Shown one piece after another: positions 1-64,000 of a stretch of DNA of 64,000 nucleotides. A program made the position numbers and the translations under genes. Where the stretch lies: assembly GCA_050953005.1 (NCBI GenBank), contig JBMNLV010000013.1:29465-93464 (forward strand). The letters run 5' to 3'. This stretch comes from Christensenellales bacterium. GTDB taxonomy: Bacteria; Bacillota; Clostridia; Christensenellales; Aristaeellaceae. The notes under the pieces were generated by a model. The model was not told the DNA's origin. It did not search any database and saw nothing but the letters and a program-made list of their open reading frames with translations. Numbering within the stretch: position 1 is the first letter of the stretch; each line of letters starts with the position of its first letter.

Positions 1-9096: not shown

Positions 9097-10131
9097 TTAT
9101 TGATGATGATCCATGCCCCACTCATGCATCAAGCGGCGGAGCAGGTCTTCTTTTTCATACAGCTTTGCGCTGTCAGGGTTCCCGTAGCGGCGCGCAAGCT
9201 CTGACGTCGGAATCGACCTGTTCGCTATCATGCCCGGCGCCGTGCCGTCACGGTATGCCTTCATAATGGCGTCCACGCCGTCGGTTTTCAGATTGCCCAG
9301 CCGCCACCACGCTGCGGGCTCGGCGGTGTTCGGGTAGACGTTGTAATCGGCGTCCACCGCCACGCTTGGAATATTTGTGCTGAGATCCGGCGGCGCGTGA
9401 TCGCGAAGCAGCCCGGGAAGCAGCTCGCGTTCCGGTTTGCCGAGCCGGTTCAGGCCGTCTCGCGACAGGGCGGCCATCCCGTCCGGTATCGATGCCACAT
9501 CCGCTTGCTCAACCCGCTCGCTTTCCAGCCCGTAACCGCAGCCCTCCGGGGAGATGCCGCCGATGAAGAAGCTTGTGATGCCGTATTCCCTGATCAGTTT
9601 TAGAAACTCGCCTAACTCGGGCAGGCAGCGCTTGGTCAAAAACAGCTGCCAGCGGGGAGTGATCCCGGCCGCCTGGCAGCGCCGTGTCGCCGCGAGCTGG
9701 TCGCGGAACGCGCCGCGCCGCCTCATTCCCCAGTCAGTGCTTTCTTCCATGCCGAAAAAGCTGATCTGGCATGCCTTCGGCGGGAGCGTTGCCGCCCAGC
9801 TTGCGTATTCCGCGTCCCGGGCGAGCCGCCAGGTGGACAGCAGCTCAAACCGCTGCGCGCGCCCCGGCGAGGACAGCTCCTGCTCAAGCGCCCACAGCCC
9901 GCGGTAATCGTCGCGGTAGTCCGGCTCGCGCCACCATGAGAAAAAGGCCAGTTCGGCGATGCTGTCCCCGTTTTCGTCGCGCCAGCTTTTGAACCGCGCG
10001 GCGATCCGCTTAAACTCGTCAACGCTCATCCGGCTGTTTTTCTTGTTTCCGAGCCAGCAGTGCCGGCAGCGGTTGGGACAGCCCGCCAGATCGACCGTGA
10101 CGCCCAGGTAGCTCATGTCAAAATCGCTCAT
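9097..10131 (-). CDS. radical SAM protein (unassigned subfamily)
   Basis: 344 aa with a CxxxCxxC motif near the N-terminus (AGCPNRCRHCW). No SPASM-like Cys cluster seen. 18 nt upstream of the holin-like gene on the same strand. Confidence 0.8.
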   Translation of the reverse strand: MSDFDMSYLGVTVDLAGCPNRCRHCWLGNKKNSRMSVDEFKRIAARFKSWRDENGDSIAELAFFSWWREPDYRDDYRGLWALEQELSSPGRAQRFELLSTWRLARDAEYASWAATLPPKACQISFFGMEESTDWGMRRRGAFRDQLAATRRCQAAGITPRWQLFLTKRCLPELGEFLKLIREYGITSFFIGGISPEGCGYGLESERVEQADVASIPDGMAALSRDGLNRLGKPERELLPGLLRDHAPPDLSTNIPSVAVDADYNVYPNTAEPAAWWRLGNLKTDGVDAIMKAYRDGTAPGMIANRSIPTSELARRYGNPDSAKLYEKEDLLRRLMHEWGMDHHQ

Positions 10132-10474
10132 TTTTCAGGGTTCCTTCAAGGGTTCATGTTTCGCAGCTGATGAATGATTTCAATTTAAATCAAACCCATA
10201 GCTCAATTTATGCTAATGATTGCGTTTTCGCAATCAGGATATCAGCCCGCTGTGTTCCGCTTGGCTGGAATTGCATGTATAATCAAGCTCCGGGAGCAGT
10301 CTTTCCGGGCTTTGAGCGCCAACAGGCATCGCGATTGGGAAAAGTCATCCCAAAGGAGGCGGATCAGTGAGCACCTTTCAAAAAGCCCGCGCGTTCGTTT
10401 GCCGCAACGCCCGCCCGCTCGACCCGGCGCGGTTTTAAATATGCTGTATCTGAAAGGAATGGGAGGTTGGTTTA

Positions 10475-11038
10475 ATGCTGCATAAAGGCACGGTCGCACT
10501 TGAAACTGAACGCCTGGTGCTGCGCCGGTTTGAGGCATCGGACGCCGAGGCCATGTTCAACAACTGGACGAGCGATGATGAGGTGACGAAGTTCCTGACC
10601 TGGTCTGCTCATTCGGATGTGTCTGTCTCCCGGTCGTTGATTGACAGGTGGCTGGCCTCCTATCAAAACCCGAACTATTATACCTGGGCGATCGTCCCTA
10701 AAGAGCTTGGCGAGCCGATCGGGAGCATTTCCGGTGTCGCGCAGCGGGATGACATCAGGATGGTCCATGTCGGGTATTGCATCGGCAGGAAATGGTGGCG
10801 GCAGGGCTATACCTCGGAAGCGCTGGCGGCATTGATTCGGTTTTTCTTTGAGGATGTCGGTGTTAACCGCATAGAGTCAAGGCACGATCCCCGCAATCCC
10901 AACTCGGGCAAGGTGATGATGAAATGCGGCCTGAAATATGAAGGCACGCTGCGCCAGAGCGATATCAACAATCAGCCAGGCTTCTGCGACGCCGCGTATT
11001 ATGCCATTCTTGCGGAGGATTATTTCAGCGCAGAATAA
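10475..11038 (+). CDS. GNAT family N-acetyltransferase (RimJ/RimL-like)
   Basis: 187 aa. LETERLVLRRFEASDAEAMFNNW... and the later RKWWRQGYTSEAL motif are typical of Acetyltransf_3/RimL-type GNATs. Confidence 0.85.
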   Translation: MLHKGTVALETERLVLRRFEASDAEAMFNNWTSDDEVTKFLTWSAHSDVSVSRSLIDRWLASYQNPNYYTWAIVPKELGEPIGSISGVAQRDDIRMVHVGYCIGRKWWRQGYTSEALAALIRFFFEDVGVNRIESRHDPRNPNSGKVMMKCGLKYEGTLRQSDINNQPGFCDAAYYAILAEDYFSAE

Positions 11039-11073
11039 CAGCGTTCCGTTTTCCGTCTGCGCTTGAGGAACAC

Positions 11074-11887
11074 TCACCTGGTGTTGTGCTTTTTCACATA
11101 GTAATGCCGCTTCAGCCAGGTCGCCAGCCCGCCAAGGCCGGGGAACAGAATGCGCTCAGTGATGTTGGAGTGGTCAAGCTTGTCCCGGATCTCCCACTTG
11201 ATTTCCCTGGGGATGATATAGCGGGTCGCCCTGATGTCAGGCCCGGACAGGCAGTTTTCCAGACGGGTCTGGCACTTGGGGATCACGGAGAAGAGCGCGA
11301 ACTGGTTGATGATCCGGGCGTCAATGGAGGGGGGCTCCAAGAAGACAAAGGTGCTGTTCTCCATGTCGCTGTCGTACTTTTTCAGGTTCGGCGTAATGTC
11401 GTTGAGCATGTCCACGGTAAAGACATGCGCTGTTTCTTCGCTCAGCTTTTGCCTGTATTCCTCGGGCAGCTGGCAGTGCACATCATCCACATGCACCTTC
11501 CAGACGGCCGCGTCGCTGTTTGCCAGGCAGTCCAGGTCGGCATCGTTTGTCGCGAAATGCAGCGCGATGAGGGGGGGAGTATGTCCAGTCGAGCAGGCGT
11601 GTGGGCAGGCCGTAGTGCTGCCCCAGGATCATCTGCTTCCAGACGGACTGCACCATGAAAGGGGCTTCCATCTCCGCGTATTTGGAAAAATTCCTCAGGA
11701 TGTTGTGCTCCAGGTCCCATTGGTCGGAGCAGTTCCGGGAAAAGCTGGAGACCAGGGAATACTCCGCGCTGTGCACGCCCCTGAAAGCGTAATCCGACCT
11801 GTACCTGTCGATCACGGGATTGTACCAGCCGTCAAAAAACAGGTCCACGGCCTGGGAAAGCGAAGCAACAACTATGGTATCGAACAT
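11074..11887 (-). pseudogene. FRG domain protein, frameshifted as sequenced
   Basis: ORFs 11483..11887 and 11074..11496 are two halves of one gene. QHYGLPTRLLDWTYSP is followed by a C7 run (G7 on the plus strand, 11571-11577). Removing one C restores DWTYSPLIALHFATNDADLDCLANSDAAVWKVHVDD..., the canonical FRG continuation. Confidence 0.7.
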
Positions 11888-12029
11888 TATTGATCACACC
11901 TCCTGAACGCGGCAGCTTTCCCTGTTATTCTAATTGAGATGGCATGGAATTGTCTAATGGTTCTTTCACAGCGGCCTGCGTCCCGGAATGCCTGTATCTA
12001 ACCTCACACGAAACCCGGATTCAACCGGC

Positions 12030-12099
12030 ATAAAGGCTTGCGCTCCTCCAGGCACAAAGGCTTGCGCTCCTCCAGGCACAAAGGCTTGCGCTCCTGCCG
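12030..12099 (+). repeat. three tandem copies of a 23-24 bp unit (ca.aaaggcttgcgctcctccagg)
   Basis: Direct reading: ataaaggcttgcgctcctccagg / cacaaaggcttgcgctcctccagg / cacaaaggcttgcgctcctgccg. Sits immediately upstream of the putative murA promoter. Confidence 0.85.
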
Positions 12100-12104
12100 T
12101 TTTC

Positions 12105-12133
12105 TTTACGCTTTCACCCGGCTATGCTATAAT
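12105..12133 (+). promoter_or_regulatory. putative sigma-A promoter of murA (extended -10)
   Basis: TTTACG (12105-12110), 17-nt spacer, TGcTATAAT (12125-12133). About 37 nt upstream of the murA start. Confidence 0.4.
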
Positions 12134-12169
12134 GTCCGGGCGATCAAGCTCAGGAGGATGGTAAGGCGC

Positions 12170-13464
12170 ATGCCTGATTATAAACTCGTGATCGAAGGCG
12201 GACGGGAACTGCGGGGGGAAACCTATGTGTCAGGCGGCAAGAACACCTCCCTCGCCGTCATCCCCGCGACCCTGCTGGCTGAACACCCCTGCCAGCTGGA
12301 CAACCTGCCCGACATCGAGGACGTCCGCGCGCTGGTCCAGATCCTGCGCCATCTTGGCGCCGGGGTGGAATGGCGGCCCGACCAGAAGCAGATGCAGGTG
12401 GATCCGGCCAAGCTCCGCACCAATACCGTGCCCTTCCGCCTCAGCCAGAAGATGCGCGCCAGCTACTACCTCATGGGCGCGCTGCTGGGGCGCTACGGCT
12501 ATGCCAGGGTCGGCTACCCCGGCGGCTGCAACCTGGGCAGCCGCCCGATTGACCAGCACCTCAAGGGCTTCCGCGCGCTGGGCGCGCAGATCCGCGAGGA
12601 GAGCGGCATGATCGTGCTGGAGGGCAAGCTCCGGGGCGCCAAGATCAACTTTGACATGGTCACCGTGGGCGGCACCATCAATGTGATGCTGGCGGCCTGC
12701 CGCGCCGAGGGCGACACCGTGCTGACCAACTGCGCGCGGGAGCCGCACATTGTTGATACCGCCAACTTCCTGAACCGCATCGGCGCGCGCATCCGCGGCG
12801 CGGGCACGGACACCATCCGCATCCGCGGGGTCAGCAAGCTGGCCGGGAGCGCTTATACAGTCATTCCCGACCAGATTGAGACCGGCACCCTGATGATCGC
12901 GGCCGCGGCGACCCGCGGGGATGTGACCCTGCACGGCTGCATTCCCACGCACATGGAAGCGCTGACAGCCAAGCTGCTGGAGATGGGCGTCCTGGTGACC
13001 AGCCGGGATGACATCATTACAGTCCAGCTGCGCCAGGGCCACCGCGCCATCAGGCTGAGCACGCAGGAATATCCCGGCTTCCCGACGGATTTGCAGCAGC
13101 CCATGTCGGCCCTGCTGACCCGGGCGGTGGGGACCAGCGAGGTCATAGAGAATATCTTTGACTCGCGCTTCAAGCACCTGGACGAGATGCGCAAAATGGG
13201 CGCCAAGTCGGTCATCAACGGACGGGTCGCCTATATTGAGGGCGTGCCCGAGCTGCACGGCGCGCCGGTGACCGCGCCGGACCTGCGCGGCGGCGCCGCG
13301 CTGGTCATTGCCGGGCTCATGGCCCGGGCATCACGGAAATCTATAACCCGGAAACCATCGCCAGGGGGTATGAGCACCTGGAGAACAAGCTCAACGCGCT
13401 GGGGGGCAGCATCCGCCGTGAGCCCATCGCGAGCGATGTTTACGGATATGCCAACAGCTTTTGA
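12170..13464 (+). pseudogene. murA: UDP-N-acetylglucosamine 1-carboxyvinyltransferase MurA, 1-nt frameshift as sequenced (probably intact in vivo)
   Basis: MPDYKLVIEGGRELRGETYVSGGKNTSLAVIP... matches MurA up to ...RGGAALVIAGLMA. At the cccggg run (13323-13328) the frame is lost. Adding one G restores GITEIYNPETIARGYEHLENKLNALGGSIRREP...NSF*, ending at 13464. The 644-aa ORF in the track is a read-through artefact. Confidence 0.85.
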
Positions 13465-13972
13465 GATTCTGGGCGTCTCCCCGGACGCGGACGCGGTGGA
13501 GATCCGCTCCGCCTACCACCAGCTGGCCAAAGCCTGCCATCCGGACAAGTTTTTGGATCCCCGGGAGCAGGCCGCGGGGCAGGAACGGCTGATTGTCATC
13601 AACCTGGCCTATGAGCAGGCCATGGCCATCGCCACCAAGCGCCAGACGCCCAGCGCCAGCCTGCCGCTGGAGCAGGCCCTGGTCTGGGCTGAAAAGCTGC
13701 TGACCCGCAAGCAATATGAATTGGCCCTGCTGCAGCTGAGCAAGGCCGAGGACAAGGACGCGCGCTGGTACGCGATGCAGGCCCGCACGCTGGGCGGGAT
13801 GAAGCAATACCTCAGCGCGCACCAGGCCTGGCGCACGGCAGTGCGCCTGGACCCGGAGAACCTGACCTACCGCCGGGCCGCGCTGGACGCTGAAATCCGC
13901 ATGAAAAAAGCGGACAGCCTGCCTGCGAGGGCGATCAATGGCGTCAGGAAGCTGCTGCGGCGCAAGGACTGA
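13448..13972 (+). CDS. J-domain (DnaJ-like) protein with TPR-like C-terminus
   Basis: MPTAFEILGVSPDADAVEIRSAYHQLAKACHPDKF carries the HPD motif of J domains. The C-terminal part is TPR-like (ARWYAMQARTLGGMKQYLSAHQAWRTAVRLDPEN). An alternative start is at 13436. Confidence 0.7.
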   Translation: MPTAFEILGVSPDADAVEIRSAYHQLAKACHPDKFLDPREQAAGQERLIVINLAYEQAMAIATKRQTPSASLPLEQALVWAEKLLTRKQYELALLQLSKAEDKDARWYAMQARTLGGMKQYLSAHQAWRTAVRLDPENLTYRRAALDAEIRMKKADSLPARAINGVRKLLRRKD

Positions 13973-13986
13973 GGAGGGCGAGCCTG

Positions 13987-14535
13987 ATGATGGGGGAAGA
14001 GCTGCCCATCCGCCTGGTGCGCAGCCGGCGCAAGACCCTGGCCATTGAGGTTTATCCGGGGCGGGAGGTGGTGGTGCGCGCGCCCGCGAGGCTGCCCTTG
14101 CGCGATATCCGGGAATTTGTCATCCGCCGCGAGGCCTGGATTCGCAAGCACTGGGACAAACCCCGCGCGGATAAGCCGGTGGAATATACCGAACAGCAGG
14201 AGAAGGCGCTGCGCGCTGCCGCGCGGGACATGCTGCCGGGCCTGGTGGCGCGCTATGCAGGGCTGCTGGGCGTTTCGCCCGCGCGGCTGAACATCACCGG
14301 CGCGCGCACGCGATTTGGCAGCTGCAGCTCCAAAGGCGGCATCGCCTTTTCCTTCCGGCTGATGGCCTATCCCGTGGCGGCCATTGAGTATGTGGTGCTG
14401 CACGAGCTGGCGCACCTGAAACAGTTGAACCATTCTTCCGCGTTTTATTCCATCCTTCAGCAGCACATGCCAGACTACCGACAGCGGGCTGCCCTGCTCA
14501 AGCAGCGGCCGGCGCCCCCAAGACAAGGAGGATGA
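13987..14535 (+). CDS. YgjP-like M48/DUF45 metallopeptidase
   Basis: 182 aa with HELAHL zinc motif (YVVLHELAHLKQLNHSSAFY) and the typical N-terminal R-S-RRKTLAIEV pattern. Confidence 0.8.
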   Translation: MMGEELPIRLVRSRRKTLAIEVYPGREVVVRAPARLPLRDIREFVIRREAWIRKHWDKPRADKPVEYTEQQEKALRAAARDMLPGLVARYAGLLGVSPARLNITGARTRFGSCSSKGGIAFSFRLMAYPVAAIEYVVLHELAHLKQLNHSSAFYSILQQHMPDYRQRAALLKQRPAPPRQGG

Positions 14536-15380
14536 GCTTGTATACCATCATCACCAAGACCCCCCTGTCCTGCAACGCGTGCAGGATGGAGATCCTCTCC
14601 CCGCTGGTCGCGAAAAAGGCGCTGCCAGGGCAGTTCATCATCCTGCGCGCCAGGGAGCATTCCGAGCGGATCCCGCTGACCGTTCATGACGTCAACACCC
14701 AACTGGGCACAGTCAGCGTGGTGTATCAGGTGGTGGGCGCGGGCACCCGGGAGCTGGATTCCCTGGAGGCCGGCGACAGCCTGCATGATTTTGTGGGCCC
14801 CCTGGGTATGCCCACCGAGACGGAGGGCCTTCAAAAGGTTTGCGTGGTGGGCGGCGGCGTGGGCTGCGCCATTGCTTACCCCATAACCCGCAGGCTGCAC
14901 GAGCAGGGCTGCCGGGTGCATGCCATCATCGGCTTTCGCAGCCGCGAGCTTGTCTTTCTGGAGGAGGAATTTTCCCGCGCGTCCGACCTTCTCAAGGTGA
15001 TGACGGATGACGGCTCCTACGGCGAAAAAGGCCTGGTGACCGACGCGCTGCGCGCGCTGATTGAAGCCGGGCACCGGTATGACCGGGTCATCGCGATCGG
15101 CCCGCTGGTCATGATGAAGTTTGTCAGCCTGCTCACCAAGGAGTATGGCATCAAGACCGTGGTGTCCATGAACCCTGTGATGGTTGACGGCACCGGCATG
15201 TGCGGCGGCTGCCGGCTGACGGTGGGCGGCCAAACCAAATTCGCCTGCGTGGACGGGCCGGATTTTGACGGACACCAGGTGGATTTTGACGAGGCGATCA
15301 GCCGCAACAGGATATATGAGGATTTTGAGAAGCGAGAACATGAGAAGAGCTGCCGTTTGTTCCGGCAGGAGGTGCAGTGA
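14532..15380 (+). CDS. nfnA: NADH-dependent reduced ferredoxin:NADP+ oxidoreductase subunit A (sulfide dehydrogenase-like FAD/[2Fe-2S] subunit)
   Basis: 282 aa with an FNR-like fold pattern and C-terminal CGGCRL...FACVDGPDF iron-sulfur motif. 4-nt overlap with the gltD-like subunit gene. Confidence 0.75.
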   Translation: MSLYTIITKTPLSCNACRMEILSPLVAKKALPGQFIILRAREHSERIPLTVHDVNTQLGTVSVVYQVVGAGTRELDSLEAGDSLHDFVGPLGMPTETEGLQKVCVVGGGVGCAIAYPITRRLHEQGCRVHAIIGFRSRELVFLEEEFSRASDLLKVMTDDGSYGEKGLVTDALRALIEAGHRYDRVIAIGPLVMMKFVSLLTKEYGIKTVVSMNPVMVDGTGMCGGCRLTVGGQTKFACVDGPDFDGHQVDFDEAISRNRIYEDFEKREHEKSCRLFRQEVQ

Positions 15381-16795
15381 TGGAGCGCAACCTTTCTTTA
15401 AACAAGGTGCCGATGCCCAGTCAGGACCCGCGGGAGCGCATTGGCAACTTTCAGGAGGTCGCCCTGGGCTATACGAGGGAAATGGCCATGCAGGAGGCTG
15501 CCCGCTGCCTGTCATGCAGGAACAAGCCCTGTGTGGAAGGCTGCCCGGTGCGCATCGATATCCCGGGGTTCATCAGCCGGATCGCGCAGGGGAATATGGA
15601 GGAGGCCTACCTCATCCTCAACCGTGACAGCGCGCTGCCGGCGGTGTGCGGGCGCGTTTGCCCGCAGGAGAGCCAGTGCGAGCAGAAATGTGTGCGCGCT
15701 GTCAAGGGCGAGGCCGTGGCCATCGGCCGCCTGGAGCGCTATGCCGCGGACTGGTACCGCCAAAGCGCCTGCAAGCTGCCTCCGCGGCCGCAGCCCAACG
15801 GGCACAAGGTAGCGGTGGTGGGCGCGGGCCCGGGCGGGCTGACTGCCGCCGGCGAATTGGCGCGCATGGGCTATGCCGTGACCGTGTTTGAAGCCCTGCA
15901 CCTGCCGGGCGGCGTGCTCACCTACGGCATCCCGGAGTTCCGCCTGCCCAAGAGCATCGTCATGGAGGAGGTGGAGGCCTTAAAGCGCCTGGGCGTGGAG
16001 ATCATGCTCAACACCGTCATCGGGAAGACCCTTACGGTTGACGAGCTGCTGGAGATGCGTTTCGAGGCGGTCTTTATCGCTTCCGGCGCCGGGCTGCCGC
16101 GCTTTATGGGCATCCCGGGCGAATCGCTCAAGGGCGTGTACTCGGCCAACGAGTACCTCACGCGCATCAACCTGATGCAGGCCTACCGCGAGGACGCGAA
16201 AACCCCCATCATGCGCGGCAATCATGTGGCCGTGGTGGGCGGGGGCAATGTGGCCATGGACGCCGCGCGCTGCGCCCGGCGTCTGGGCGCGCAGGAGGTC
16301 AGCATCGTCTATCGCCGCAGCATGAATGAGCTGCCCGCCCGGCAGGAGGAGGTTCACCACGCGCAGGAGGAGGGCATCATCTTCCGCGTGCTTACCAACC
16401 CTGTCCGGGTGCTGGGCGATGACAAAGGCTGGGTGCGCGGGCTGGAATGCGTGCGCATGACCCTGGGCGAGCCGGACGCCTCCGGGCGCCGGCGCCCGGT
16501 GGAGCAGCCCGGCAGCAACTATGAGCTGTCCGCTGATGTGGTGGTCATCGCCATCGGCACCTCCAGCAATCCCCTCATCCGCCTGACTACCCCGGGCCTG
16601 GAGACCGACCGCTGGGGCGGCATCGTGGTGAACGGGCCGGATGGCCTGACCAGCCGCGAAAGGGTTTATGCCGGAGGCGATGTGGTGACCGGCTCGGCCA
16701 CCGTTATCCTGGCCATGGGCGCGGGAAAGGACGCCGCGCGCGCCATTGACCGGATGATCCGCGCCGGTCAGGCGCCGGATGAAACAATGATGTGA
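15377..16795 (+). CDS. nfnB: NfnB / NADPH-dependent glutamate synthase small-chain homologue
   Basis: 472 aa. N-terminal Cys clusters (CLSCRNKPCVEGCP, CGRVCPQESQCEQKC), two Rossmann GxGxxG motifs (VVGAGPGG, VVGGGNVAMD), and GGDVVTG near the C-terminus. Confidence 0.8.
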   Translation: MMERNLSLNKVPMPSQDPRERIGNFQEVALGYTREMAMQEAARCLSCRNKPCVEGCPVRIDIPGFISRIAQGNMEEAYLILNRDSALPAVCGRVCPQESQCEQKCVRAVKGEAVAIGRLERYAADWYRQSACKLPPRPQPNGHKVAVVGAGPGGLTAAGELARMGYAVTVFEALHLPGGVLTYGIPEFRLPKSIVMEEVEALKRLGVEIMLNTVIGKTLTVDELLEMRFEAVFIASGAGLPRFMGIPGESLKGVYSANEYLTRINLMQAYREDAKTPIMRGNHVAVVGGGNVAMDAARCARRLGAQEVSIVYRRSMNELPARQEEVHHAQEEGIIFRVLTNPVRVLGDDKGWVRGLECVRMTLGEPDASGRRRPVEQPGSNYELSADVVVIAIGTSSNPLIRLTTPGLETDRWGGIVVNGPDGLTSRERVYAGGDVVTGSATVILAMGAGKDAARAIDRMIRAGQAPDETMM

Positions 16796-16912
16796 TTCCT
16801 TGGCTTTGAATCGGCCGGGGACCTGGCGCAAGCGTTGGCAGGCGCCGGGCTGTGGTCTTTTTGGTGGGACTAATAGCGCCGCAGAGCCGGCCATAAAGCT
16901 TCATCATCCCGG

Positions 16913-16941
16913 AAAAACCCCCGCCGCGGCGGGGGTTTTTT
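16913..16941. terminator. bidirectional intrinsic terminator between nfnB and msrA
   Basis: aaaaacccccgccgcggcgggggtttttt: a GC-rich perfect hairpin flanked by A and T runs, between convergent genes. Confidence 0.6.
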
Positions 16942-16998
16942 GTGGCTCCGGCGTGTTTGCCGATGCAGCCCGGAGCCGGGCTGCCACCGGTATCCGGC

Positions 16999-17934
16999 TT
17001 ACTCGACCCCGTACGGCCAGCTGATGATGCCGCCCAGGTCATACAGGTTGGTATAGCCCAGGTTGACCAGCTGCATGGCGCCTGTGCGGCTGCGCGCGCC
17101 GGAGCGGCAATACAGGTAGATCAGCGCGTCCTTGTCCGGCAGGCGCTCCTGCGCCAGGCCGGCCAGGCTGCCCAGGGGCAGGTTGATGGCGCCGGGGATA
17201 TGCCCGGCGGCGAATTCATAGGGCTCGCGCACATCCACCATAACGGGCGCGGCGCCCATATCCATGGCTTCCCTGGCCTGCTTGGGGCTGATGGCCCTGT
17301 ATTCAGCCTGGCGGGGCGCGGTCTGCTTGCCCGTGGCCCGGGCGCGGTCAAAATCAGCCTGTGTCAGGTGGCAGTATCCTCCCGGGTTCTTGATCAGGTA
17401 GTCCTGGTGGTAGTCCTCAGCCGGCCAGAAGCTGCCCAGCGGCCCGATCTCCACATGGAAGGCCGGGTGCCTGGCCTGTTCGGCCTTGGCCAGGCGCCGG
17501 ATGAGCTGCCCGTCCTCCTGCGTTTGGTAATATATGCCGGTCTGGTACTGGCTGCCGATGTCGTTTCCCTGACGGTTTTCCACTGTCGGGTCAATGGAGG
17601 AGAAGAACAGCGCCACCAGCTCCTCCAGGCTGACCAGGTCCGGGTTGAAGGTGACTTCCACCGTCTCCCGGTGGCCGGTGTCGCCGGTTTTGACCGCCTC
17701 GTAACCGGGGTTTTCCAGCGTGCCGTTGGCATAGCCGCTGCGCGCGTTGATGACGCCGGGCACCAGCGACATCATGTGCTCCACCCCCCAAAAGCAGCCT
17801 CCCGCGAAATAGACGGTCCCGGCCCGCGCCGGGGTCTCTTCCACGGACACCATGGCCTGCCTTGTGTTTTTTAACGCGTAAAACGCGCCCAGGGCAATCG
17901 CCATCACCAGAATAAACGCAATCAGCATTCTCAT
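16999..17934 (-). CDS. msrA: membrane-anchored peptide methionine sulfoxide reductase MsrA fused to a rhodanese domain
   Basis: Start MRMLIAFILVMAIALGAFYAL (TM anchor) preceded by a GGGAGG RBS. MsrA catalytic GCFWG. C-terminal rhodanese with active-site loop CRSGARS. The 462-aa ORF in the track also includes an unrelated IS66 fragment upstream. Confidence 0.85.
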   Translation of the reverse strand: MRMLIAFILVMAIALGAFYALKNTRQAMVSVEETPARAGTVYFAGGCFWGVEHMMSLVPGVINARSGYANGTLENPGYEAVKTGDTGHRETVEVTFNPDLVSLEELVALFFSSIDPTVENRQGNDIGSQYQTGIYYQTQEDGQLIRRLAKAEQARHPAFHVEIGPLGSFWPAEDYHQDYLIKNPGGYCHLTQADFDRARATGKQTAPRQAEYRAISPKQAREAMDMGAAPVMVDVREPYEFAAGHIPGAINLPLGSLAGLAQERLPDKDALIYLYCRSGARSRTGAMQLVNLGYTNLYDLGGIISWPYGVE

Positions 17935-18074
17935 GGGTTCCTCCCTCGGTGGCTTGGACCCCGCGTGGATCCGCCATGATTGTACCCGTTCCGGGCGCGT
18001 TTTATCCGGGCTTGCAAACTGACGCGGCAACATCAAATTTGGATGCAAATACAATAAGGTATTCAGTGAATTCT

Positions 18075-18765
18075 TCCGGATGCTCAGCCCTGCAGCTTTG
18101 CTGGTATTCAAACAAGACCAGTTGCTGTGGCACCTCACGCCCGGTACGGTACAGCCACACATATAACTTTTACTTTGCGCCTTTTTCCCCGGCTCGTTCA
18201 GCGCCTGCAAGGTGGTTTCATCCGCGTACAGTATATCTTGCTTCAGCAGTTCCGCCTTCATCCGCTCGTAGACCGGCTGAAGCCAAAGGGCTGTCGCTTT
18301 CAGCAGCCAGTTGGACATGGTTTGCCGGGACAGCGGTACACCTGCCCGGCTATATTCCTGTTCCTGGCGATATAGCGGAGAATACATGACTATTTCTAGG
18401 TCATGATATGAGCAATGGCCTCCGGCGTGGCAATGCTGCCCTTGATGACCGCCGGGTCTGCCTGAGCGGACTTTACCGGGGTTGTGATGTCATGCTCCTG
18501 ACAGTGTTAGCAGGTGTATTTGTGCATATGGGTTTCTTCCACTACAAACCTGGCCGGGATGATTTTCAGGCGCCTGGTAACATCCTTGCCGATGTCACTC
18601 ATTTGCCCCTGACACTGGGGGCATACACATTCCTCTTTCGTCAGGGTCTTCTCAATGACCTCTACCTCGATATCTTCCGGCAGTTTTTCCTGGGTGGAAC
18701 GGCGGCGCGCTTTCCACGCATGCGCTTTCACTGCGACTGTCCTACACTTGACTGTTAACATCACC
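18075..18765 (-). pseudogene. IS66-family transposase remnant (zinc-finger and first part of the DDE domain; lacks both ends)
   Basis: Segments VKAHAWKARRR..LPEDIEVEVIE..CPQCQGQMSDIGKDV..IPARFVVEETHMHKYTC, then YSPLYRQEQEYSRAGVPLSRQTMSNW...ADETTLQALNEPGKKAQSKSYM and, after a frameshift, WLYRTGREVPQQLVLFEYQQS..EHPEEF. Contains in-frame stop codons (TAA, TAG) and frameshifts. Homology stops near 18075. Confidence 0.75.
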
Positions 18766-18838
18766 CATGTTAACCTACAGCCAAGGAGGGATAAAGACAA
18801 GCTTTGCTCCACAACAAATAAGCAACTCAAGCTAATTT

Positions 18839-18990
18839 ATTCCAATCTTTATTATATCGTCGCACCGGGTCTTTGATTGCCCTACTATGTTAGTCGACCT
18901 CAACGTAGCTTAAGCTACGCCATCGGTTTCTTTCCTTGCAGGGCAATAAAATCCCTCGCCGCTTTAGATGCAATAAAGTTTTTCATTACA
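18839..18990 (+). repeat. interspersed repeat family A, copy 2 (AT-shifted variant)
   Basis: Alignable with 6161..6331 and 34067..34220. Contains the palindrome cgtagcttaagctacg at the conserved hairpin position. Confidence 0.6.
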
Positions 18991-19027
18991 TAAATCGTGT
19001 GATATTATTATCTTTAAAGGTGAATCG

Positions 19028-21400
19028 ATGAGTATTGTATACAATCCTTTGTTGATTGGAGACTATCCTTTATTTGAGGTAGCTTTTCTTCATGGTCATC
19101 ATCATTTTTCACTACAGGAGCATTCAAAAATTGAATTTATTTATGTACTCAAAGGAACGGTTACAGTTGTGACGAACGAGAAAGAATATTACCTGTCAAA
19201 GAAAAACTTTGTTCTTCTTTCGTCGCATCAACAGCACACTATTTCACCTTCTACTAAAGCACTCTTTGTTTCTATACGTTTTGCGGCAGATATTGAAAAA
19301 CGGTATTGTTCATTTTACGGTTTGGGGGGGTCTTGGGATGAAATTCGAAAAGAAGAAACAGAAAGAATCCAGATGACTTTCGAGAAAATGATCCTTTGGT
19401 TTCTTGATCAAAATCCAAAGAGTATTATGATTTGTCAGAGTTTATTTTTTGAACTAATTTACCTTTTTGCAAGCATATTTCAGAATAAAAATAGCAACAA
19501 TTCAGAAACAGAGGAAAGAAAACTCATAATTGAGAAATATTTAATGGAAAATTATCGTGCTCCTATCGGACTTTCTGATTTAGCAAAACATCTGCATCTT
19601 TCAGAAGTGTATTTATCAAAAATCTTTAAGCAAATGTTCGGAAAAAATTTCCATGATTACCTAAAGGGAATACGTTTGGAGGCTGCAAAAGAAGATCTTA
19701 TATATTTTGAAAATCGCAGAATTCTTCAGGTTGCTATAGAGAACGGATTTCCGAATATTTCCTCTTTTAACAATATCTTTAAAAAAAGTACAGGATTGAC
19801 TCCACAGGCCTTCCGATCACAACAACTACAACAAAAGAAGACCAATTTAGAAGATGATAAAGTAGTTTTACAAACTCTTTCAATTTTACAAAGTACATTA
19901 GATAAAGAAAAAGTGAAAATGAAAGTGATTGAGTGTATGGTAAATGAAGGCATGCCCTATGATAAGGGATGGGAGCATGCAATAAATGTTGGTAGAATAA
20001 CAGATTTGTTTCGCTTTGATATACAGAACCACATTCGACAGCTTTCGCGAGATTTCTCTTTTCGTTACTTGAGAATATGGGGGCTTTATGATGATGAACT
20101 TCATATCTTTTCTCGTTGGAGAAAAGAGAAGCATGACCAATCACTTCAATTTGATTTTTCCAGGTTGGACCGTATACTGGATTTTCTTGGAGAACTAAAG
20201 CTCATACCGTATATTGAGATGGGATTTAAGCCAAAGCTACTGATTCGGTCTGAAGGAGACGCGATCCTTCATGAGAATGCGGTTATTCCTTGGAAAAATC
20301 CTGAAGAGAGCCGCCTATTCTTTCGAAGTTTTTTTACTCATCTTACTCAACGTTATGGAAGCGAAGAAGTTGGAAAGTGGTATTTCGAGCTTTGGTATAA
20401 TTATTTTGATGAAAATGGCAGTACAGTTCAATACTATATTGAGCTCTTCTCTATAATCGAAGATGAGCTTAGACAGACAGTTCCATATGCAAAGCTAGGC
20501 GGAATTGGAGATTTCCCAGATTTAATGAGAGATTCGCTTCGCTCTGTCAGTACAAGATTTGATTTTTTATCAGCATACAGTTATTCGTTGTTTAATCGTT
20601 CTTCTTCTACAGAAAGAACAGCAATAAAAACCTTTGACCTGATGCCAACTATTGATCAACTACATGCGCTTGCAGCAGAAAACCCCAAAAGCCAAGAAAT
20701 CCATATTACAGAATGGAGCTCGTCTGTTTCAAGTAGAAATCAGATGAACGACAGTTCGGATAAAGCCTGCCATATTATTCAAGATTGTATATCCTCTATC
20801 GGGAAAATAGACATGCTTATATACTGGCATGCATCTGATTTGAATGCCGAATACAAGGACACTCAGAGTCCTCTGTTTGGTGGAGCTGGACTTTTGACTA
20901 TACATGGAATTCAAAAGCCAGTTTATTATGCTTTTCGTTTTTTGCATTATATGGGGTCCATTCTTCTTTGGAAAAACGAAGAGACGCTTATCACAAAAGA
21001 TATTTGGGGTGATTATCAGATCCTTTGTACATATGGAAGAGGACTGCGGCTGGAAGCTAATATATCATTTGAGGAAGATTTGCAGTATCTTTCAGAAGAA
21101 GATATTTATGAGCAAAAGGAGCAGGAAAAGCGAATCTTTGTATTGAAGAATATTTCTTCAGGAAGTTATAGAATCACAAGCAGGCTAATTAACCCAAAGA
21201 CAGGGAGCATTGATACTTTGTTCCGTGGATTAGGGAAGAAGGAAGATGAACTGTTAAAGGAGGATATTTTTCTACTGTCGAAGCGCTGTATTCCGTCTAT
21301 TATAACGGAAAAGGTAGAGTCATTAAATAACCAGCTTTCGGTTACTATTATTATGGAGCCTGGAGAATTTCGTTATATCAACATCGAACGAATCAAGTGA
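19028..21400 (+). CDS. AraC-family transcriptional regulator fused to a GH39-like glycoside-hydrolase-fold domain
   Basis: 790 aa. Has an N-terminal cupin-like sensor and an AraC HTH (LSDLAKHLHLSEVYLSKIFKQMFGKNFHDYLKGIRLEAAKEDL...GFPNISSFNNIFKKSTGLTPQAFR). The C-terminal ~500 aa follow the GH39 pattern (FRYLRIWGL, PYIEMGFKP, RYGSEEVGKWYFELW, IHITEWSS, GGAGLLTIHGIQKPVYYAFRFL). Confidence 0.75.
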   Translation: MSIVYNPLLIGDYPLFEVAFLHGHHHFSLQEHSKIEFIYVLKGTVTVVTNEKEYYLSKKNFVLLSSHQQHTISPSTKALFVSIRFAADIEKRYCSFYGLGGSWDEIRKEETERIQMTFEKMILWFLDQNPKSIMICQSLFFELIYLFASIFQNKNSNNSETEERKLIIEKYLMENYRAPIGLSDLAKHLHLSEVYLSKIFKQMFGKNFHDYLKGIRLEAAKEDLIYFENRRILQVAIENGFPNISSFNNIFKKSTGLTPQAFRSQQLQQKKTNLEDDKVVLQTLSILQSTLDKEKVKMKVIECMVNEGMPYDKGWEHAINVGRITDLFRFDIQNHIRQLSRDFSFRYLRIWGLYDDELHIFSRWRKEKHDQSLQFDFSRLDRILDFLGELKLIPYIEMGFKPKLLIRSEGDAILHENAVIPWKNPEESRLFFRSFFTHLTQRYGSEEVGKWYFELWYNYFDENGSTVQYYIELFSIIEDELRQTVPYAKLGGIGDFPDLMRDSLRSVSTRFDFLSAYSYSLFNRSSSTERTAIKTFDLMPTIDQLHALAAENPKSQEIHITEWSSSVSSRNQMNDSSDKACHIIQDCISSIGKIDMLIYWHASDLNAEYKDTQSPLFGGAGLLTIHGIQKPVYYAFRFLHYMGSILLWKNEETLITKDIWGDYQILCTYGRGLRLEANISFEEDLQYLSEEDIYEQKEQEKRIFVLKNISSGSYRITSRLINPKTGSIDTLFRGLGKKEDELLKEDIFLLSKRCIPSIITEKVESLNNQLSVTIIMEPGEFRYINIERIK

Positions 21401-21687
21401 TTTTTTTTCGAAGCATTTTGTAATAAGATTATCGGTAAAAGCATGCTAAGAAAATAGTAAGTTTCTTAACCTAGTTATATTTTTTATATGTCAATGAGAT
21501 AAAAAATCACCATAATTAAATCCCAACATACTAAAAAATGGTTAGATAATAACCAAATTTTGAAGTACCATTGCATTCAACAAATGGGAGGGAGGTGCCC
21601 CCAAATTGATGGGAAGTGCGGACAAAAAGAGTTTCATGATATTTCTCTTTTATCCACACTCTAGTAAAAAGAAAGGAGAAACGGTTT

Positions 21688-22686
21688 ATGGGTAGAATCA
21701 AAAGAGCAGTAAGCCTTTATAGCTTCCAGGATAGATATGTAAAAGGGATCATGCAGCTGGAAGATATGTTCGCATATCTGAAGGAGAACAACTGCGGGAT
21801 GGAGATTCTGACTGACCAGATGGTTCCAGGAGCTCCTCGTCCTACAGAGGAAACTTATGCCTGGTGGGATAATTTGATGAATAAATATCAAGTGACACCG
21901 GTAATCAATGATATTTTTGTCAATATCAATCTTTTTAAAGGACGGGAAGTTTCACCCAAGGAAGGAGCTAGCATGCTCATTGACGAGCTAAGGATGTCAA
22001 AAAGGCTAGGTTTTCCGATGGTTCGCTTACTATCCTTAACGCCTGTGTCAATCATTGAACGTGCATTGGATGAAGCAGAAAAACTAAATATTACCATAAC
22101 AGCAGAAATTCATGGAAGCATGTCCTTTGATAATCCCAACTCTGCTAATTTTATTAGACTGATGCGGGAAAGCAAATCCAGCAGACTGGGTCTTGTTATT
22201 GACACAGGTATTTTTTGCCGGAAGTTTCCACGTGCAGTCAGAATGTATCATAGTACACTGGGCACCAATGAAGCCGTTTGCCAGTTTGTGGATGATGTAT
22301 ATGACAGAGGCGAGGATATTTTGTCTCTAATTAAGAAAAATGGTGGACAAGCACCGGATGATTTAAAAAAACTCTACACTGGTCCTTATGACTCTGAATA
22401 CATAGATTTAGCTTGCACTTTTGAGAACGCTCCTATCAATATTCTTGATGAGTACTTGCCTCATGTCTGTCATTTCCATGGGAAAGTTTATGAGATGACT
22501 GAAAATGGGCAGGAATATTCAATTTCCTATCCAGAATTGATTGATTACCTGAAAGCTCATAATTATGATGGATATATTGCCACAGAATATGAAGGAAATC
22601 GCTACACATTGCCCGGTCATCCTGTGATCGAAATGGAACAGGTAAACGCTCATCAGAACTTATTACGTCAACTCTTAGGCGAATAA
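21688..22686 (+). CDS. xylose-isomerase-like TIM-barrel protein, candidate C-glycoside deglycosidase alpha subunit
   Basis: 332 aa, TIM-barrel isomerase/epimerase-like (MVRLLS, TAEIHG, HFHGKVYEM, YIATEYEGNR). Followed 13 nt later by a small DUF6379-like gene and, in the same island, a Gfo/Idh/MocA oxidoreductase. Confidence 0.6.
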   Translation: MGRIKRAVSLYSFQDRYVKGIMQLEDMFAYLKENNCGMEILTDQMVPGAPRPTEETYAWWDNLMNKYQVTPVINDIFVNINLFKGREVSPKEGASMLIDELRMSKRLGFPMVRLLSLTPVSIIERALDEAEKLNITITAEIHGSMSFDNPNSANFIRLMRESKSSRLGLVIDTGIFCRKFPRAVRMYHSTLGTNEAVCQFVDDVYDRGEDILSLIKKNGGQAPDDLKKLYTGPYDSEYIDLACTFENAPINILDEYLPHVCHFHGKVYEMTENGQEYSISYPELIDYLKAHNYDGYIATEYEGNRYTLPGHPVIEMEQVNAHQNLLRQLLGE

Positions 22687-22699
22687 GGGAGGTAGAATT

Positions 22700-23095
22700 A
22701 TGTTTGATAATTATATCTACATCGATGGTAGCTTAAAAAATATTATCCGCAATGGAAAAAAAGTCGGTTTTGAAATGAAAACAGGCATGCCCTATTATCG
22801 TGGCGTTCCCCTTTCTTTGGTTCGTGATCTATCAGTTGAAGTGGACGGAAAAATTTATGATAAAGAAAAGTTGCTTTTTAGTGTAGATAATGAGGAGTTT
22901 TTCTCGCTGAAAAAAATGGAGACTGTTTACAACATTAAATGGGAGTATGGTGTGCCGGCTACTGTTCGTGTTATGGAAGAAGGCGGACTGGAAAAAGGAG
23001 AACATAGAGTTAAACTCTATGTCAGTATCATAATTCATTACGTTCCTTTCCCTTCGGCTGGTACACGTACGGTGATAGACTTTGTTGATGAATAA
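22700..23095 (+). CDS. small beta-rich protein, candidate C-glycoside deglycosidase beta subunit (DUF6379-like)
   Basis: 131 aa: MFDNYIYIDGSLKNIIRNGKKVGFEMKTGMPYYRGVPLSLVRDLSVEVDGK...GGLEKGEHRVKL. Size, pairing with a TIM-barrel gene and sequence pattern recall CGD beta subunits. Assignment is from memory and needs an HMM check. Confidence 0.5.
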   Translation: MFDNYIYIDGSLKNIIRNGKKVGFEMKTGMPYYRGVPLSLVRDLSVEVDGKIYDKEKLLFSVDNEEFFSLKKMETVYNIKWEYGVPATVRVMEEGGLEKGEHRVKLYVSIIIHYVPFPSAGTRTVIDFVDE

Positions 23096-24587
23096 TGAAA
23101 GAGAATTGTCTATGGAAACGATTCTAGAACTGAAAAATATTACAAAGACTTTCGGAAAAGTAAAGGCACTGAGCAATGTAAGCATTGCTGTACGAAAAGG
23201 GGAAGTACATGCGCTGGTCGGAGGAAATGGTGCAGGTAAGTCTACCCTGATCAAGATTCTGACAGGTGCTCTCTCGCCTGATTCCGGGGAAATTATATTA
23301 AAAGGAAAGAAGTATAATTCTCTTACTCCATCAGAATCAATGAACGAAGGAATCTCCGTGGTTTATCAAGAGCTGAACCAGATGGAATCCATGACTGTAG
23401 CTGATAATATCTTCGTTGGGATACAAAAAAGTGGCTTTATAAACGACAAAGAACGAACTGCACAAACAGAAAAAATACTGGCTCGCTTTGAAACGAATAT
23501 AAGACCAACAGACATAATTGGGCATCTTTCTATAGCACAACGACAAATAGTCGAGATAACAAAAGCGATTTTTCATAAGGCAGATTTGATTATCATGGAT
23601 GAACCTACATCTTCGATCACAATGAAGGATCAGGAACTTCTCATGAACATCATACGCGGATTGCAGAAAGACGGAGTAACAATTATCTATATATCTCACC
23701 GCTTAGATGAGTTGTTTAAAATCTGCGACAGAGCTACTGTGCTTCGAGATGGTCAATACATTGATACCGTAGAAATTAGTAAAATAGATAAAAACGGTTT
23801 AATACGTCTCATGGTTGGGAGAGAACTCTCCGAAACTTTTCCCAAAACCTTTGGCCCATCTGATGAGATAGTTATGCGGGTTGATAAGTTGACTGGTAAC
23901 GGGGTCAAAAATATAACATTCGAACTTAGAAAAGGAGAGATTCTTGGCTTTGCAGGCTTGGTTGGTGCTGGGAGAACAGAGTTGATGCAAGTTATATTCG
24001 GAGCGGAAAAAAAAGAAAATGGTTCAATCACACTTAAAGGTAAAGAAGTAAATTTTCGGAATGTCCGGGACGCACTAGCTTCAGGAATTGCGATGATTTC
24101 AGAGGATAGGAAACAAGGTTGTATTCTGAGAAAACCGATTTTTTGGAATATCACACTTTCATGTCTTCGTAAGCTGAATGAATCGGCATTCATTGATCGA
24201 AAGAAGGAAGATATATTCACTAAAAAGATGATTCAAAAGCTAAGCATTAAGACTCCTTCTGTTACCAATCAAGTTGGAAATCTTTCTGGCGGGAATCAGC
24301 AAAAGGTAGTTATTGGCAAAGCACTTGCTGTGGATCCTGAGATATTGATTTTTGATGAACCTACCCGGGGTGTTGATGTTGGTGCCCGCTATGAAATATA
24401 TTCGGAAATTATAGAACTTACTAAGCAAGGCAAGTCTATAATCATGGTGTCCTCGGATATGGAGGAGTTGCTTGGGATTTCAGATCGGATTGTTATACTC
24501 CATGAGGGTAAGTTAGCTGGTATTGTTGAAAAAAATAAATTCATCCAAGAAACAGTTTTGCGATACGCATCTGGAGAGATAGTGTGA
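23082..24587 (+). CDS. sugar ABC transporter ATP-binding protein (two fused ABC domains, RbsA/MglA-type)
   Basis: 501 aa. Walker A GGNGAGKST, signature/Walker B LIIMDEPTSS, second signature LSGGNQQKV and ILIFDEPTRGVD. An alternative start METILELK lies at 23112. Confidence 0.9.
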   Translation: MLMNNERELSMETILELKNITKTFGKVKALSNVSIAVRKGEVHALVGGNGAGKSTLIKILTGALSPDSGEIILKGKKYNSLTPSESMNEGISVVYQELNQMESMTVADNIFVGIQKSGFINDKERTAQTEKILARFETNIRPTDIIGHLSIAQRQIVEITKAIFHKADLIIMDEPTSSITMKDQELLMNIIRGLQKDGVTIIYISHRLDELFKICDRATVLRDGQYIDTVEISKIDKNGLIRLMVGRELSETFPKTFGPSDEIVMRVDKLTGNGVKNITFELRKGEILGFAGLVGAGRTELMQVIFGAEKKENGSITLKGKEVNFRNVRDALASGIAMISEDRKQGCILRKPIFWNITLSCLRKLNESAFIDRKKEDIFTKKMIQKLSIKTPSVTNQVGNLSGGNQQKVVIGKALAVDPEILIFDEPTRGVDVGARYEIYSEIIELTKQGKSIIMVSSDMEELLGISDRIVILHEGKLAGIVEKNKFIQETVLRYASGEIV

Positions 24588-25534
24588 GAAAAATGAGCAA
24601 AAGAAGAACTTGTAATTTTGACATTGGGAAGCATTTATCTGATTTTTCTCTGGCTATATTATTAGTTTCACTTGTGATTGTATTTTCCATATGGACACCA
24701 AATTTTCTAGTGAGAGTTAACATTACTAATATCTTGGTACAGAATGTTCATATCGCAGTTTGTATGACTGGTGTCCTGATTATCATGATCAGCGGTGGAT
24801 GTGACCTGTCAATCGGATATCAGATTTCCTGTGTAGCAGTTCTGATGACTAAGCTGATTACAGAATATCAGGTAAATTCGGTTATCGCTATCATTCTTGG
24901 TGTTTTATTGGGAGCTCTTCTGGGGCTGTTTAACGGATTCATAGCTCAGAAGCTTAAGAGTCACCCTATGATGGTAACATTAGGTACAATGTCTATCTTT
25001 CAAGGCGTTAGTTATTTGATGAGCAATTCCAAGACTTACTTTAACCTGCCAACAACCTATAAAGTTCTTGGACAGTATCGTATTGGTGGATGGCTTCCAT
25101 TGAATGTGATTGTTATGGTTTTGATTCTAGTAGTGGTTTGGGTTCTGCTAGAAAAAACCTGTTTTGGACGTAACATTTATTCAGTGGGGGACAATCCAGA
25201 AGCCTCTCGTTTGGCTGGCTTGAATGTAAACAAAATCAAAATAATGGCTTTTGTCATTGCTGGAGTATTGGTTGGTATTTCTGCTGTTCTATTGAGTTCC
25301 CGTACAGGCTCTGCAGACTCAACCACCGGTCCTGGACTCGAAATCACCGGTATCACAGCATGCGTTCTAGGAGGTGTTGCACTTAAGGGTGGTGAAGGAA
25401 AACTCTGGCGTTGTATCTTTGCTGTATATGTTCTCGGTGTGCTTTCCAATGGTATGCAGTTAGTGGGCTTGGGAGTGTACCCTCAGTACATTGCAAAGGG
25501 TTGTAATTATGCTGACATCCATCTATCTCTCTAA
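24584..25534 (+). CDS. ribose-type ABC transporter permease (BPD_transp_2 family)
   Basis: 316 aa, multi-TM, RbsC-like (GGCDLSIGY, GRNIYSVGDNPEASRLAGLNV). The C-terminus may be frameshifted at the tt run at 25501-25502. The +1 frame reads ...KGVIMLTSIYLSNRKKKTA* ending at 25556. Confidence 0.85.
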   Translation: MRKMSKRRTCNFDIGKHLSDFSLAILLVSLVIVFSIWTPNFLVRVNITNILVQNVHIAVCMTGVLIIMISGGCDLSIGYQISCVAVLMTKLITEYQVNSVIAIILGVLLGALLGLFNGFIAQKLKSHPMMVTLGTMSIFQGVSYLMSNSKTYFNLPTTYKVLGQYRIGGWLPLNVIVMVLILVVVWVLLEKTCFGRNIYSVGDNPEASRLAGLNVNKIKIMAFVIAGVLVGISAVLLSSRTGSADSTTGPGLEITGITACVLGGVALKGGEGKLWRCIFAVYVLGVLSNGMQLVGLGVYPQYIAKGCNYADIHLSL

Positions 25535-25592
25535 TCGGAAAAAGAAGACTGCGTAATTTGCAGCTTCAAAATAATTAAGGAGGTATCTTAAA

Positions 25593-26668
25593 ATGAAACT
25601 TGCTAAGAAAGCTCTCTCTATCCTGGTGGCTGGTGCGATGATTCTCTCGATGTTGGTAGGTACTCTTGTTGTAGCTTACGCGGAAAGTCCCCAAAAAGCG
25701 TATAAAACAGGATTTGTGATTTATAGTACCGGGAATGAATTCTTCCAAGGTATGTATGACGCATTTGTTGAAACCTTTAGGAGCCATGGTTGGGAAGCAA
25801 CCGCTCAAAGTGGACAAGGCGATATAGCAAAGCAAATTGAGCAGATAGAGAATTACACTGCCATGGGTGTTGATGTACTTTTGGTATGGCCTACAGAGGG
25901 TGTCGCAGTTGATGACGCAATAAAAAATGCACAAAACAATGGTATAAAAGTTATGGAAATGGTTAATTGCGGAGAGAATTGGGATGTGATGCTGACCTCG
26001 GATATGAAAGAAATGCAGGAATACTGTAACAAAATGGCTTGCCTTTGGGTTGACAAAATGTTTCCGGATGCGGCCGATAGCACAGTAAATTGTGTTGTGA
26101 TTACTATGTACGCTAACCAGACCAATAAGGATCAGGCGGAAGTTGCGCTCCGCATTGGTGAATATGATTCCCGTATCAAAGTGCTGGGGGAATATACACT
26201 TACCCAAGAAACCATTGATGCTGGTGTTAAGGCTGCAGAAGACATTTGTAATCTGTATCCCGATTTCAACTTAATCATTTCTCCTCAGGGCACAGCTATG
26301 CTAGGTGTAAATCAGTATTTGACATCTATGGCTTCTCCTATCACAGATTATAGTAAAATGGCTATCTTTACTTGCAATGGTTCAGGGGAACAGATGTATC
26401 AAGCGATTAAAGCTTCCAAGAATAATGAAACACCCATGCGTGGTGCTCTGGTGACTAGTGGTGTGAAGCGATCTATGAAGATATCTACATGGTTGCCAGC
26501 GGGATTATGGATGGTTCCATTGAAACCCCTTTCATCTTTTATCCGCCTTACCTGGTCGTAGACGAGAACACTGCAAATGAAATGTTAGAAACAGACGATG
26601 TGCAGTCTCTTACTACTGATGATATTGACGTAGCATTTCCGTTCAGTCTATATAGCACAAAGGAATAA
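25593..26668 (+). pseudogene. periplasmic-binding-protein-type sugar ABC substrate-binding protein, 1-nt frameshift as sequenced
   Basis: Signal peptide MKLAKKALSILVAGAMILSMLVG and an RbsB/PBP1-like body. After ...LVTSGV (about 26465, gg run) the native-looking continuation EAIYEDIYMVASGIMDGSIETPFIFYPPYLVVDENTANEML...LYSTKE* is in the +1 frame and ends at 26668. Confidence 0.8.
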
Positions 26669-26689
26669 TGTAGAAGGAACAATGCCTGC

Positions 26690-27792
26690 ATGAGCAAACT
26701 GAAAATTGGCATCATTGGGTGCGGTGCCATTGCAAACCAAAAACATTTTCCAGCTATGAAAGATAATCAAGATCTTTGCGAAATCGTGGCTTTCTGTGAC
26801 ATCATTAAAGATCGTGCTAAAAGGGCAGCCATAGAATTCGGAACAAGCAATGCAAGGGTTTACGAGGATTATCGTGACTTGTTGGCTGACTCTGAGGCGG
26901 AAATAATTCATGTGCTTACACCCAATGTTTCACACTGTCTTATAACCGTTGATGCATTCGAGGCCGGTAAAAACGTCTACTGTGAAAAACCTATGGCTCA
27001 TAATTCCACAGATGCAAAAGCTATGATTAATGCTTGGAAACAAAGCGGAAAACAGTTCACTATGGATACCAGAATCGCTTCCGACCAGAAATTCAGAACT
27101 TAAAGAAAGCATGTGAGAAAGGAGACCTAGGCGATATTTACTATGGAAAAGCACATGCTGTTCGGCGGAGAGCTGTCCCTACATGGGGAGTGTTTCCGGA
27201 TAAATCCAAGCAGGGTGGAGGCCCATTGATTGACATCGGCACTCATGCGTTAGATATTACTCTCTGGTGCATGGATAATTACGACGTCGAAAGCGTTACA
27301 GGTAGTGTTTTCTATAAGCTGGGCAATCTGCCTCAAGCTACAGAAGGAAATGTTTTTGGTCCTTGGGATCCAGAAAAGTATGAGGTCGAGGATTCCGCAA
27401 TGGGTTTCATCAAGATGAAAAATGGCGCTGCAATTAATCTGGAAGCAGCTTGGGCAATTAATATGACGGAATCTAAAGAAGCCAGTACCACGTTATGCGG
27501 AACACTTGCCGGCGCAGAGATTCTCTCAGGAATGAGTTATCTGGAAGATCAGCTAATTTATAATCGTGGACGTAACGGTCAACTGATGGAGGAAAGAATT
27601 ACATCAGGTGGTAAAGTTGCCTACTTTGAAGGCGGTAGCAGAGATCCAGGAGTGATAGATAATCGTCAATGGCTCGAGGCAATACTCAATGATACAGAGC
27701 CATTGGTGAAGCCTGAGGAAGCACTCATAGTGACCTGTATTTTGGATGCTATCTATCAATCTGCTGAAAAGCACCAGGAAATTAGATTCTAA
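26690..27792 (+). pseudogene. Gfo/Idh/MocA family oxidoreductase, 1-nt frameshift as sequenced
   Basis: ORFs 26690..27103 (MSKLKIGIIGCGAIANQKHFPAM...VYCEKPMA) and 27034..27792 (GYQNRFRPEIQ...GGGPLIDIGTHALD...) are the two halves. Adding one G at 27064-27065 (atgg-a) gives ...GKQFTMGYQNRF.... Confidence 0.85.
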
Positions 27793-27845
27793 TACAAGGT
27801 TTATTGGGGGCGGGGCTGTAGCAAAACTCCAGTTCCACAACTGAG

Positions 27846-27894
27846 AAAAACAGAGCTTGAAGCAGCGAAAGCGGCGACATTGGCTCTGTTTTTT
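27846..27894 (+). terminator. possible intrinsic terminator at the island end
   Basis: aaaaacagagc ... gctctgtttttt. The 6-bp core stem has a long (26 nt) loop and is followed by a T run, so it is weak as a canonical terminator. Confidence 0.35.
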
Positions 27895-27915
27895 GGTAGA
27901 ATTGATGTGTGAAAA

Positions 27916-28345
27916 GTAAGCGTCAAACGCTTTTCTTTACTCTACATTCTTCTGGCGCGTTAATCAGCAACATTCCCGCTATCTGCTCCTCTACGCTCAG
28001 GTCCAGTTTTGGCGCCTCATGCATCCATCAGCCAAGCCAGGTAACGATAGGGATCCAGGCCGTTTTCTTTGCGGTTTCAACCATACTATAAATGACGGCA
28101 CTGGCTTCCGCGCCCTTGGGCACATTGGCGAACAGAAAATTCTTCCGGCCCATCACAAAGGGTTTGATGCTGCGTTCAGCCCGATTGTTGCTGATTTCAA
28201 GCCTGCTATCCTGCAGATAGTTGAGCAAAATGGGCTCAGCCAGATCCTTCCGCTTTCGCAGACGTTCTTCCGGCGGCAAGCTGCTGATCTCATTTTCAAT
28301 GGCAAACAGGCTGTTGCAATACTGCTTCCCGCGAAGAACTTAAAG
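27916..28345 (-). pseudogene. IS66-family transposase remnant (C-terminal part plus terminal inverted repeat)
   Basis: Hand translation: RGKQYCNSLFAIENEISSLPPEERLRKRK...LQDSRLEISNNRAERSIKPFVMGRKNFLFANVPKGAEASAVIYSMVETAK, then with frameshifts NGLDPYRYLAWLMDA and HEAPKLDLSVEEQIAGMLLINAPEECR. The element ends with ...cgcttac (plus strand gtaagcg at 27916), the GTAAGC terminus typical of IS66 IRs. Confidence 0.75.
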
Positions 28346-28464
28346 AACTTTAAGAAACCATAAGATATTGTTAATAGTCTTACGATTTCAACACATCTGC
28401 CGGTGTCGTAGAATAGCATACGCTGCAGGCTTGCAAACCTGAATCAGCGGTTTATAATGATTTT

Positions 28465-28908
28465 ATGATACATCTTCTCGCGTTCGTGGCGCTGGGTACG
28501 GTTGTCTGCGACCTTGCGCTCAAACTGGTTCCCCTGGGCGAACAGCGTGTGCTGCTGCCCGGTGTGCTGGGGCTGGCTTACGCGCAAAACCGCGGCGTGG
28601 CCTTTGGCCTGCTGAACCAAAGCCCCCTTGTCAGTCTGCTGGTCTCCCTGGCGCTGGTGCTGCTGGGCGGCGCCTGCGCGCGCGGGCTGCGCCTTACGCG
28701 CCCGGAGGCGCTGGGCGCGGGCCTGATGCTGGGCGGCGCGCTGGGCAACCTGACGGACCGCGCGCTGCATGGCGCGGTCAGCGATTACCTGCAGCTGCTG
28801 CTGTTCCGTTTTCCGCTGTTCAACCTGGCCGACGCCTGCCTGACCCTGGGGGCCCTGCTGCTGGCGCTTTGCGCGCTGCTGCCGGGCGGGAAGGCGCGCC
28901 ATGTCTGA
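28465..28908 (+). CDS. lspA: lipoprotein signal peptidase II
   Basis: 147 aa, four TM segments, NRGVAFG and FNLAD motifs characteristic of LspA. 8-nt overlap with rluD. Confidence 0.85.
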   Translation: MIHLLAFVALGTVVCDLALKLVPLGEQRVLLPGVLGLAYAQNRGVAFGLLNQSPLVSLLVSLALVLLGGACARGLRLTRPEALGAGLMLGGALGNLTDRALHGAVSDYLQLLLFRFPLFNLADACLTLGALLLALCALLPGGKARHV

Positions 28909-29812
28909 GATTCGCGCGAGGGGCAGCGGAGAACGCCTGGATGTGCTGTTGGCCGCGCAGGGCCTCAGCCGCTCCCAGGCGGCCCGGCTGATCCGGGAGG
29001 GCCGGGCGCGCGTCAAGGGGATTGTGGTGACAAAGCCATCTTTTATCCCAAATATCGGGGATGAAGTGGTGTTGAACCGGCCGGAACCCCTGAAATCCGA
29101 GGCGCAGGCGGAGGACATTCCTATCTGCGTGCTGTATGAGGATGAGGCGCTGGCGGTTGTTGACAAGCCGGCCGGGCTGGTGGTGCATCCCGCGGCGGGC
29201 AAGCCTGACGGCACCCTGGTCAACGCGCTGCTGTTCCACCTTGACAGCCTGTCGGGCATCGGCGGGCAAAAACGCCCGGGCATCGTTCACAGGCTGGACA
29301 AGGACACCTCGGGGCTGATGCTCATCGCCAAGAACGACCGCGCCCACCTGGCGCTGTCCCGCGCGCTGGCGCAGCGGGAGATCAAAAAGCACTACCTGGC
29401 GGTGGTCGCCGGGCAGATGAAGGAAGCTGCGGGGTTCTATGACGGCCCCATCGCCAGAAGCCCCCGGGACCGCAAGAAAATGGCTGTGGTGCCCGGCGGG
29501 CGGGACGCGCTGACCCATTGGCGGCTGGTGCGCCAGGATGAAAAAAGCGCGCTGGTGCTCATTCGCTTGGTCACCGGGCGCACCCACCAGATCCGCGTGC
29601 ATTTTTCAAACGCCCACCACCCGGTGATGGGCGACCCGATCTATGGCCACAAGGGCCTGCCGGCCGCGCCGCGGCTGATGCTGCACGCCTGCGCCCTGGG
29701 CTTCACTCATCCCGTGACCCAGGAGCCCATGGTTTTCACCGCCATGCCGGAGGCTGCCTTTGGCGTGACGGATGAGGATACACTAAAAGGGCTCTGTGAA
29801 AGCCCTTTATAA
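28901..29812 (+). CDS. rluD: RluA-family 23S rRNA pseudouridine synthase (RluD-like, with S4 domain)
   Basis: 303 aa. N-terminal S4-like RLDVLLA...SRSQAARLI, catalytic HRLDKDTSGLMLIAKN, and GRTHQIRVH motif. Confidence 0.85.
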   Translation: MSEIRARGSGERLDVLLAAQGLSRSQAARLIREGRARVKGIVVTKPSFIPNIGDEVVLNRPEPLKSEAQAEDIPICVLYEDEALAVVDKPAGLVVHPAAGKPDGTLVNALLFHLDSLSGIGGQKRPGIVHRLDKDTSGLMLIAKNDRAHLALSRALAQREIKKHYLAVVAGQMKEAAGFYDGPIARSPRDRKKMAVVPGGRDALTHWRLVRQDEKSALVLIRLVTGRTHQIRVHFSNAHHPVMGDPIYGHKGLPAAPRLMLHACALGFTHPVTQEPMVFTAMPEAAFGVTDEDTLKGLCESPL

Positions 29813-29843
29813 TATGATTATTTGTGGGATTTGGCAGTATCTG

Positions 29844-30638
29844 TCAACCCAGCATCATGCGGTCGCTGACCAGCTCCTCGCCTGAACGCAGGGAGAACAT
29901 CTGCACGAGCTGTTCGACAGTCAGGCTTTTTTTCTCCTTGCCTTTCACATCCAGAATAATCCTGCCCTGGCTCATCATGATCAGGCGGTTGCCGTGCTGA
30001 ATGGCATCGCGCATGTTGTGGGTGACCATGAGGCAGGTCAGGTTCATGCTGGAGATAAAGTGGTCGGACAGCTCCAGCACCTTGCGCGCGGTCTTGGGGT
30101 CCAGGGCCGCGGTGTGCTCGTCCAGCAGCAGCAGCTTGGGCGTCTTGAGGATGGCCATCAGCAGGGTCAGCGCCTGGCGCTGGCCGCCGGAGAGCATGCG
30201 CACCTTGGTGGACATGCGATCCTGAAGATCCAGGTCCAGCTCGGCCAGGCGCTGGTGGAACAGGACTTTATCCTGGGCGCTCACGCCCCAGGCCAACCCC
30301 CGGGGCTTGCCCCGGAGAGCGGCCATGGCCAGGTTTTCCTGGATTTCCATGTCTGCGGCGGTGCCCATGAGGGGATCCTGAAACACCCGGCCCAGGTCAG
30401 CTGCCCGGCGGTGCTCCGGCAGGTGGTCAATGCGCTGGCCGTCCAGGAAAATGCTCCCGCTGTCCTGGCGGTGCACCCCGGAAACAACATTGAGCAGGGT
30501 GGACTTGCCCGCGCCGTTTCCGCCGATGAGGGTGACAAAATCTCCCGGCAAGAGATGCAGGTTGATGTTGTCCAGGGCAAGCCGGGCGTTGATGGTGCCC
30601 GGGCTGAACGTCTTGTTCAAGCCGGTGATCTGAAGCAT
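29844..30638 (-). CDS. ABC transporter ATP-binding protein (partner of the BPD_transp_2 permease and ABC_sub_bind-type SBP)
   Basis: 264 aa. Walker A GGNGAGKST, signature LSGGQRQAL, Walker B LLLLDEHTAALD. Confidence 0.85.
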   Translation of the reverse strand: MLQITGLNKTFSPGTINARLALDNINLHLLPGDFVTLIGGNGAGKSTLLNVVSGVHRQDSGSIFLDGQRIDHLPEHRRAADLGRVFQDPLMGTAADMEIQENLAMAALRGKPRGLAWGVSAQDKVLFHQRLAELDLDLQDRMSTKVRMLSGGQRQALTLLMAILKTPKLLLLDEHTAALDPKTARKVLELSDHFISSMNLTCLMVTHNMRDAIQHGNRLIMMSQGRIILDVKGKEKKSLTVEQLVQMFSLRSGEELVSDRMMLG

Positions 30639-30640
30639 GG

Positions 30641-31537
30641 CTACTTCCCTCCCCTGGCGCTGGCGCCGTTCTTCTCCCAGATGGTTTTTAAGCGGGGCAG
30701 GGACAGGGCCAGGGCTACGGTGATGGCGGTGAAGAGCTTCAGGTCATCGGCGGGCATGCCCATGCGCAGCACAAGGGCGATGATCAGCCGGTAGGTGATG
30801 GCGCCCACGATCAGGGAGATGAGCCGCGCCAGGAAGTGCCGCTGGCCCATGATGACCTCGCCGATGATCAGAGAGGCCAGGCCAATCACAATGGCGCCGA
30901 TGCCCATTTGCACATCGGCAAAGCCCTGGTCCTGGGCGATGAGGCCCCCTGAGAGCGCCACCAGGGCGTTGGCCAGCATGAGCCCCAGGATCAGGGTGGT
31001 GTCGGTGTTCACCCCCTGGGCCCTGACCATGTGCGGGTTGTTGCCGGTGGCCCGGATAGCGCTGCCTATCTGGGTGCCGAAGAACCAATAGAGCAAAAAG
31101 GCCAGGCCCAGGGCGAGGACGCTGCTCAAAAGGATCGTGGCCAGCGATTTATTCAGGCCCAGCAGCCCGCCTACCAGGGAGAAGGCGGTTGGGATACGCA
31201 ACAGGGGCAGGTTGGCCACGCCCATGATTTTCAGGTTGACGGAATACAGGGCAATCATGGTGAGGATGCCGGAAAGCAGGGCCGGGATGCGCAGCTTGGT
31301 GTGCAGAAGGCCGGTGACCAGCCCTGCCAGCGCGCCCGCCACCAGACAGAAGAGCAGGGACAGGTAGGGGTTCAGGCCCCGGCCCATCAGGCTGGCGCAG
31401 ACCGCGGCCCCCAGGGTGATGCTGCCCTCAACGGACAGGTCTGCCACATCCAAGACCCGGTAGGAGATATAGACTCCCATGGTCATAACGGACCAGATCA
31501 GGCCAAGGGACAGGGCGTTCAGCAGTATATATTCCAT
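30641..31537 (-). CDS. ABC transporter permease (BPD_transp_2 family)
   Basis: 298 aa multi-TM ORF between the SBP and ATPase genes. The long plus-strand ORF 31031..32593 is its antisense shadow. Confidence 0.85.
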   Translation of the reverse strand: MEYILLNALSLGLIWSVMTMGVYISYRVLDVADLSVEGSITLGAAVCASLMGRGLNPYLSLLFCLVAGALAGLVTGLLHTKLRIPALLSGILTMIALYSVNLKIMGVANLPLLRIPTAFSLVGGLLGLNKSLATILLSSVLALGLAFLLYWFFGTQIGSAIRATGNNPHMVRAQGVNTDTTLILGLMLANALVALSGGLIAQDQGFADVQMGIGAIVIGLASLIIGEVIMGQRHFLARLISLIVGAITYRLIIALVLRMGMPADDLKLFTAITVALALSLPRLKTIWEKNGASARGGK

Positions 31538-31594
31538 GGTCTTCCTTTACTGCCCCGCCCCAAGCGGGGCGGGGCGATGGTTAATGGGGATGCG

Positions 31595-32569
31595 TCAGAA
31601 GGACTGGGCAAATGGCAGCAGGTCCTCCGGAATCTCAAGGCCAATGGCCTCGCAGTAGCTTTTGTTGATCAGGTACTCAAACTCCGTCTGGCTCTGGATG
31701 GGCATGGCGGATACCTTGGCCTTGCCCTGGAGCAGCTGAGCCGCCATGTGGCCGGTCTGTTCCCCCAGGCGGAAGTAATTGATGCCCAGGGTGAAGGTGC
31801 CGCCGGAGCGCACCTGGCCCTCCTCGCCGCAGGCTACCGGGATCCCCTTGTCCTGGGCGGCCTGGGCCACCAGGGGCATGGAGGAGGCAATGATGTTGTC
31901 CGTAGGCACATAGATGGCGTCTACCTGATCAAGGAGACTTGTGACAGCCTGCTGGACATCATTGGAGGTAGTAACGGTCAATTCTACCACATTGAGGGCA
32001 AGGTCTTCCAGAGCTTCCTTGGCAAGCCTGGCCTGAATCTGGGAATTGATCTCGCTGCCGGTGTAGAGCAGGCCCACCCGCCGGGCATCCGGCACCAGGC
32101 GGTGCAGCATGGCGATCTGTTCCGCTACCGGGTTCATGTCGGTGGTGCCCGATACGTTGAGCCCCGGGGACTCATTGCTGTTGATGAGCTTGGCCGCCAC
32201 ATAGTCTGTCACAGCGGTGCCCAGGATGGGGATGCTGTCCGTCCTGCCGGCCAGGGCCAGGACGGCCGGGGTGGCGATGCCCAGGGCCAGGTCCACCTTG
32301 TCGGCCACGAACATGTCCGCGATGCTGGCGCACAGATCCTGGCTGGCCTGGCCGTTTTGATAGGAGATGCGGATGTTTTTGCTGTCCTCATAGCCCTCTT
32401 CGGCCAAAGCTTTCAAAAAGCCTTCCCGGGCCGCGTCCAGGGCGGGGTGCTGCACGAACTGCAGGATGCCCACGGACAGCTGCTTTTTGGGCTGGAACAC
32501 CAGATAGCCGACCACCGCCAGCGCGAGAACCAGCACCAGGATTATCAGTCCCTTTGTTTTCTTTTTCAT
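31595..32569 (-). CDS. ABC transporter substrate-binding protein (ABC_sub_bind / TrpX-HisX-like family), paralogue 1
   Basis: 324 aa with TM/signal anchor MKKKTKGLIILVLVLALAVVGYL. VGILQFVQHPALDAAREGF... pattern. Preceded by a T-box leader. Confidence 0.85.
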   Translation of the reverse strand: MKKKTKGLIILVLVLALAVVGYLVFQPKKQLSVGILQFVQHPALDAAREGFLKALAEEGYEDSKNIRISYQNGQASQDLCASIADMFVADKVDLALGIATPAVLALAGRTDSIPILGTAVTDYVAAKLINSNESPGLNVSGTTDMNPVAEQIAMLHRLVPDARRVGLLYTGSEINSQIQARLAKEALEDLALNVVELTVTTSNDVQQAVTSLLDQVDAIYVPTDNIIASSMPLVAQAAQDKGIPVACGEEGQVRSGGTFTLGINYFRLGEQTGHMAAQLLQGKAKVSAMPIQSQTEFEYLINKSYCEAIGLEIPEDLLPFAQSF

Positions 32570-32609
32570 GTTGTCTTCCTCCGTTTGCGTTAATGTCTGG
32601 CCCTTGCGG

Positions 32610-32860
32610 AAAAAAACGCCCCCTGCGCTTGCAGAGGGCGGATCTACCGCGGTACCACCTCAATTTTCTGTCAACAGACAGCTCAGCGGCAACTGACATT
32701 GCCTGCCCGGGTAACGGTGGGCTTCCGGCACAGCCTACTGTAATTCAGCCTGCGGCTCGCGGGATGTACTCGCCGTCCTGTCCCCCTGCTGCCTTGCACC
32801 ATCCGGCAGTTCTCTTGCGGGGAGCTGGGATGACTACCTGTTCCCGGTCAACACCGTTGC
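32610..32860 (-). promoter_or_regulatory. T-box riboswitch leader 1 (candidate UAC/Tyr specifier)
   Basis: Minus-strand RNA shows a GA/K-turn base (GGUGuUGACCGG ... CCGGAAGCCACC), AG bulge AGAGA and distal loop GGUGCAA. The specifier region is GAAUUACAG (rc of 32738-32746) and the T-box sequence UUGAGGUGGUACCGCGG (rc of 32647-32663). The terminator is CGCCCUCUGC-AAGC-GCAGGGGGCG plus U7 (32610-32640). Confidence 0.85.
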
Positions 32861-33019
32861 AGCAATATTAAGCTTGCATACAAAAAGCCTCAATGTCAAA
32901 TCTGGTAGAATCCAGTGCAAATCGAGAGAAAACAACTCAAAAACAAAAGCTCCGCACCGCGCAGGTTTTCTTGACCATGCCACGTTTGATGGGTATGATG
33001 TCGTTGTTTGGAGGTTTCT

Positions 33020-34036
33020 ATGAAGAAGCGATGGATTCTTTTCCTGTGCGTGCTGGCGCTGTTCAGCCTGGCAGTGTCTGCGCGTGCACAGGAATATACA
33101 GCCAGCGTCATAGGAGGCGCGCTGCATCTGCGCGCGCAGGCGGACAAGGAAGCGAAATCCCTGGGCCGCTACAGGACCGGCACCAAGGTCAGCGTGCTGG
33201 CTGACGGCGAGGTTTTCTGCCGGGTTAAAACGCCCGACGGCAAGGAAGGATACATGATGAAGGAGTTTCTGGAATTCAGCGATGGCCTGCCGCCCCGCGA
33301 GGAGCCTGACCCCGGCCCGGCGCCTGCAGCTGACCCGGTCAGGCAAAGCGCGCTCGACCGCGGCATTGATCCCTACAGGCCCATGCTGGCCCTCACCTTT
33401 GATGACGGCCCCCATCCCGATTCGCTGCTGGTTTTGGAAGCCCTGGAGGCCCATGGCGCGCGGGGCACCTTCTTCGTGCTGGGAAAGAACATCCAGGGCA
33501 ATGAGGAGATCCTCAGGCGCATTGCCCAGGGCGGCCATCAGATTGGCGCGCACTCCTGGTCCCATCCCAACCTGCGGGAGATCTCCCAGTCCGCCGTGAA
33601 ATCGCAAATGACGCGCACCATGGACAAAATAATTGAAATTACCGGCCAGCAGGTCAGCATGATGCGGCCGCCCTACGGCGCTTTAAACCGCCTGTCCCGC
33701 AATACGATTGCCAAATTGGGCCTGCCGGTGATCCTGTGGTCTGTAGATTCCCTGGACTGGAAGACCCGCAGCGCCAGCAGAACCATCGACACCATCCTCT
33801 CCCAGGCCAAAAACGGGGCGATCATCCTCTGTCACGATGTCTGGGACAGCACCGGCCGGGCGATGCAGACCGTGGTGCCTGCGCTGATCGAAAAGGGATA
33901 CCAGCTGGTCACGGTGGCAGAGATGATGTCCTTTCGCAATGAGCCTTTGAAACCGGGCTGGGAATACAGCTATTTGGACATCGCGAAAATTGCGCCCGGG
34001 CTGACGCCCGCGCCGCAGGACACGCCGGCGCCCTGA
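33020..34036 (+). CDS. secreted polysaccharide deacetylase (NodB domain) with N-terminal SH3-like domain
   Basis: Signal peptide MKKRWILFLCVLALFSLAVSARA (GGAGG RBS upstream). SH3b-like GALHLRAQADKEAKSLGRYRTGTKVSVL. NodB motifs LTFDDGP and HSWSHP. Confidence 0.85.
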   Translation: MKKRWILFLCVLALFSLAVSARAQEYTASVIGGALHLRAQADKEAKSLGRYRTGTKVSVLADGEVFCRVKTPDGKEGYMMKEFLEFSDGLPPREEPDPGPAPAADPVRQSALDRGIDPYRPMLALTFDDGPHPDSLLVLEALEAHGARGTFFVLGKNIQGNEEILRRIAQGGHQIGAHSWSHPNLREISQSAVKSQMTRTMDKIIEITGQQVSMMRPPYGALNRLSRNTIAKLGLPVILWSVDSLDWKTRSASRTIDTILSQAKNGAIILCHDVWDSTGRAMQTVVPALIEKGYQLVTVAEMMSFRNEPLKPGWEYSYLDIAKIAPGLTPAPQDTPAP

Positions 34037-34066
34037 ACGGAGCGGTGAACGGGGAAAGCAATACTG

Positions 34067-34220
34067 ATTCCAATCTTCATTGCATCGTCGCGCCGGATCT
34101 TTGATCGCCCTGCTGCGTCAGTCAACCTCAACGCAGCTAAAGCTACGCCGTCGGTTTCCTTCCTTGCGGGACAATTAAATCCCTCGCCGCTTTGGATGCA
34201 ATAAAGCTTTACATCGGTAT
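34067..34220 (+). repeat. interspersed repeat family A, copy 3 (uninterrupted)
   Basis: attccaatcttcattgcatcgtcgcgccggatctttgatcgccc...ccctcgccgctttggatgcaataaagctttacatcggtat. Its 3' end matches the sequence obtained by joining the two flanks of the IS at 6331/7945. Confidence 0.65.
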
Positions 34221-34223
34221 AAG

Positions 34224-34259
34224 ACAGGCTGCCGCGCTCGCTTTGGCGCGGCAGCCTGT
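34224..34259. terminator. strong GC hairpin between convergent genes (terminator-like)
   Basis: acaggctgccgcgc-tcgctttg-gcgcggcagcctgt: a perfect 14-bp stem with no adjacent U run on either strand. Confidence 0.45.
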
Positions 34260-34282
34260 TAGTGATTCGGATTTTTATGCTA

Positions 34283-35278
34283 TTATTTGGGCACAGGGGT
34301 GGCCGGCATCTCCGCCTCGTAGGGCTTGAGATCCTCTGGAATCACGATGCCCATGGCGTCATTGGCGGTCTTGTTGATGTAATAATTATACTGGCTCTGG
34401 CTCTGGATGGGCATGGTGGAGACTTTCGCCCCGTCCCGCAGCACGGCCACGGCCATCTTGCCGGTCTGGTAGCCCAGCATATCATAGTCGATAGCCAGGG
34501 TGAAATTGCCGCCTGCCATGACCATGTTGCCGTCTCCCGCCACTACGGGCACCTTTTTCTTCAGGGCCGCTTCATACACCAGGGGCATGGCGGAGGCCAG
34601 GGTGTTGTCCGTGGGGATGTAAATCGCGTCCACATCCATCACCAGGGAGCTGACGGTCTGCTGCACCTCGTTGGAGCTGTTGACAGTGACCTCCTTCCAG
34701 GCAAGGCCCAGGCGCTGGATTTCCTCCTTGGCCAGGCGCGCCTGCATCTGGGAGTTGACCTCGCTGGCGGTATAAATCAGGCCGATGGTCCGGACCCCGG
34801 GCACCAGGCGGACGATCATGCCTACCTGGGCTTCCACCGGGTTCATGTCCGTGGTGCCGGAGACATTGTAGCCCGGCGCTTCGTTGGACTTGGCCAGCTT
34901 GGCCTCCACATAGTCGGTGATGGCCGTGCCCAGGATGGGGATGGTGTCGGTCTTGGCGGCGACCGCCTGGGCGGAGGGCGTGGCGATGGCCAGGATCAGA
35001 TCCACCCCTTGCCCCACAAAGTAGGAGGCGATGCTGGAGAGGGTATCCTGGCTGCCTTGGGCGTTGCGGTAATCCACCGTGATGTTTTTGCCATCCTTAT
35101 AGCCATCCTCAGCCAGAGCCCTCAAAAAGCCTTCCCTTGCCGCGTCAAGCGCCTTATGGTTGACAATTTGAACGATGCCCACGACCACCTTCTTCTCCTT
35201 TTTTGTCAGGGACACCACGGCGACTATGATAGCCGCTACCAGCACCAGGGCGATCAACACCTTTGTGATGCGGTTCAT
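34283..35278 (-). CDS. ABC transporter substrate-binding protein (ABC_sub_bind family), orphan paralogue 2
   Basis: Start chosen at MNRITKVLIALVLVAAIIVAVV (ATG 35278, GGAGGA RBS). The track ORF start at 35347 would lie inside the T-box terminator. Clearly paralogous to 31595..32569 along the full length, with no permease or ATPase gene next to it. Confidence 0.85.
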   Translation of the reverse strand: MNRITKVLIALVLVAAIIVAVVSLTKKEKKVVVGIVQIVNHKALDAAREGFLRALAEDGYKDGKNITVDYRNAQGSQDTLSSIASYFVGQGVDLILAIATPSAQAVAAKTDTIPILGTAITDYVEAKLAKSNEAPGYNVSGTTDMNPVEAQVGMIVRLVPGVRTIGLIYTASEVNSQMQARLAKEEIQRLGLAWKEVTVNSSNEVQQTVSSLVMDVDAIYIPTDNTLASAMPLVYEAALKKKVPVVAGDGNMVMAGGNFTLAIDYDMLGYQTGKMAVAVLRDGAKVSTMPIQSQSQYNYYINKTANDAMGIVIPEDLKPYEAEMPATPVPK

Positions 35279-35294
35279 ACCTGTTCCTCCTTCT

Positions 35295-35552
35295 ATAAAA
35301 TGAAACGCCCTCTGCATTCGCAGAGGGCGGATATACCGCGGTACCACCTCAATTTCCTGTCATTCGACAGCTCAGGGCAACCAACATTGCCTTCCCTGTT
35401 AACGGCAGGGGCCCGGCACAGCCTACTTCATGTTCAGCCTGCGGCTCGCGGGAGGAACTCACCTGTCCTGATCCCTGCGCCCCTCTCACCATTGGGCGCT
35501 CGCTTTGAGGGATGTCAGACCGCTACACGTTCCCGGTCATCACCATTGCAGG
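35295..35552 (-). promoter_or_regulatory. T-box riboswitch leader 2 (specifier differs from leader 1; candidate AUG/Met)
   Basis: Same scaffold as leader 1: GGUGaUGACCGGG, AG bulge AAGCGA, distal loop GGUGAGA, specifier region GAACAUGAAG (rc of 35426-35435), and T-box UUGAGGUGGUACCGCGG (rc of 35336-35352). The terminator is CGCCCUCUGC-GAAU-GCAGAGGGCG (35306-35329). Confidence 0.85.
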
Positions 35553-35773
35553 CATCATAGGGCACTCGCGCGCGGGCTTCAATGTGGAAAATGGTTGAAA
35601 TATAAAGCGAACAACAGAAAAACAAGAAAAAAACATTCGGACCCCGGATGAAAGATCAGCCATAAAAGCTTAAAAGGAAAATCAAGAACACTCTCTTAAA
35701 GTTTCTCCCATTCAGATCATCCTTTCAGGCGGTTTCGCCCGATGTGTCCCCTTCTTTGCTGTGGATGCCACCA

Positions 35774-36718
35774 TCAGCGGCTGCGCAGGATGGTGCCGGC
35801 CCGGCCCTGCGCGCCCGCCCAGGCTTGCTCCAGGCTGGTGATGACAGCCACGCGACCCGCGCCGCCCTCCACAAAGCGCAGCGCGGCTTCTACCTTGGGC
35901 CCCATGGAGCCGGCGGCAAAATGGCCTTCCTCGAGCCAGGCCCGCATGTCCGCGGCGGAAACCTCGCCCAGCGCCTTTTGCTGCGGCTTGCCGTAATGCA
36001 GGAAGGCCTGCTCAACCTCGGTCAGGATCAGCAGGGTGCCGGCCTGCAGGCCTTCGGCCAGGCGCCAGGCAGCCAGGTCCTTGTCAATCACCGCCGCCAC
36101 GCCCGCCAGGCCATCATCCCGGCGTACCACCGGGATGCCGCCGCCCCCCGCGGCGATGGGCACAAAGCCGGCGGCCAGCAGGGCCTTGACCTGCGCCAAT
36201 TCCACGATCTGAAGCGGCAGCGGGGAGGCTACCACGCGCCGCCAGCCCCGGCCCGAATCCTCGCGGAACACATAGCCCTTCTCCGCCATGATGGCCTCCG
36301 CCTGCTCACAGGTATAAAAGGGGCCGATAGGCTTGGTAGGGTGGTCAAAGGCAGGGTCGCTCCCGTCCACAAGCACCTGGCTGACCAGCGTGACCGGCGC
36401 GCCGGGAATGCCCAGCGCCTGCATCCGCTGGCCCAGGGCCTGCTGGATATGATAGCCGATCAGGCCTTGGCTCATCGCGCCGCACACATCAAAGGGCATG
36501 GCCGGGGTGATGTGCCGGGCCGTCTCGTTTTGCAGCACGATGCGTCCCACCTGCGGCCCGTTGCCGTGCACGATGGCCAGGCGCTGCCCGGTTTTGAGGA
36601 TGCGGGCCAGCTGCGCCGCGGTCCGCCGGACAACAGCCAGCTGGCTGTCCGCGTCATAGGGCCCCTGACCCCGCTGCAGGGCGTTGCCCCCCAGGGCGAC
36701 GACCAGGAGATCATTCAT
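35774..36718 (-). CDS. arcC: carbamate kinase
   Basis: MNDLLVVALGGNALQRG... N-terminus, HGNGPQVG motif, GGGGIPV motif. The ATG overlaps the orr stop (ATGAATGA). The track start at 36742 is an alternative. Confidence 0.8.
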   Translation of the reverse strand: MNDLLVVALGGNALQRGQGPYDADSQLAVVRRTAAQLARILKTGQRLAIVHGNGPQVGRIVLQNETARHITPAMPFDVCGAMSQGLIGYHIQQALGQRMQALGIPGAPVTLVSQVLVDGSDPAFDHPTKPIGPFYTCEQAEAIMAEKGYVFREDSGRGWRRVVASPLPLQIVELAQVKALLAAGFVPIAAGGGGIPVVRRDDGLAGVAAVIDKDLAAWRLAEGLQAGTLLILTEVEQAFLHYGKPQQKALGEVSAADMRAWLEEGHFAAGSMGPKVEAALRFVEGGAGRVAVITSLEQAWAGAQGRAGTILRSR

Positions 36719-37805
36719 GGACAAGGTTTCCTTCCTTATCAAGACAGGATTTCGCCACGTAGGCGCTGGTGTAGGCCCTCAGCAGCGCGCTGTATGTTGG
36801 ATAAAAGCCCAGCACATCCCCGACCCTGTACTCCGGGGCCTGTGTCAGGTCTACCAGCAGGTGGTCGGAGCTGCTGCCCAGCACCCTGATCCGCCCATCC
36901 GCCGGGGTCAGGCCGTCCTGGTCGGTGTCCTGCCGGCCGATGGCCAGGATGCCCCGCGCCATGGGCCCCTGGTCCTCAAAAGACACCGTTTCCCCAAAGG
37001 CATTGGGGCCTGCCTTGCCCACCGGCCTGGAGGGCTTTTCATACACCTCCACCAGGCGGGCAAACAGGGTAAACGCGCGCTGGCTCAGCTGCGCCAGGGG
37101 CTTGCCCACCGAGGTGTCCATGCCCAGCAGCAGCCCTTCGCCCACCCTGAGGTGGTTGATGCCCCCGGGCAGCCTGCCATTCAGCAGCAGGTGCAGGCTG
37201 GAGGAATTGCCGCCGGATACAAGGGGCAGCGGGATGCCGAAATGGTTGCGGATCCGCCGTGCCCATTCCAGCAGGATGCCCATGTTGTTTTCGTCCGGCA
37301 GGATGCCCCCGAAGCAGGTCAGGTTGGCGCCAAGACCTGCCAGGGTCAGCCCCTCCTGGGACAGCGCCAGGGCGGCCGTGTTCAGGATCCGGTTCCCATC
37401 CTGATAGAAGATGCCTTCACGCAGATCCCCCAGGTCGATCATCAGGATGACCTGATGGCGCCTGCCCAGTTTGCGGGCGGCCTTGCCCAGGGCGGCGAGC
37501 GCCTGCGGCGTGGACTGCAGGCTGTATTCACAGCTGCTGACGACTGCCTCTGCCTCCTGCGGGTCGGCGATGCGCAGCAGCATCCTGGGCTTGTCCAGGG
37601 GCAGCCTGTTCAGGTTTGGGATCCGGGCGTCCGCCAGCATATCCACCCCGGCGTCCAGCAGGGCGCGGGCGATGCAGGGCTCTGCGCAAACGCCCTTGGT
37701 GACTGCGGCCAGCTGCACGCCCTGCCTGCGGCAGGCGTCCAGAATGACCCGGGCGTTTTCCTGCAAAATCCCGGTGTCGGCTTGGATCAGGGGCATGTTC
37801 ATCAA
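36711..37805 (-). CDS. orr: ornithine racemase (alanine-racemase-fold PLP enzyme)
   Basis: 364 aa. AAVTKGVCAEPCIARALLDAGVDMLADARIPNL pattern (PLP lysine in VTKG). Position at the end of the ornithine aminomutase cluster. Confidence 0.7.
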   Translation of the reverse strand: MMNMPLIQADTGILQENARVILDACRRQGVQLAAVTKGVCAEPCIARALLDAGVDMLADARIPNLNRLPLDKPRMLLRIADPQEAEAVVSSCEYSLQSTPQALAALGKAARKLGRRHQVILMIDLGDLREGIFYQDGNRILNTAALALSQEGLTLAGLGANLTCFGGILPDENNMGILLEWARRIRNHFGIPLPLVSGGNSSSLHLLLNGRLPGGINHLRVGEGLLLGMDTSVGKPLAQLSQRAFTLFARLVEVYEKPSRPVGKAGPNAFGETVSFEDQGPMARGILAIGRQDTDQDGLTPADGRIRVLGSSSDHLLVDLTQAPEYRVGDVLGFYPTYSALLRAYTSAYVAKSCLDKEGNLVHE

Positions 37806-39169
37806 AGCGTTTCCTCCCTGAGGCTGTCCAGCATCAGATGAAGCGCGGCCTGCGGATGCTCGCGGCTCAGGGTGCCCAGCGCTGCCATAAGGTAATGCCT
37901 GTCGCTGAGCACCCGCAGCGCGCCCGGCTTGGGGTAGAGCATCTTCCCGGCTGTGTTCAGATCGCGCAGCGCGACCAGGATGCCCAGCCGCCCGTCCAGC
38001 CTGGTCAGCGCGCCGCCGGTGGCGATGAGCGTCCCGGCTTCGGTCAGGTCCTTGCCCTGGGCGTAGCGCCTGCGCCCCTCAGGCAGGAAGACCTCGCGCA
38101 GGCTGCCCGCGTGGCGGCGGACGGCCAGGCTGCCCGCTTCCCGGGCCAGGCGGGCGGCCAGGGCTTGCTGGCTGTCCGTTTGCGGGATGGGCGGCCAGTC
38201 CGACAGCAGCGGGGCCGGGTCAACGCCCAGCTCGCGCTCAAGAACGCCATGCCCAATCAAACTCGCCAGCGGCCCGGCGTTGAGGTAGGTGCCCAGGTCG
38301 CCCTCCACGGTGCGCTTGAAAAAGGGCTCCGGCTGGGTCTGGATGCGCGCGATTTCCTCGCTCCCCTGGGTTGCGGAATGCACATCGGTGGTCGCGCCGC
38401 CGATGTCCACCGCCAGCAAATCCCCCAGCGCCGGGTGCAGCACGCGCACTGCCTCCATCACCGCGCCGGGTGTGGGCAGGATGGTGCCGCCCACCATCTC
38501 GCGGATGCGCGCCATGCCGGGCGCCTTGACGATATGCGTTTCAAACAGGTCCTGGATGGCCCGGCGCGCCGGCTCGATGTTGAGCTCGTCCAGGCGGGGA
38601 TAAACATTTTCCACCACGCAAAGCGGCTGGCCTTCCGCCTCAAAGATGCCGCGCGCCTCATCGGCCGCCGCGCAGTTGCCCGCGTACAGCACCGGGATGG
38701 ACAGCCGCAATTCGGCGATCCGGCGCGCGTTGAACACCGCGGTCTCCCGGTCGCCAAAGTCGGTGCCGCCCGCCAGCAGGATCAGGTTGGGGGAGAGCTG
38801 CCTCAGGGCTTTCAGGTCATAGGGCCCCAGTTTGCCCGCCGTGACCTGGCGCACCACCGCGCCCGCGCCCAGGGCTGCCAGCTGCGCCGCGCGCGCGGTC
38901 ATGTCATACACCAGGCCGTGCACGCTCATCGTAAGCCCCCCGGCTGCGCTGGAGGCCGCGAGCATCCTGTCCCAGGACAGCTCGCCCGCGCCAAGGTTTT
39001 GCTTTAAATTGTCCACCGCGGCCTGCAGCCCCAGGGTGACATCGCCCAGGTGGGCCGTGGTGGGCGCCATGCCCTGGCCCGCGAACACCGGCGTCCCGGC
39101 CAGCCCGGCAAAGCCGCTGACCAGGGTGGTGGTGGAGCCGATCTCGGCGACAAGGGCGTCAAGCTTCAT
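37802..39169 (-). CDS. GlmL/MutL-like protein (putative aminomutase reactivating factor)
   Basis: 455 aa. MKLDALVAEIGSTTTLVSGF... and DIGGATTDVHS (ASKHA-fold phosphate motifs) as in glutamate mutase MutL/GlmL. Sits between oraE and orr, as in described ornithine clusters. Confidence 0.7.
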   Translation of the reverse strand: MKLDALVAEIGSTTTLVSGFAGLAGTPVFAGQGMAPTTAHLGDVTLGLQAAVDNLKQNLGAGELSWDRMLAASSAAGGLTMSVHGLVYDMTARAAQLAALGAGAVVRQVTAGKLGPYDLKALRQLSPNLILLAGGTDFGDRETAVFNARRIAELRLSIPVLYAGNCAAADEARGIFEAEGQPLCVVENVYPRLDELNIEPARRAIQDLFETHIVKAPGMARIREMVGGTILPTPGAVMEAVRVLHPALGDLLAVDIGGATTDVHSATQGSEEIARIQTQPEPFFKRTVEGDLGTYLNAGPLASLIGHGVLERELGVDPAPLLSDWPPIPQTDSQQALAARLAREAGSLAVRRHAGSLREVFLPEGRRRYAQGKDLTEAGTLIATGGALTRLDGRLGILVALRDLNTAGKMLYPKPGALRVLSDRHYLMAALGTLSREHPQAALHLMLDSLREETL

Positions 39170-39178
39170 GCGGGTTCC

Positions 39179-41392
39179 TTAGAGCTTCTTCCTCATTTTG
39201 ACCAGCGCGGTGGCCACATGCACGCCCTTGGAGCCCCGGCCGAAACCCTCGTCGGCGCCGGCCTCGCGCGCCAATTCGGAGCTTACCTGGGTGCCGCCGG
39301 CCAGGAAGACCAGCCTGTCGCGCACGCCCATCTCGCGCGCCAGGCGGTCAACCAGCGCGATGTTCTTGTAGTGGATGTTGTCATGGCTGATGATGGCCGA
39401 GGCCAGGATGGCGTCCGCGCCCAGCTCAATGGCGGCGTTGACCAGCTTTTCCGGCGGTACGCTGGTGCCCAGGTAGTGCACCTTGATGCCGTATTTCTCT
39501 ATGCCGCCGTGCTTGATGTCGATGATCTCGCGCAGGCCTACGGAGTGCTCGTCCTCGCCCACCGTGCCGGCGACCACGCTCATGGGGTGTTCCTGAATAG
39601 CTTGGCGGATTTGTTCCTCATCCAGCACCTCGGGGTCCCTGGGGATTACCAGCTCATCCACCTTCAGTGTAAAGGGCAGCCTGCCCTTGAGCTCAATGCG
39701 GGTGCCTTCCGCCGGGTGCATGATCTCCACCGAGATGACCTCGGGCTCCTCCAGGTTCATCCTGCGCGCGGCTTCCAGGGCCGCGGCCTGGGCCAGCTTG
39801 GCCTCCACGGGGAAAAAGAAGGTCAGCATCACTATGCCGTCGCCCAGCCATTCCATCTCGGGCTTGACCAGCCGGCTGCCGGGCCGGCGCAGGTGCTCCG
39901 TTTGCTCCATGCGGCGGTGGACATTGTCCTCCTCATCCAGCTCGTCAATGTAGCTGATCAGGTCAGGGTTCTGGAAGGTGCACCCGCCAATCAGCCGCGC
40001 GGGGTCCTCCCCCTGCTTGAGGCCGTACTGCGCGGTGTTGTTGTAGCCATAGTGCGCGGTGACCGGCGCCAGGTAATCGGCCTCGCGGCGCACCAGGGTG
40101 CCCGCGCCGACGCCGCCGTCCGCCTGGCGGGCGATGCCGTCGCCATTGCGCTCCGGATAGTAGCCGGAATCCACGAACTGGCCCATCTCAACCGCCTGGA
40201 AATAGCCGCCCTGGCTGAGCATTTCCTCCATGTACAGGATGGCGCGCTCCTTGAGCTCGCGCGCCTTCCGGCGCAGGGGGCCGTCCTCCTTCAGCTGCAC
40301 CATCTGCATCAGCCCGTCCAGGCCGACCAGGGTCTGCTTGGCGGTGTCGCAGGCCTCGATATTGTAAATGTGCCAGGGGACGTTGCGCCCCTCGTCCGGC
40401 GTGATGGTGGACTGGATGTCCGCCGAGGTCAGCTTGGAAATCAGCATGTTGAGCACATGGGTGACGGTGGCCTCGCGGGTGGAGGACTGGATGTACTTGG
40501 TGTTCATCTGCGCGCGCATGCGGAAGCCTTTGAACAGCTCGCGCAGCGCCACGGCGTAGGGCAGGTCCATGAACACGCAGGGCGCGGGGGTGGCGGTGGG
40601 CGGCACGGTGGACAGGCAGATCAAATCAGGCCGCATGCCGCAGCCCAAGGAGAACTGGCTGTTGATGGCGTGCTGCACCATCAGTTCGGGCATGACCTTC
40701 CAGGCGTCCCGGGAGGTGGCGTTGGCGTTGTGCGCGCCGTCGATCTGCGCCATGCCGCCCCAGGCCATGACGGTCTTGGACTCGCAGGCGTCCACAAAGG
40801 AACGCAGCATATTGATGTTCCGGTACAGCACGTTGTACTGGGGGTCCTGATGCGCGCCGTTGACGCCCTCCTCCGCGAACATCACGGCAATCTCAGGCCC
40901 GGCGACGCCGGAGACATAGGAATGGTAGTTGATGGGCCGGCCAACCTCGTCCTCGATCAGATCCAGGGCCTTGCGCTGGGCGCGCACCTGCTTGCGGGTG
41001 ATGGGCACGCCGCCCACGCCCTGGGGAGTGCCTTCAATCAGGCTGTCAAAATGGCTCTGGCCCGCGGTGCGGATGACCATGATATGGTCGGCGCCGTGGT
41101 GGGCTGCCATGCGCATGCGGCGGATGTCATCCTCAAACCGGCCGGAAGCGATCTCCGTTGTGATGACCGGCGCTGGCTGAGGGTCGATGCCGCCGAAATG
41201 ATGGGCGGGCGGCAGCGGCACAGAGCGCTTGAGCGGCTCGGAGGCGTCATGGTAAACAAAATCGCCCATTTTGAGGCCCGGCGCGGGCTTGCGCCAGGTC
41301 CAGCCGCGGCGGCGCGGGCGGTAGTGCTCCAGATCCTTCAGGATCTCGCGCACATCCAGCGCGCTGTCCGGGTCCAAACGGTACTCAGCCAT
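39179..41392 (-). CDS. oraE: D-ornithine 4,5-aminomutase subunit E (B12- and PLP-dependent)
   Basis: 737 aa. C-terminal cobalamin-binding domain with DxHxxG variant GEDEHSVGLREI. N-terminal TIM-barrel part typical of OraE/KamD-like aminomutases. The 816-aa plus-strand ORF is its antisense shadow. Confidence 0.85.
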   Translation of the reverse strand: MAEYRLDPDSALDVREILKDLEHYRPRRRGWTWRKPAPGLKMGDFVYHDASEPLKRSVPLPPAHHFGGIDPQPAPVITTEIASGRFEDDIRRMRMAAHHGADHIMVIRTAGQSHFDSLIEGTPQGVGGVPITRKQVRAQRKALDLIEDEVGRPINYHSYVSGVAGPEIAVMFAEEGVNGAHQDPQYNVLYRNINMLRSFVDACESKTVMAWGGMAQIDGAHNANATSRDAWKVMPELMVQHAINSQFSLGCGMRPDLICLSTVPPTATPAPCVFMDLPYAVALRELFKGFRMRAQMNTKYIQSSTREATVTHVLNMLISKLTSADIQSTITPDEGRNVPWHIYNIEACDTAKQTLVGLDGLMQMVQLKEDGPLRRKARELKERAILYMEEMLSQGGYFQAVEMGQFVDSGYYPERNGDGIARQADGGVGAGTLVRREADYLAPVTAHYGYNNTAQYGLKQGEDPARLIGGCTFQNPDLISYIDELDEEDNVHRRMEQTEHLRRPGSRLVKPEMEWLGDGIVMLTFFFPVEAKLAQAAALEAARRMNLEEPEVISVEIMHPAEGTRIELKGRLPFTLKVDELVIPRDPEVLDEEQIRQAIQEHPMSVVAGTVGEDEHSVGLREIIDIKHGGIEKYGIKVHYLGTSVPPEKLVNAAIELGADAILASAIISHDNIHYKNIALVDRLAREMGVRDRLVFLAGGTQVSSELAREAGADEGFGRGSKGVHVATALVKMRKKL

Positions 41393-41756
41393 GGCGCGCT
41401 CCTTTCCGGAACATTGCGCGGATGTCCTGCCAGTCCTCCAGGGCGATCAGCCTCTGTCCCGCCTCGCGGATGCCCAGGCCCCAGGCGCCGGCCGCCTTGA
41501 ACACCACATGCCCGGCTCCGTGGCCCAGCAGCCCGTGCTCCAGGCATTTGCCCACCAGCGCCCCGGCTTCCAGGGAGGAAAAACCCATGCGCAGCAGCAC
41601 GCTGCGCTCAATGGAGGGGGAGGTATACTCACGGCCCATTTCCAGCAGCGGGTCGGTCAGCTCCTTGGCCAATTCCCAGAAGCGCGCGTAAAGCGCCTCA
41701 TCGCTGAGCCCCTTCAGGTGGGCGGCGCGCGCCGTGTAATCATCAGTTCGTTTCAT
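41385..41756 (-). CDS. oraS: D-ornithine 4,5-aminomutase subunit S
   Basis: 123 aa from MKRTDDYTARAAHLKGLSDEALYARFWELA.... Size and position immediately upstream of oraE (8-nt overlap). Confidence 0.8.
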   Translation of the reverse strand: MKRTDDYTARAAHLKGLSDEALYARFWELAKELTDPLLEMGREYTSPSIERSVLLRMGFSSLEAGALVGKCLEHGLLGHGAGHVVFKAAGAWGLGIREAGQRLIALEDWQDIRAMFRKGARHG

Positions 41757-43173
41757 TGCTTTCCTCGCTTTCCTCCAGCAGCTGCGAGATGGCCTGCCTG
41801 ACAAAGGCGGGGCTTGTGCGCGTTTCCGCGGCCAGGAAGGCCATGTCATCCTTCCCCGGCATGTCCTTTTTGCCTGCCAGGGCTTTGTGGATCAGGGAGC
41901 GGCGCAGGCGGTTGACATCCACCTCCGCGGCCTGCAGCTGGCCCGGATGCTCGGGCAGCACGATGCTCTGCCCCGGAACCTGTCCGGCCGGGTCGCCCAC
42001 CCGGATGTCGATGCCATGCTCCCTCGCGAAGGCCAGCTGCGCGTTTTGATGCTTGCCGGCGCCGGTATACTCGGTCTCCTGCACCACCAGCAGCGCGTCC
42101 TGCGGCAGCTCGCGCGCCAGGGAGAAGGCCGCGGCCAGGCTGGTGTTGCCGGCAGGCCCCCGCTCCATGCCCTCCAGGATGGACAGCATCTCAGTCATGT
42201 AGAATACCTCGCCCTGGGTGAGGGTGACATAGCGCTCCATATAGCGCAAGGGGCGCGCAGCGGAGCGCGGCACGTCGGAGCGGTCCGGCCAGGTGGAAAA
42301 GGGCATGCCGAAGCCCGTATGCCCGGTCGTGAAGGATTTTCGGTTGAACTGGGTATCGCTGGCCATGTGCAGGCCCTTGAGGTCAACGCTGGCCGCCACC
42401 ACAGGCGCCCCGCAGCCGGCTTTTTGCATGCCGCGCGCGGTGCCCGTCAGGTTGCCGCCCCCGGCGTTGGTGGCGACCACCATGTCCGGCGCCCGGCCGA
42501 ACTTCTGCCGGCACTGCTGTGTCAATTCGTACCCCAGGGATTCCACGCCCTGGATGCCGTAGGGGGTATACAAAGAGGCGTTGAAGTAACCGGTGTCCTC
42601 CAGCAGGCGCAAAAAGACATAGAACAGCTCCGGTCCCACGCTCAGCTGGACAACCTCGGCGCCCAGGGCTTCGCACTTGCGCGCCTTCTCAACGATCTCG
42701 GGCTGGCCGATGCCCCGGGAATCGTAGCATTCCTGCACCACGATGCACTTGAGCCCGGCCTTGGCGCAGCAGGAAGCCACTGCCGCGCCGTAGTTGCCGC
42801 TGGTGGCGGTGATGACGCCCTTGTAGCCCATTTCCCCGGCCATGTGGACGGACAGCGCGGCGCGGCGCGCCTTGAAGGAGCCGGATGGGTTGCAGGCCTC
42901 ATCCTTGACAAGGATGCGCGCGCCCTGCCCCTCCGGCGCGTATTTGCGCGCCAGGGCCGTGATGTTGCGCAATTCCAGCAAGGGGGTGTCCCCGACGTTA
43001 AAGGAGCGCATGACGTCCATCACCTGCTGCATGGACAGCCCGGTGGCCGCCATCATGCCCTCATAGTCAAAGCCGATGCCGCCGGACTCAAACCGGCTGT
43101 AGTCCAGCCCCACGGCTGATTTCATGATCTGATTCCTGCGCGCCATGACGGCGCTGTAGCTGTTGTCCCTCAT
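41743..43173 (-). CDS. ortB: 2-amino-4-ketopentanoate thiolase beta subunit (PLP enzyme)
   Basis: 476 aa from MRDNSYSAV.... Tryptophan-synthase-beta-like PLP fold (KDEACNPSGSFKARRA, TSGNYGAA). Internal start chosen because the 66 upstream codons overlap ortA in a Gly/Arg-rich frame. Confidence 0.8.
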   Translation of the reverse strand: MRDNSYSAVMARRNQIMKSAVGLDYSRFESGGIGFDYEGMMAATGLSMQQVMDVMRSFNVGDTPLLELRNITALARKYAPEGQGARILVKDEACNPSGSFKARRAALSVHMAGEMGYKGVITATSGNYGAAVASCCAKAGLKCIVVQECYDSRGIGQPEIVEKARKCEALGAEVVQLSVGPELFYVFLRLLEDTGYFNASLYTPYGIQGVESLGYELTQQCRQKFGRAPDMVVATNAGGGNLTGTARGMQKAGCGAPVVAASVDLKGLHMASDTQFNRKSFTTGHTGFGMPFSTWPDRSDVPRSAARPLRYMERYVTLTQGEVFYMTEMLSILEGMERGPAGNTSLAAAFSLARELPQDALLVVQETEYTGAGKHQNAQLAFAREHGIDIRVGDPAGQVPGQSIVLPEHPGQLQAAEVDVNRLRRSLIHKALAGKKDMPGKDDMAFLAAETRTSPAFVRQAISQLLEESEESNETN

Positions 43174-43475
43174 GGCCTGTCCTCCCCGCCCCACATGGCC
43201 CGGCGGATGCCCTCCTGCACCTTGAGCAGTTCGGGAATGAAGCCGCCGAAACCGTGGTGGTAGGCCGGCGCCTCCTCGACCAGGGCGCCCGACACCAGGC
43301 GTCCGGTGCGCGTGATGACCTGCGCGGGCTGCCCGGCGTCCGCGTCGGCTGTCAGCCGGCCCTTGACCCACTGGACCAGGGGAACCCCGGCGGTATCCTC
43401 GGGCACCTGCGGCGCGCGCCGGCCCGGCTGCAGAATGGTGCTTTGCACCAGAACCCAGTCACCTTTTTTAGCCAT
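43170..43475 (-). CDS. ortA: 2-amino-4-ketopentanoate thiolase alpha subunit
   Basis: 101 aa from MAKKGDWVLVQSTIL... with a GGAGGG RBS. Small subunit gene between ord and ortB. Confidence 0.75.
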   Translation of the reverse strand: MAKKGDWVLVQSTILQPGRRAPQVPEDTAGVPLVQWVKGRLTADADAGQPAQVITRTGRLVSGALVEEAPAYHHGFGGFIPELLKVQEGIRRAMWGGEDRP

Positions 43476-44529
43476 TTTGTCCCTCCGCAAAAGCGATCTC
43501 ACGGTAGTCGCCCATCACGCAGCGGGGCACCGGGATGTCCAGCATGGTCAGCAGGCCCGGCCGCGCGGCCACCACAAAGGGCAGCACGTTGCAGGCCATG
43601 GCAATGGTGCCCAGCCCGCCGTTGACCTCGGGCTTGACCGCCATGGAGATGGGCGGCTCGCCGCTGAGGACAATGTAGTCCCCGGTATCCACGCCCACCT
43701 GTTCAGGCTCGATCTGCTGGGGATGGATGAGCGCGATGCGCTCCTGCTCCCCGTCCATGGCCTGGGCGGTCATGCTGACGCCGGCGACATGCCCCCTGGG
43801 CGCGAAGCCGTGGGGGCTTTTGCGGTCAACCTCCGTGATGATGGGCAGCATCTGCTGCTCCAGGCGGTCATACTCAAGGCCCAGGGCCCTGGCGATCATC
43901 GCGGCGGACTCGTGGAAGCCCACGTGCCCGGCCAGGCTGCCGTCCCTGACGCCCAGGTCAAACTGCTCCGGCGTGATGCCGATGCCCTGTTCCTTCATGA
44001 CGGTCTCGCCAAAGGGGCTCAGCGAGTTGACGCGCTCGCAGCGCACATGGTCCACACGCGTCATGGCGCCGGACAGGCAGACCGCCAGCAGGTCCATCAT
44101 CAGCCCGGGATTGATGCCGGTGCCCAGGATGCTGACCTTGTGCTCGCGCGCCAGCTCATCCATCTCCCGGGCCAGTTCGGGGTACCGGGCCGCGGGGTAG
44201 CTCATCTCCTCGGCGATGGTGACCACGTTGATGCCGCGGGTGACCACCTCGCGGATCTTGGGAAAGACATCCTTTACGAAGGAATCGGTCGCGATCACGC
44301 AGCAGTCGACGGGCGCGTCGGCCAGGGCGCGGGCGATGTCCGGCGTGACCGCTACGGGCCCGCGCCCCTCGGGGTTGATGCCCAGCAGCTCATAGACAGA
44401 CCGCCCGGCAAAACCCTCGTAATGGTCGCAGACGCCCGCAATCTCAACGCCTTCGCGCTCCAGAAGCAGCCTGGCGATGCCTTTGCCCATCGCGCCAAAG
44501 CCCCACAAGGCCACACGTACCTTCCTCAT
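43468..44529 (-). CDS. ord: 2,4-diaminopentanoate dehydrogenase
   Basis: 353 aa from MRKVRVALWGFGAMGKGIARLLL (Rossmann motif), AAGGAGG RBS. Dihydrodipicolinate-reductase-like fold pattern. First gene of the cluster. Confidence 0.8.
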   Translation of the reverse strand: MRKVRVALWGFGAMGKGIARLLLEREGVEIAGVCDHYEGFAGRSVYELLGINPEGRGPVAVTPDIARALADAPVDCCVIATDSFVKDVFPKIREVVTRGINVVTIAEEMSYPAARYPELAREMDELAREHKVSILGTGINPGLMMDLLAVCLSGAMTRVDHVRCERVNSLSPFGETVMKEQGIGITPEQFDLGVRDGSLAGHVGFHESAAMIARALGLEYDRLEQQMLPIITEVDRKSPHGFAPRGHVAGVSMTAQAMDGEQERIALIHPQQIEPEQVGVDTGDYIVLSGEPPISMAVKPEVNGGLGTIAMACNVLPFVVAARPGLLTMLDIPVPRCVMGDYREIAFAEGQNG

Positions 44530-44831
44530 ATTGCCTCCTTGAATGACAGTCCGCCTGTTGTTCTGACAAGATTCTACCATGTTTGGCGGCTGGTGTATAT
44601 ACATGATGCATAAAACGGCCCGGGCTTTTTCAAAGACAAAGGCCTTGAATCATCAGGGATTTCAATGAAAAGAGAGCTGCCCGTCCCGGAAGGGAAAAAT
44701 CACAGATGTATAAAATCGGGCGGAACTGCCTGAAACGTCCTTGTCCAGGATGCCCATCCGTGCTACATTTGACGAAGAATATACCGCGATGAATCAACGC
44801 GCCTTGACGCGCGGGTAAAAGGAGCAAGCCG

Positions 44832-46478
44832 GTGAACACAGAAAGGGCGCAACGCATTCTGGAGCTGCTGCGGGACTATGTGGGGACGCCCACCGCCACT
44901 TCCACGCCGCTGGAGACCAACAACCAGGTTTTTTTTACGAAGTACTTCGCGGCCAGTGAGTATTTCAGGGAGCATCCCGGCCTGTGCGGGTTTGACCCGA
45001 TCCCGGGCGACGCCCTGGGCCGCCGCGTGCCCTGGGCGCTGTACAAGGGCGGCGGGCCGGACACCATTGTGATGATCCACCATTCCGACACGGTGGATAC
45101 CGATGACTATGGCTGCAACAGGGATATGGCCTTGCGGCCCTGGGAGCTGACGGAGCGTTACCGCGCGGGCGCGGCCGACCTGGACAGCGAGGCGTGGGAG
45201 GACCTGGAGGGCGGCGGCTGGCTGTTTGGGCGGGGCGTGGCCGACATGAAGGGAGGCGCCTGCGTCCACCTGGCCCTGCTGGAGCAATTTTCCAAAGAGG
45301 GGGGGCTGAAGGGCAGCCTGCTGCTGATGGCCCTGCCCGACGAAGAAAACCTGTCCGCCGGGATGCGCAGCGCGGTTGGCCTGCTGACGCGGCTGAGGGA
45401 GGAGCATGGCCTCAACTACGTGCTGCTCCTCAACGGCGAGCCCCAGGAGCGCGGGGAAGAGCATTTGATGCGGCTGTATGACGGCTCCGTCGGCAAGCTG
45501 ATGCCCATCTTCTACGCCCGGGGCAAGCTGGCCCATGTGGGCCAGGTCTTCCATGGCCTGAACCCTGTTCAGCTTCTGTCTGAAATCGTGACCCTTACCG
45601 AGCTGAACACGGACCTGATGCAGCAGGCAGGCAACACCAAAACCCCGCCTCCGACCTGGCTTTACCTGAAGGACAGGAAGGAGGTCTATGATGTCTCGCT
45701 GCCGCTGGCCGCGGCCGGCTACATGAGCGTGCTGACGCTGGACCGCCCGGCGATGGAGACCATGGAGAAGCTGATGGCGCTGAGCGGGCAAGCCTTCTCA
45801 CGGGTGCTGGAGCGCACGGAGCGCAGCTACCGCGCCTACACCGGCGATCCCGAAGCCTGCCTGCCCTGGAAGGTAAACGTCAAAACCTATGGCCAGATTT
45901 ACCGGGAGGCCCTGGCTGAATCCGGCGAGGCCCTGAAAAGCAGCCTGCGCGACTATGAGGACAGAGCGCTTGCGGATATCCGTGCCGGCCGCCTGAGCCT
46001 GGCCGAGGCGGCTTTCGGTTTGATTGAGGCCACCCTGGCCCATCTGAAGGACAGCGCGCCGGTGGTGGTGCTGGCGATGTCGCCCCCTTATTATCCCCAT
46101 GTCAACAATTCCATGCTGCCCGAAAAGAACGCGCGGGTGAAGGCCCTGCTCAGGCGCCTGGAAGCCTTCACCGGGGAGCGCCTTGGCTGCGGCCTGCATG
46201 TGGAAAACTACTACACCGGGATTTCCGACTTAAGCTACGGCATGTTTGAATCCGATGAGGAGAACACCGCCTTCATCCGCGACAACCTGCTATTGTGGGG
46301 TGAGATCTACTCCATCCCCTTTGAGCAGATCAGGGCGCTGTCCATCCCCACGCTCAACATCGGCCCCTGGGGCAAGGACTTCCACAAGTATTCCGAGCGC
46401 GTCAACCTGGAGGACCTGACCCGGCGCATCCCCGCCATGGTGGAGGAAACCATCCGGCAGCTGCTGGGGCAATCCTGA
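44832..46478 (+). CDS. M20/M25/M40 family metallohydrolase, RocB-like (arginine utilisation protein)
   Basis: 548 aa. HHSDTVD and GRGVADMKGG motifs and LPDEEN metal-ligand region. Length and pattern match the RocB type. Divergent from ord. Confidence 0.75.
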   Translation: MNTERAQRILELLRDYVGTPTATSTPLETNNQVFFTKYFAASEYFREHPGLCGFDPIPGDALGRRVPWALYKGGGPDTIVMIHHSDTVDTDDYGCNRDMALRPWELTERYRAGAADLDSEAWEDLEGGGWLFGRGVADMKGGACVHLALLEQFSKEGGLKGSLLLMALPDEENLSAGMRSAVGLLTRLREEHGLNYVLLLNGEPQERGEEHLMRLYDGSVGKLMPIFYARGKLAHVGQVFHGLNPVQLLSEIVTLTELNTDLMQQAGNTKTPPPTWLYLKDRKEVYDVSLPLAAAGYMSVLTLDRPAMETMEKLMALSGQAFSRVLERTERSYRAYTGDPEACLPWKVNVKTYGQIYREALAESGEALKSSLRDYEDRALADIRAGRLSLAEAAFGLIEATLAHLKDSAPVVVLAMSPPYYPHVNNSMLPEKNARVKALLRRLEAFTGERLGCGLHVENYYTGISDLSYGMFESDEENTAFIRDNLLLWGEIYSIPFEQIRALSIPTLNIGPWGKDFHKYSERVNLEDLTRRIPAMVEETIRQLLGQS

Positions 46479-46515
46479 TTCCGGTCCTTGCCGCAAAGCC
46501 GCTTTAAATACAAAA

Positions 46516-46547
46516 CAGCCCAAGGGGCTGCGGCGGTTTTTTTCGTT
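46516..46547 (+). terminator. intrinsic terminator after the RocB-like gene
   Basis: cagcccaaggggctg followed by cggcggttttttt. Also part of a larger 15-bp inverted repeat (46517-46531 / 46548-46562) shared with the convergent gene. Confidence 0.5.
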
Positions 46548-46693
46548 GCAGCCCCTTGGGCTTACGCTGCCGATATGCCGCTTTGTCCCCGGAGGGGGTG
46601 TAGCGATGGCGCGCCGATGAGTTTGCAAACAATGCCCCGGGGCGCCGCGTGTGGGGAGCCCCGGGCTGATGTTTAATAAAGGTGAAATCCGTA

Positions 46694-47245
46694 CTACTGA
46701 CCCAGGGTGAACTCCGCCCGGCGCAGGATGCCCCGCAGCAGGGACAGCATGCCGCTGTCCATATGGCTGCCGGCCCGCAGGCGCAGCTTCATCCACAGCC
46801 TGCCGCCCTGAAACAGTGCGCTGGCCGCCTTGCCGTCCTGCTCGCGCACCAGCAGGAAGCTGCCCTGCCTGGACTCCACCAGCTCATACTCCCCACCGCC
46901 CAGGGCGCGCGCCGCCTGCCGCAGCCCCTCCTCATCCAGGCTGTCCAAAGCCGGGAGATCCGCGTGTTTCAGCGCCAGGGAGATCGTGAACGCCCCCGCG
47001 ACGTCATAGGCCTTCGCGTACAGGCCCGCGCCGGCCAGCTCCTCGCGCACCGCTTGCGGAGTGGTGTCGTACAGGGACAGCACCGGGTCATCCATGGCCA
47101 TGCTGCGCGTGAACACATCCACGGACGCGGGGAAATGAAGGACCACGCCAAATTCGGGCAGGTCCACCTGGCTGGCCAGCGCCGGAGAGGGCAGCAGCAA
47201 CAGCGCCGCCATGAAAAGGGACAAAAAGAGGTTTCGTTTTGACAT
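46694..47245 (-). CDS. hypothetical secreted protein
   Basis: 183 aa from MSKRNLFLSLFMAALLLLPSPALASQ (signal peptide). I recognise no family. Confidence 0.5.
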   Translation of the reverse strand: MSKRNLFLSLFMAALLLLPSPALASQVDLPEFGVVLHFPASVDVFTRSMAMDDPVLSLYDTTPQAVREELAGAGLYAKAYDVAGAFTISLALKHADLPALDSLDEEGLRQAARALGGGEYELVESRQGSFLLVREQDGKAASALFQGGRLWMKLRLRAGSHMDSGMLSLLRGILRRAEFTLGQ

Positions 47246-47273
47246 CAAGGCACTCACCTTTGCTGATCGGGTC

Positions 47274-48290
47274 CTACAGCTGCGCGATTTGCGCTTCCGC
47301 ATCCTGCATGATGGCGACCACGCGGTCGCAGAAGCGGTCAAAGTCCGGATCCGGCTGCTGGCGCTCCGGAGTATTCAGGATGACCTCCAGCGACATCCGC
47401 ACCCCCTGGTCAAAGCGCGTTTTGGCGGCAAAGCCGGGCACCAGGCGCTTGATCTTGCTGTTGTCAAAGACGGCGCAGTTGGACTTGTCGCCCAGCATGC
47501 TGCCGGTAAAGTCATAATCCTTGGCCTGGGCCAGCATGGTGGAGGGCACATAGCACGGCAGGAAGGGGCGGTCCAGCGCTTCAGACAGCAGGCGGTGAAT
47601 CTGGTTCCAGGTCAGCGCTTCGTCAGAGGTGATGTGCACCGCCTCGCCGATGGCGTGGTCATTGCCCATCAGCCCGATAAAGGCGTCCGCGAAATCGTCC
47701 GACCAGGTCACTGTCCACAGGCTGGTGCCATCCCCGGGGATCAGCACGGGCTTGCGGTCCAGCACGCGCCGGATAACCTGCCAGGTGCCCTTGTGCCCGT
47801 GCACCGACAGCGGCAGCGTGCCCGCGCCGTAGGTATGGCTGGGACGCACGATGGTCATCGGGAAGGCTTCGCGGTCGCGCGCCTCGCACAGCAGCTGTTC
47901 GCAGGCGATCTTGTTGCGCGAATACAGCCAGTAGGGGTTGGAGAGCGCCGTGGCGTCGGTGATGACCGGGTTGCGGGTAGGCTTGACGTAGGCGGAGGCT
48001 GAGGAAATAAAGATGTACTGCCGTGTTTTGCCGGTGAACAGCCGGATGTCCCGGGCTACCTGGTCGGGTTGGTAGGCGATGAACTGGGCCACCACGTCAA
48101 AGCTGCGCCCCTCAAGGGCCGCTTCCGCCGCGGCCGCGTTGTTCATGTCGCAGCGAATGAATTCAGCTCCTGGAACCAGGTCGTTTTTGCTGCCGCGGTT
48201 GAGCAGCGTGACCTTCCAGCCCTGCGCGATCAGCTTGCGGGTGATGGGCAGGCTGATGGTGCCTGTTCCGCCAATTAACAAAGCTTTCAT
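47274..48290 (-). CDS. NAD-dependent epimerase/dehydratase (extended SDR)
   Basis: 338 aa from MKALLIGGTGTISLPITRKL (GxxGxxG), with AGGAGG RBS and a YxxxK region (YSRNKIACE). Confidence 0.8.
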   Translation of the reverse strand: MKALLIGGTGTISLPITRKLIAQGWKVTLLNRGSKNDLVPGAEFIRCDMNNAAAAEAALEGRSFDVVAQFIAYQPDQVARDIRLFTGKTRQYIFISSASAYVKPTRNPVITDATALSNPYWLYSRNKIACEQLLCEARDREAFPMTIVRPSHTYGAGTLPLSVHGHKGTWQVIRRVLDRKPVLIPGDGTSLWTVTWSDDFADAFIGLMGNDHAIGEAVHITSDEALTWNQIHRLLSEALDRPFLPCYVPSTMLAQAKDYDFTGSMLGDKSNCAVFDNSKIKRLVPGFAAKTRFDQGVRMSLEVILNTPERQQPDPDFDRFCDRVVAIMQDAEAQIAQL

Positions 48291-48529
48291 TGATGGATCC
48301 TCCTGTTTATTGAACGCGCTGCCGGCATGAAAGCTCGCGCGCTGTCTATTGGGTTTATTGTACAGGATGACTGTGCGCGGGGCAAGCATTTGATTCCCGC
48401 GCATCCTGTCAGCAGTTCTTTTGGCATCATGTGTCCGTGCCTGTCAATCAGCTGTAATCCCATGCCGTCAGTGACAAGGAGCGCCGGTGAGAATGGCGGT
48501 TATTTGAACGGTGTCGCCACACTGAAGCG

Positions 48530-48907
48530 TCATATTGTCCGCGCTTGGCCTTCTATAATGGACTCAATCATAAACGCTTCGATGGGCCGGTCTTTTTGCG
48601 GCTGCGCGTTGCCTCTTTCATTCAGCCATTCAGCGCAGCCTTCAAAAATCCTTACCCCACCAGCGCGTTTACTCATTCGTTCGTTTAGTATTAGCTTGCC
48701 TTTATCATCCTTGCAGACGAACTGTACCGTAACACCGTTCCGGCTGTGGACGCTGGCGGGGCAACTGCCGGTATTTGACTTGTTTCCTCCATGGCTGATC
48801 GGGATGTTGATGTAGGCGTTTCTCATTTCGCCATCAGAAACAGGGATAACCTGGTCAGAAGCCTTGTCTTCATAACATGGTACTCCTTTGAGCGGGGGTC
48901 CGCGCAC
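48530..48907 (-). CDS. hypothetical protein (coding status doubtful; C-terminal third is repeat family B)
   Basis: 125-aa ORF with no convincing RBS or start. Its last ~45 codons coincide with repeat B, whose other copy (5901-6054) carries a stop in this frame. Confidence 0.3.
   Translation of the reverse strand: MRGPPLKGVPCYEDKASDQVIPVSDGEMRNAYINIPISHGGNKSNTGSCPASVHSRNGVTVQFVCKDDKGKLILNERMSKRAGGVRIFEGCAEWLNERGNAQPQKDRPIEAFMIESIIEGQARTI
48562..48690 (+). repeat. interspersed repeat family B, copy 2
   Basis: See 5901..6054. Lacks the ~30-nt insert of copy 1. Confidence 0.6.
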
Positions 48908-49020
48908 ATGTCGGGCAAGAAGGTATGCAGTTCAACAACCTTTGACAGGCCCGGAAGGGCATTTTATAATAAACGGGTTATTGACATGTCAGGCTTGCAG
49001 AGCCGCAGAAGGAGTATCGC

Positions 49021-50193
49021 TTGTCCCAGGAAAACGGATTTTTGGCGCTGGACGTCTCAAAGGAAGTGCTCAAGGCGCTGACCCGCATGGGGATTACCAC
49101 CCCGACCCGGATACAACAGGAAACCATCCCGCCCATGATGGCCGGGCACGACATCATCGGCATCGCGCCCACGGGCACCGGCAAGACCATCGCCTTCGGC
49201 ATCCCGATGCTGGAGTACATCAGCCTGAAGGAGACCCGCGTGCAGGAGCTGGTGCTGGCGCCCACGCGTGAATTGGCGCTGCAGATTGTGCAGGAGCTCA
49301 GCGACCTGGCAAGGTTCATCCCGGAAATCAAGGTGGTGGCGCTGTATGGCGGCCAGCCCATGTCCCGGCAGATTACCCAGCTTAAGCGCAACCCGCAAAT
49401 CGTGGTGGCCACGCCCGGCCGCCTGCTGGACATGGTGGCCCGCGGCCATGTGCGGCTTGACCGGGTGCATACCATGGTGCTGGATGAAGCCGATGAAATG
49501 CTCAAGATGGGTTTTGTCAAGGACGTCACCAGGATCATTGAAATGGCGCCGGCCGGCCGGCAGCTCGTCATGTTTTCGGCGACCACCAACGCCGACGTCA
49601 TGACCATCTCCTGGAAATACCAGCATGAACCGATCGAGATCACTGTGGAAGCCACCCGTGAGAACCGCCCGCAGATCACGCAGTACACCATGGTGGTGGG
49701 GCGCGAGGAAAAGACGGGCGCCCTGCAGTACCTGCTGGACTCGGACGAGTATGAGCGCGTCATGGTCTTTGTCAACACCAAGTTTATGACCCAGCGCGTG
49801 TGCGACCGCCTCAAAAAGCAGGGGTACAGGGCGGAGGCCCTGCACGGGGACATCCGACAGTCCCAGCGCACGCGCATCATGAATGACTTCAAGCGCGGCA
49901 AGTTCCCCATCCTGGTGTCCACCGACGTGGCCGCGCGCGGCATTGACGTGGATGATGTGGAGGCCGTCATCAACTACGACCTGCCCAATGAGGACGAGTA
50001 TTACCTGCACCGCATCGGCCGCACCGGGCGCGCGCGCAAGCACGGCGTGGCCTTTACCATGATGACCTATCAGGAAAGCGTGCGCATGGATGAGATCCTC
50101 AGGTACATGCAGACCCGGCCCACCCCGCTGCACTTTGACAACAGCAAGGTGCTGCGCCGGGAGGACGGCGAGGCTTTTTTCGAGCATATCTGA
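49021..50193 (+). CDS. DEAD-box ATP-dependent RNA helicase
   Basis: 390 aa. Q motif (TPTRIQ), motif I APTGTGKT, motif II DEAD (VLDEADEM), SAT, HRIGRTGR. Confidence 0.9.
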   Translation: MSQENGFLALDVSKEVLKALTRMGITTPTRIQQETIPPMMAGHDIIGIAPTGTGKTIAFGIPMLEYISLKETRVQELVLAPTRELALQIVQELSDLARFIPEIKVVALYGGQPMSRQITQLKRNPQIVVATPGRLLDMVARGHVRLDRVHTMVLDEADEMLKMGFVKDVTRIIEMAPAGRQLVMFSATTNADVMTISWKYQHEPIEITVEATRENRPQITQYTMVVGREEKTGALQYLLDSDEYERVMVFVNTKFMTQRVCDRLKKQGYRAEALHGDIRQSQRTRIMNDFKRGKFPILVSTDVAARGIDVDDVEAVINYDLPNEDEYYLHRIGRTGRARKHGVAFTMMTYQESVRMDEILRYMQTRPTPLHFDNSKVLRREDGEAFFEHI

Positions 50194-50218
50194 CAGGCGG
50201 TTGATAAAAAACGCTGCT

Positions 50219-51709
50219 TCAGTCCTTGAAACGCTCCGGATATTTCTCAATGACCGCTTCGGCCGTCCAGGCATCCTGCAGCTGGGTATAGACCTCGCCC
50301 TGGCGGGTGCGGAACAGCTCGTCCCTGAGCGTTTCGCGCACGCTGTCCAATTCGACCGCGCCTTCCTGAACGTCCGACTGGTAGCGCAGGATATGGTTGC
50401 CGAAACTGGTGCGCGTGGGCTGGCTGATGTCGCCGATGCTCTCCAGCGCCAGGGCGGCCTGGGTGAAGGCCGGCACATAGTCTATGGTGTCCCGGCAGAG
50501 CGTGTAGCCCTGCGCGGGCTGGCCCGCGTCGTCATTGTACTGGGTGATCAGCGCTTCAAAGTCCGCGCCCTCGGCGGTGGCCAGCTGATAGACCTCGTCC
50601 GTCCTGGCCTGGATGCCGGCAAAAGCGGCCTCGCGCTTTGTGTCAAGCTCCTCCTGCTTGGCGGCAAGGAGGGACCGGGCTTCTTCAAGCTGCCGGTATA
50701 CGGGCAGGCCGGATTTGAAGGTGTCCATTTCAGCGGATTGTTCAGCTGTCAGGCCTTCCAGGGCCAGCAGCTCCTTCATGCGTTTGGCGGCCTCCTCGCC
50801 CAGGGCGGCGTGCTGCTCGTCCACAAAGGCGCTGTCCTCCGGGGACGCGCTTTCGTTTTTAAGCGCATCCTCATAGCGGGTGAGCTCGGTTTGGGCCTGG
50901 TCCAGCGCGGTTTGCAGGGGAGACAGCTCGTTTTCCAGCGCGCGGATGGTGTCCTGCTCCTCCTGGGGAAGCTGGACCAGGATCTGGCGCACCGTGCGGT
51001 AGCCCGCGGGCGCGTAGTAGATTGTCTGGCCCCTATTAAGCGCTGTGCCGTAGGCAGCCAGGTTCTGGGCGTAGTTTTCTTTGGCCTGGGCGACCTTCTC
51101 GTCAAAGGCGCTTTGGATCTGGTCCTCGGTCACCTCGATATCGCGCCCGGCGTAGTCATACAGCTTTTCATACAGTTTGCTTTCCCTGGCTGATTGCAGG
51201 TAGGCTTCCGGCGTTATGTCCAGCTGCGCCACCTTCTTGTCAATGGCCGCTTCCAGCTCCTCGCCCTCCAGCGCCGTTTCGCCAAAGAAGACGGTCTTCA
51301 CCTGCTGGCGGATGTTTTCAAACTGTGTTTTTCCCTGCTCTTCTATCTCGGCGGTTTCTTCATCCGTCATCTCGTCCAGGCCCAGCTCGCGCGCCTTTTG
51401 CATCAGCAGGAGATGCCTGGCGATGCTGTCCAGGGTGTTTTCCAGCACCATATCGGGGTTGACGGGCTGGGCAGGCATACGGTGGCTCTGCGCGTTATAG
51501 GCCTGATCCTGCTCCGCCTGCTGGTAAGCGTTTTCATAGTAGCGGGTAAACTTTTCCTTGGTGATTTCCTCGCCGTTGACCGAGAGGATGACCTGCTGCG
51601 CGTCCACAGCCTTGTCCTTGACAATCAGGTTGCAGCCGCTCATGAGGAAAGCCGCTGCCAGCAGCAGCGCCGCCAGGGCAAGTTTGCGGTTCGGAAGGCT
51701 TGTTTTCAT
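50219..51709 (-). CDS. PrsA/SurA-like lipoprotein with C-terminal parvulin (PpiC) PPIase domain
   Basis: 496 aa. Lipobox LMSGC after the signal peptide, a long acidic coiled-coil-like middle, and a C-terminal FGNHILRY parvulin-like motif. Confidence 0.7.
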   Translation of the reverse strand: MKTSLPNRKLALAALLLAAAFLMSGCNLIVKDKAVDAQQVILSVNGEEITKEKFTRYYENAYQQAEQDQAYNAQSHRMPAQPVNPDMVLENTLDSIARHLLLMQKARELGLDEMTDEETAEIEEQGKTQFENIRQQVKTVFFGETALEGEELEAAIDKKVAQLDITPEAYLQSARESKLYEKLYDYAGRDIEVTEDQIQSAFDEKVAQAKENYAQNLAAYGTALNRGQTIYYAPAGYRTVRQILVQLPQEEQDTIRALENELSPLQTALDQAQTELTRYEDALKNESASPEDSAFVDEQHAALGEEAAKRMKELLALEGLTAEQSAEMDTFKSGLPVYRQLEEARSLLAAKQEELDTKREAAFAGIQARTDEVYQLATAEGADFEALITQYNDDAGQPAQGYTLCRDTIDYVPAFTQAALALESIGDISQPTRTSFGNHILRYQSDVQEGAVELDSVRETLRDELFRTRQGEVYTQLQDAWTAEAVIEKYPERFKD

Positions 51710-51908
51710 TGACAGGTACGCTCCAGTTCAGATTCTTAAAAGGCGTGTCGGACACGCTCCAACAGTATACCCCCATTGCCCGAAAAGCACAAGCCGGCAA
51801 GGCTCTCCCGTTTATTCCTGTTTATTCAGCCTGTTTATTCAGCGCACTTTTCTGCTTATTCAATCATCGTTTATTTATGCACCGGAACTGTCTTTATTTG
51901 CAAATTTG

Positions 51909-51937
51909 TTGACAAAACAGGCTGTCTCATTTAATAT
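51909..51937 (+). promoter_or_regulatory. putative sigma-A promoter of the peptide ABC operon
   Basis: TTGACA (51909-51914), 17-nt spacer, TAATAT (51932-51937). About 70 nt upstream of the SBP start. Confidence 0.45.
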
Positions 51938-52009
51938 TCTGAATGGAATCAGGGGGTTGAAAAGAGCAACTCTGATGAATTCTGTACCACAATACAAGGA
52001 GGAAATTGT

Positions 52010-53902
52010 ATGAAGAGGACTTTTGCCCTGCTCCTTACCCTGGCGATGATGCTGTCCCTGGTAGGCACAGCCTTTGCCGAACCCATCACGGATTACGTCA
52101 CTTTCCAGACCACAGCCAATGAGATGGAAACCTTCAACATCCTGTACAGCCAGTACGCCAAAGAGCTGGATGTGCTGACCAACTGCATTGACGGCTTGCT
52201 GTCCAATGACAACTACGGCAACCTGGTCCCCGGGCTCGCTGAGACCTGGGAGACCCTGGACGGCGGCAAGACCTGGACGTTCAACCTGCGCAAAGGCGTG
52301 AAGTGGGTGGACTACCAGGCCAATGAGAAGGCCGAAGTAGTTGCCGAAGACTTCCTGTGGGGCCTGGAGTGGGTGCTCAACGAGAAGAAGAACCTGGCAG
52401 CCAACATGGCCATGCCTTCTGAGATGCTGGTCGGCGCCCAGGAATATTTCGATTACACCAAGGAGCTGCCGGAGGCGGAAGCGCTGGCCCTTGGACTGGA
52501 GAAGTTCCAGGAGATGGTGGGCATCAAGGCGGTGGACGATTACACCCTGGTGTTTACTTGTTTAGCTCCCCTGCCTTATTTTGCCACCCTGGCCTCCTAC
52601 AACTGCCTGTATCCTGTCAGCGGCAAGCTGCTGGCTGAGCTCGGCGTGGAGGGCATGAAGGCCGTTTCCTATGACACCCTTTGGTACAACGGGCCCTACA
52701 CCATGACCACCTACGTGCAAAACAACGAGAAGGTGCTGACCAAGAACCCCACCTACTGGAACAAGGACATTCAGACCTTCAACACCGTCACCGTCAAGAT
52801 GGTAGACTCTGTGGACATCGCTTTCCAGATGTACCAGACTGGCGAGCTGGACTATGTCACGCTCAACGAGGCCAACCTTCAGACCATCTACCGCTCCCCC
52901 TCCCATGAGTTCCACAACTACCTCAACGAAGCCCGTCCCACCAAGTATTCCTACCAGATTCACCTTGTCTATGACAAGAAGCTGGAAGACGGCAGCCCGG
53001 ACGTTGCCTGGAATACCGCCATCGCCAACGAGGCTTTCCGCCTGAGCTGGTATTACGGCATGGACTTCACCAATTACCTTGGCCGTGTCAACGCCATCAA
53101 CCCCCTCAACTGCACCAACTATTGCTACACCGCCGCCAACCTGGTCGCCACTTCCGACGGCAAGGACTATGTGCAGCATGTCATGGACCTGATCGGCCTG
53201 CAGCCGTCCAGTGAGGTTTATACCCGCTATGACGCGGAAAAGGGCGCCGCCTACAAGAAGCAGGCCATGGAAGAGCTGTCCGCCAAGGGCGTCACCTTCC
53301 CCATCCAGATGGACTACTATGTTTCCGGCAGCAACCAGTCCGCGCTGGACACCGCCCAGGTGCTCAAGCAGACGTTCGCTGACTGCCTCGGGGAAGACTA
53401 TGTGGTCATGAACATCAAGACCTATGTCAACTCCCTCATCAAGGAAGTGCGCGCGCCGCAGCTTGCTTCCTTCTACATCAACGGCTGGGGCGCTGACTAC
53501 GGCGACCCGATCAACTACCTGGGCCAGGAGACCTACGGCAAGGACAACGCTTTCTACTCCAGGGCCTATTCCAAGATCGACCTGGCGACCGACGAGGACC
53601 TGATTGCCCAGTACAAGGAGTTCACCGCCAAGGTGGATGCCGCTGCGGCCATCAACGAAGACCTGGATGCGCGCTACAAGGCGTTCGCGGAGGCAGAGGC
53701 ATACATGATCGAGCATGCGCTGGTCATCCCGCTGTATGTGAACATCGCCTGGCAGCTGACCGGCGTCAATGACTACTCCAAGATTTTCGCGGCCTACGGC
53801 ATCCAGAACAACCGTTATGTCAACTGGGAGACCAACAAGGATGGCTATACCACTGAGGACTATGTGAATTTCGCCAAGATTTACGAGGAGAATCGCAAGT
53901 AA
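52010..53902 (+). CDS. peptide ABC transporter substrate-binding protein (family 5, Opp/Dpp-type)
   Basis: 630 aa with a signal peptide and a family-5 SBP pattern (LVPGLAETWE..DGGKTWTFNLRKGVKW). Confidence 0.9.
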   Translation: MKRTFALLLTLAMMLSLVGTAFAEPITDYVTFQTTANEMETFNILYSQYAKELDVLTNCIDGLLSNDNYGNLVPGLAETWETLDGGKTWTFNLRKGVKWVDYQANEKAEVVAEDFLWGLEWVLNEKKNLAANMAMPSEMLVGAQEYFDYTKELPEAEALALGLEKFQEMVGIKAVDDYTLVFTCLAPLPYFATLASYNCLYPVSGKLLAELGVEGMKAVSYDTLWYNGPYTMTTYVQNNEKVLTKNPTYWNKDIQTFNTVTVKMVDSVDIAFQMYQTGELDYVTLNEANLQTIYRSPSHEFHNYLNEARPTKYSYQIHLVYDKKLEDGSPDVAWNTAIANEAFRLSWYYGMDFTNYLGRVNAINPLNCTNYCYTAANLVATSDGKDYVQHVMDLIGLQPSSEVYTRYDAEKGAAYKKQAMEELSAKGVTFPIQMDYYVSGSNQSALDTAQVLKQTFADCLGEDYVVMNIKTYVNSLIKEVRAPQLASFYINGWGADYGDPINYLGQETYGKDNAFYSRAYSKIDLATDEDLIAQYKEFTAKVDAAAAINEDLDARYKAFAEAEAYMIEHALVIPLYVNIAWQLTGVNDYSKIFAAYGIQNNRYVNWETNKDGYTTEDYVNFAKIYEENRK

Positions 53903-53906
53903 TAGT

Positions 53907-64000: not shown

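What the first reader, a model, noticed from the sequence alone, without database searches (positions are those of the whole stretch)
19028..21400. AraC regulator fused to a GH39-like domain with the acid/base residue replaced
One 790-aa ORF combines a cupin-like sensor plus AraC HTH (first ~270 aa) with a ~500-aa domain that follows the GH39 pattern. In characterised GH39 beta-xylosidases the acid/base Glu lies in a conserved FE-x-W-N-E-P-N stretch. Here the aligned stretch reads FELWYNYF, with no Glu at that position. The nucleophile-region motif (ITEWS) is retained. This suggests a glycosidase fold recruited as a non-catalytic ligand sensor controlling the adjacent glycoside locus. That architecture has little experimental description.
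Basis: partly seen in the sequence, partly recalled or inferred. Interest (0 to 1): 0.6.

Follow-up and report, generated by a model that had tools for sequence, protein, structure and literature searches.

The report
AraC regulator with dead GH39 sensor domain
This gene encodes a DNA-binding switch fused to a xylosidase-like enzyme body that has lost its acid/base catalytic residue. It most likely senses plant C-glycosides and turns on the adjacent sugar-removal operon. The design is common in gut bacteria but no paper I could find has studied it.

Summary
ORF 19028-21400 (+) encodes 790 aa: a cupin, an AraC double HTH, then a complete GH39 fold (Pfam E 2e-41; Foldseek TM 0.79-0.81 to GH39 beta-xylosidases).

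- **Catalytic residues.** Asn458 (FELWYNYF) sits where the acid/base Glu160 of XynB1 lies. Asn159, His54 and His228 are also replaced. The nucleophile Glu (HITEWS, E562) is kept.
- **Family-wide remodelling.** Among 172 full-length relatives (representatives of clusters at 50% identity), the acid/base position is Asp in 50%, Asn in 10% and Glu in 8%. Canonical Asn-Glu occurs once. The nucleophile Glu is kept in 90%. In the clade of P0001, all eight other members have Asp, so Asn458 is a lineage-specific change.
- **Context.** Eight of eleven relatives' loci examined, plus the window itself, carry C-glycoside deglycosidase genes (CGDB plus a xylose-isomerase-like subunit, seven also with a DgpA-like oxidoreductase).
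- **Known relatives.** S. aureus AryK is a distant relative. NCBI labels homologues "GH39 family glycosyl hydrolase".
- **Origin.** The gene lies on a 9-kb low-GC island flanked by IS66 remnants and is absent from 23 congeneric genomes.

Best reading: a non-hydrolytic glycoside-sensing one-component regulator of the adjacent operon. It is a new member of a database-known family on which I found no experimental paper.

The parts
19028..21400 (+). Whole gene: 790-aa cupin / AraC HTH / GH39-like fusion (P0001)
19091..19282 (+). N-terminal cupin (AraC_binding) domain, residues about 22-85
   Evidence: Pfam PF02311 E 4.8e-7 and Cupin_2; beta strands 16-85 in the model; Foldseek matches to ToxT/Rns over the first ~270 aa
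19505..19840 (+). AraC/XylS double helix-turn-helix DNA-binding domain, residues about 160-271
   Evidence: HTH_18 E 8e-20, HTH_AraC E 5e-10. This is the most conserved domain in the family, with 40% mean pairwise identity.
19916..21007 (+). GH39-like (beta/alpha)8 barrel, residues about 297-660
   Evidence: PF01229 E 2.3e-41; phmmer to 1w91 E 4e-38; Foldseek; 31% mean pairwise identity in the family, above the cupin at 23%
21014..21391 (+). C-terminal beta-sandwich that completes the GH39 fold, residues about 663-788
   Evidence: beta strands 663-788 with pLDDT 85-95; Foldseek alignments of about 518 columns cover whole 500-aa xylosidases
20399..20401 (+). Codon AAT = Asn458, at the position of the GH39 acid/base Glu (XynB1 Glu160). 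Asp in all eight other members of its clade.
20711..20713 (+). Codon for Glu562, the equivalent of the GH39 nucleophile (XynB1 Glu278), in HITEWS
   Evidence: Glu in 155 of 172 relatives
18980..19008 (+). Promoter-like site (TTTTCA-17-TG-TATTAT) before the regulator gene. It lies at the end of a ~150-bp host repeat copy (18839-18986).
   Evidence: This is a consensus match only, and site counts are not above shuffles.
21401..21687 (+). Intergenic region before the CGD operon and presumed target of the regulator. It has a weak -35/-10 match at 21488-21516 and an RBS AAAGGAGAAA at 21672-21681. No terminator follows the regulator gene on the + strand.
   Evidence: No operator motif is shared with related loci.
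21688..27792 (+). Presumed regulated operon: CGD alpha-like TIM barrel, CGD beta (PF19906), ABC ATPase, permease, binding protein, DgpA-like GFO/IDH/MocA oxidoreductase
   Evidence: The same genes are intact on an independent contig, L015.

Best explanation
P0001 is a cytoplasmic one-component transcription regulator of the AraC/XylS family. It carries a complete GH39 glycosidase fold after the DNA-binding domain.

The enzyme body has been turned into a non-hydrolytic binding module. The acid/base Glu is replaced by Asn458, and the neighbouring Asn and two sugar-contacting His are replaced by Tyr, Trp and Tyr. Much of the rest of the pocket is kept: Arg349, Tyr519, the nucleophile Glu562, Trp600, Asp604 and Glu608.

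Proposed mechanism:
1. A glycoside imported by the operon's ABC transporter binds in this pocket without being cleaved. The likeliest ligand is an aryl C-glycoside or its 3-keto form.
2. Occupancy changes the conformation or oligomeric state of the protein.
3. The AraC HTH then activates the promoter in 21401-21687. This switches on the CGD alpha/beta deglycosidase, the importer and the DgpA-like oxidoreductase.

Shown: the architecture, the residue replacements, their family-wide pattern and the conserved neighbourhood with CGD genes. Inferred: ligand binding by the GH39-like domain, the identity of the ligand, activation rather than repression, and the target promoter.
For: - **Architecture and fold:**
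- **Residue mapping by family-HMM alignment**: XynB1 Glu160 -> Asn458, Asn159 -> Tyr457, His54 -> Trp351, His228 -> Tyr517. Arg52, Tyr230, Glu278, Trp316 and Glu324 are kept. The same picture appears in pairwise alignments to three different GH39 xylosidases.
- **Family of 172 full-length relatives**: the acid/base position is Asp 86, Pro 19, Asn 18, Glu 13, Gly 11. Canonical Asn-Glu occurs once. The His54 position is Trp in 84%. The nucleophile Glu is kept in 90%, Asp604 in 100% and Arg349 in 99%.
- **Constraint:** the barrel is more conserved (31% mean pairwise identity) than the cupin (23%), so it is under selection.
- **Conserved neighbourhood with CGDB plus AP_endonuc_2:** this pair lies beside the regulator in the window. 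It also lies next to P0014, P0032, P0034, P0035, P0036 and P0039, six of them also with GFO/IDH/MocA. P0033 has the MFS/phloretin-hydrolase head of the same cluster type on a truncated contig. CGDB is otherwise rare, present in 2 of 41 related genomes.
- **Chemistry:** C-glycosides have a C-C bond that glycoside hydrolases cannot cut (stated in bioRxiv 10.1101/816074). A hydrolytically dead sugar pocket therefore suits such a ligand.
- **Literature gap:** C-deglycosylation is reported as inducible (Sanugul 2005, cited in PMC8563793; DfgCD induced by puerarin, PMC11170127). No regulator is described in the papers searched.
Against: - There are no experimental data for any member of this fusion family.
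- The N-terminal cupin is the classical AraC ligand site and is present, so the GH39-like domain need not be the sensor.
- Half of the family keeps a carboxylate (Asp) at the acid/base position and 90% keep the nucleophile. The family as a whole could therefore retain some chemistry.
- P0001 sits on a long branch and departs from the consensus at several positions conserved at 85-93%.
- In this assembly the operon carries single-base indels, so decay after transfer is possible.
- No operator motif or convincing promoter was found.
Confidence: 0.55

Rival explanations
1. Scaffold reading. The cupin domain is the only ligand sensor, as in AraC or RhaS. The GH39-like body serves only as an oligomerisation or stabilising module, since GH39 xylosidases are oligomers.
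For: A recognisable AraC_binding cupin is present, and the N-terminal 270 aa resemble ligand-binding ToxT/Rns. The acid/base position is variable in the family, as expected if the pocket has no role.
Against: The catalytic-face residues of the barrel are among the most conserved columns of the family: Arg349 99%, Glu454 97%, Glu562 90%, Trp563 88%, Asp604 100%. The barrel is more conserved than the cupin. A pure scaffold would not need the nucleophile Glu.
Confidence: 0.2
2. Trigger-enzyme reading. The domain is still a retaining glycosidase that uses another acid/base, or acts only on activated aryl glycosides that need little acid catalysis. Its turnover or glycosyl-enzyme state controls the HTH.
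For: The nucleophile Glu562, Tyr519, Trp600 and Glu608 are retained. Asp is at the acid/base position in half of the family and Glu in 8%. The acid/base mutant of XynB1 traps a covalent xylosyl intermediate with an activated substrate (2bfg title). Asp461 and Glu462 lie three to four residues downstream.
Against: P0001 itself has Asn at the position and has lost the Asn of the Asn-Glu pair, which all three GH39 xylosidases aligned here keep. It has also lost His54 and His228. The loop after strand 4 is four to five residues shorter. The linked operon handles C-glycosides, which no hydrolase cuts. Catenibacillus scindens carries 21 'GH39' genes yet tested negative for beta-glucosidase and xylosidase (PMC11170127).
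Confidence: 0.1
3. Decay reading. The regulator is a relic on a recently transferred island. The Asp-to-Asn change and the long branch reflect relaxed constraint, and the cassette is not functional in this host.
For: The island has 33-44% GC in a 60-66% GC genome, is flanked by IS66 remnants and is absent from 23 congeners. P0001 alone in its clade has Asn. It departs from the consensus at conserved positions. The window's assembly has 1-bp indels that split the DgpA-like gene and shorten the binding protein.
Against: The 790-codon frame is intact, and so is the copy in an independent sample that differs by one residue. That sample has all operon genes intact. With four indels against one substitution in 9.25 kb, the indels look like assembly errors. 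All invariant family columns are kept in P0001.
Confidence: 0.1

Closest known systems
GH39 beta-xylosidases with solved structures: G. stearothermophilus XynB1 (1w91, 2bs9, 2bfg), also 6uqj, 8i0j, 1px8, 6yyh, 4ekj
   Same: The whole fold is shared: a (beta/alpha)8 barrel plus beta-sandwich, about 21% identity, TM 0.79-0.81. The nucleophile motif T-E-[YW]-N/S is kept, together with Arg52, Tyr230, Trp316 and Glu324 equivalents.
   Different: There is no Asn-Glu-Pro acid/base motif (Tyr-Asn-Tyr instead). His54 -> Trp and His228 -> Tyr. The loop after strand 4 is shorter. The domain is fused behind a cupin and an AraC HTH. It is therefore not a canonical catalytic member.
S. aureus AryK (NCBIfam NF047455), with Rsp as a weaker match: long AraC/XylS regulators with an N-terminal HTH and a large divergent C-terminal region (PMC3922988, PMC7241556)
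   Same: The order of parts is the same. P0001 matches the AryK model over the cupin, the HTH and the first third of the barrel (residues 24-390 to model positions 12-393, E 5e-36). All 24 aligned relatives match, the best at 1e-75.
   Different: The score is far below the AryK cut-off (124 against 850 bits), so this is not an orthologue. The match stops at about model position 400, so homology of the rest of AryK's C-terminal region was not shown here. AryK affects toxin and central-metabolism genes, not a glycoside operon.
Unnamed family of cupin-AraC-GH39-like fusions of gut and rumen Firmicutes, labelled 'GH39 family glycosyl hydrolase' by NCBI (e.g. Enterocloster bolteae P0014, Streptococcus orisasini P0025)
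   Same: Full-length alignment at 25-35% identity, the same Pfam architecture, the same remodelled pocket, and in many cases the same CGD neighbourhood.
   Different: The nearest relative is only 35% identical. Asn rather than the clade's Asp sits at the acid/base position. It resides on a foreign island in a high-GC host.
Regulators built on an enzyme fold that senses rather than converts: MocR/GabR (aminotransferase fold) and ROK repressors NagC/Mlc (sugar-kinase fold). This comparison rests on my own knowledge.
   Same: The logic is the same: an HTH fused to a complete enzyme-derived domain whose substrate pocket is reused for effector binding.
   Different: The folds and DNA-binding families are unrelated. 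This is an analogy of principle only, and it was not tested here.

Membership tests
CAZy GH39 (catalytic glycoside hydrolase) | (beta/alpha)8 barrel plus C-terminal beta-sandwich of clan GH-A / GH39 | tested here: met
   PF01229 E 2.3e-41; Foldseek TM 0.79-0.81 to ten GH39 xylosidase chains
CAZy GH39 (catalytic glycoside hydrolase) | Acid/base Glu in the Asn-Glu-Pro motif after strand 4 (XynB1 Glu160) | tested here: not met
   Asn458 aligns with Glu160 and Tyr457 with Asn159. No Glu is placed there in alignments to XynB1, 6uqj or 8i0j.
CAZy GH39 (catalytic glycoside hydrolase) | Nucleophile Glu after strand 7 (XynB1 Glu278, T-E-Y-N) | tested here: met
   Glu562 in HITEWS; Glu in 90% of the family
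CAZy GH39 (catalytic glycoside hydrolase) | Sugar-contacting His54 and His228. Their roles are recalled from the XynB structure papers and were not checked here. | tested here: not met
   Trp351 and Tyr517 in P0001. All three distinct xylosidases aligned have His at both positions.
CAZy GH39 (catalytic glycoside hydrolase) | Measurable glycosidase activity | not testable with these tools
   This needs an enzyme assay.
AraC/XylS transcription regulators | Two helix-turn-helix motifs in a conserved DNA-binding domain of about 100 aa | tested here: met
   HTH_18 E 8e-20 and HTH_AraC E 5e-10, both above cut-off; matches to MarA, SoxS, Rob and AraC DNA-binding domains in the PDB
AraC/XylS transcription regulators | Cupin-type AraC_binding companion domain | tested here: met
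   PF02311, 30 bits against a cut-off of 21.1; ToxT/Rns-like fold of the first ~270 aa
AraC/XylS transcription regulators | Binds DNA and controls a promoter | not testable with these tools
   Only a conserved neighbourhood supports a target. No operator motif was found.
AryK (NCBIfam NF047455 equivalog) | Full-length score above the curated cut-off of 850 bits | tested here: not met
   124 bits, covering model positions 12-393 of 759 only
Cupin-AraC-GH39-like fusion family (unnamed) | End-to-end alignment with the same three-part architecture | tested here: met
   The best 150 representatives are almost all 780-830 aa and mostly align over about residues 30-787. The 24 nearest all carry PF12833 plus PF01229.
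Cupin-AraC-GH39-like fusion family (unnamed) | Remodelled pocket: Trp at the His54 position, no Asn-Glu pair, nucleophile Glu kept | tested here: met
   P0001 has Asn where its clade has Asp.

The most novel reading that the evidence does not exclude
The clade containing P0001 could be the long-sought inducer receptor for gut C-glycoside deglycosylation. A GH39 xylosidase body would have been converted into a cytoplasmic receptor that recognises intact aryl C-glycosides (or their 3-keto forms) in the former -1/+1 subsites, using the retained nucleophile Glu as a hydroxyl-binding residue. It would directly drive dgp/dfg-type operons.

A corollary is that the strikingly high 'GH39' counts reported for C-deglycosylating Lachnospiraceae such as Catenibacillus are mostly regulators, not enzymes.

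A bolder and less likely extension (about 5%): with activated O-aryl glycosides, the acid/base-less pocket forms a long-lived covalent glycosyl-Glu562 adduct that acts as the signal.
Probability: 0.3. Interest if true: 0.7.

Novelty: new member of a known kind. Interest (0 to 1): 0.42.

Why it matters
- **A candidate regulator for an inducible pathway.** Gut bacteria remove sugars from dietary and medicinal C-glycosides (puerarin, vitexin, orientin, mangiferin) through inducible DgpA/DgpBC-type enzymes. No regulator or sensor is described in the papers I could search. A conserved pairing of these operons with one clade of AraC-GH39-like proteins gives a concrete, testable candidate.
- **CAZyme counts.** Proteins of this family are annotated and counted as GH39 hydrolases. 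If they are regulators, GH39 counts in CAZyme surveys of gut Firmicutes are inflated.
- **A model for related virulence regulators.** The unexplained large C-terminal region of the staphylococcal regulator AryK gains a structural model for at least its first part.
- **Mobility.** The gene sits on a mobile 9-kb cassette, so sensor, importer and enzymes travel together between distant lineages.

Tried and rejected
- **Operator search.** I looked for 12-mers with up to 2 mismatches in the regulator-to-operon intergenic regions of six related loci. Only the A-rich ribosome-binding region was shared.
- **Promoter/terminator scan of 18300-21800.** Promoter-like sites were not above shuffles (12 against 10.1), and no + strand terminator follows the regulator. 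Repeats in 21390-21700 are short and AT-rich and were not judged meaningful.
- **The search for related loci.** It failed with alignment A1 because no conserved stretch was available. With P0001 it returned only an unrelated AraC in genome contigs.
- **The look-up of sequencing runs.** Read support for the island junctions and expression could not be checked.
- **Organism name.** It could not be obtained from cluster look-ups. 'Christensenellales' comes only from an earlier unchecked note.
- **Model coordinates.** They are not exposed, so no pocket distances were measured.
- **Glu454 of FELW as a displaced acid/base.** I considered this and rejected it. Glu454 aligns with the non-catalytic Glu157 of XynB1, which precedes the Trp in all GH39 sequences seen.
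- **Chimeric assembly as the cause of the low-GC block.** I considered this and rejected it. An independent 9,253-bp contig from another sample reproduces 18661-27911 at 99.95% identity.
Full report
**1. What is there**

The ORF 19028..21400 on the + strand is open for 790 codons. It starts at an ATG preceded by AAAGGTGA. Pfam finds an AraC_binding/cupin domain at residues 22-77 and the AraC double helix-turn-helix at 185-264 (HTH_18, E 8e-20). It also finds Glyco_hydro_39 at 308-660 (E 2.3e-41, 142 bits against a cut-off of 26).

The best solved structures by sequence are GH39 beta-xylosidases. Geobacillus stearothermophilus XynB1 (1w91, 2bs9, 2bfg) leads at E 4e-38.

An AlphaFold2 model built on 24 relatives has mean pLDDT 77. 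It shows:
- a beta-rich cupin (residues 16-85);
- a helical linker;
- the HTH domain (160-271);
- a long connecting helix (275-293);
- a (beta/alpha)8 barrel (297-660);
- a beta-sandwich (663-788).

Foldseek aligns about 518 columns of the model to whole 500-aa GH39 xylosidases, with TM-score 0.79-0.81 normalised to the target. The N-terminal 270 residues match ToxT and Rns. The protein therefore carries an entire GH39 enzyme body behind a complete AraC regulator.

**2. The catalytic residues**

In the alignments to XynB1, the segment FEVWNEPNLVNFW faces FELWY-----NYF. PDB entry 2bfg differs from the wild type exactly at the Glu of WNEPN, reading WNAPN. Its title says it carries a covalently bound xyloside. 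Counting along the chain gives Glu160 and Glu278, the residues I recall as acid/base and nucleophile of XynB1.

I then aligned XynB1 to an HMM built from 172 fusion proteins. This profile alignment is ungapped across the motif and gives:

| XynB1 residue | P0001 residue | Status |
|---|---|---|
| Asn159 | Tyr457 | replaced |
| Glu160 (acid/base) | Asn458 | replaced |
| Pro161 | Tyr459 | replaced |
| His54 | Trp351 | replaced |
| His228 | Tyr517 | replaced |
| Arg52 | Arg349 | kept |
| Tyr230 | Tyr519 | kept |
| Glu278 (nucleophile) | Glu562 | kept |
| Trp316 | Trp600 | kept |
| Glu324 | Glu608 | kept |

Two further GH39 xylosidases (6uqj, 8i0j) also read FEVWNEPN, R-x-H and T-H-x-Y at these places. 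The roles of His54 and His228 in sugar binding are from my memory of the XynB structure papers and were not checked here.

**3. The replacement is a family trait**

A full HMMER scan of 1.84 billion representative proteins gave 889 clusters with E<1e-30. The best 150 are almost all 780-830 aa, and most align over about residues 30-787. The nearest relative is only 35% identical.

I located the motif with a small HMM in 172 fusion proteins:

| Position (XynB1 numbering) | Residues in the 172 relatives |
|---|---|
| Acid/base (Glu160) | Asp 86, Pro 19, Asn 18, Glu 13, Gly 11 |
| Preceding residue (Asn159) | Lys, Tyr, Arg or Phe; Asn in only 6% |
| Canonical Asn-Glu pair | 1 of 172 |
| His54 | Trp 84% |
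| His228 | Tyr 50% |
| Nucleophile (Glu278) | Glu 90% |
| Asp604 (P0001 numbering) | Asp 100% |
| Arg349 (P0001 numbering) | Arg 99% |
| Glu454 (P0001 numbering) | Glu 97% |

The barrel has a higher mean pairwise identity (31%) than the cupin (23%) or the linker (21%). Only the HTH is higher, at 40%. The enzyme-derived domain is therefore under purifying selection, with a remodelled but conserved pocket.

In a FastTree phylogeny, P0001 falls in a clade of nine (support 0.99). All eight other members read W-[YF]-D, so Asn458 (codon AAT, one transition from GAT) is a lineage-specific Asp-to-Asn change.

**4. Neighbourhood**

Downstream on the same strand lie the following genes:
- a xylose-isomerase-like TIM barrel (21688-22686);
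- a C-glycoside deglycosidase beta subunit (PF19906, E 1.5e-34; 22700-23095);
- an ABC ATPase, a permease and a binding protein;
- a GFO/IDH/MocA oxidoreductase.

This is the DgpA/DgpB/DgpC type of cassette described for strain PUE (bioRxiv 10.1101/816074; PMC8563793).

I looked up the contigs of ten relatives:
- **P0014 (E. bolteae, 27% identity), P0032, P0034, P0035, P0036, P0039:** CGDB plus AP_endonuc_2 lie next to or near the regulator. All but P0032 also have GFO/IDH/MocA, and all have a transporter.
- **P0033:** it has the MFS/phloretin-hydrolase head of the P0034-type cluster on a contig that ends there.
- **P0038:** it sits by a GH106.
- **P0003 and a paralogue 3.4 kb upstream of it:** these sit by a flavoprotein/SnoaL/Fe-S cluster and by a GH43.

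CGDB occurs in only 2 of 41 related genomes, so the pairing is not chance. This supports the view that the regulator controls the adjacent operon. It also suggests that its wider family serves glycoside and flavonoid loci.

**5. Mechanism proposed**

The protein has no signal peptide, and the operon encodes an importer. The likely effector is therefore an imported glycoside.

A glycoside hydrolase cannot cleave the C-C bond of a C-glycoside. A GH39 pocket without an acid/base residue, but with its sugar-binding frame largely intact, is a plausible receptor for such a compound. I propose that occupancy of this pocket controls the AraC HTH and activates a promoter in 21401-21687.

The parts, the residue states and the synteny are shown. 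Ligand binding, ligand identity, the sign of regulation and the operator are inferred. A motif search across six related intergenic regions recovered only the ribosome-binding region. The promoter-like matches are no more frequent than in shuffled sequence.

The rival readings are: the cupin as sole sensor with the barrel as scaffold; residual or covalent glycosidase chemistry; and a decaying relic. They are weighed in the Rival explanations section.

**6. What is known**

- I found no paper on AraC-GH39 fusions and none on a regulator of dgp/dfg clusters.
- C-deglycosylation is reported as inducible (references in PMC8563793; PMC11170127).
- The Catenibacillus genome paper notes 21 and 28 'GH39' genes, an unusually high number. 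It also notes that C. scindens tested negative for beta-glucosidase and xylosidase (PMC11170127). This would fit if many of these genes are regulators of this family, but that is my inference and it is untested.
- NCBIfam's model of S. aureus AryK matches P0001 over the cupin, the HTH and the first third of the barrel (E 5e-36). It matches all 24 aligned relatives, the best at 1e-75. The scores are far below the equivalog cut-off, and the match stops near model position 400.
- AryK was found genetically as a modulator of Hla and virulence (PMC3922988). The staphylococcal long AraC proteins are described as having a divergent C-terminal region of presumed signal recognition (PMC7241556).
- NCBI labels homologues 'GH39 family glycosyl hydrolase'.
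- Earlier notes of this scan report the same architecture in several other genomes. Some copies have the WNEP motif intact and some have lost it. I treated these notes as leads only.

**7. Setting in the genome**

- The block from about 18,800 to 27,950 has 33-44% GC, against 60-66% on both sides.
- It is bracketed by IS66-family transposase remnants on the minus strand: a zinc-finger and early DDE part at 18836-18160, and a C-terminal part at 28339-28028.
- The regulator and CGDB are both absent from 23 genomes of the same genus.
- An independent 9,253-bp contig from run SRR13001970 reproduces 18661-27911 at 99.95% identity, so the island is not an assembly chimera. That contig differs by one substitution (Val48Leu in the regulator) and four single-base indels. 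It has an intact 367-aa DgpA-like gene and a 358-aa binding protein.
- In a sample of 300 genomes of the same class, 4 others had a full-length relative at E<=1e-40. This is a floor, because only three candidates per genome were scored.

**8. Verdict**

This is a new, divergent member of a database-known family on which I found no experimental paper.

The value added here has three parts: the family-wide pattern of pocket remodelling; the Asp-to-Asn change specific to this gene; and the recurrent pairing of its clade with C-glycoside deglycosidase operons. Together these nominate a testable sensor for an inducible pathway whose regulator is unknown.

Noticed in passing
window 18,800-27,950: A low-GC island (33-44% GC against 60-66% in the flanks) holds exactly the regulator and the CGD operon. 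Both are absent from 23 same-genus genomes. The block is reproduced at 99.95% identity on an independent 9,253-bp contig (L015, SRR13001970).
   Followed up: yes
window 18160-18836 (-) and 28028-28339 (-): Two IS66-family transposase remnants in the same orientation bracket the island. The left one holds the zinc-finger and early DDE part; the right one holds the C-terminal part (ISNNRAERSIKPFVMGRKNFLF...). The left remnant is read through into the host msrA-rhodanese ORF 16999-18387, which gives a spurious IS66/PMSR/rhodanese 'fusion'.
   Followed up: partly
window 25501, 26477, 26674, 27064: There are four single-base indels relative to the independent contig L015. In the window they split the DgpA-like oxidoreductase into 26690-27103 and 27034-27792, shorten the binding protein (322 against 358 aa) and alter the permease end. 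With four indels against one substitution, they look like assembly errors rather than pseudogenes, but reads could not be checked.
   Followed up: partly
window 18839-18986, 34067-34214, 6157-6287: A ~150-bp interspersed repeat has a copy directly upstream of the regulator gene, between the IS66 remnant and the start codon (86% and 72% identity to the other two copies). The regulator's promoter-like site lies at its end.
   Followed up: partly
L004 4143-6566 and 10001-12403: Two paralogous cupin-AraC-GH39-like genes lie 3.4 kb apart on one metagenomic contig. One precedes a GH43. The other precedes a flavoprotein/SnoaL/Fe-S/MFS cluster that looks like flavonoid aglycone metabolism.
   Followed up: no
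L016 10666-15396 and L008 7468-9587: In two relatives the regulated cluster begins with an MFS transporter and a DAPG/phloretin-hydrolase family gene. In L016 these are followed by CGD genes. This suggests loci for C-glycosylated dihydrochalcones or similar compounds.
   Followed up: no
literature, PMC11170127: Catenibacillus genomes are reported to carry 21 and 28 'GH39' genes while C. scindens lacks measurable beta-glucosidase and xylosidase activity. Many of these genes may be regulators of this family.
   Followed up: no
G000 contig C6 136229-136540 (L002): This is the only other GH39-like hit in the genome. It is weak (26.6 bits, profile positions 180-280) and lies in a 502-aa open frame. 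I did not examine it.
   Followed up: no

What the first reader, a model, noticed from the sequence alone, without database searches (positions are those of the whole stretch)
21688..27792. Candidate C-glycoside (3-keto-glycoside) cleavage locus
A xylose-isomerase-fold protein (21688-22686) is followed 13 nt later by a 131-aa protein (22700-23095). The size and sequence pattern of the small protein recall the beta subunit of C-glycoside deglycosidases (DUF6379). The same operon ends with a Gfo/Idh/MocA oxidoreductase (26690-27792). Established knowledge: CarB/CarC and DgpB/DgpC-type enzymes cleave the C-C bond of 3-keto-C-glycosides generated by an oxidoreductase (DgpA is Gfo/Idh/MocA-type). 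Here the trio is coupled to a ribose-type ABC importer instead of the transporters described for the gut strain PUE locus. That suggests uptake and intracellular deglycosylation of an unidentified plant glycoside. The substrate and the actual activity are unknown.
Basis: partly seen in the sequence, partly recalled or inferred. Interest (0 to 1): 0.7.

Follow-up and report, generated by a model that had tools for sequence, protein, structure and literature searches.

The report
Mobile C-glycoside deglycosylation gene cassette
The flagged genes are a real but ordinary DgpA/DgpB/DgpC-type cassette for removing the sugar from plant C-glycosides, complete with its own regulator and sugar-type ABC importer; the unusual part is that it lies on a 10.4-kb low-GC island recently inserted into a high-GC Christensenellales genome.

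Summary
The reading as a C-glycoside deglycosidase locus holds.

- **Beta subunit (22700-23095):** matches Pfam CGDB (PF19906) over its full length, E=1.5e-34.
- **Alpha subunit (21688-22686):** matches solved CGD alpha subunits (9m3b_A 1.5e-91; DgpC 2e-23). It keeps the E-x-H / D / H-x-K / E-x-E metal and catalytic motifs.
- **Oxidoreductase:** 73% identical to the characterised DgpA of strain PUE, and the sugar pocket is conserved.
- **Correction to the observation:** in this window the oxidoreductase, permease and binding-protein genes each carry a one-base frameshift. Two independent assemblies have intact genes and no substitutions. A host aroA gene has the same defect, so these are probably assembly errors.
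- **ABC coupling is not unusual:** 18 of 80 related loci in other species carry the same CUT2-type ATPase and permease. NCBI already names the beta subunit.
the operon sits on a 10.4-kb island of 40% GC (18020-28427). IS66 remnants and an 11-bp direct repeat bound it. It is inserted between msrA and lspA of a roughly 60% GC genome, and three other assemblies carry the empty site.

The substrate remains unknown. This is a new member of a known kind, of modest interest.

The parts
18020..28427 (.). 10.4-kb inserted island (40.5% GC; core 18900-27850 is 39.0% GC) in a host of about 59-60% GC
   Evidence: GC profile. Empty-site contigs L009, L010 and L012 join window 18022 directly to 28428. L011 independently carries the same right junction.
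18009..18019 (.). Left copy of the 11-bp direct repeat GGCTTGCAAAC; the right copy is at 28428-28438 and the empty site has a single copy
28428..28438 (.). Right copy of the 11-bp direct repeat; it overlaps the -35-like TTGCAA of a promoter-like site before lspA
18160..18830 (-). IS66-family transposase remnant, N-terminal part (zf-IS66 at 18507-18830; DDE_Tnp_IS66 profile positions 21-92 at about 18160-18387), frameshifted and truncated
18839..18986 (.). About 150-nt element also present in host DNA at 34067-34214 (86% identity) and 6157-6287 (72%); probably the 5' end region of the IS66-type element
   Evidence: no Rfam match
19028..21400 (+). 790-aa AraC-type regulator (cupin + HTH_18) fused to a GH39-like domain that lacks the acid/base Glu; a likely glycoside sensor and activator
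   Evidence: Homologues lie within 10 kb of alpha/beta pairs in 43 of 80 related loci.
21688..22686 (+). C-glycoside deglycosidase alpha subunit (DgpC/DfgA/CarB type, xylose-isomerase-like TIM barrel)
   Evidence: PDB 9m3b_A 1.5e-91, 8qvc_A 5e-50, 7bvs_A 3e-25, 7bvr_A 2e-23, 7dnm_A 8e-19. Invariant E140, H142, D172, H264, K266, E300, E302.
22700..23095 (+). C-glycoside deglycosidase beta subunit (DgpB/DfgB/CarC type, formerly DUF6379)
   Evidence: Pfam PF19906 CGDB E=1.5e-34. PDB 9m3b_B 3.7e-25, 7bvr_B 5.5e-16. NCBI names it a CGD beta subunit domain protein.
23112..24587 (+). CUT2-type (RbsA/AraG/XylG-like) double ABC ATPase, 491 aa
24584..25556 (+). CUT2-type permease (BPD_transp_2); frameshifted in the window by an extra T at 25501, intact (323 aa) in L001 and L011
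25593..26668 (+). Solute-binding protein (Peripla_BP_4); frameshifted in the window by a missing G at 26477, intact (358 aa) in L001 and L011; ligand unknown
26690..27792 (+). DgpA-type glycoside 3-dehydrogenase (Gfo/Idh/MocA); frameshifted in the window by a missing T at 27063, intact (367 aa) in L001 and L011
27918..27932 (+). Terminator-like hairpin followed by a T run, after the last gene of the operon
   Evidence: a consensus match only
28028..28279 (-). IS66-family transposase remnant, C-terminal part (DDE_Tnp_IS66 profile positions 240-284, plus IS66_C according to the L011 gene call)

Best explanation
The locus is a self-contained cassette of the DgpA/DgpB/DgpC type for uptake and two-step deglycosylation of aryl C-glucosides.

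Proposed working, with the basis of each step:
1. The AraC regulator senses a glycoside through its catalytically disabled GH39-like domain and activates the operon downstream of the 287-bp intergenic region (inferred).
2. The CUT2-type ABC importer brings the glycoside into the cell (inferred from conserved linkage).
3. The DgpA homologue, with bound NAD, oxidises the 3''-OH of the glucosyl group to a ketone (inferred from 73% identity to the characterised enzyme and a conserved pocket).
4. The Mn2+-dependent alpha/beta lyase removes the C2'' proton through the conserved His142. It then cleaves the C-C bond by beta-elimination, releasing the aglycone and 1,5-anhydro-D-erythro-hex-1-en-3-ulose. 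This follows from homology to solved CGDs and conserved metal and catalytic residues; the mechanism itself is from PMC8563793.

The cassette arrived by horizontal transfer from a low-GC Firmicute. It is a 10.4-kb island bounded by IS66 remnants, and it is present in some members of this Christensenellales population and absent in others. The three frameshifts in this window are most likely assembly errors, so the natural allele is intact.
For: - **Beta subunit:** Pfam CGDB at 118.6 bits over the full length; PDB DgpB1, DgpB and DfgB chains at 3.7e-25 to 1.8e-13.
- **Alpha subunit:** PDB CGD alpha chains at 1.5e-91 to 8e-19. E140, H142, D172, H264, K266, E300 and E302 are invariant across 19 relatives. 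In one search they align with the EVH, D, HGK and EYE motifs of DgpC. These are the positions PMC8563793 and PMC9939296 give as metal ligands and catalytic His/Glu.
- **Alpha-beta association:** beta follows alpha in 77 of 80 species-level loci; in the other 3 the fetched DNA ends at or just after the alpha gene. A natural beta-alpha fusion exists in 8qrz_A.
- **Oxidoreductase:** 617.7 bits and 264/361 identical residues to DgpA 7xr9. K100, R159, W166, D182, H186, F223 and E264 are conserved.
- **Linkage to transporter and regulator:** CUT2 ATPase and permease homologues (46-67% identity in 15 of the loci) lie within 10 kb in 18 of 80 loci. AraC-GH39 regulators occur in 43 of 80 and DgpA-like genes in 54 of 80. 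All seven components occur together in L027 and L050, and L033 has the same alpha-beta-ATPase-permease-binding protein order. Clostridium intestinale shows the same linkage.
- **Island:**
- **Frameshifts as errors:** all five indels are single bases, mostly a doublet read as one base or the reverse. L001 and L011 agree with each other against the window. There are no substitutions between the window and L011 across about 6 kb of island. Host aroA carries the same kind of GGGG-to-GGG frameshift.
Against: - No activity or substrate was tested, and no multimer model could be made.
- The alpha/beta pair is only 55% (alpha) and about 50% (beta) identical to its nearest solved relative (9m3b). I could not find that relative's substrate in the literature library. 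Identity to the puerarin enzyme DgpB/C is only about 25-30%.
- CUT2 binding proteins classically bind monosaccharides. This one has no close solved relative (best 38.7 bits), so import of an aryl glycoside is an inference.
- The cassette lacks the second AP_endonuc_2 protein, the second Gfo protein and the FMN_red protein that accompany 42, 44 and 27 of the 80 related loci. How the sugar product is recycled and how DgpA's cofactor is re-oxidised in this host is therefore open.
- As it stands, the window sequence encodes three broken genes.
Confidence: 0.8

Rival explanations
1. The same enzymes act mainly on O-glycosides or other 3-keto-glycosides rather than on C-glycosides. On this view it is a general route of 3-oxidation followed by beta-elimination for aryl O-glucosides or small saccharides.
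For: DgpA-type enzymes oxidise both O- and C-glycosides, and 3''-oxo O-glycosides then lose the aglycone (PMC11239390). DgpA/B/C also processes the O-glucoside daidzin (PMC9939296). This alpha clade is common in soil Neobacillus and Bacillus, and in Streptococcus, Enterococcus and Listeria. The transporter is of the monosaccharide (CUT2) type.
Against: Every characterised relative found that has a CGDB beta subunit is a C-glycoside deglycosidase. The O-glycoside eliminase described in PMC10628242 is unrelated in sequence (abstract shown).
Confidence: 0.13
2. The cassette in this genome is a decaying, non-functional pseudogene cluster: the frameshifts in the permease, binding protein and DgpA genes are real.
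For: There are three in-frame-breaking indels, one in the DgpA ribosome-binding region and one in the IS remnant, all between 25501 and 28068. The cassette is foreign DNA and lacks the accessory genes.
Against: The five indels come with no substitutions, which is not a natural mutation spectrum. Two independent assemblies have intact genes. The housekeeping aroA gene shows the same homopolymer frameshift in this window.
Confidence: 0.05
3. The low-GC segment is an assembly chimera from another organism, joined at IS66 repeats.
For: GC jumps from about 60% to 39%. IS66 fragments lie at both edges. The Logan contig L001 stops inside both edge regions, at 18661 and 27911.
Against: An independent JGI assembly (L011) crosses the right junction at the identical base in a host background that differs by 0.5%. 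An 11-bp host sequence is duplicated at both ends, whereas the empty sites carry one copy.
Confidence: 0.02
4. The TIM-barrel protein belongs to an inosose dehydratase or hydroxypyruvate isomerase-type pathway, and the small ORF is unrelated to it.
For: A weak AP_endonuc_2 hit (27.7 bits). The N-terminal half of the oxidoreductase gives sub-threshold hits to IolG models.
Against: There is no NCBIfam hit for alpha or beta. The IolG scores of 63-70 bits are far below the cut-offs of 355-540. The specific CGD alpha and beta matches are overwhelming.
Confidence: 0.01

Closest known systems
DgpA / DgpB-DgpC of human gut strain PUE (PDB 7xr9/7xre for DgpA; 7bvr/7exz for DgpB/C)
   Same: The same three-protein logic: a Gfo/Idh/MocA 3''-oxidoreductase plus an alpha/beta Mn2+ lyase in one operon. 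The oxidoreductase is 73% identical with a conserved sugar pocket. Alpha and beta are homologous, with conserved catalytic and metal residues.
   Different: Alpha and beta are distant from DgpC and DgpB (86 and 62 bits) and belong to another CGD clade. This cassette carries a CUT2 ABC importer and an AraC-GH39 regulator and has only seven genes. The PUE operon is described as eight genes, dgpA-H, whose content I could not inspect.
'P581a DgpC1 / DgpB1' (PDB 9m3b), the nearest solved relative
   Same: Full-length matches: alpha at 310 bits (1.5e-91) and beta at 92 bits (3.7e-25). It belongs to the same clade as the 80 Firmicute loci.
   Different: Only about 55% (alpha) and about 50% (beta) identical. 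No paper for this entry was found in the library, so its substrate is unknown to me.
Uncharacterised CGD loci of Clostridium intestinale (L007), Fusibacter sp. (L050) and Vallitaleaceae MAG (L027)
   Same: An alpha/beta pair, a DgpA-like gene, an AraC-GH39 regulator and a CUT2 ABC importer are clustered together.
   Different: Alpha is 44-47% identical. C. intestinale (L007) additionally carries a second AP_endonuc_2 protein, a second Gfo protein and an FMN_red protein; whether L027 and L050 do was not examined individually. None of these three loci was examined for mobile-element signatures.
Soil CGDs: CarB/CarC-type AgCGD2 (7dnm), and the 8qvc/8qrz entries (from memory, Deinococcus aerius; not verified here)
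   Same: The same alpha/beta architecture and active-site motifs; 8qrz is a natural beta-alpha fusion.
   Different: According to the literature (abstracts), the soil systems use FAD-dependent GMC C-glycoside 3-oxidases instead of a Gfo/Idh/MocA DgpA.

Membership tests
C-glycoside deglycosidase (CGD) alpha/beta enzyme | The beta subunit belongs to Pfam PF19906 (CGDB, formerly DUF6379) above the gathering score | tested here: met
   118.6 bits against a cut-off of 27.6, E=1.5e-34, profile positions 1-112 of 112
C-glycoside deglycosidase (CGD) alpha/beta enzyme | The alpha subunit is a xylose-isomerase-like TIM barrel homologous to solved CGD alpha chains | tested here: met
   9m3b_A 1.5e-91, 8qvc_A 5.2e-50, 7bvs_A 2.6e-25, 7bvr_A 2.3e-23 and 7dnm_A 8.1e-19, nearly full length
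C-glycoside deglycosidase (CGD) alpha/beta enzyme | Mn2+ ligands and catalytic His/Glu (AgCGD2 E147, H149, D179, H269, K271, E305, E307; DgpC H143, E301) | tested here: met
   E140, H142, D172, H264, K266, E300 and E302 are invariant in 19 relatives. They align with the EVH, D, HGK and EYE motifs of DgpC. The mapping to AgCGD2 numbering is by motif and spacing, not by a displayed alignment.
C-glycoside deglycosidase (CGD) alpha/beta enzyme | The alpha and beta genes are adjacent and the proteins form a heterocomplex | tested here: inconclusive
   Adjacency is met: a 13-nt gap with a separate Shine-Dalgarno site, and beta follows alpha in 77 of 80 loci. Complex formation could not be modelled; the only support is the natural fusion 8qrz_A.
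C-glycoside deglycosidase (CGD) alpha/beta enzyme | Cleaves the C-C bond of 3-oxo-C-glycosides | not testable with these tools
   Needs an enzyme assay
DgpA-type glycoside 3-dehydrogenase (Gfo/Idh/MocA) | Close homology to characterised DgpA, including the sugar-pocket residues | tested here: met
   For the intact allele (L001): 617.7 bits and 73% identity over 361 aa. K100, R159, W166, D182, H186, F223 and E264 are conserved.
DgpA-type glycoside 3-dehydrogenase (Gfo/Idh/MocA) | An uninterrupted reading frame in this window | tested here: not met
   A 1-nt deletion at 27063 splits the gene. This is probably an assembly error.
CUT2 (ribose/xylose/arabinose-type) ABC importer | A fused double ATPase, a BPD_transp_2 permease and a Peripla_BP_4 binding protein | tested here: met
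   However, every equivalog model falls below its cut-off (for example RbsA at 531 bits against 745), so it is not a ribose, xylose or arabinose transporter proper.
Inosose dehydratase / hydroxypyruvate isomerase-type pathway | The TIM-barrel protein matches IolE- or Hyi-type models | tested here: not met
   No NCBIfam hit at E<=0.01; the Pfam AP_endonuc_2 match is below its gathering score
IS66-bounded composite transposon | Two complete IS copies with terminal inverted repeats and the family's short target duplication (8 bp, from memory) | tested here: not met
   Only truncated, frameshifted transposase pieces are present. They are arranged C-part, cargo, N-part on the minus strand, with no terminal inverted repeat of the insert and an 11-bp direct repeat.

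The most novel reading that the evidence does not exclude
A compact seven-gene module for C-glycoside use (sensor-regulator, importer, DgpA, and the CGD alpha and beta subunits) travels as a mobile unit. It moved from a low-GC Firmicute into a high-GC Christensenellales lineage through an IS66-associated circular intermediate, and it is still polymorphic (present or absent) in natural populations. If so, the capacity to release aglycones from dietary C-glycosides can spread horizontally between distant gut lineages. The divergent alpha/beta clade it carries may also target a C-glycoside class not yet assayed.
Probability: 0.3. Interest if true: 0.5.

Novelty: new member of a known kind. Interest (0 to 1): 0.3.

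Why it matters
C-glycosides such as puerarin, orientin, vitexin and mangiferin resist ordinary glycosidases. Gut bacteria that carry DgpABC-type enzymes therefore determine whether the bioactive aglycones are released.

This locus adds a divergent member to that enzyme family. Its closest relatives in the protein database are 67% identical for alpha and 82% for DgpA. It also shows such a cassette sitting on a recently acquired island whose presence varies between strains of a Christensenellales bacterium. That bears on predicting C-glycoside metabolism from taxonomy alone.

It does not reveal a new mechanism or open a long-standing question.

Tried and rejected
- **Literature for the nearest solved relatives:** searches for 9m3b/9m3d ('DgpB1', 'DgpC1', 'P581a', 'W974-1') returned nothing relevant. 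The substrate of the nearest characterised pair is therefore unknown to me.
- **IS66 circle hypothesis:** I tested whether the two IS66 transposase pieces form one continuous gene when the insert is circularised through the 11-bp repeat. The N-part ends near 'HPEEF' and the C-part resumes near 'LFAIENE'. About 50 unrelated codons lie between them, so a simple circular permutation without further deletion is not supported.
- **Terminal inverted repeats of the insert:** none was found.
- **Rfam:** no known RNA family lies in the island or matches the 150-nt repeat.
- **Left-flank look-up:** an exact-sequence look-up of the left-flank host protein (15377-16795) found nothing. The right-flank protein gave the informative contigs instead.
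- **Donor lineage:** it could not be identified. The best alpha relative is 67% identical and comes from unnamed Logan contigs whose transporter is Opp-type. The best DgpA relative is 82% identical and also unnamed.
- **Structure prediction:** it was not run. Sequence matches to crystal structures were already decisive, and no multimer option exists.
Full report
**Observation.** The ORFs at 21688-22686 (332 aa) and 22700-23095 (131 aa) exist as described. They are separated by 13 nt that contain a GGGAGG ribosome-binding site. An ABC ATPase, a permease, a binding protein and a Gfo/Idh/MocA gene follow on the same strand. A 790-aa AraC-type gene lies upstream, across a 287-bp intergenic region.

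The Gfo/Idh/MocA gene is not a single ORF in this window. A missing T at 27063 splits it into 26690-27103 and 27034-27792. The permease (extra T at 25501) and the binding protein (missing G at 26477) are also frameshifted.

**Identity of the pair.**
- The 131-aa protein matches Pfam PF19906 'C-glycoside deglycosidase beta subunit' end to end (118.6 bits, E=1.5e-34). It also matches the solved beta chains 9m3b_B (3.7e-25), DgpB 7bvr_B (5.5e-16) and DfgB 7bvs_B (1.8e-13).
- The 332-aa protein reaches only 27.7 bits on generic AP_endonuc_2, below that family's cut-off. Against solved CGD alpha chains it scores 1.5e-91 (9m3b_A), 5e-50 (8qvc_A), 2.6e-25 (DfgA 7bvs_A), 2.3e-23 (DgpC 7bvr_A) and 8e-19 (AgCGD2 alpha 7dnm_A).
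- In an alignment of 19 relatives, E140, H142, D172, H264, K266, E300 and E302 are invariant. In one search they align with the EVH, D, HGK and EYE motifs of DgpC. Mori et al. (PMC8563793) give these as the Mn2+ ligands and the catalytic His/Glu (AgCGD2 E147, H149, D179, H269, K271, E305, E307). He et al. (PMC9939296) give DgpC H143 and E301.
- No NCBIfam model for inosose or hydroxypyruvate-type enzymes matches.
- The chain 8qrz_A matches beta with its N-terminal part and alpha with its C-terminal part. This natural fusion supports physical association. A multimer model could not be run.

**The oxidoreductase.** Translated from the intact allele (L001), it scores 617.7 bits against DgpA of strain PUE (7xr9), with 264 of 361 residues identical. 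The pocket residues listed in PMC9939296 (K100, R159, W166, D182, H186, F223, E264) are all conserved. This family is very large and slowly evolving: more than 7,400 clusters reach E<=1e-100, typically at 72-82% identity. The similarity therefore places the enzyme in the DgpA family but says little about substrate.

**The frameshifts are probably errors.**
- A Logan contig (L001, SRR13001970) and a JGI contig (L011) carry the same island with intact 323-, 358- and 367-aa genes.
- Against both contigs the window differs by the same single-base indels at 25501, 26477, 26673 and 27063. A fifth, at 28068, is covered only by L011.
- The window shows no substitution against L011 across about 6 kb of island, and one substitution against L001 across 9.25 kb.
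- Where displayed, the indels change a doublet to a single base or the reverse.
- The host housekeeping gene aroA (12170-13461) has the same kind of defect, GGGG read as GGG.

The operon lies on foreign DNA.
- GC falls from about 60-65% to 39% between roughly 18.9 and 27.9 kb.
- Three assemblies from other samples (L009, L010, L012) encode a pseudouridine synthase identical to the one at 28901-29812. They join window position 18022 directly to 28428, so that msrA-rhodanese sits next to lspA. This is the empty site.
- The insert is 10,405 bp. It is flanked by an 11-bp direct repeat, GGCTTGCAAAC, which is present once in the empty site.
- L011 crosses the right junction at the identical base, in a host background that differs by about 0.5%. 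An assembly chimera is therefore very unlikely. The left junction is supported only by the window.
- The two edges hold truncated, frameshifted IS66-family transposase pieces on the minus strand. The C-terminal piece is at 28028-28279 and the N-terminal piece at about 18160-18830. They therefore flank the cargo in the order C-part, cargo, N-part.
- This order is what a circular 'IS plus cargo' molecule opened inside the transposase gene would give. However, the pieces do not join cleanly, and the insert has no terminal inverted repeats. The mechanism of integration remains unexplained.

**How common is the architecture?** A scan of one genome per GTDB species returned 80 loci with alpha relatives at 42-51% identity. 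They come from Neobacillus, Bacillus, Clostridium, Lachnospiraceae, Enterococcus, Streptococcus, Trichococcus, Listeria and others. Counts within 10 kb of the alpha gene were as follows.

| Component within 10 kb | Loci (of 80) |
|---|---|
| Beta subunit directly after alpha | 77 (in the other 3 the fetched DNA ends at or just after alpha) |
| DgpA-like gene | 54 |
| AraC-GH39 regulator homologue | 43 |
| CUT2 ATPase and permease homologues | 18 |
| Second AP_endonuc_2 protein | 42 |
| Second Gfo protein | 44 |
| FMN_red protein | 27 |

- All seven components of this cassette occur together in L027 and L050. L033 has the same order of alpha, beta, ATPase, permease and binding protein. Clostridium intestinale has the same combination.
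- The nearest alpha relative (67% identical) uses an Opp-type transporter instead, and another relative uses MFS carriers. The transporter module is therefore interchangeable, and the ribose-type coupling is not distinctive.
- The accessory genes in the last three table rows are absent from this cassette and from the whole window. By analogy with the levoglucosan pathway (PMC7676230; abstract only), they probably hydrate and reduce the keto-glycal product. Their absence makes this a minimal version.

**Mechanism.** Steps shown by homology:
- 3''-oxidation by the DgpA homologue;
- Mn2+- and His-dependent beta-elimination by the alpha/beta enzyme.

Steps that are inferred:
- induction through the AraC regulator, whose GH39-like domain has lost the acid/base Glu (the query has a gap opposite 'WNEPN' of XynB1 1w91) but keeps the nucleophile motif 'HITEW';
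- import of the glycoside by the CUT2 system, whose binding protein has no close solved relative.

The substrate is unknown. DgpA-type enzymes also oxidise O-glycosides (PMC11239390), so a broader role in 3-keto-glycoside metabolism cannot be excluded.

**Comparison and novelty.** This is a DgpA/DgpB/DgpC-type system. The family is in Pfam. NCBI's pipeline already labels this very protein (MGI6726650.1) as a C-glycoside deglycosidase beta subunit domain protein. Multiple dgpBC clusters per genome are documented in gut Lachnospiraceae (PMC11170127).

It is a new, fairly divergent member of a known kind. The modestly interesting addition is its location on a recently acquired, strain-variable island in a high-GC Christensenellales MAG.

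Noticed in passing
window 18839-18986, 34067-34214, 6157-6287: An element of about 150 nt is repeated three times: once inside the island, next to the start of the IS66 transposase remnant, and twice in host DNA (86% and 72% identity). It has no Rfam match. It is possibly the end region of an IS66-type element, or solo ends of such an element.
   Followed up: partly
window 18160-18830 and 28028-28279 (minus strand); repeats at 18009-18019 and 28428-28438: The IS66 transposase remnants flank the cargo in permuted order (C-part, cargo, N-part), with an 11-bp direct repeat of host sequence. A simple circular-intermediate model does not restore a continuous transposase gene. The integration mechanism is unexplained.
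   Followed up: partly
window 12170-13461: The host aroA gene (EPSP synthase) is split into two frames by a one-base homopolymer deletion near 13326 relative to L010. This suggests that the window sequence has sporadic indel errors.
   Followed up: yes
window 19028-21400: The AraC regulator carries a C-terminal GH39-like domain in which the acid/base 'NEP' Glu is deleted while the nucleophile motif is kept. Similar AraC-GH39 fusions accompany 43 of 80 related CGD loci. This looks like a conserved, uncharacterised class of glycoside sensors.
   Followed up: partly
window 32631-32860 (minus strand): A T-box leader (Rfam RF00230, 94.6 bits, just above the gathering score of 93) lies upstream of an ABC_sub_bind binding-protein gene (31595-32569) and its permease and ATPase genes.
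   Followed up: no
L005 (ENA ERZ27258037 k141_8841) and L006: A relative's locus holds two CGD alpha/beta pairs, two Gfo genes, an AraC-GH39 regulator and MFS carriers. These sit next to an Oxidored_FMN ene-reductase and a DAPG/phloretin-hydrolase-type gene, so the locus looks like a full flavonoid C-glycoside degradation island.
   Followed up: no
L011 versus window 28444-28463: Six substitutions cluster within 20 nt just right of the island junction, in the lspA promoter-like region. They are seen only in the other island-bearing assembly; the empty-site contigs match the window there.
   Followed up: no
window 26673: One of the window-specific indels lies in the ribosome-binding region between the binding-protein stop (26668) and the DgpA start (26690).
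   Followed up: partly

What the first reader, a model, noticed from the sequence alone, without database searches (positions are those of the whole stretch)
29844..35552. One ABC importer with two paralogous binding proteins, each with its own T-box leader
The operon SBP1-permease-ATPase (32569 down to 29844) is preceded by a T-box leader (32610-32860). A second, clearly paralogous SBP (34283-35278) lies 1.7 kb away on the same strand, separated by an opposite-strand deacetylase gene. It has its own T-box leader (35295-35552) but no permease or ATPase. The simplest reading is an orphan SBP that docks on the same membrane complex. That would let one transporter import two different amino acids, each controlled by charging of a different tRNA. 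This SBP family includes the predicted T-box-regulated TrpXYZ/HisXYZ-type transporters from comparative genomics. The substrates here are unknown.
Basis: partly seen in the sequence, partly recalled or inferred. Interest (0 to 1): 0.65.

Follow-up and report, generated by a model that had tools for sequence, protein, structure and literature searches.

The report
Tyrosine/phenylalanine importer with two T-box-controlled binding proteins
One amino-acid uptake pump is served by two sister binding proteins, each switched on by its own tRNA-sensing RNA leader (one reads tyrosine tRNA, the other most likely phenylalanine tRNA); this is a tidy combination of two well-known principles, not a new kind of system.

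Summary
SBP1-permease-ATPase (32569 down to 29844, minus strand) and a lone paralogue, SBP2 (35278-34283, 58% identical), each sit behind a full-length T-box leader with its own promoter and intrinsic terminator.

- **Rfam scores:** leader 1 passes the Rfam cut-off (94.6 bits against 93). Leader 2 falls just below it (82.2 bits, E 2.8e-18), but it is 80% identical to leader 1.
- **Specifier codons:** they are most likely UAC (Tyr) for SBP1 and UUC (Phe) for SBP2, not Met. Both stay fixed across all relatives found.
- **Protein family:** both proteins belong to the TrpX/CD0873 aromatic-amino-acid binding family. Every UAC-linked protein keeps the glutamate that bonds the tyrosine hydroxyl in CD0873. 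UUC-linked proteins mostly do not.
- **Conservation:** the split layout, with a cell-wall deacetylase gene in between, is conserved in eight related Christensenellales-like genomes.
- **Sister lineages:** in sister metagenomic lineages the same two T-box/SBP units lie in tandem before a single permease-ATPase pair, and there the Phe unit is next to the pump. This is the best evidence that both proteins feed one pump.

Sharing of the pump is still inferred, because the whole genome was not available. The closest precedents are TrpXYZ with a Trp T-box and argT-hisJQMP. I rate this a modest new variant of a known kind.

The parts
29785..29808 (-). Terminator hairpin after the ATPase gene, shared with the convergent rluD gene
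   Evidence: Sequence AAAGGGCT-TTCACAG-AGCCCTTTT read. rluD (28901-29812, +) ends here.
29844..30638 (-). ABC ATPase (264 aa), the only one of this system
   Evidence: PF00005 at 3.8e-28. 93% identical in L002 and 73-76% in L003, L005-L007 and L009.
30641..31537 (-). Single permease (298 aa), presumably a homodimer
   Evidence: PF02653 BPD_transp_2 at 1.7e-25. It is the only close copy in the window.
31552..31575 (-). GC-rich stem-loop between SBP1 and the permease, with no T run
   Evidence: 10-bp hairpin; the 57-nt spacer folds at -26.4 kcal/mol. A hairpin of different sequence occupies the same place in L002, L003, L005, L006, L007, L009 and L070. Its role, giving more binding protein than pump, is inferred.
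31595..32569 (-). SBP1 (324 aa), predicted tyrosine-binding protein
   Evidence: PF04392 at 1.1e-79. It has Glu at the CD0873 Glu-263 position and Tyr at the Tyr-279 position. The backbone-binding residues T, A, T, D and N are conserved.
32610..32860 (-). T-box leader 1, including the terminator (32617-32640) and T run
   Evidence: RF00230 at 94.6 bits, model positions 1-219 of 219. Terminator. Specifier UAC at 32768-32766. T-box bulge UGGU at 32657-32654.
32865..32893 (-). Promoter-like site for leader 1 (TTGAGG, 17 nt, TAATAT)
   Evidence: Read. It aligns with the leader 2 promoter. A -10-like box lies at the same place in orthologues.
33020..34036 (+). Peptidoglycan/polysaccharide deacetylase with an SH3 domain. 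It separates the two units and is not part of the transporter
   Evidence: PF01522 and PF08239. PgdA-like by NCBIfam, below the cut-off. Present between the two SBP genes in L002-L009 and absent from the tandem lineages.
34224..34259 (-). Terminator-like hairpin after SBP2, which makes SBP2 monocistronic
   Evidence: 14-bp hairpin, -32 kcal/mol, with equivalents in L002, L003, L005 and L009.
34283..35278 (-). SBP2 (331 aa), lone binding protein, predicted phenylalanine-binding
   Evidence: PF04392 at 3.7e-79. 58% identical to SBP1. It has Asp at the Glu-263 position and Tyr at the Tyr-279 position. No adjacent permease or ATPase.
35296..35549 (-). T-box leader 2, including the terminator (35306-35329)
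   Evidence: RF00230 at 82.2 bits, E 2.8e-18, model positions 1-219 of 219. Terminator. Specifier UUC at 35457-35455, followed by C. T-box bulge UGGU at 35346-35343.
35554..35582 (-). Promoter-like site for leader 2 (TTGAAG, 17 nt, TATGAT)

Best explanation
This is an aromatic-amino-acid ABC importer of the TrpXYZ/CD0873 type. It has one permease gene, one ATPase gene and binding proteins of family PF04392. Two paralogous binding proteins serve it, and each is under its own transcription-terminating T-box.

- **Leader 1** carries the specifier UAC. When uncharged tRNA-Tyr accumulates, it pairs with UAC and with the UGGU bulge and stabilises the antiterminator. Transcription then reads through into SBP1, the permease and the ATPase. 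SBP1 is the tyrosine binder.
- **Leader 2** carries the specifier UUC and does the same with uncharged tRNA-Phe. It controls only SBP2, a monocistronic unit with its own promoter and terminator.
- **SBP2** is inferred to deliver phenylalanine to the same permease/ATPase complex. That complex would be present at the basal read-through level or co-induced.
- **The GC hairpin** between SBP1 and the permease probably keeps binding protein in excess over the pump.
- **Origin:** the pair arose by duplication of a leader-plus-SBP unit, followed by a one-base change in the specifier.

Shown here: the genes, both T-boxes, the fixed UAC/UUC difference, family membership, conserved synteny, and tandem arrangements in relatives. 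Inferred: the reading frame of the specifier, the ligands, and sharing of the pump.
For: **T-boxes.** Searches give full-length matches. Terminators that overlap the antiterminator 3' strand appear. The terminator stem shows a compensatory U-A to A-U change in 5 of 16 leaders.

**Specifier.**
- All 9 SBP1-type leaders read GAG-UAC-A-U. All 9 SBP2-type leaders read (G/A)AG-UUC-C-U.
- A metagenome scan with the four positions left free returned only TACA (12), TTCC (15) and TTCA (9).
- The consensus fold closes the lower stem with an A-U pair in 16 of 16 leaders. Its register is fixed by a G-C to A-U double change next to it.
- That leaves GAG + codon + one base, the published geometry in which the S-turn purines directly precede the codon and a purine follows it (PMC11404447).
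- The bulge UGGU calls for discriminator A73, as in tRNA-Tyr and tRNA-Phe (my own knowledge; pairing rule).

**Ligands.**
- The nearest structures are CD0873 with Tyr, SP1069 with Trp and VC1101 with Phe.
- CD0873 Glu-263 bonds the Tyr hydroxyl, and Tyr-279 excludes Trp (PMC6816091).
- Glu is present in 15 of 15 UAC-linked proteins, against 4 of 23 UUC-linked ones (14 Asp, 5 Ala). Tyr-279 is present in all.

**Shared pump.**
- Synteny is conserved in L002-L009.
- Tandem Tyr-unit/Phe-unit/permease/ATPase loci occur in L070, L056/L073 and L072/L076, and every leader there scores 100-110 bits.
- Two or three tandem SBP genes before one permease and ATPase are common in this family.
- No other partner lies in the window.
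Against: - **Genome coverage:** only 64 kb of the genome was seen, so a second permease/ATPase pair elsewhere cannot be excluded.
- **Regulatory asymmetry:** in this lineage the pump genes sit only behind the Tyr T-box. Phe starvation alone would raise SBP2 but not the pump.
- **Rfam score:** leader 2 is below Rfam's gathering score.
- **Base after UUC:** it is C in all 15 TTCC leaders, not the usual purine.
- **Alternative frame:** Rfam's own alignment leaves the final U unpaired. That would make the default frame ACA/UCC, meaning Thr and Ser. That frame would also place both fixed differences inside the codon.
- **Pocket signature:** SBP2-type proteins carry Asp, Ala or Glu at the Glu-263 position, so the pocket does not clearly say Phe.
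- **No direct data:** there are no binding, uptake or expression measurements.
Confidence: 0.7

Rival explanations
1. The specifiers are read one base further 3', as ACA (Thr) in leader 1 and UCC (Ser) in leader 2. The system would then import threonine and serine.
For: - Rfam's alignment leaves the U after ACA/UCC unpaired.
- The TBDB rule takes positions 2-4 from the end of the bulge.
- Both fixed differences between the leaders would then fall inside the codon.
- UCC and UCA, the TTCA class, are both Ser codons.
Against: - The A-U pair that closes the loop is present in 16 of 16 leaders, next to a covarying pair.
- In this frame no leader class has the purine expected after the codon, whereas UAC-A and UUC-A both do.
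- ACA would lack the third-position C that T-box specifiers usually have (my own knowledge).
- UGGU would pair with tRNA-Ser G73 only by wobble.
- The proteins are close relatives of binders of aromatic amino acids. The Tyr-hydroxyl Glu is strictly kept in the first class.
Confidence: 0.08
2. SBP2 does not use the neighbouring pump. It either serves a dedicated permease/ATPase elsewhere in the genome or has a non-transport role such as adhesin or sensor partner.
For: - The rest of the genome was not seen.
- The pump genes are not under the Phe T-box here.
- CD0873 also acts as an adhesin, and C. difficile carries two neighbouring ABC transport systems of this family.
Against: - SBP2 stays within 2 kb of the operon in eight genomes and never has its own permease.
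- In sister lineages the UUC-linked SBP is the gene directly in front of the permease and ATPase.
- A T-box in front of a binding protein makes sense only if the protein raises supply of that amino acid.
Confidence: 0.15
3. Both binding proteins take the same or broadly overlapping aromatic substrates. The second T-box only adds a second regulatory input, so uptake rises when either tRNA-Tyr or tRNA-Phe is uncharged. No second transport specificity is involved.
For: - The residue at the Glu-263 position in UUC-linked proteins is Asp, Ala or even Glu.
- Both classes keep Tyr-279 and all backbone-binding residues.
- In the NJ tree of all UAC- and UUC-linked SBPs, those of the tandem lineages are interleaved.
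Against: - The window-lineage SBP1 and SBP2 (window and L002-L009) form reciprocally monophyletic clades. They show fixed differences at several positions near the conserved ligand-binding motifs, including 52, 54, 56 and 235 in CD0873 numbering.
- Glu is invariant only in the UAC class.
Confidence: 0.15

Closest known systems
TrpXYZ tryptophan ABC importer with a Trp T-box (Streptococcus suis, S. pneumoniae SP1069; PMC9382623)
   Same: - The same three-gene transporter family: a PF04392 binding protein, one permease and one ATPase.
- A transcriptional T-box in the leader.
- The binding protein is the first gene.
   Different: - The specifiers here are UAC and UUC, not UGG.
- The Trp-determining Gln (Gln-284 in SP1069, Gln-273 in S. 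suis TrpX) is Tyr here.
- The NCBIfam TrpX score is below the equivalog cut-off.
- There are two binding proteins with two leaders instead of one.
CD0873 tyrosine-binding lipoprotein of Clostridioides difficile (PDB 6HNI; PMC6816091)
   Same: - It is the best structural relative (E 3.5e-69).
- SBP1 shares its Glu-263/Tyr-279 signature.
   Different: - C. difficile has two neighbouring ABC transport systems of this family rather than one pump with an extra binding protein.
- The window proteins have no lipobox cysteine.
- No T-box is reported for CD0873 in the papers read.
argT-hisJQMP and artJ-artPIQM of E. coli and Salmonella (PMC6640053)
   Same: - Two paralogous binding proteins (HisJ and ArgT, 70% identical) dock on one membrane complex.
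- The extra one is a separately transcribed, differently regulated gene beside the operon.
   Different: - Different ABC family, and regulation by protein factors (ArgR, NtrC/sigma-54) rather than by two T-boxes.
- Sharing is demonstrated there and only inferred here.
HisXYZ histidine importers under a His T-box or HisR (PMC9413887)
   Same: - A predicted amino-acid ABC importer found by comparative genomics, under a T-box in several Firmicutes.
- It illustrates how leaders are exchanged on transporter operons.
   Different: - Histidine specificity and a single leader per operon.
- I recall, but did not verify, that its binding protein belongs to the same Pfam family.
T-box duplication with a change of specifier (Vitreschak et al. 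2008, as summarised in TBDB, PMC7778990)
   Same: Duplicated leaders that differ in the specifier are a described mode of T-box evolution.
   Different: - Here the duplicated unit is leader plus binding protein, and the two copies converge on one pump.
- The original paper could not be read, so I cannot say whether this exact case was listed.

Membership tests
T-box leader (Rfam RF00230) | Covariance-model score at or above the gathering score of 93 bits | tested here: inconclusive
   Leader 1 scores 94.6 bits and meets it. Leader 2 scores 82.2 bits and does not, although E is 2.8e-18 and the whole model is matched. Orthologues of leader 2 score 76.9-92.9 bits, and sister-lineage Phe leaders score 100-101 bits.
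T-box leader (Rfam RF00230) | Stem I with a specifier loop (S-turn purines, codon), AG bulge and distal loop | tested here: met
   All are aligned. The 3' side of the loop reads GAG-UAC-A or GAG-UUC-C. The AG bulge is AGAGA in leader 1 and AGCGA in leader 2.
T-box leader (Rfam RF00230) | Antiterminator with a UGGNACC bulge, mutually exclusive with an intrinsic terminator | tested here: met
   GGUGGUACCGCG is exact in both leaders and in all 16 orthologues. Terminator hairpins overlap the 3' strand. A compensatory change occurs in the terminator stem.
T-box leader (Rfam RF00230) | Binding of a specific uncharged tRNA that causes read-through | not testable with these tools
   This needs in vitro transcription or reporter assays.
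TrpXYZ-type ABC importer (PF04392 binding protein + PF02653 permease + ABC ATPase) | The three component families encoded together | tested here: met
   The gene order SBP-permease-ATPase is as in the relatives.
TrpX tryptophan-binding protein (NCBIfam NF041285 equivalog) | Score at or above the curated cut-off of 390 bits, and the Trp-determining Gln (Gln-284 of SP1069) | tested here: not met
   Scores are 307.5 and 304 bits. The position is Tyr in both proteins. They are homologues, not tryptophan binders.
CD0873-like tyrosine-binding protein | Glu at position 263 (bonds the Tyr hydroxyl) and Tyr at position 279 | tested here: met
   SBP1 and all 15 distinct UAC-linked proteins have Glu and Tyr. 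SBP2 has Asp and Tyr, so it does not meet this for tyrosine.
VC1101-like phenylalanine-binding protein | A small non-bonding residue (Ala-246) at the Glu-263 position, with Tyr kept at position 279 | tested here: inconclusive
   UUC-linked proteins have 14 Asp, 5 Ala and 4 Glu at this position, and Tyr-279 in all. Window SBP2 has Asp.
Several binding proteins sharing one ABC pump (HisJ/ArgT type) | Both binding proteins require the same membrane complex for transport | not testable with these tools
   Only comparative support exists: conserved proximity and tandem SBP-SBP-permease-ATPase loci in relatives.

The most novel reading that the evidence does not exclude
The locus may be a natural case of a riboswitch specifier and a transporter pocket evolving together.

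- A one-base switch (UAC to UUC) in a duplicated leader is matched by loss of the tyrosine-hydroxyl-bonding Glu in the duplicated binding protein.
- The switch may have happened more than once, because Tyr- and Phe-linked proteins are interleaved in the tandem lineages.
- The single pump sits behind the Tyr leader in one lineage and behind the Phe leader in another.
- A conserved C directly after the specifier, where a purine is expected, marks the window-type Phe leaders.

If so, control of the binding protein alone, without control of the pump, is enough to redirect uptake.
Probability: 0.35. Interest if true: 0.5.

Novelty: new variant of a known kind. Interest (0 to 1): 0.35.

Why it matters
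- **Annotation:** it names likely substrates, Tyr and Phe, for two genes that automatic annotation would call generic or tryptophan-type binding proteins. The organisms are an uncultured gut and digester Christensenellales-like group.
- **Test system:** it offers a compact system with about 40 natural variants. It can test how a one-base specifier change and a few pocket changes retarget an uptake system. It can also test whether regulating only the binding protein is enough to redirect a shared ABC pump.
- **Limits:** it does not open a new mechanism. T-box-controlled importers of this family and shared pumps are both established.

Tried and rejected
- **Met as the second specifier:** rejected, because no AUG lies in the specifier loop.
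- **Other ABC sets in the window as partners for SBP2:** rejected. They are a CUT2 sugar system (23082-26561) and an Opp/Dpp system (52010-57853), each with its own binding protein of another family.
- **Exact-protein look-up of SBP2:** it gave only a 1.9-kb contig.
- **T-boxes on multi-SBP loci of other groups:** I looked in Negativicutes, Peptococcaceae, Streptococcus uberis and others and found none, even at relaxed thresholds. Those loci show that sharing is common, but not the dual T-box design.
- **Literature:** Vitreschak et al. 2008 could not be read. Wels et al. 2008 gave no detail on this subfamily. No paper was found on a lone binding protein with its own T-box.
- **tRNA genes:** none are in the window, so discriminator bases could not be checked in the host.
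- **Structure prediction and docking:** not run. The tools return no coordinates or ligands, and the sequence match to solved ligand-bound structures was already strong.
- **The NJ tree of all variants:** it has no support values, so I do not rest claims of repeated switching on it.

Full report
**Observation**

On the minus strand lie an ABC ATPase (29844-30638), a single BPD_transp_2 permease (30641-31537) and a PF04392 binding protein, SBP1 (31595-32569). A second PF04392 protein, SBP2 (34283-35278), lies 1.7 kb upstream. A plus-strand polysaccharide deacetylase with an SH3 domain (33008/33020-34036) sits between them. SBP1 and SBP2 are 58% identical.

Rfam's T-box model matches 32631-32860 end to end at 94.6 bits, just above the gathering score of 93. 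It also matches 35320-35549 end to end, at 82.2 bits. That is below the gathering score, with E 2.8e-18 in the local search. The two leaders are 80% identical to each other. Both end in a 10-bp GC-rich hairpin followed by a T-rich run. Each has a promoter-like site just upstream: the scan reports the one before leader 2, and the one before leader 1 was read from the sequence and its alignment to it.

SBP2 is followed by its own terminator-like hairpin (34224-34259), so it is a one-gene unit. The window holds no other permease or ATPase of this family. Its two other ABC systems are a sugar system and an oligopeptide system, each with its own binding protein. The one caveat is that leader 2 taken alone misses Rfam's curated threshold.

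**Relatives**

A genome scan with SBP2 found eight MAGs, labelled Bacillota, Clostridiales or uncultured Christensenella, with SBP2 identity of 68-91%. All eight carry SBP2, the opposite-strand deacetylase and SBP1 in the same order, and the flanking carbamate kinase, permease, ATPase and rluD genes are in the same order wherever the stored locus extends that far. All sixteen leaders contain the exact T-box sequence GGUGGUACCGCG. The eight that I scanned score 76.9-107 bits against RF00230. In a neighbour-joining tree, SBP1-type and SBP2-type proteins form two reciprocally monophyletic sister clades, with the tyrosine binder CD0873 as the next branch. The duplication therefore predates these nine genomes.

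**Specifier**

[quoted passage not shown] Every SBP2-type leader reads (G/A)AG-UUC-C-U.

The consensus fold of 16 leaders closes the lower Stem I helix with an A-U pair present in 16 of 16. A G-C to A-U double change in the neighbouring pair fixes the register. This leaves a seven-base 3' side made of GAG, three bases and one base. It matches the published geometry, in which the S-turn purines directly precede the codon and a purine follows it (PMC11404447). In that frame the codons are UAC (Tyr) and UUC (Phe).

A metagenome scan with the conserved flanks, leaving four positions free, returned 29 stretches. Only three variants appeared: TACA (12), TTCC (15) and TTCA (9). So there are leaders with UUC followed by the canonical A.

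The T-box bulge is UGGU in all leaders. By the pairing rule this calls for discriminator A73. From my own knowledge, tRNA-Tyr and tRNA-Phe have A73, while tRNA-Ser has G73 and tRNA-His has C73.

The alternative frame, ACA/UCC (Thr/Ser), is what one gets if the final U is left unpaired, as in Rfam's alignment, and the TBDB default rule is applied. That frame would place both fixed differences inside the codon. However, it gives no leader class a purine after the codon, and it does not fit the protein family. I put Tyr/Phe at about 0.85 and Thr/Ser at about 0.08.

**Proteins**

The nearest solved structures are C. difficile CD0873 with tyrosine (6HNI, E 3.5e-69), S. pneumoniae SP1069 with tryptophan (3LFT) and V. 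cholerae VC1101 with phenylalanine (3LKV).

Bradshaw et al. (PMC6816091) show two determinants. Glu-263 of CD0873 bonds the tyrosine hydroxyl and is Ala in the other two proteins. Tyr-279 blocks tryptophan and is Gln in the tryptophan binder. The residues that hold the amino and carboxyl groups (T, A, T, D and N; PMC9382623) are conserved in both window proteins and in all orthologues.

I compared 15 distinct UAC-linked proteins with the 23 scorable of 24 distinct UUC-linked proteins.

| Leader class | Residue at the Glu-263 position | Residue at the Tyr-279 position |
|---|---|---|
| UAC-linked (15) | Glu in 15 of 15 | Tyr in all |
| UUC-linked (23) | Asp 14, Ala 5, Glu 4 | Tyr in all |

Both window proteins hit NCBIfam's TrpX equivalog at 304-307 bits, below its 390-bit cut-off. 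The evidence supports SBP1 as a tyrosine binder. SBP2 is not a tryptophan binder, and I call it a phenylalanine binder mainly on the strength of its leader. These counts are not phylogenetically independent.

**One pump or two**

The window cannot settle this, but the comparative evidence favours one pump.

- SBP2-type genes never have their own permease or ATPase in the eight genomes, and they stay within about 2 kb of the operon.
- Two or three tandem binding-protein genes ahead of one permease and one ATPase are common across this family, for example in Acidaminococcus, Phascolarctobacterium, Peptococcaceae, S. uberis and spirochaetes. None of those that I scanned has a T-box.
- Sister metagenomic lineages (L070, L056/L073, L072/L076) carry promoter, Tyr T-box, SBP, promoter, Phe T-box (UUC-A), SBP, permease and ATPase on one strand, with no deacetylase. 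All leaders there score 100-110 bits. In those lineages the Phe-linked protein is the one next to the pump, the reverse of the window.
- L069 has a single Tyr-T-box SBP-permease-ATPase operon, a plausible ancestral state.

Either type of binding protein can therefore be the operon partner of the pump. This is what one expects if both use it.

One caveat remains. In the window lineage the pump genes are only behind the Tyr leader, so under phenylalanine limitation alone the pump would depend on basal read-through. The same logic applies to argT-hisJQMP and artJ-artPIQM. There, a separately regulated binding protein shares a membrane complex encoded in the neighbouring operon (PMC6640053).

A GC-rich hairpin between the SBP gene and the permease gene is conserved in position but not in sequence across orthologues. 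It probably raises the ratio of binding protein to pump. That role is an inference.

**Comparison and novelty**

- T-box control of this transporter family is established. TrpXYZ in S. suis was tested with reporter fusions and qRT-PCR (PMC9382623). HisXYZ under His T-boxes was found by comparative genomics (PMC9413887).
- T-box duplication with a change of specifier is a described mode of evolution (PMC7778990).
- Shared pumps are textbook knowledge.
- I did not find described the combination seen here: a duplicated leader-plus-binding-protein unit, two specifiers one base apart, and a single pump. I could not read Vitreschak et al. 2008 to check this.

I therefore rate it a new variant of a known kind, of moderate to low interest (0.35). 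Its main value is better annotation and a convenient natural test system.

**Confidence**

| Claim | Confidence |
|---|---|
| Both leaders are T-boxes | about 0.97 |
| Specifiers are Tyr and Phe | about 0.85 |
| The pump is shared | about 0.75 |
| The whole statement | about 0.7 |

Noticed in passing
window 35454, and the same position in L002-L009 and the metagenomic TTCC leaders: The base directly 3' of the UUC specifier is C in all 15 window-type Phe leaders. T-boxes normally have a purine there. Sister-lineage Phe leaders have A at this position.
   Followed up: partly
window 31595-32569 and 34283-35278 (N-termini): Neither binding protein has a lipobox cysteine. Both start with an uncleaved-looking hydrophobic anchor. 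Orthologues in L003-L009 have signal peptides ending in A-x-A. A signal peptidase II gene (lspA, 28465-28908) lies next to the operon.
   Followed up: partly
window 28028-28279 (-): An 83-residue remnant of an IS66-family transposase, matching only the last 45 positions of PF03050. It lies between the sugar-metabolism genes and lspA.
   Followed up: partly
window 26690-27792 (+): A Gfo/Idh/MocA oxidoreductase is split into two overlapping reading frames, with the N-terminal domain at 26690-27103 and the C-terminal domains at 27034-27792. This is a frameshift, so it is either a pseudogene or an assembly error.
   Followed up: partly
window 35774-39169 (-): Upstream of SBP2 lie a carbamate kinase, an alanine-racemase-N-fold PLP protein and a PF13941 MutL-type protein. 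Only the carbamate kinase was checked in relatives: it lies next to SBP2 in most related loci (L003-L009). This may be an amino-acid fermentation cluster.
   Followed up: no
L033 8766-8960 (Streptococcus uberis): A match to Enterococcus sRNA_2410 (57 bits, gathering score 61) lies directly upstream of a tandem pair of binding-protein genes of this family. That locus has no T-box.
   Followed up: no
L070 9478-10938: In this tandem-lineage locus the ATPase reading frame is 486 residues instead of about 264. Only the first half matches ABC_tran, and the extension has no Pfam hit.
   Followed up: partly
L081 70-2008: Here a UUC-A (Phe) leader and an SBP2-like protein occupy the position divergent from the deacetylase gene, which is the Tyr unit's place in the window. 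Only 2 kb of the 55-kb contig was held.
   Followed up: no
window 19028-21400 (+): A 790-residue protein fuses an AraC-type regulator (cupin and HTH_18 domains) to a glycoside hydrolase family 39 domain, which is an unusual combination.
   Followed up: no
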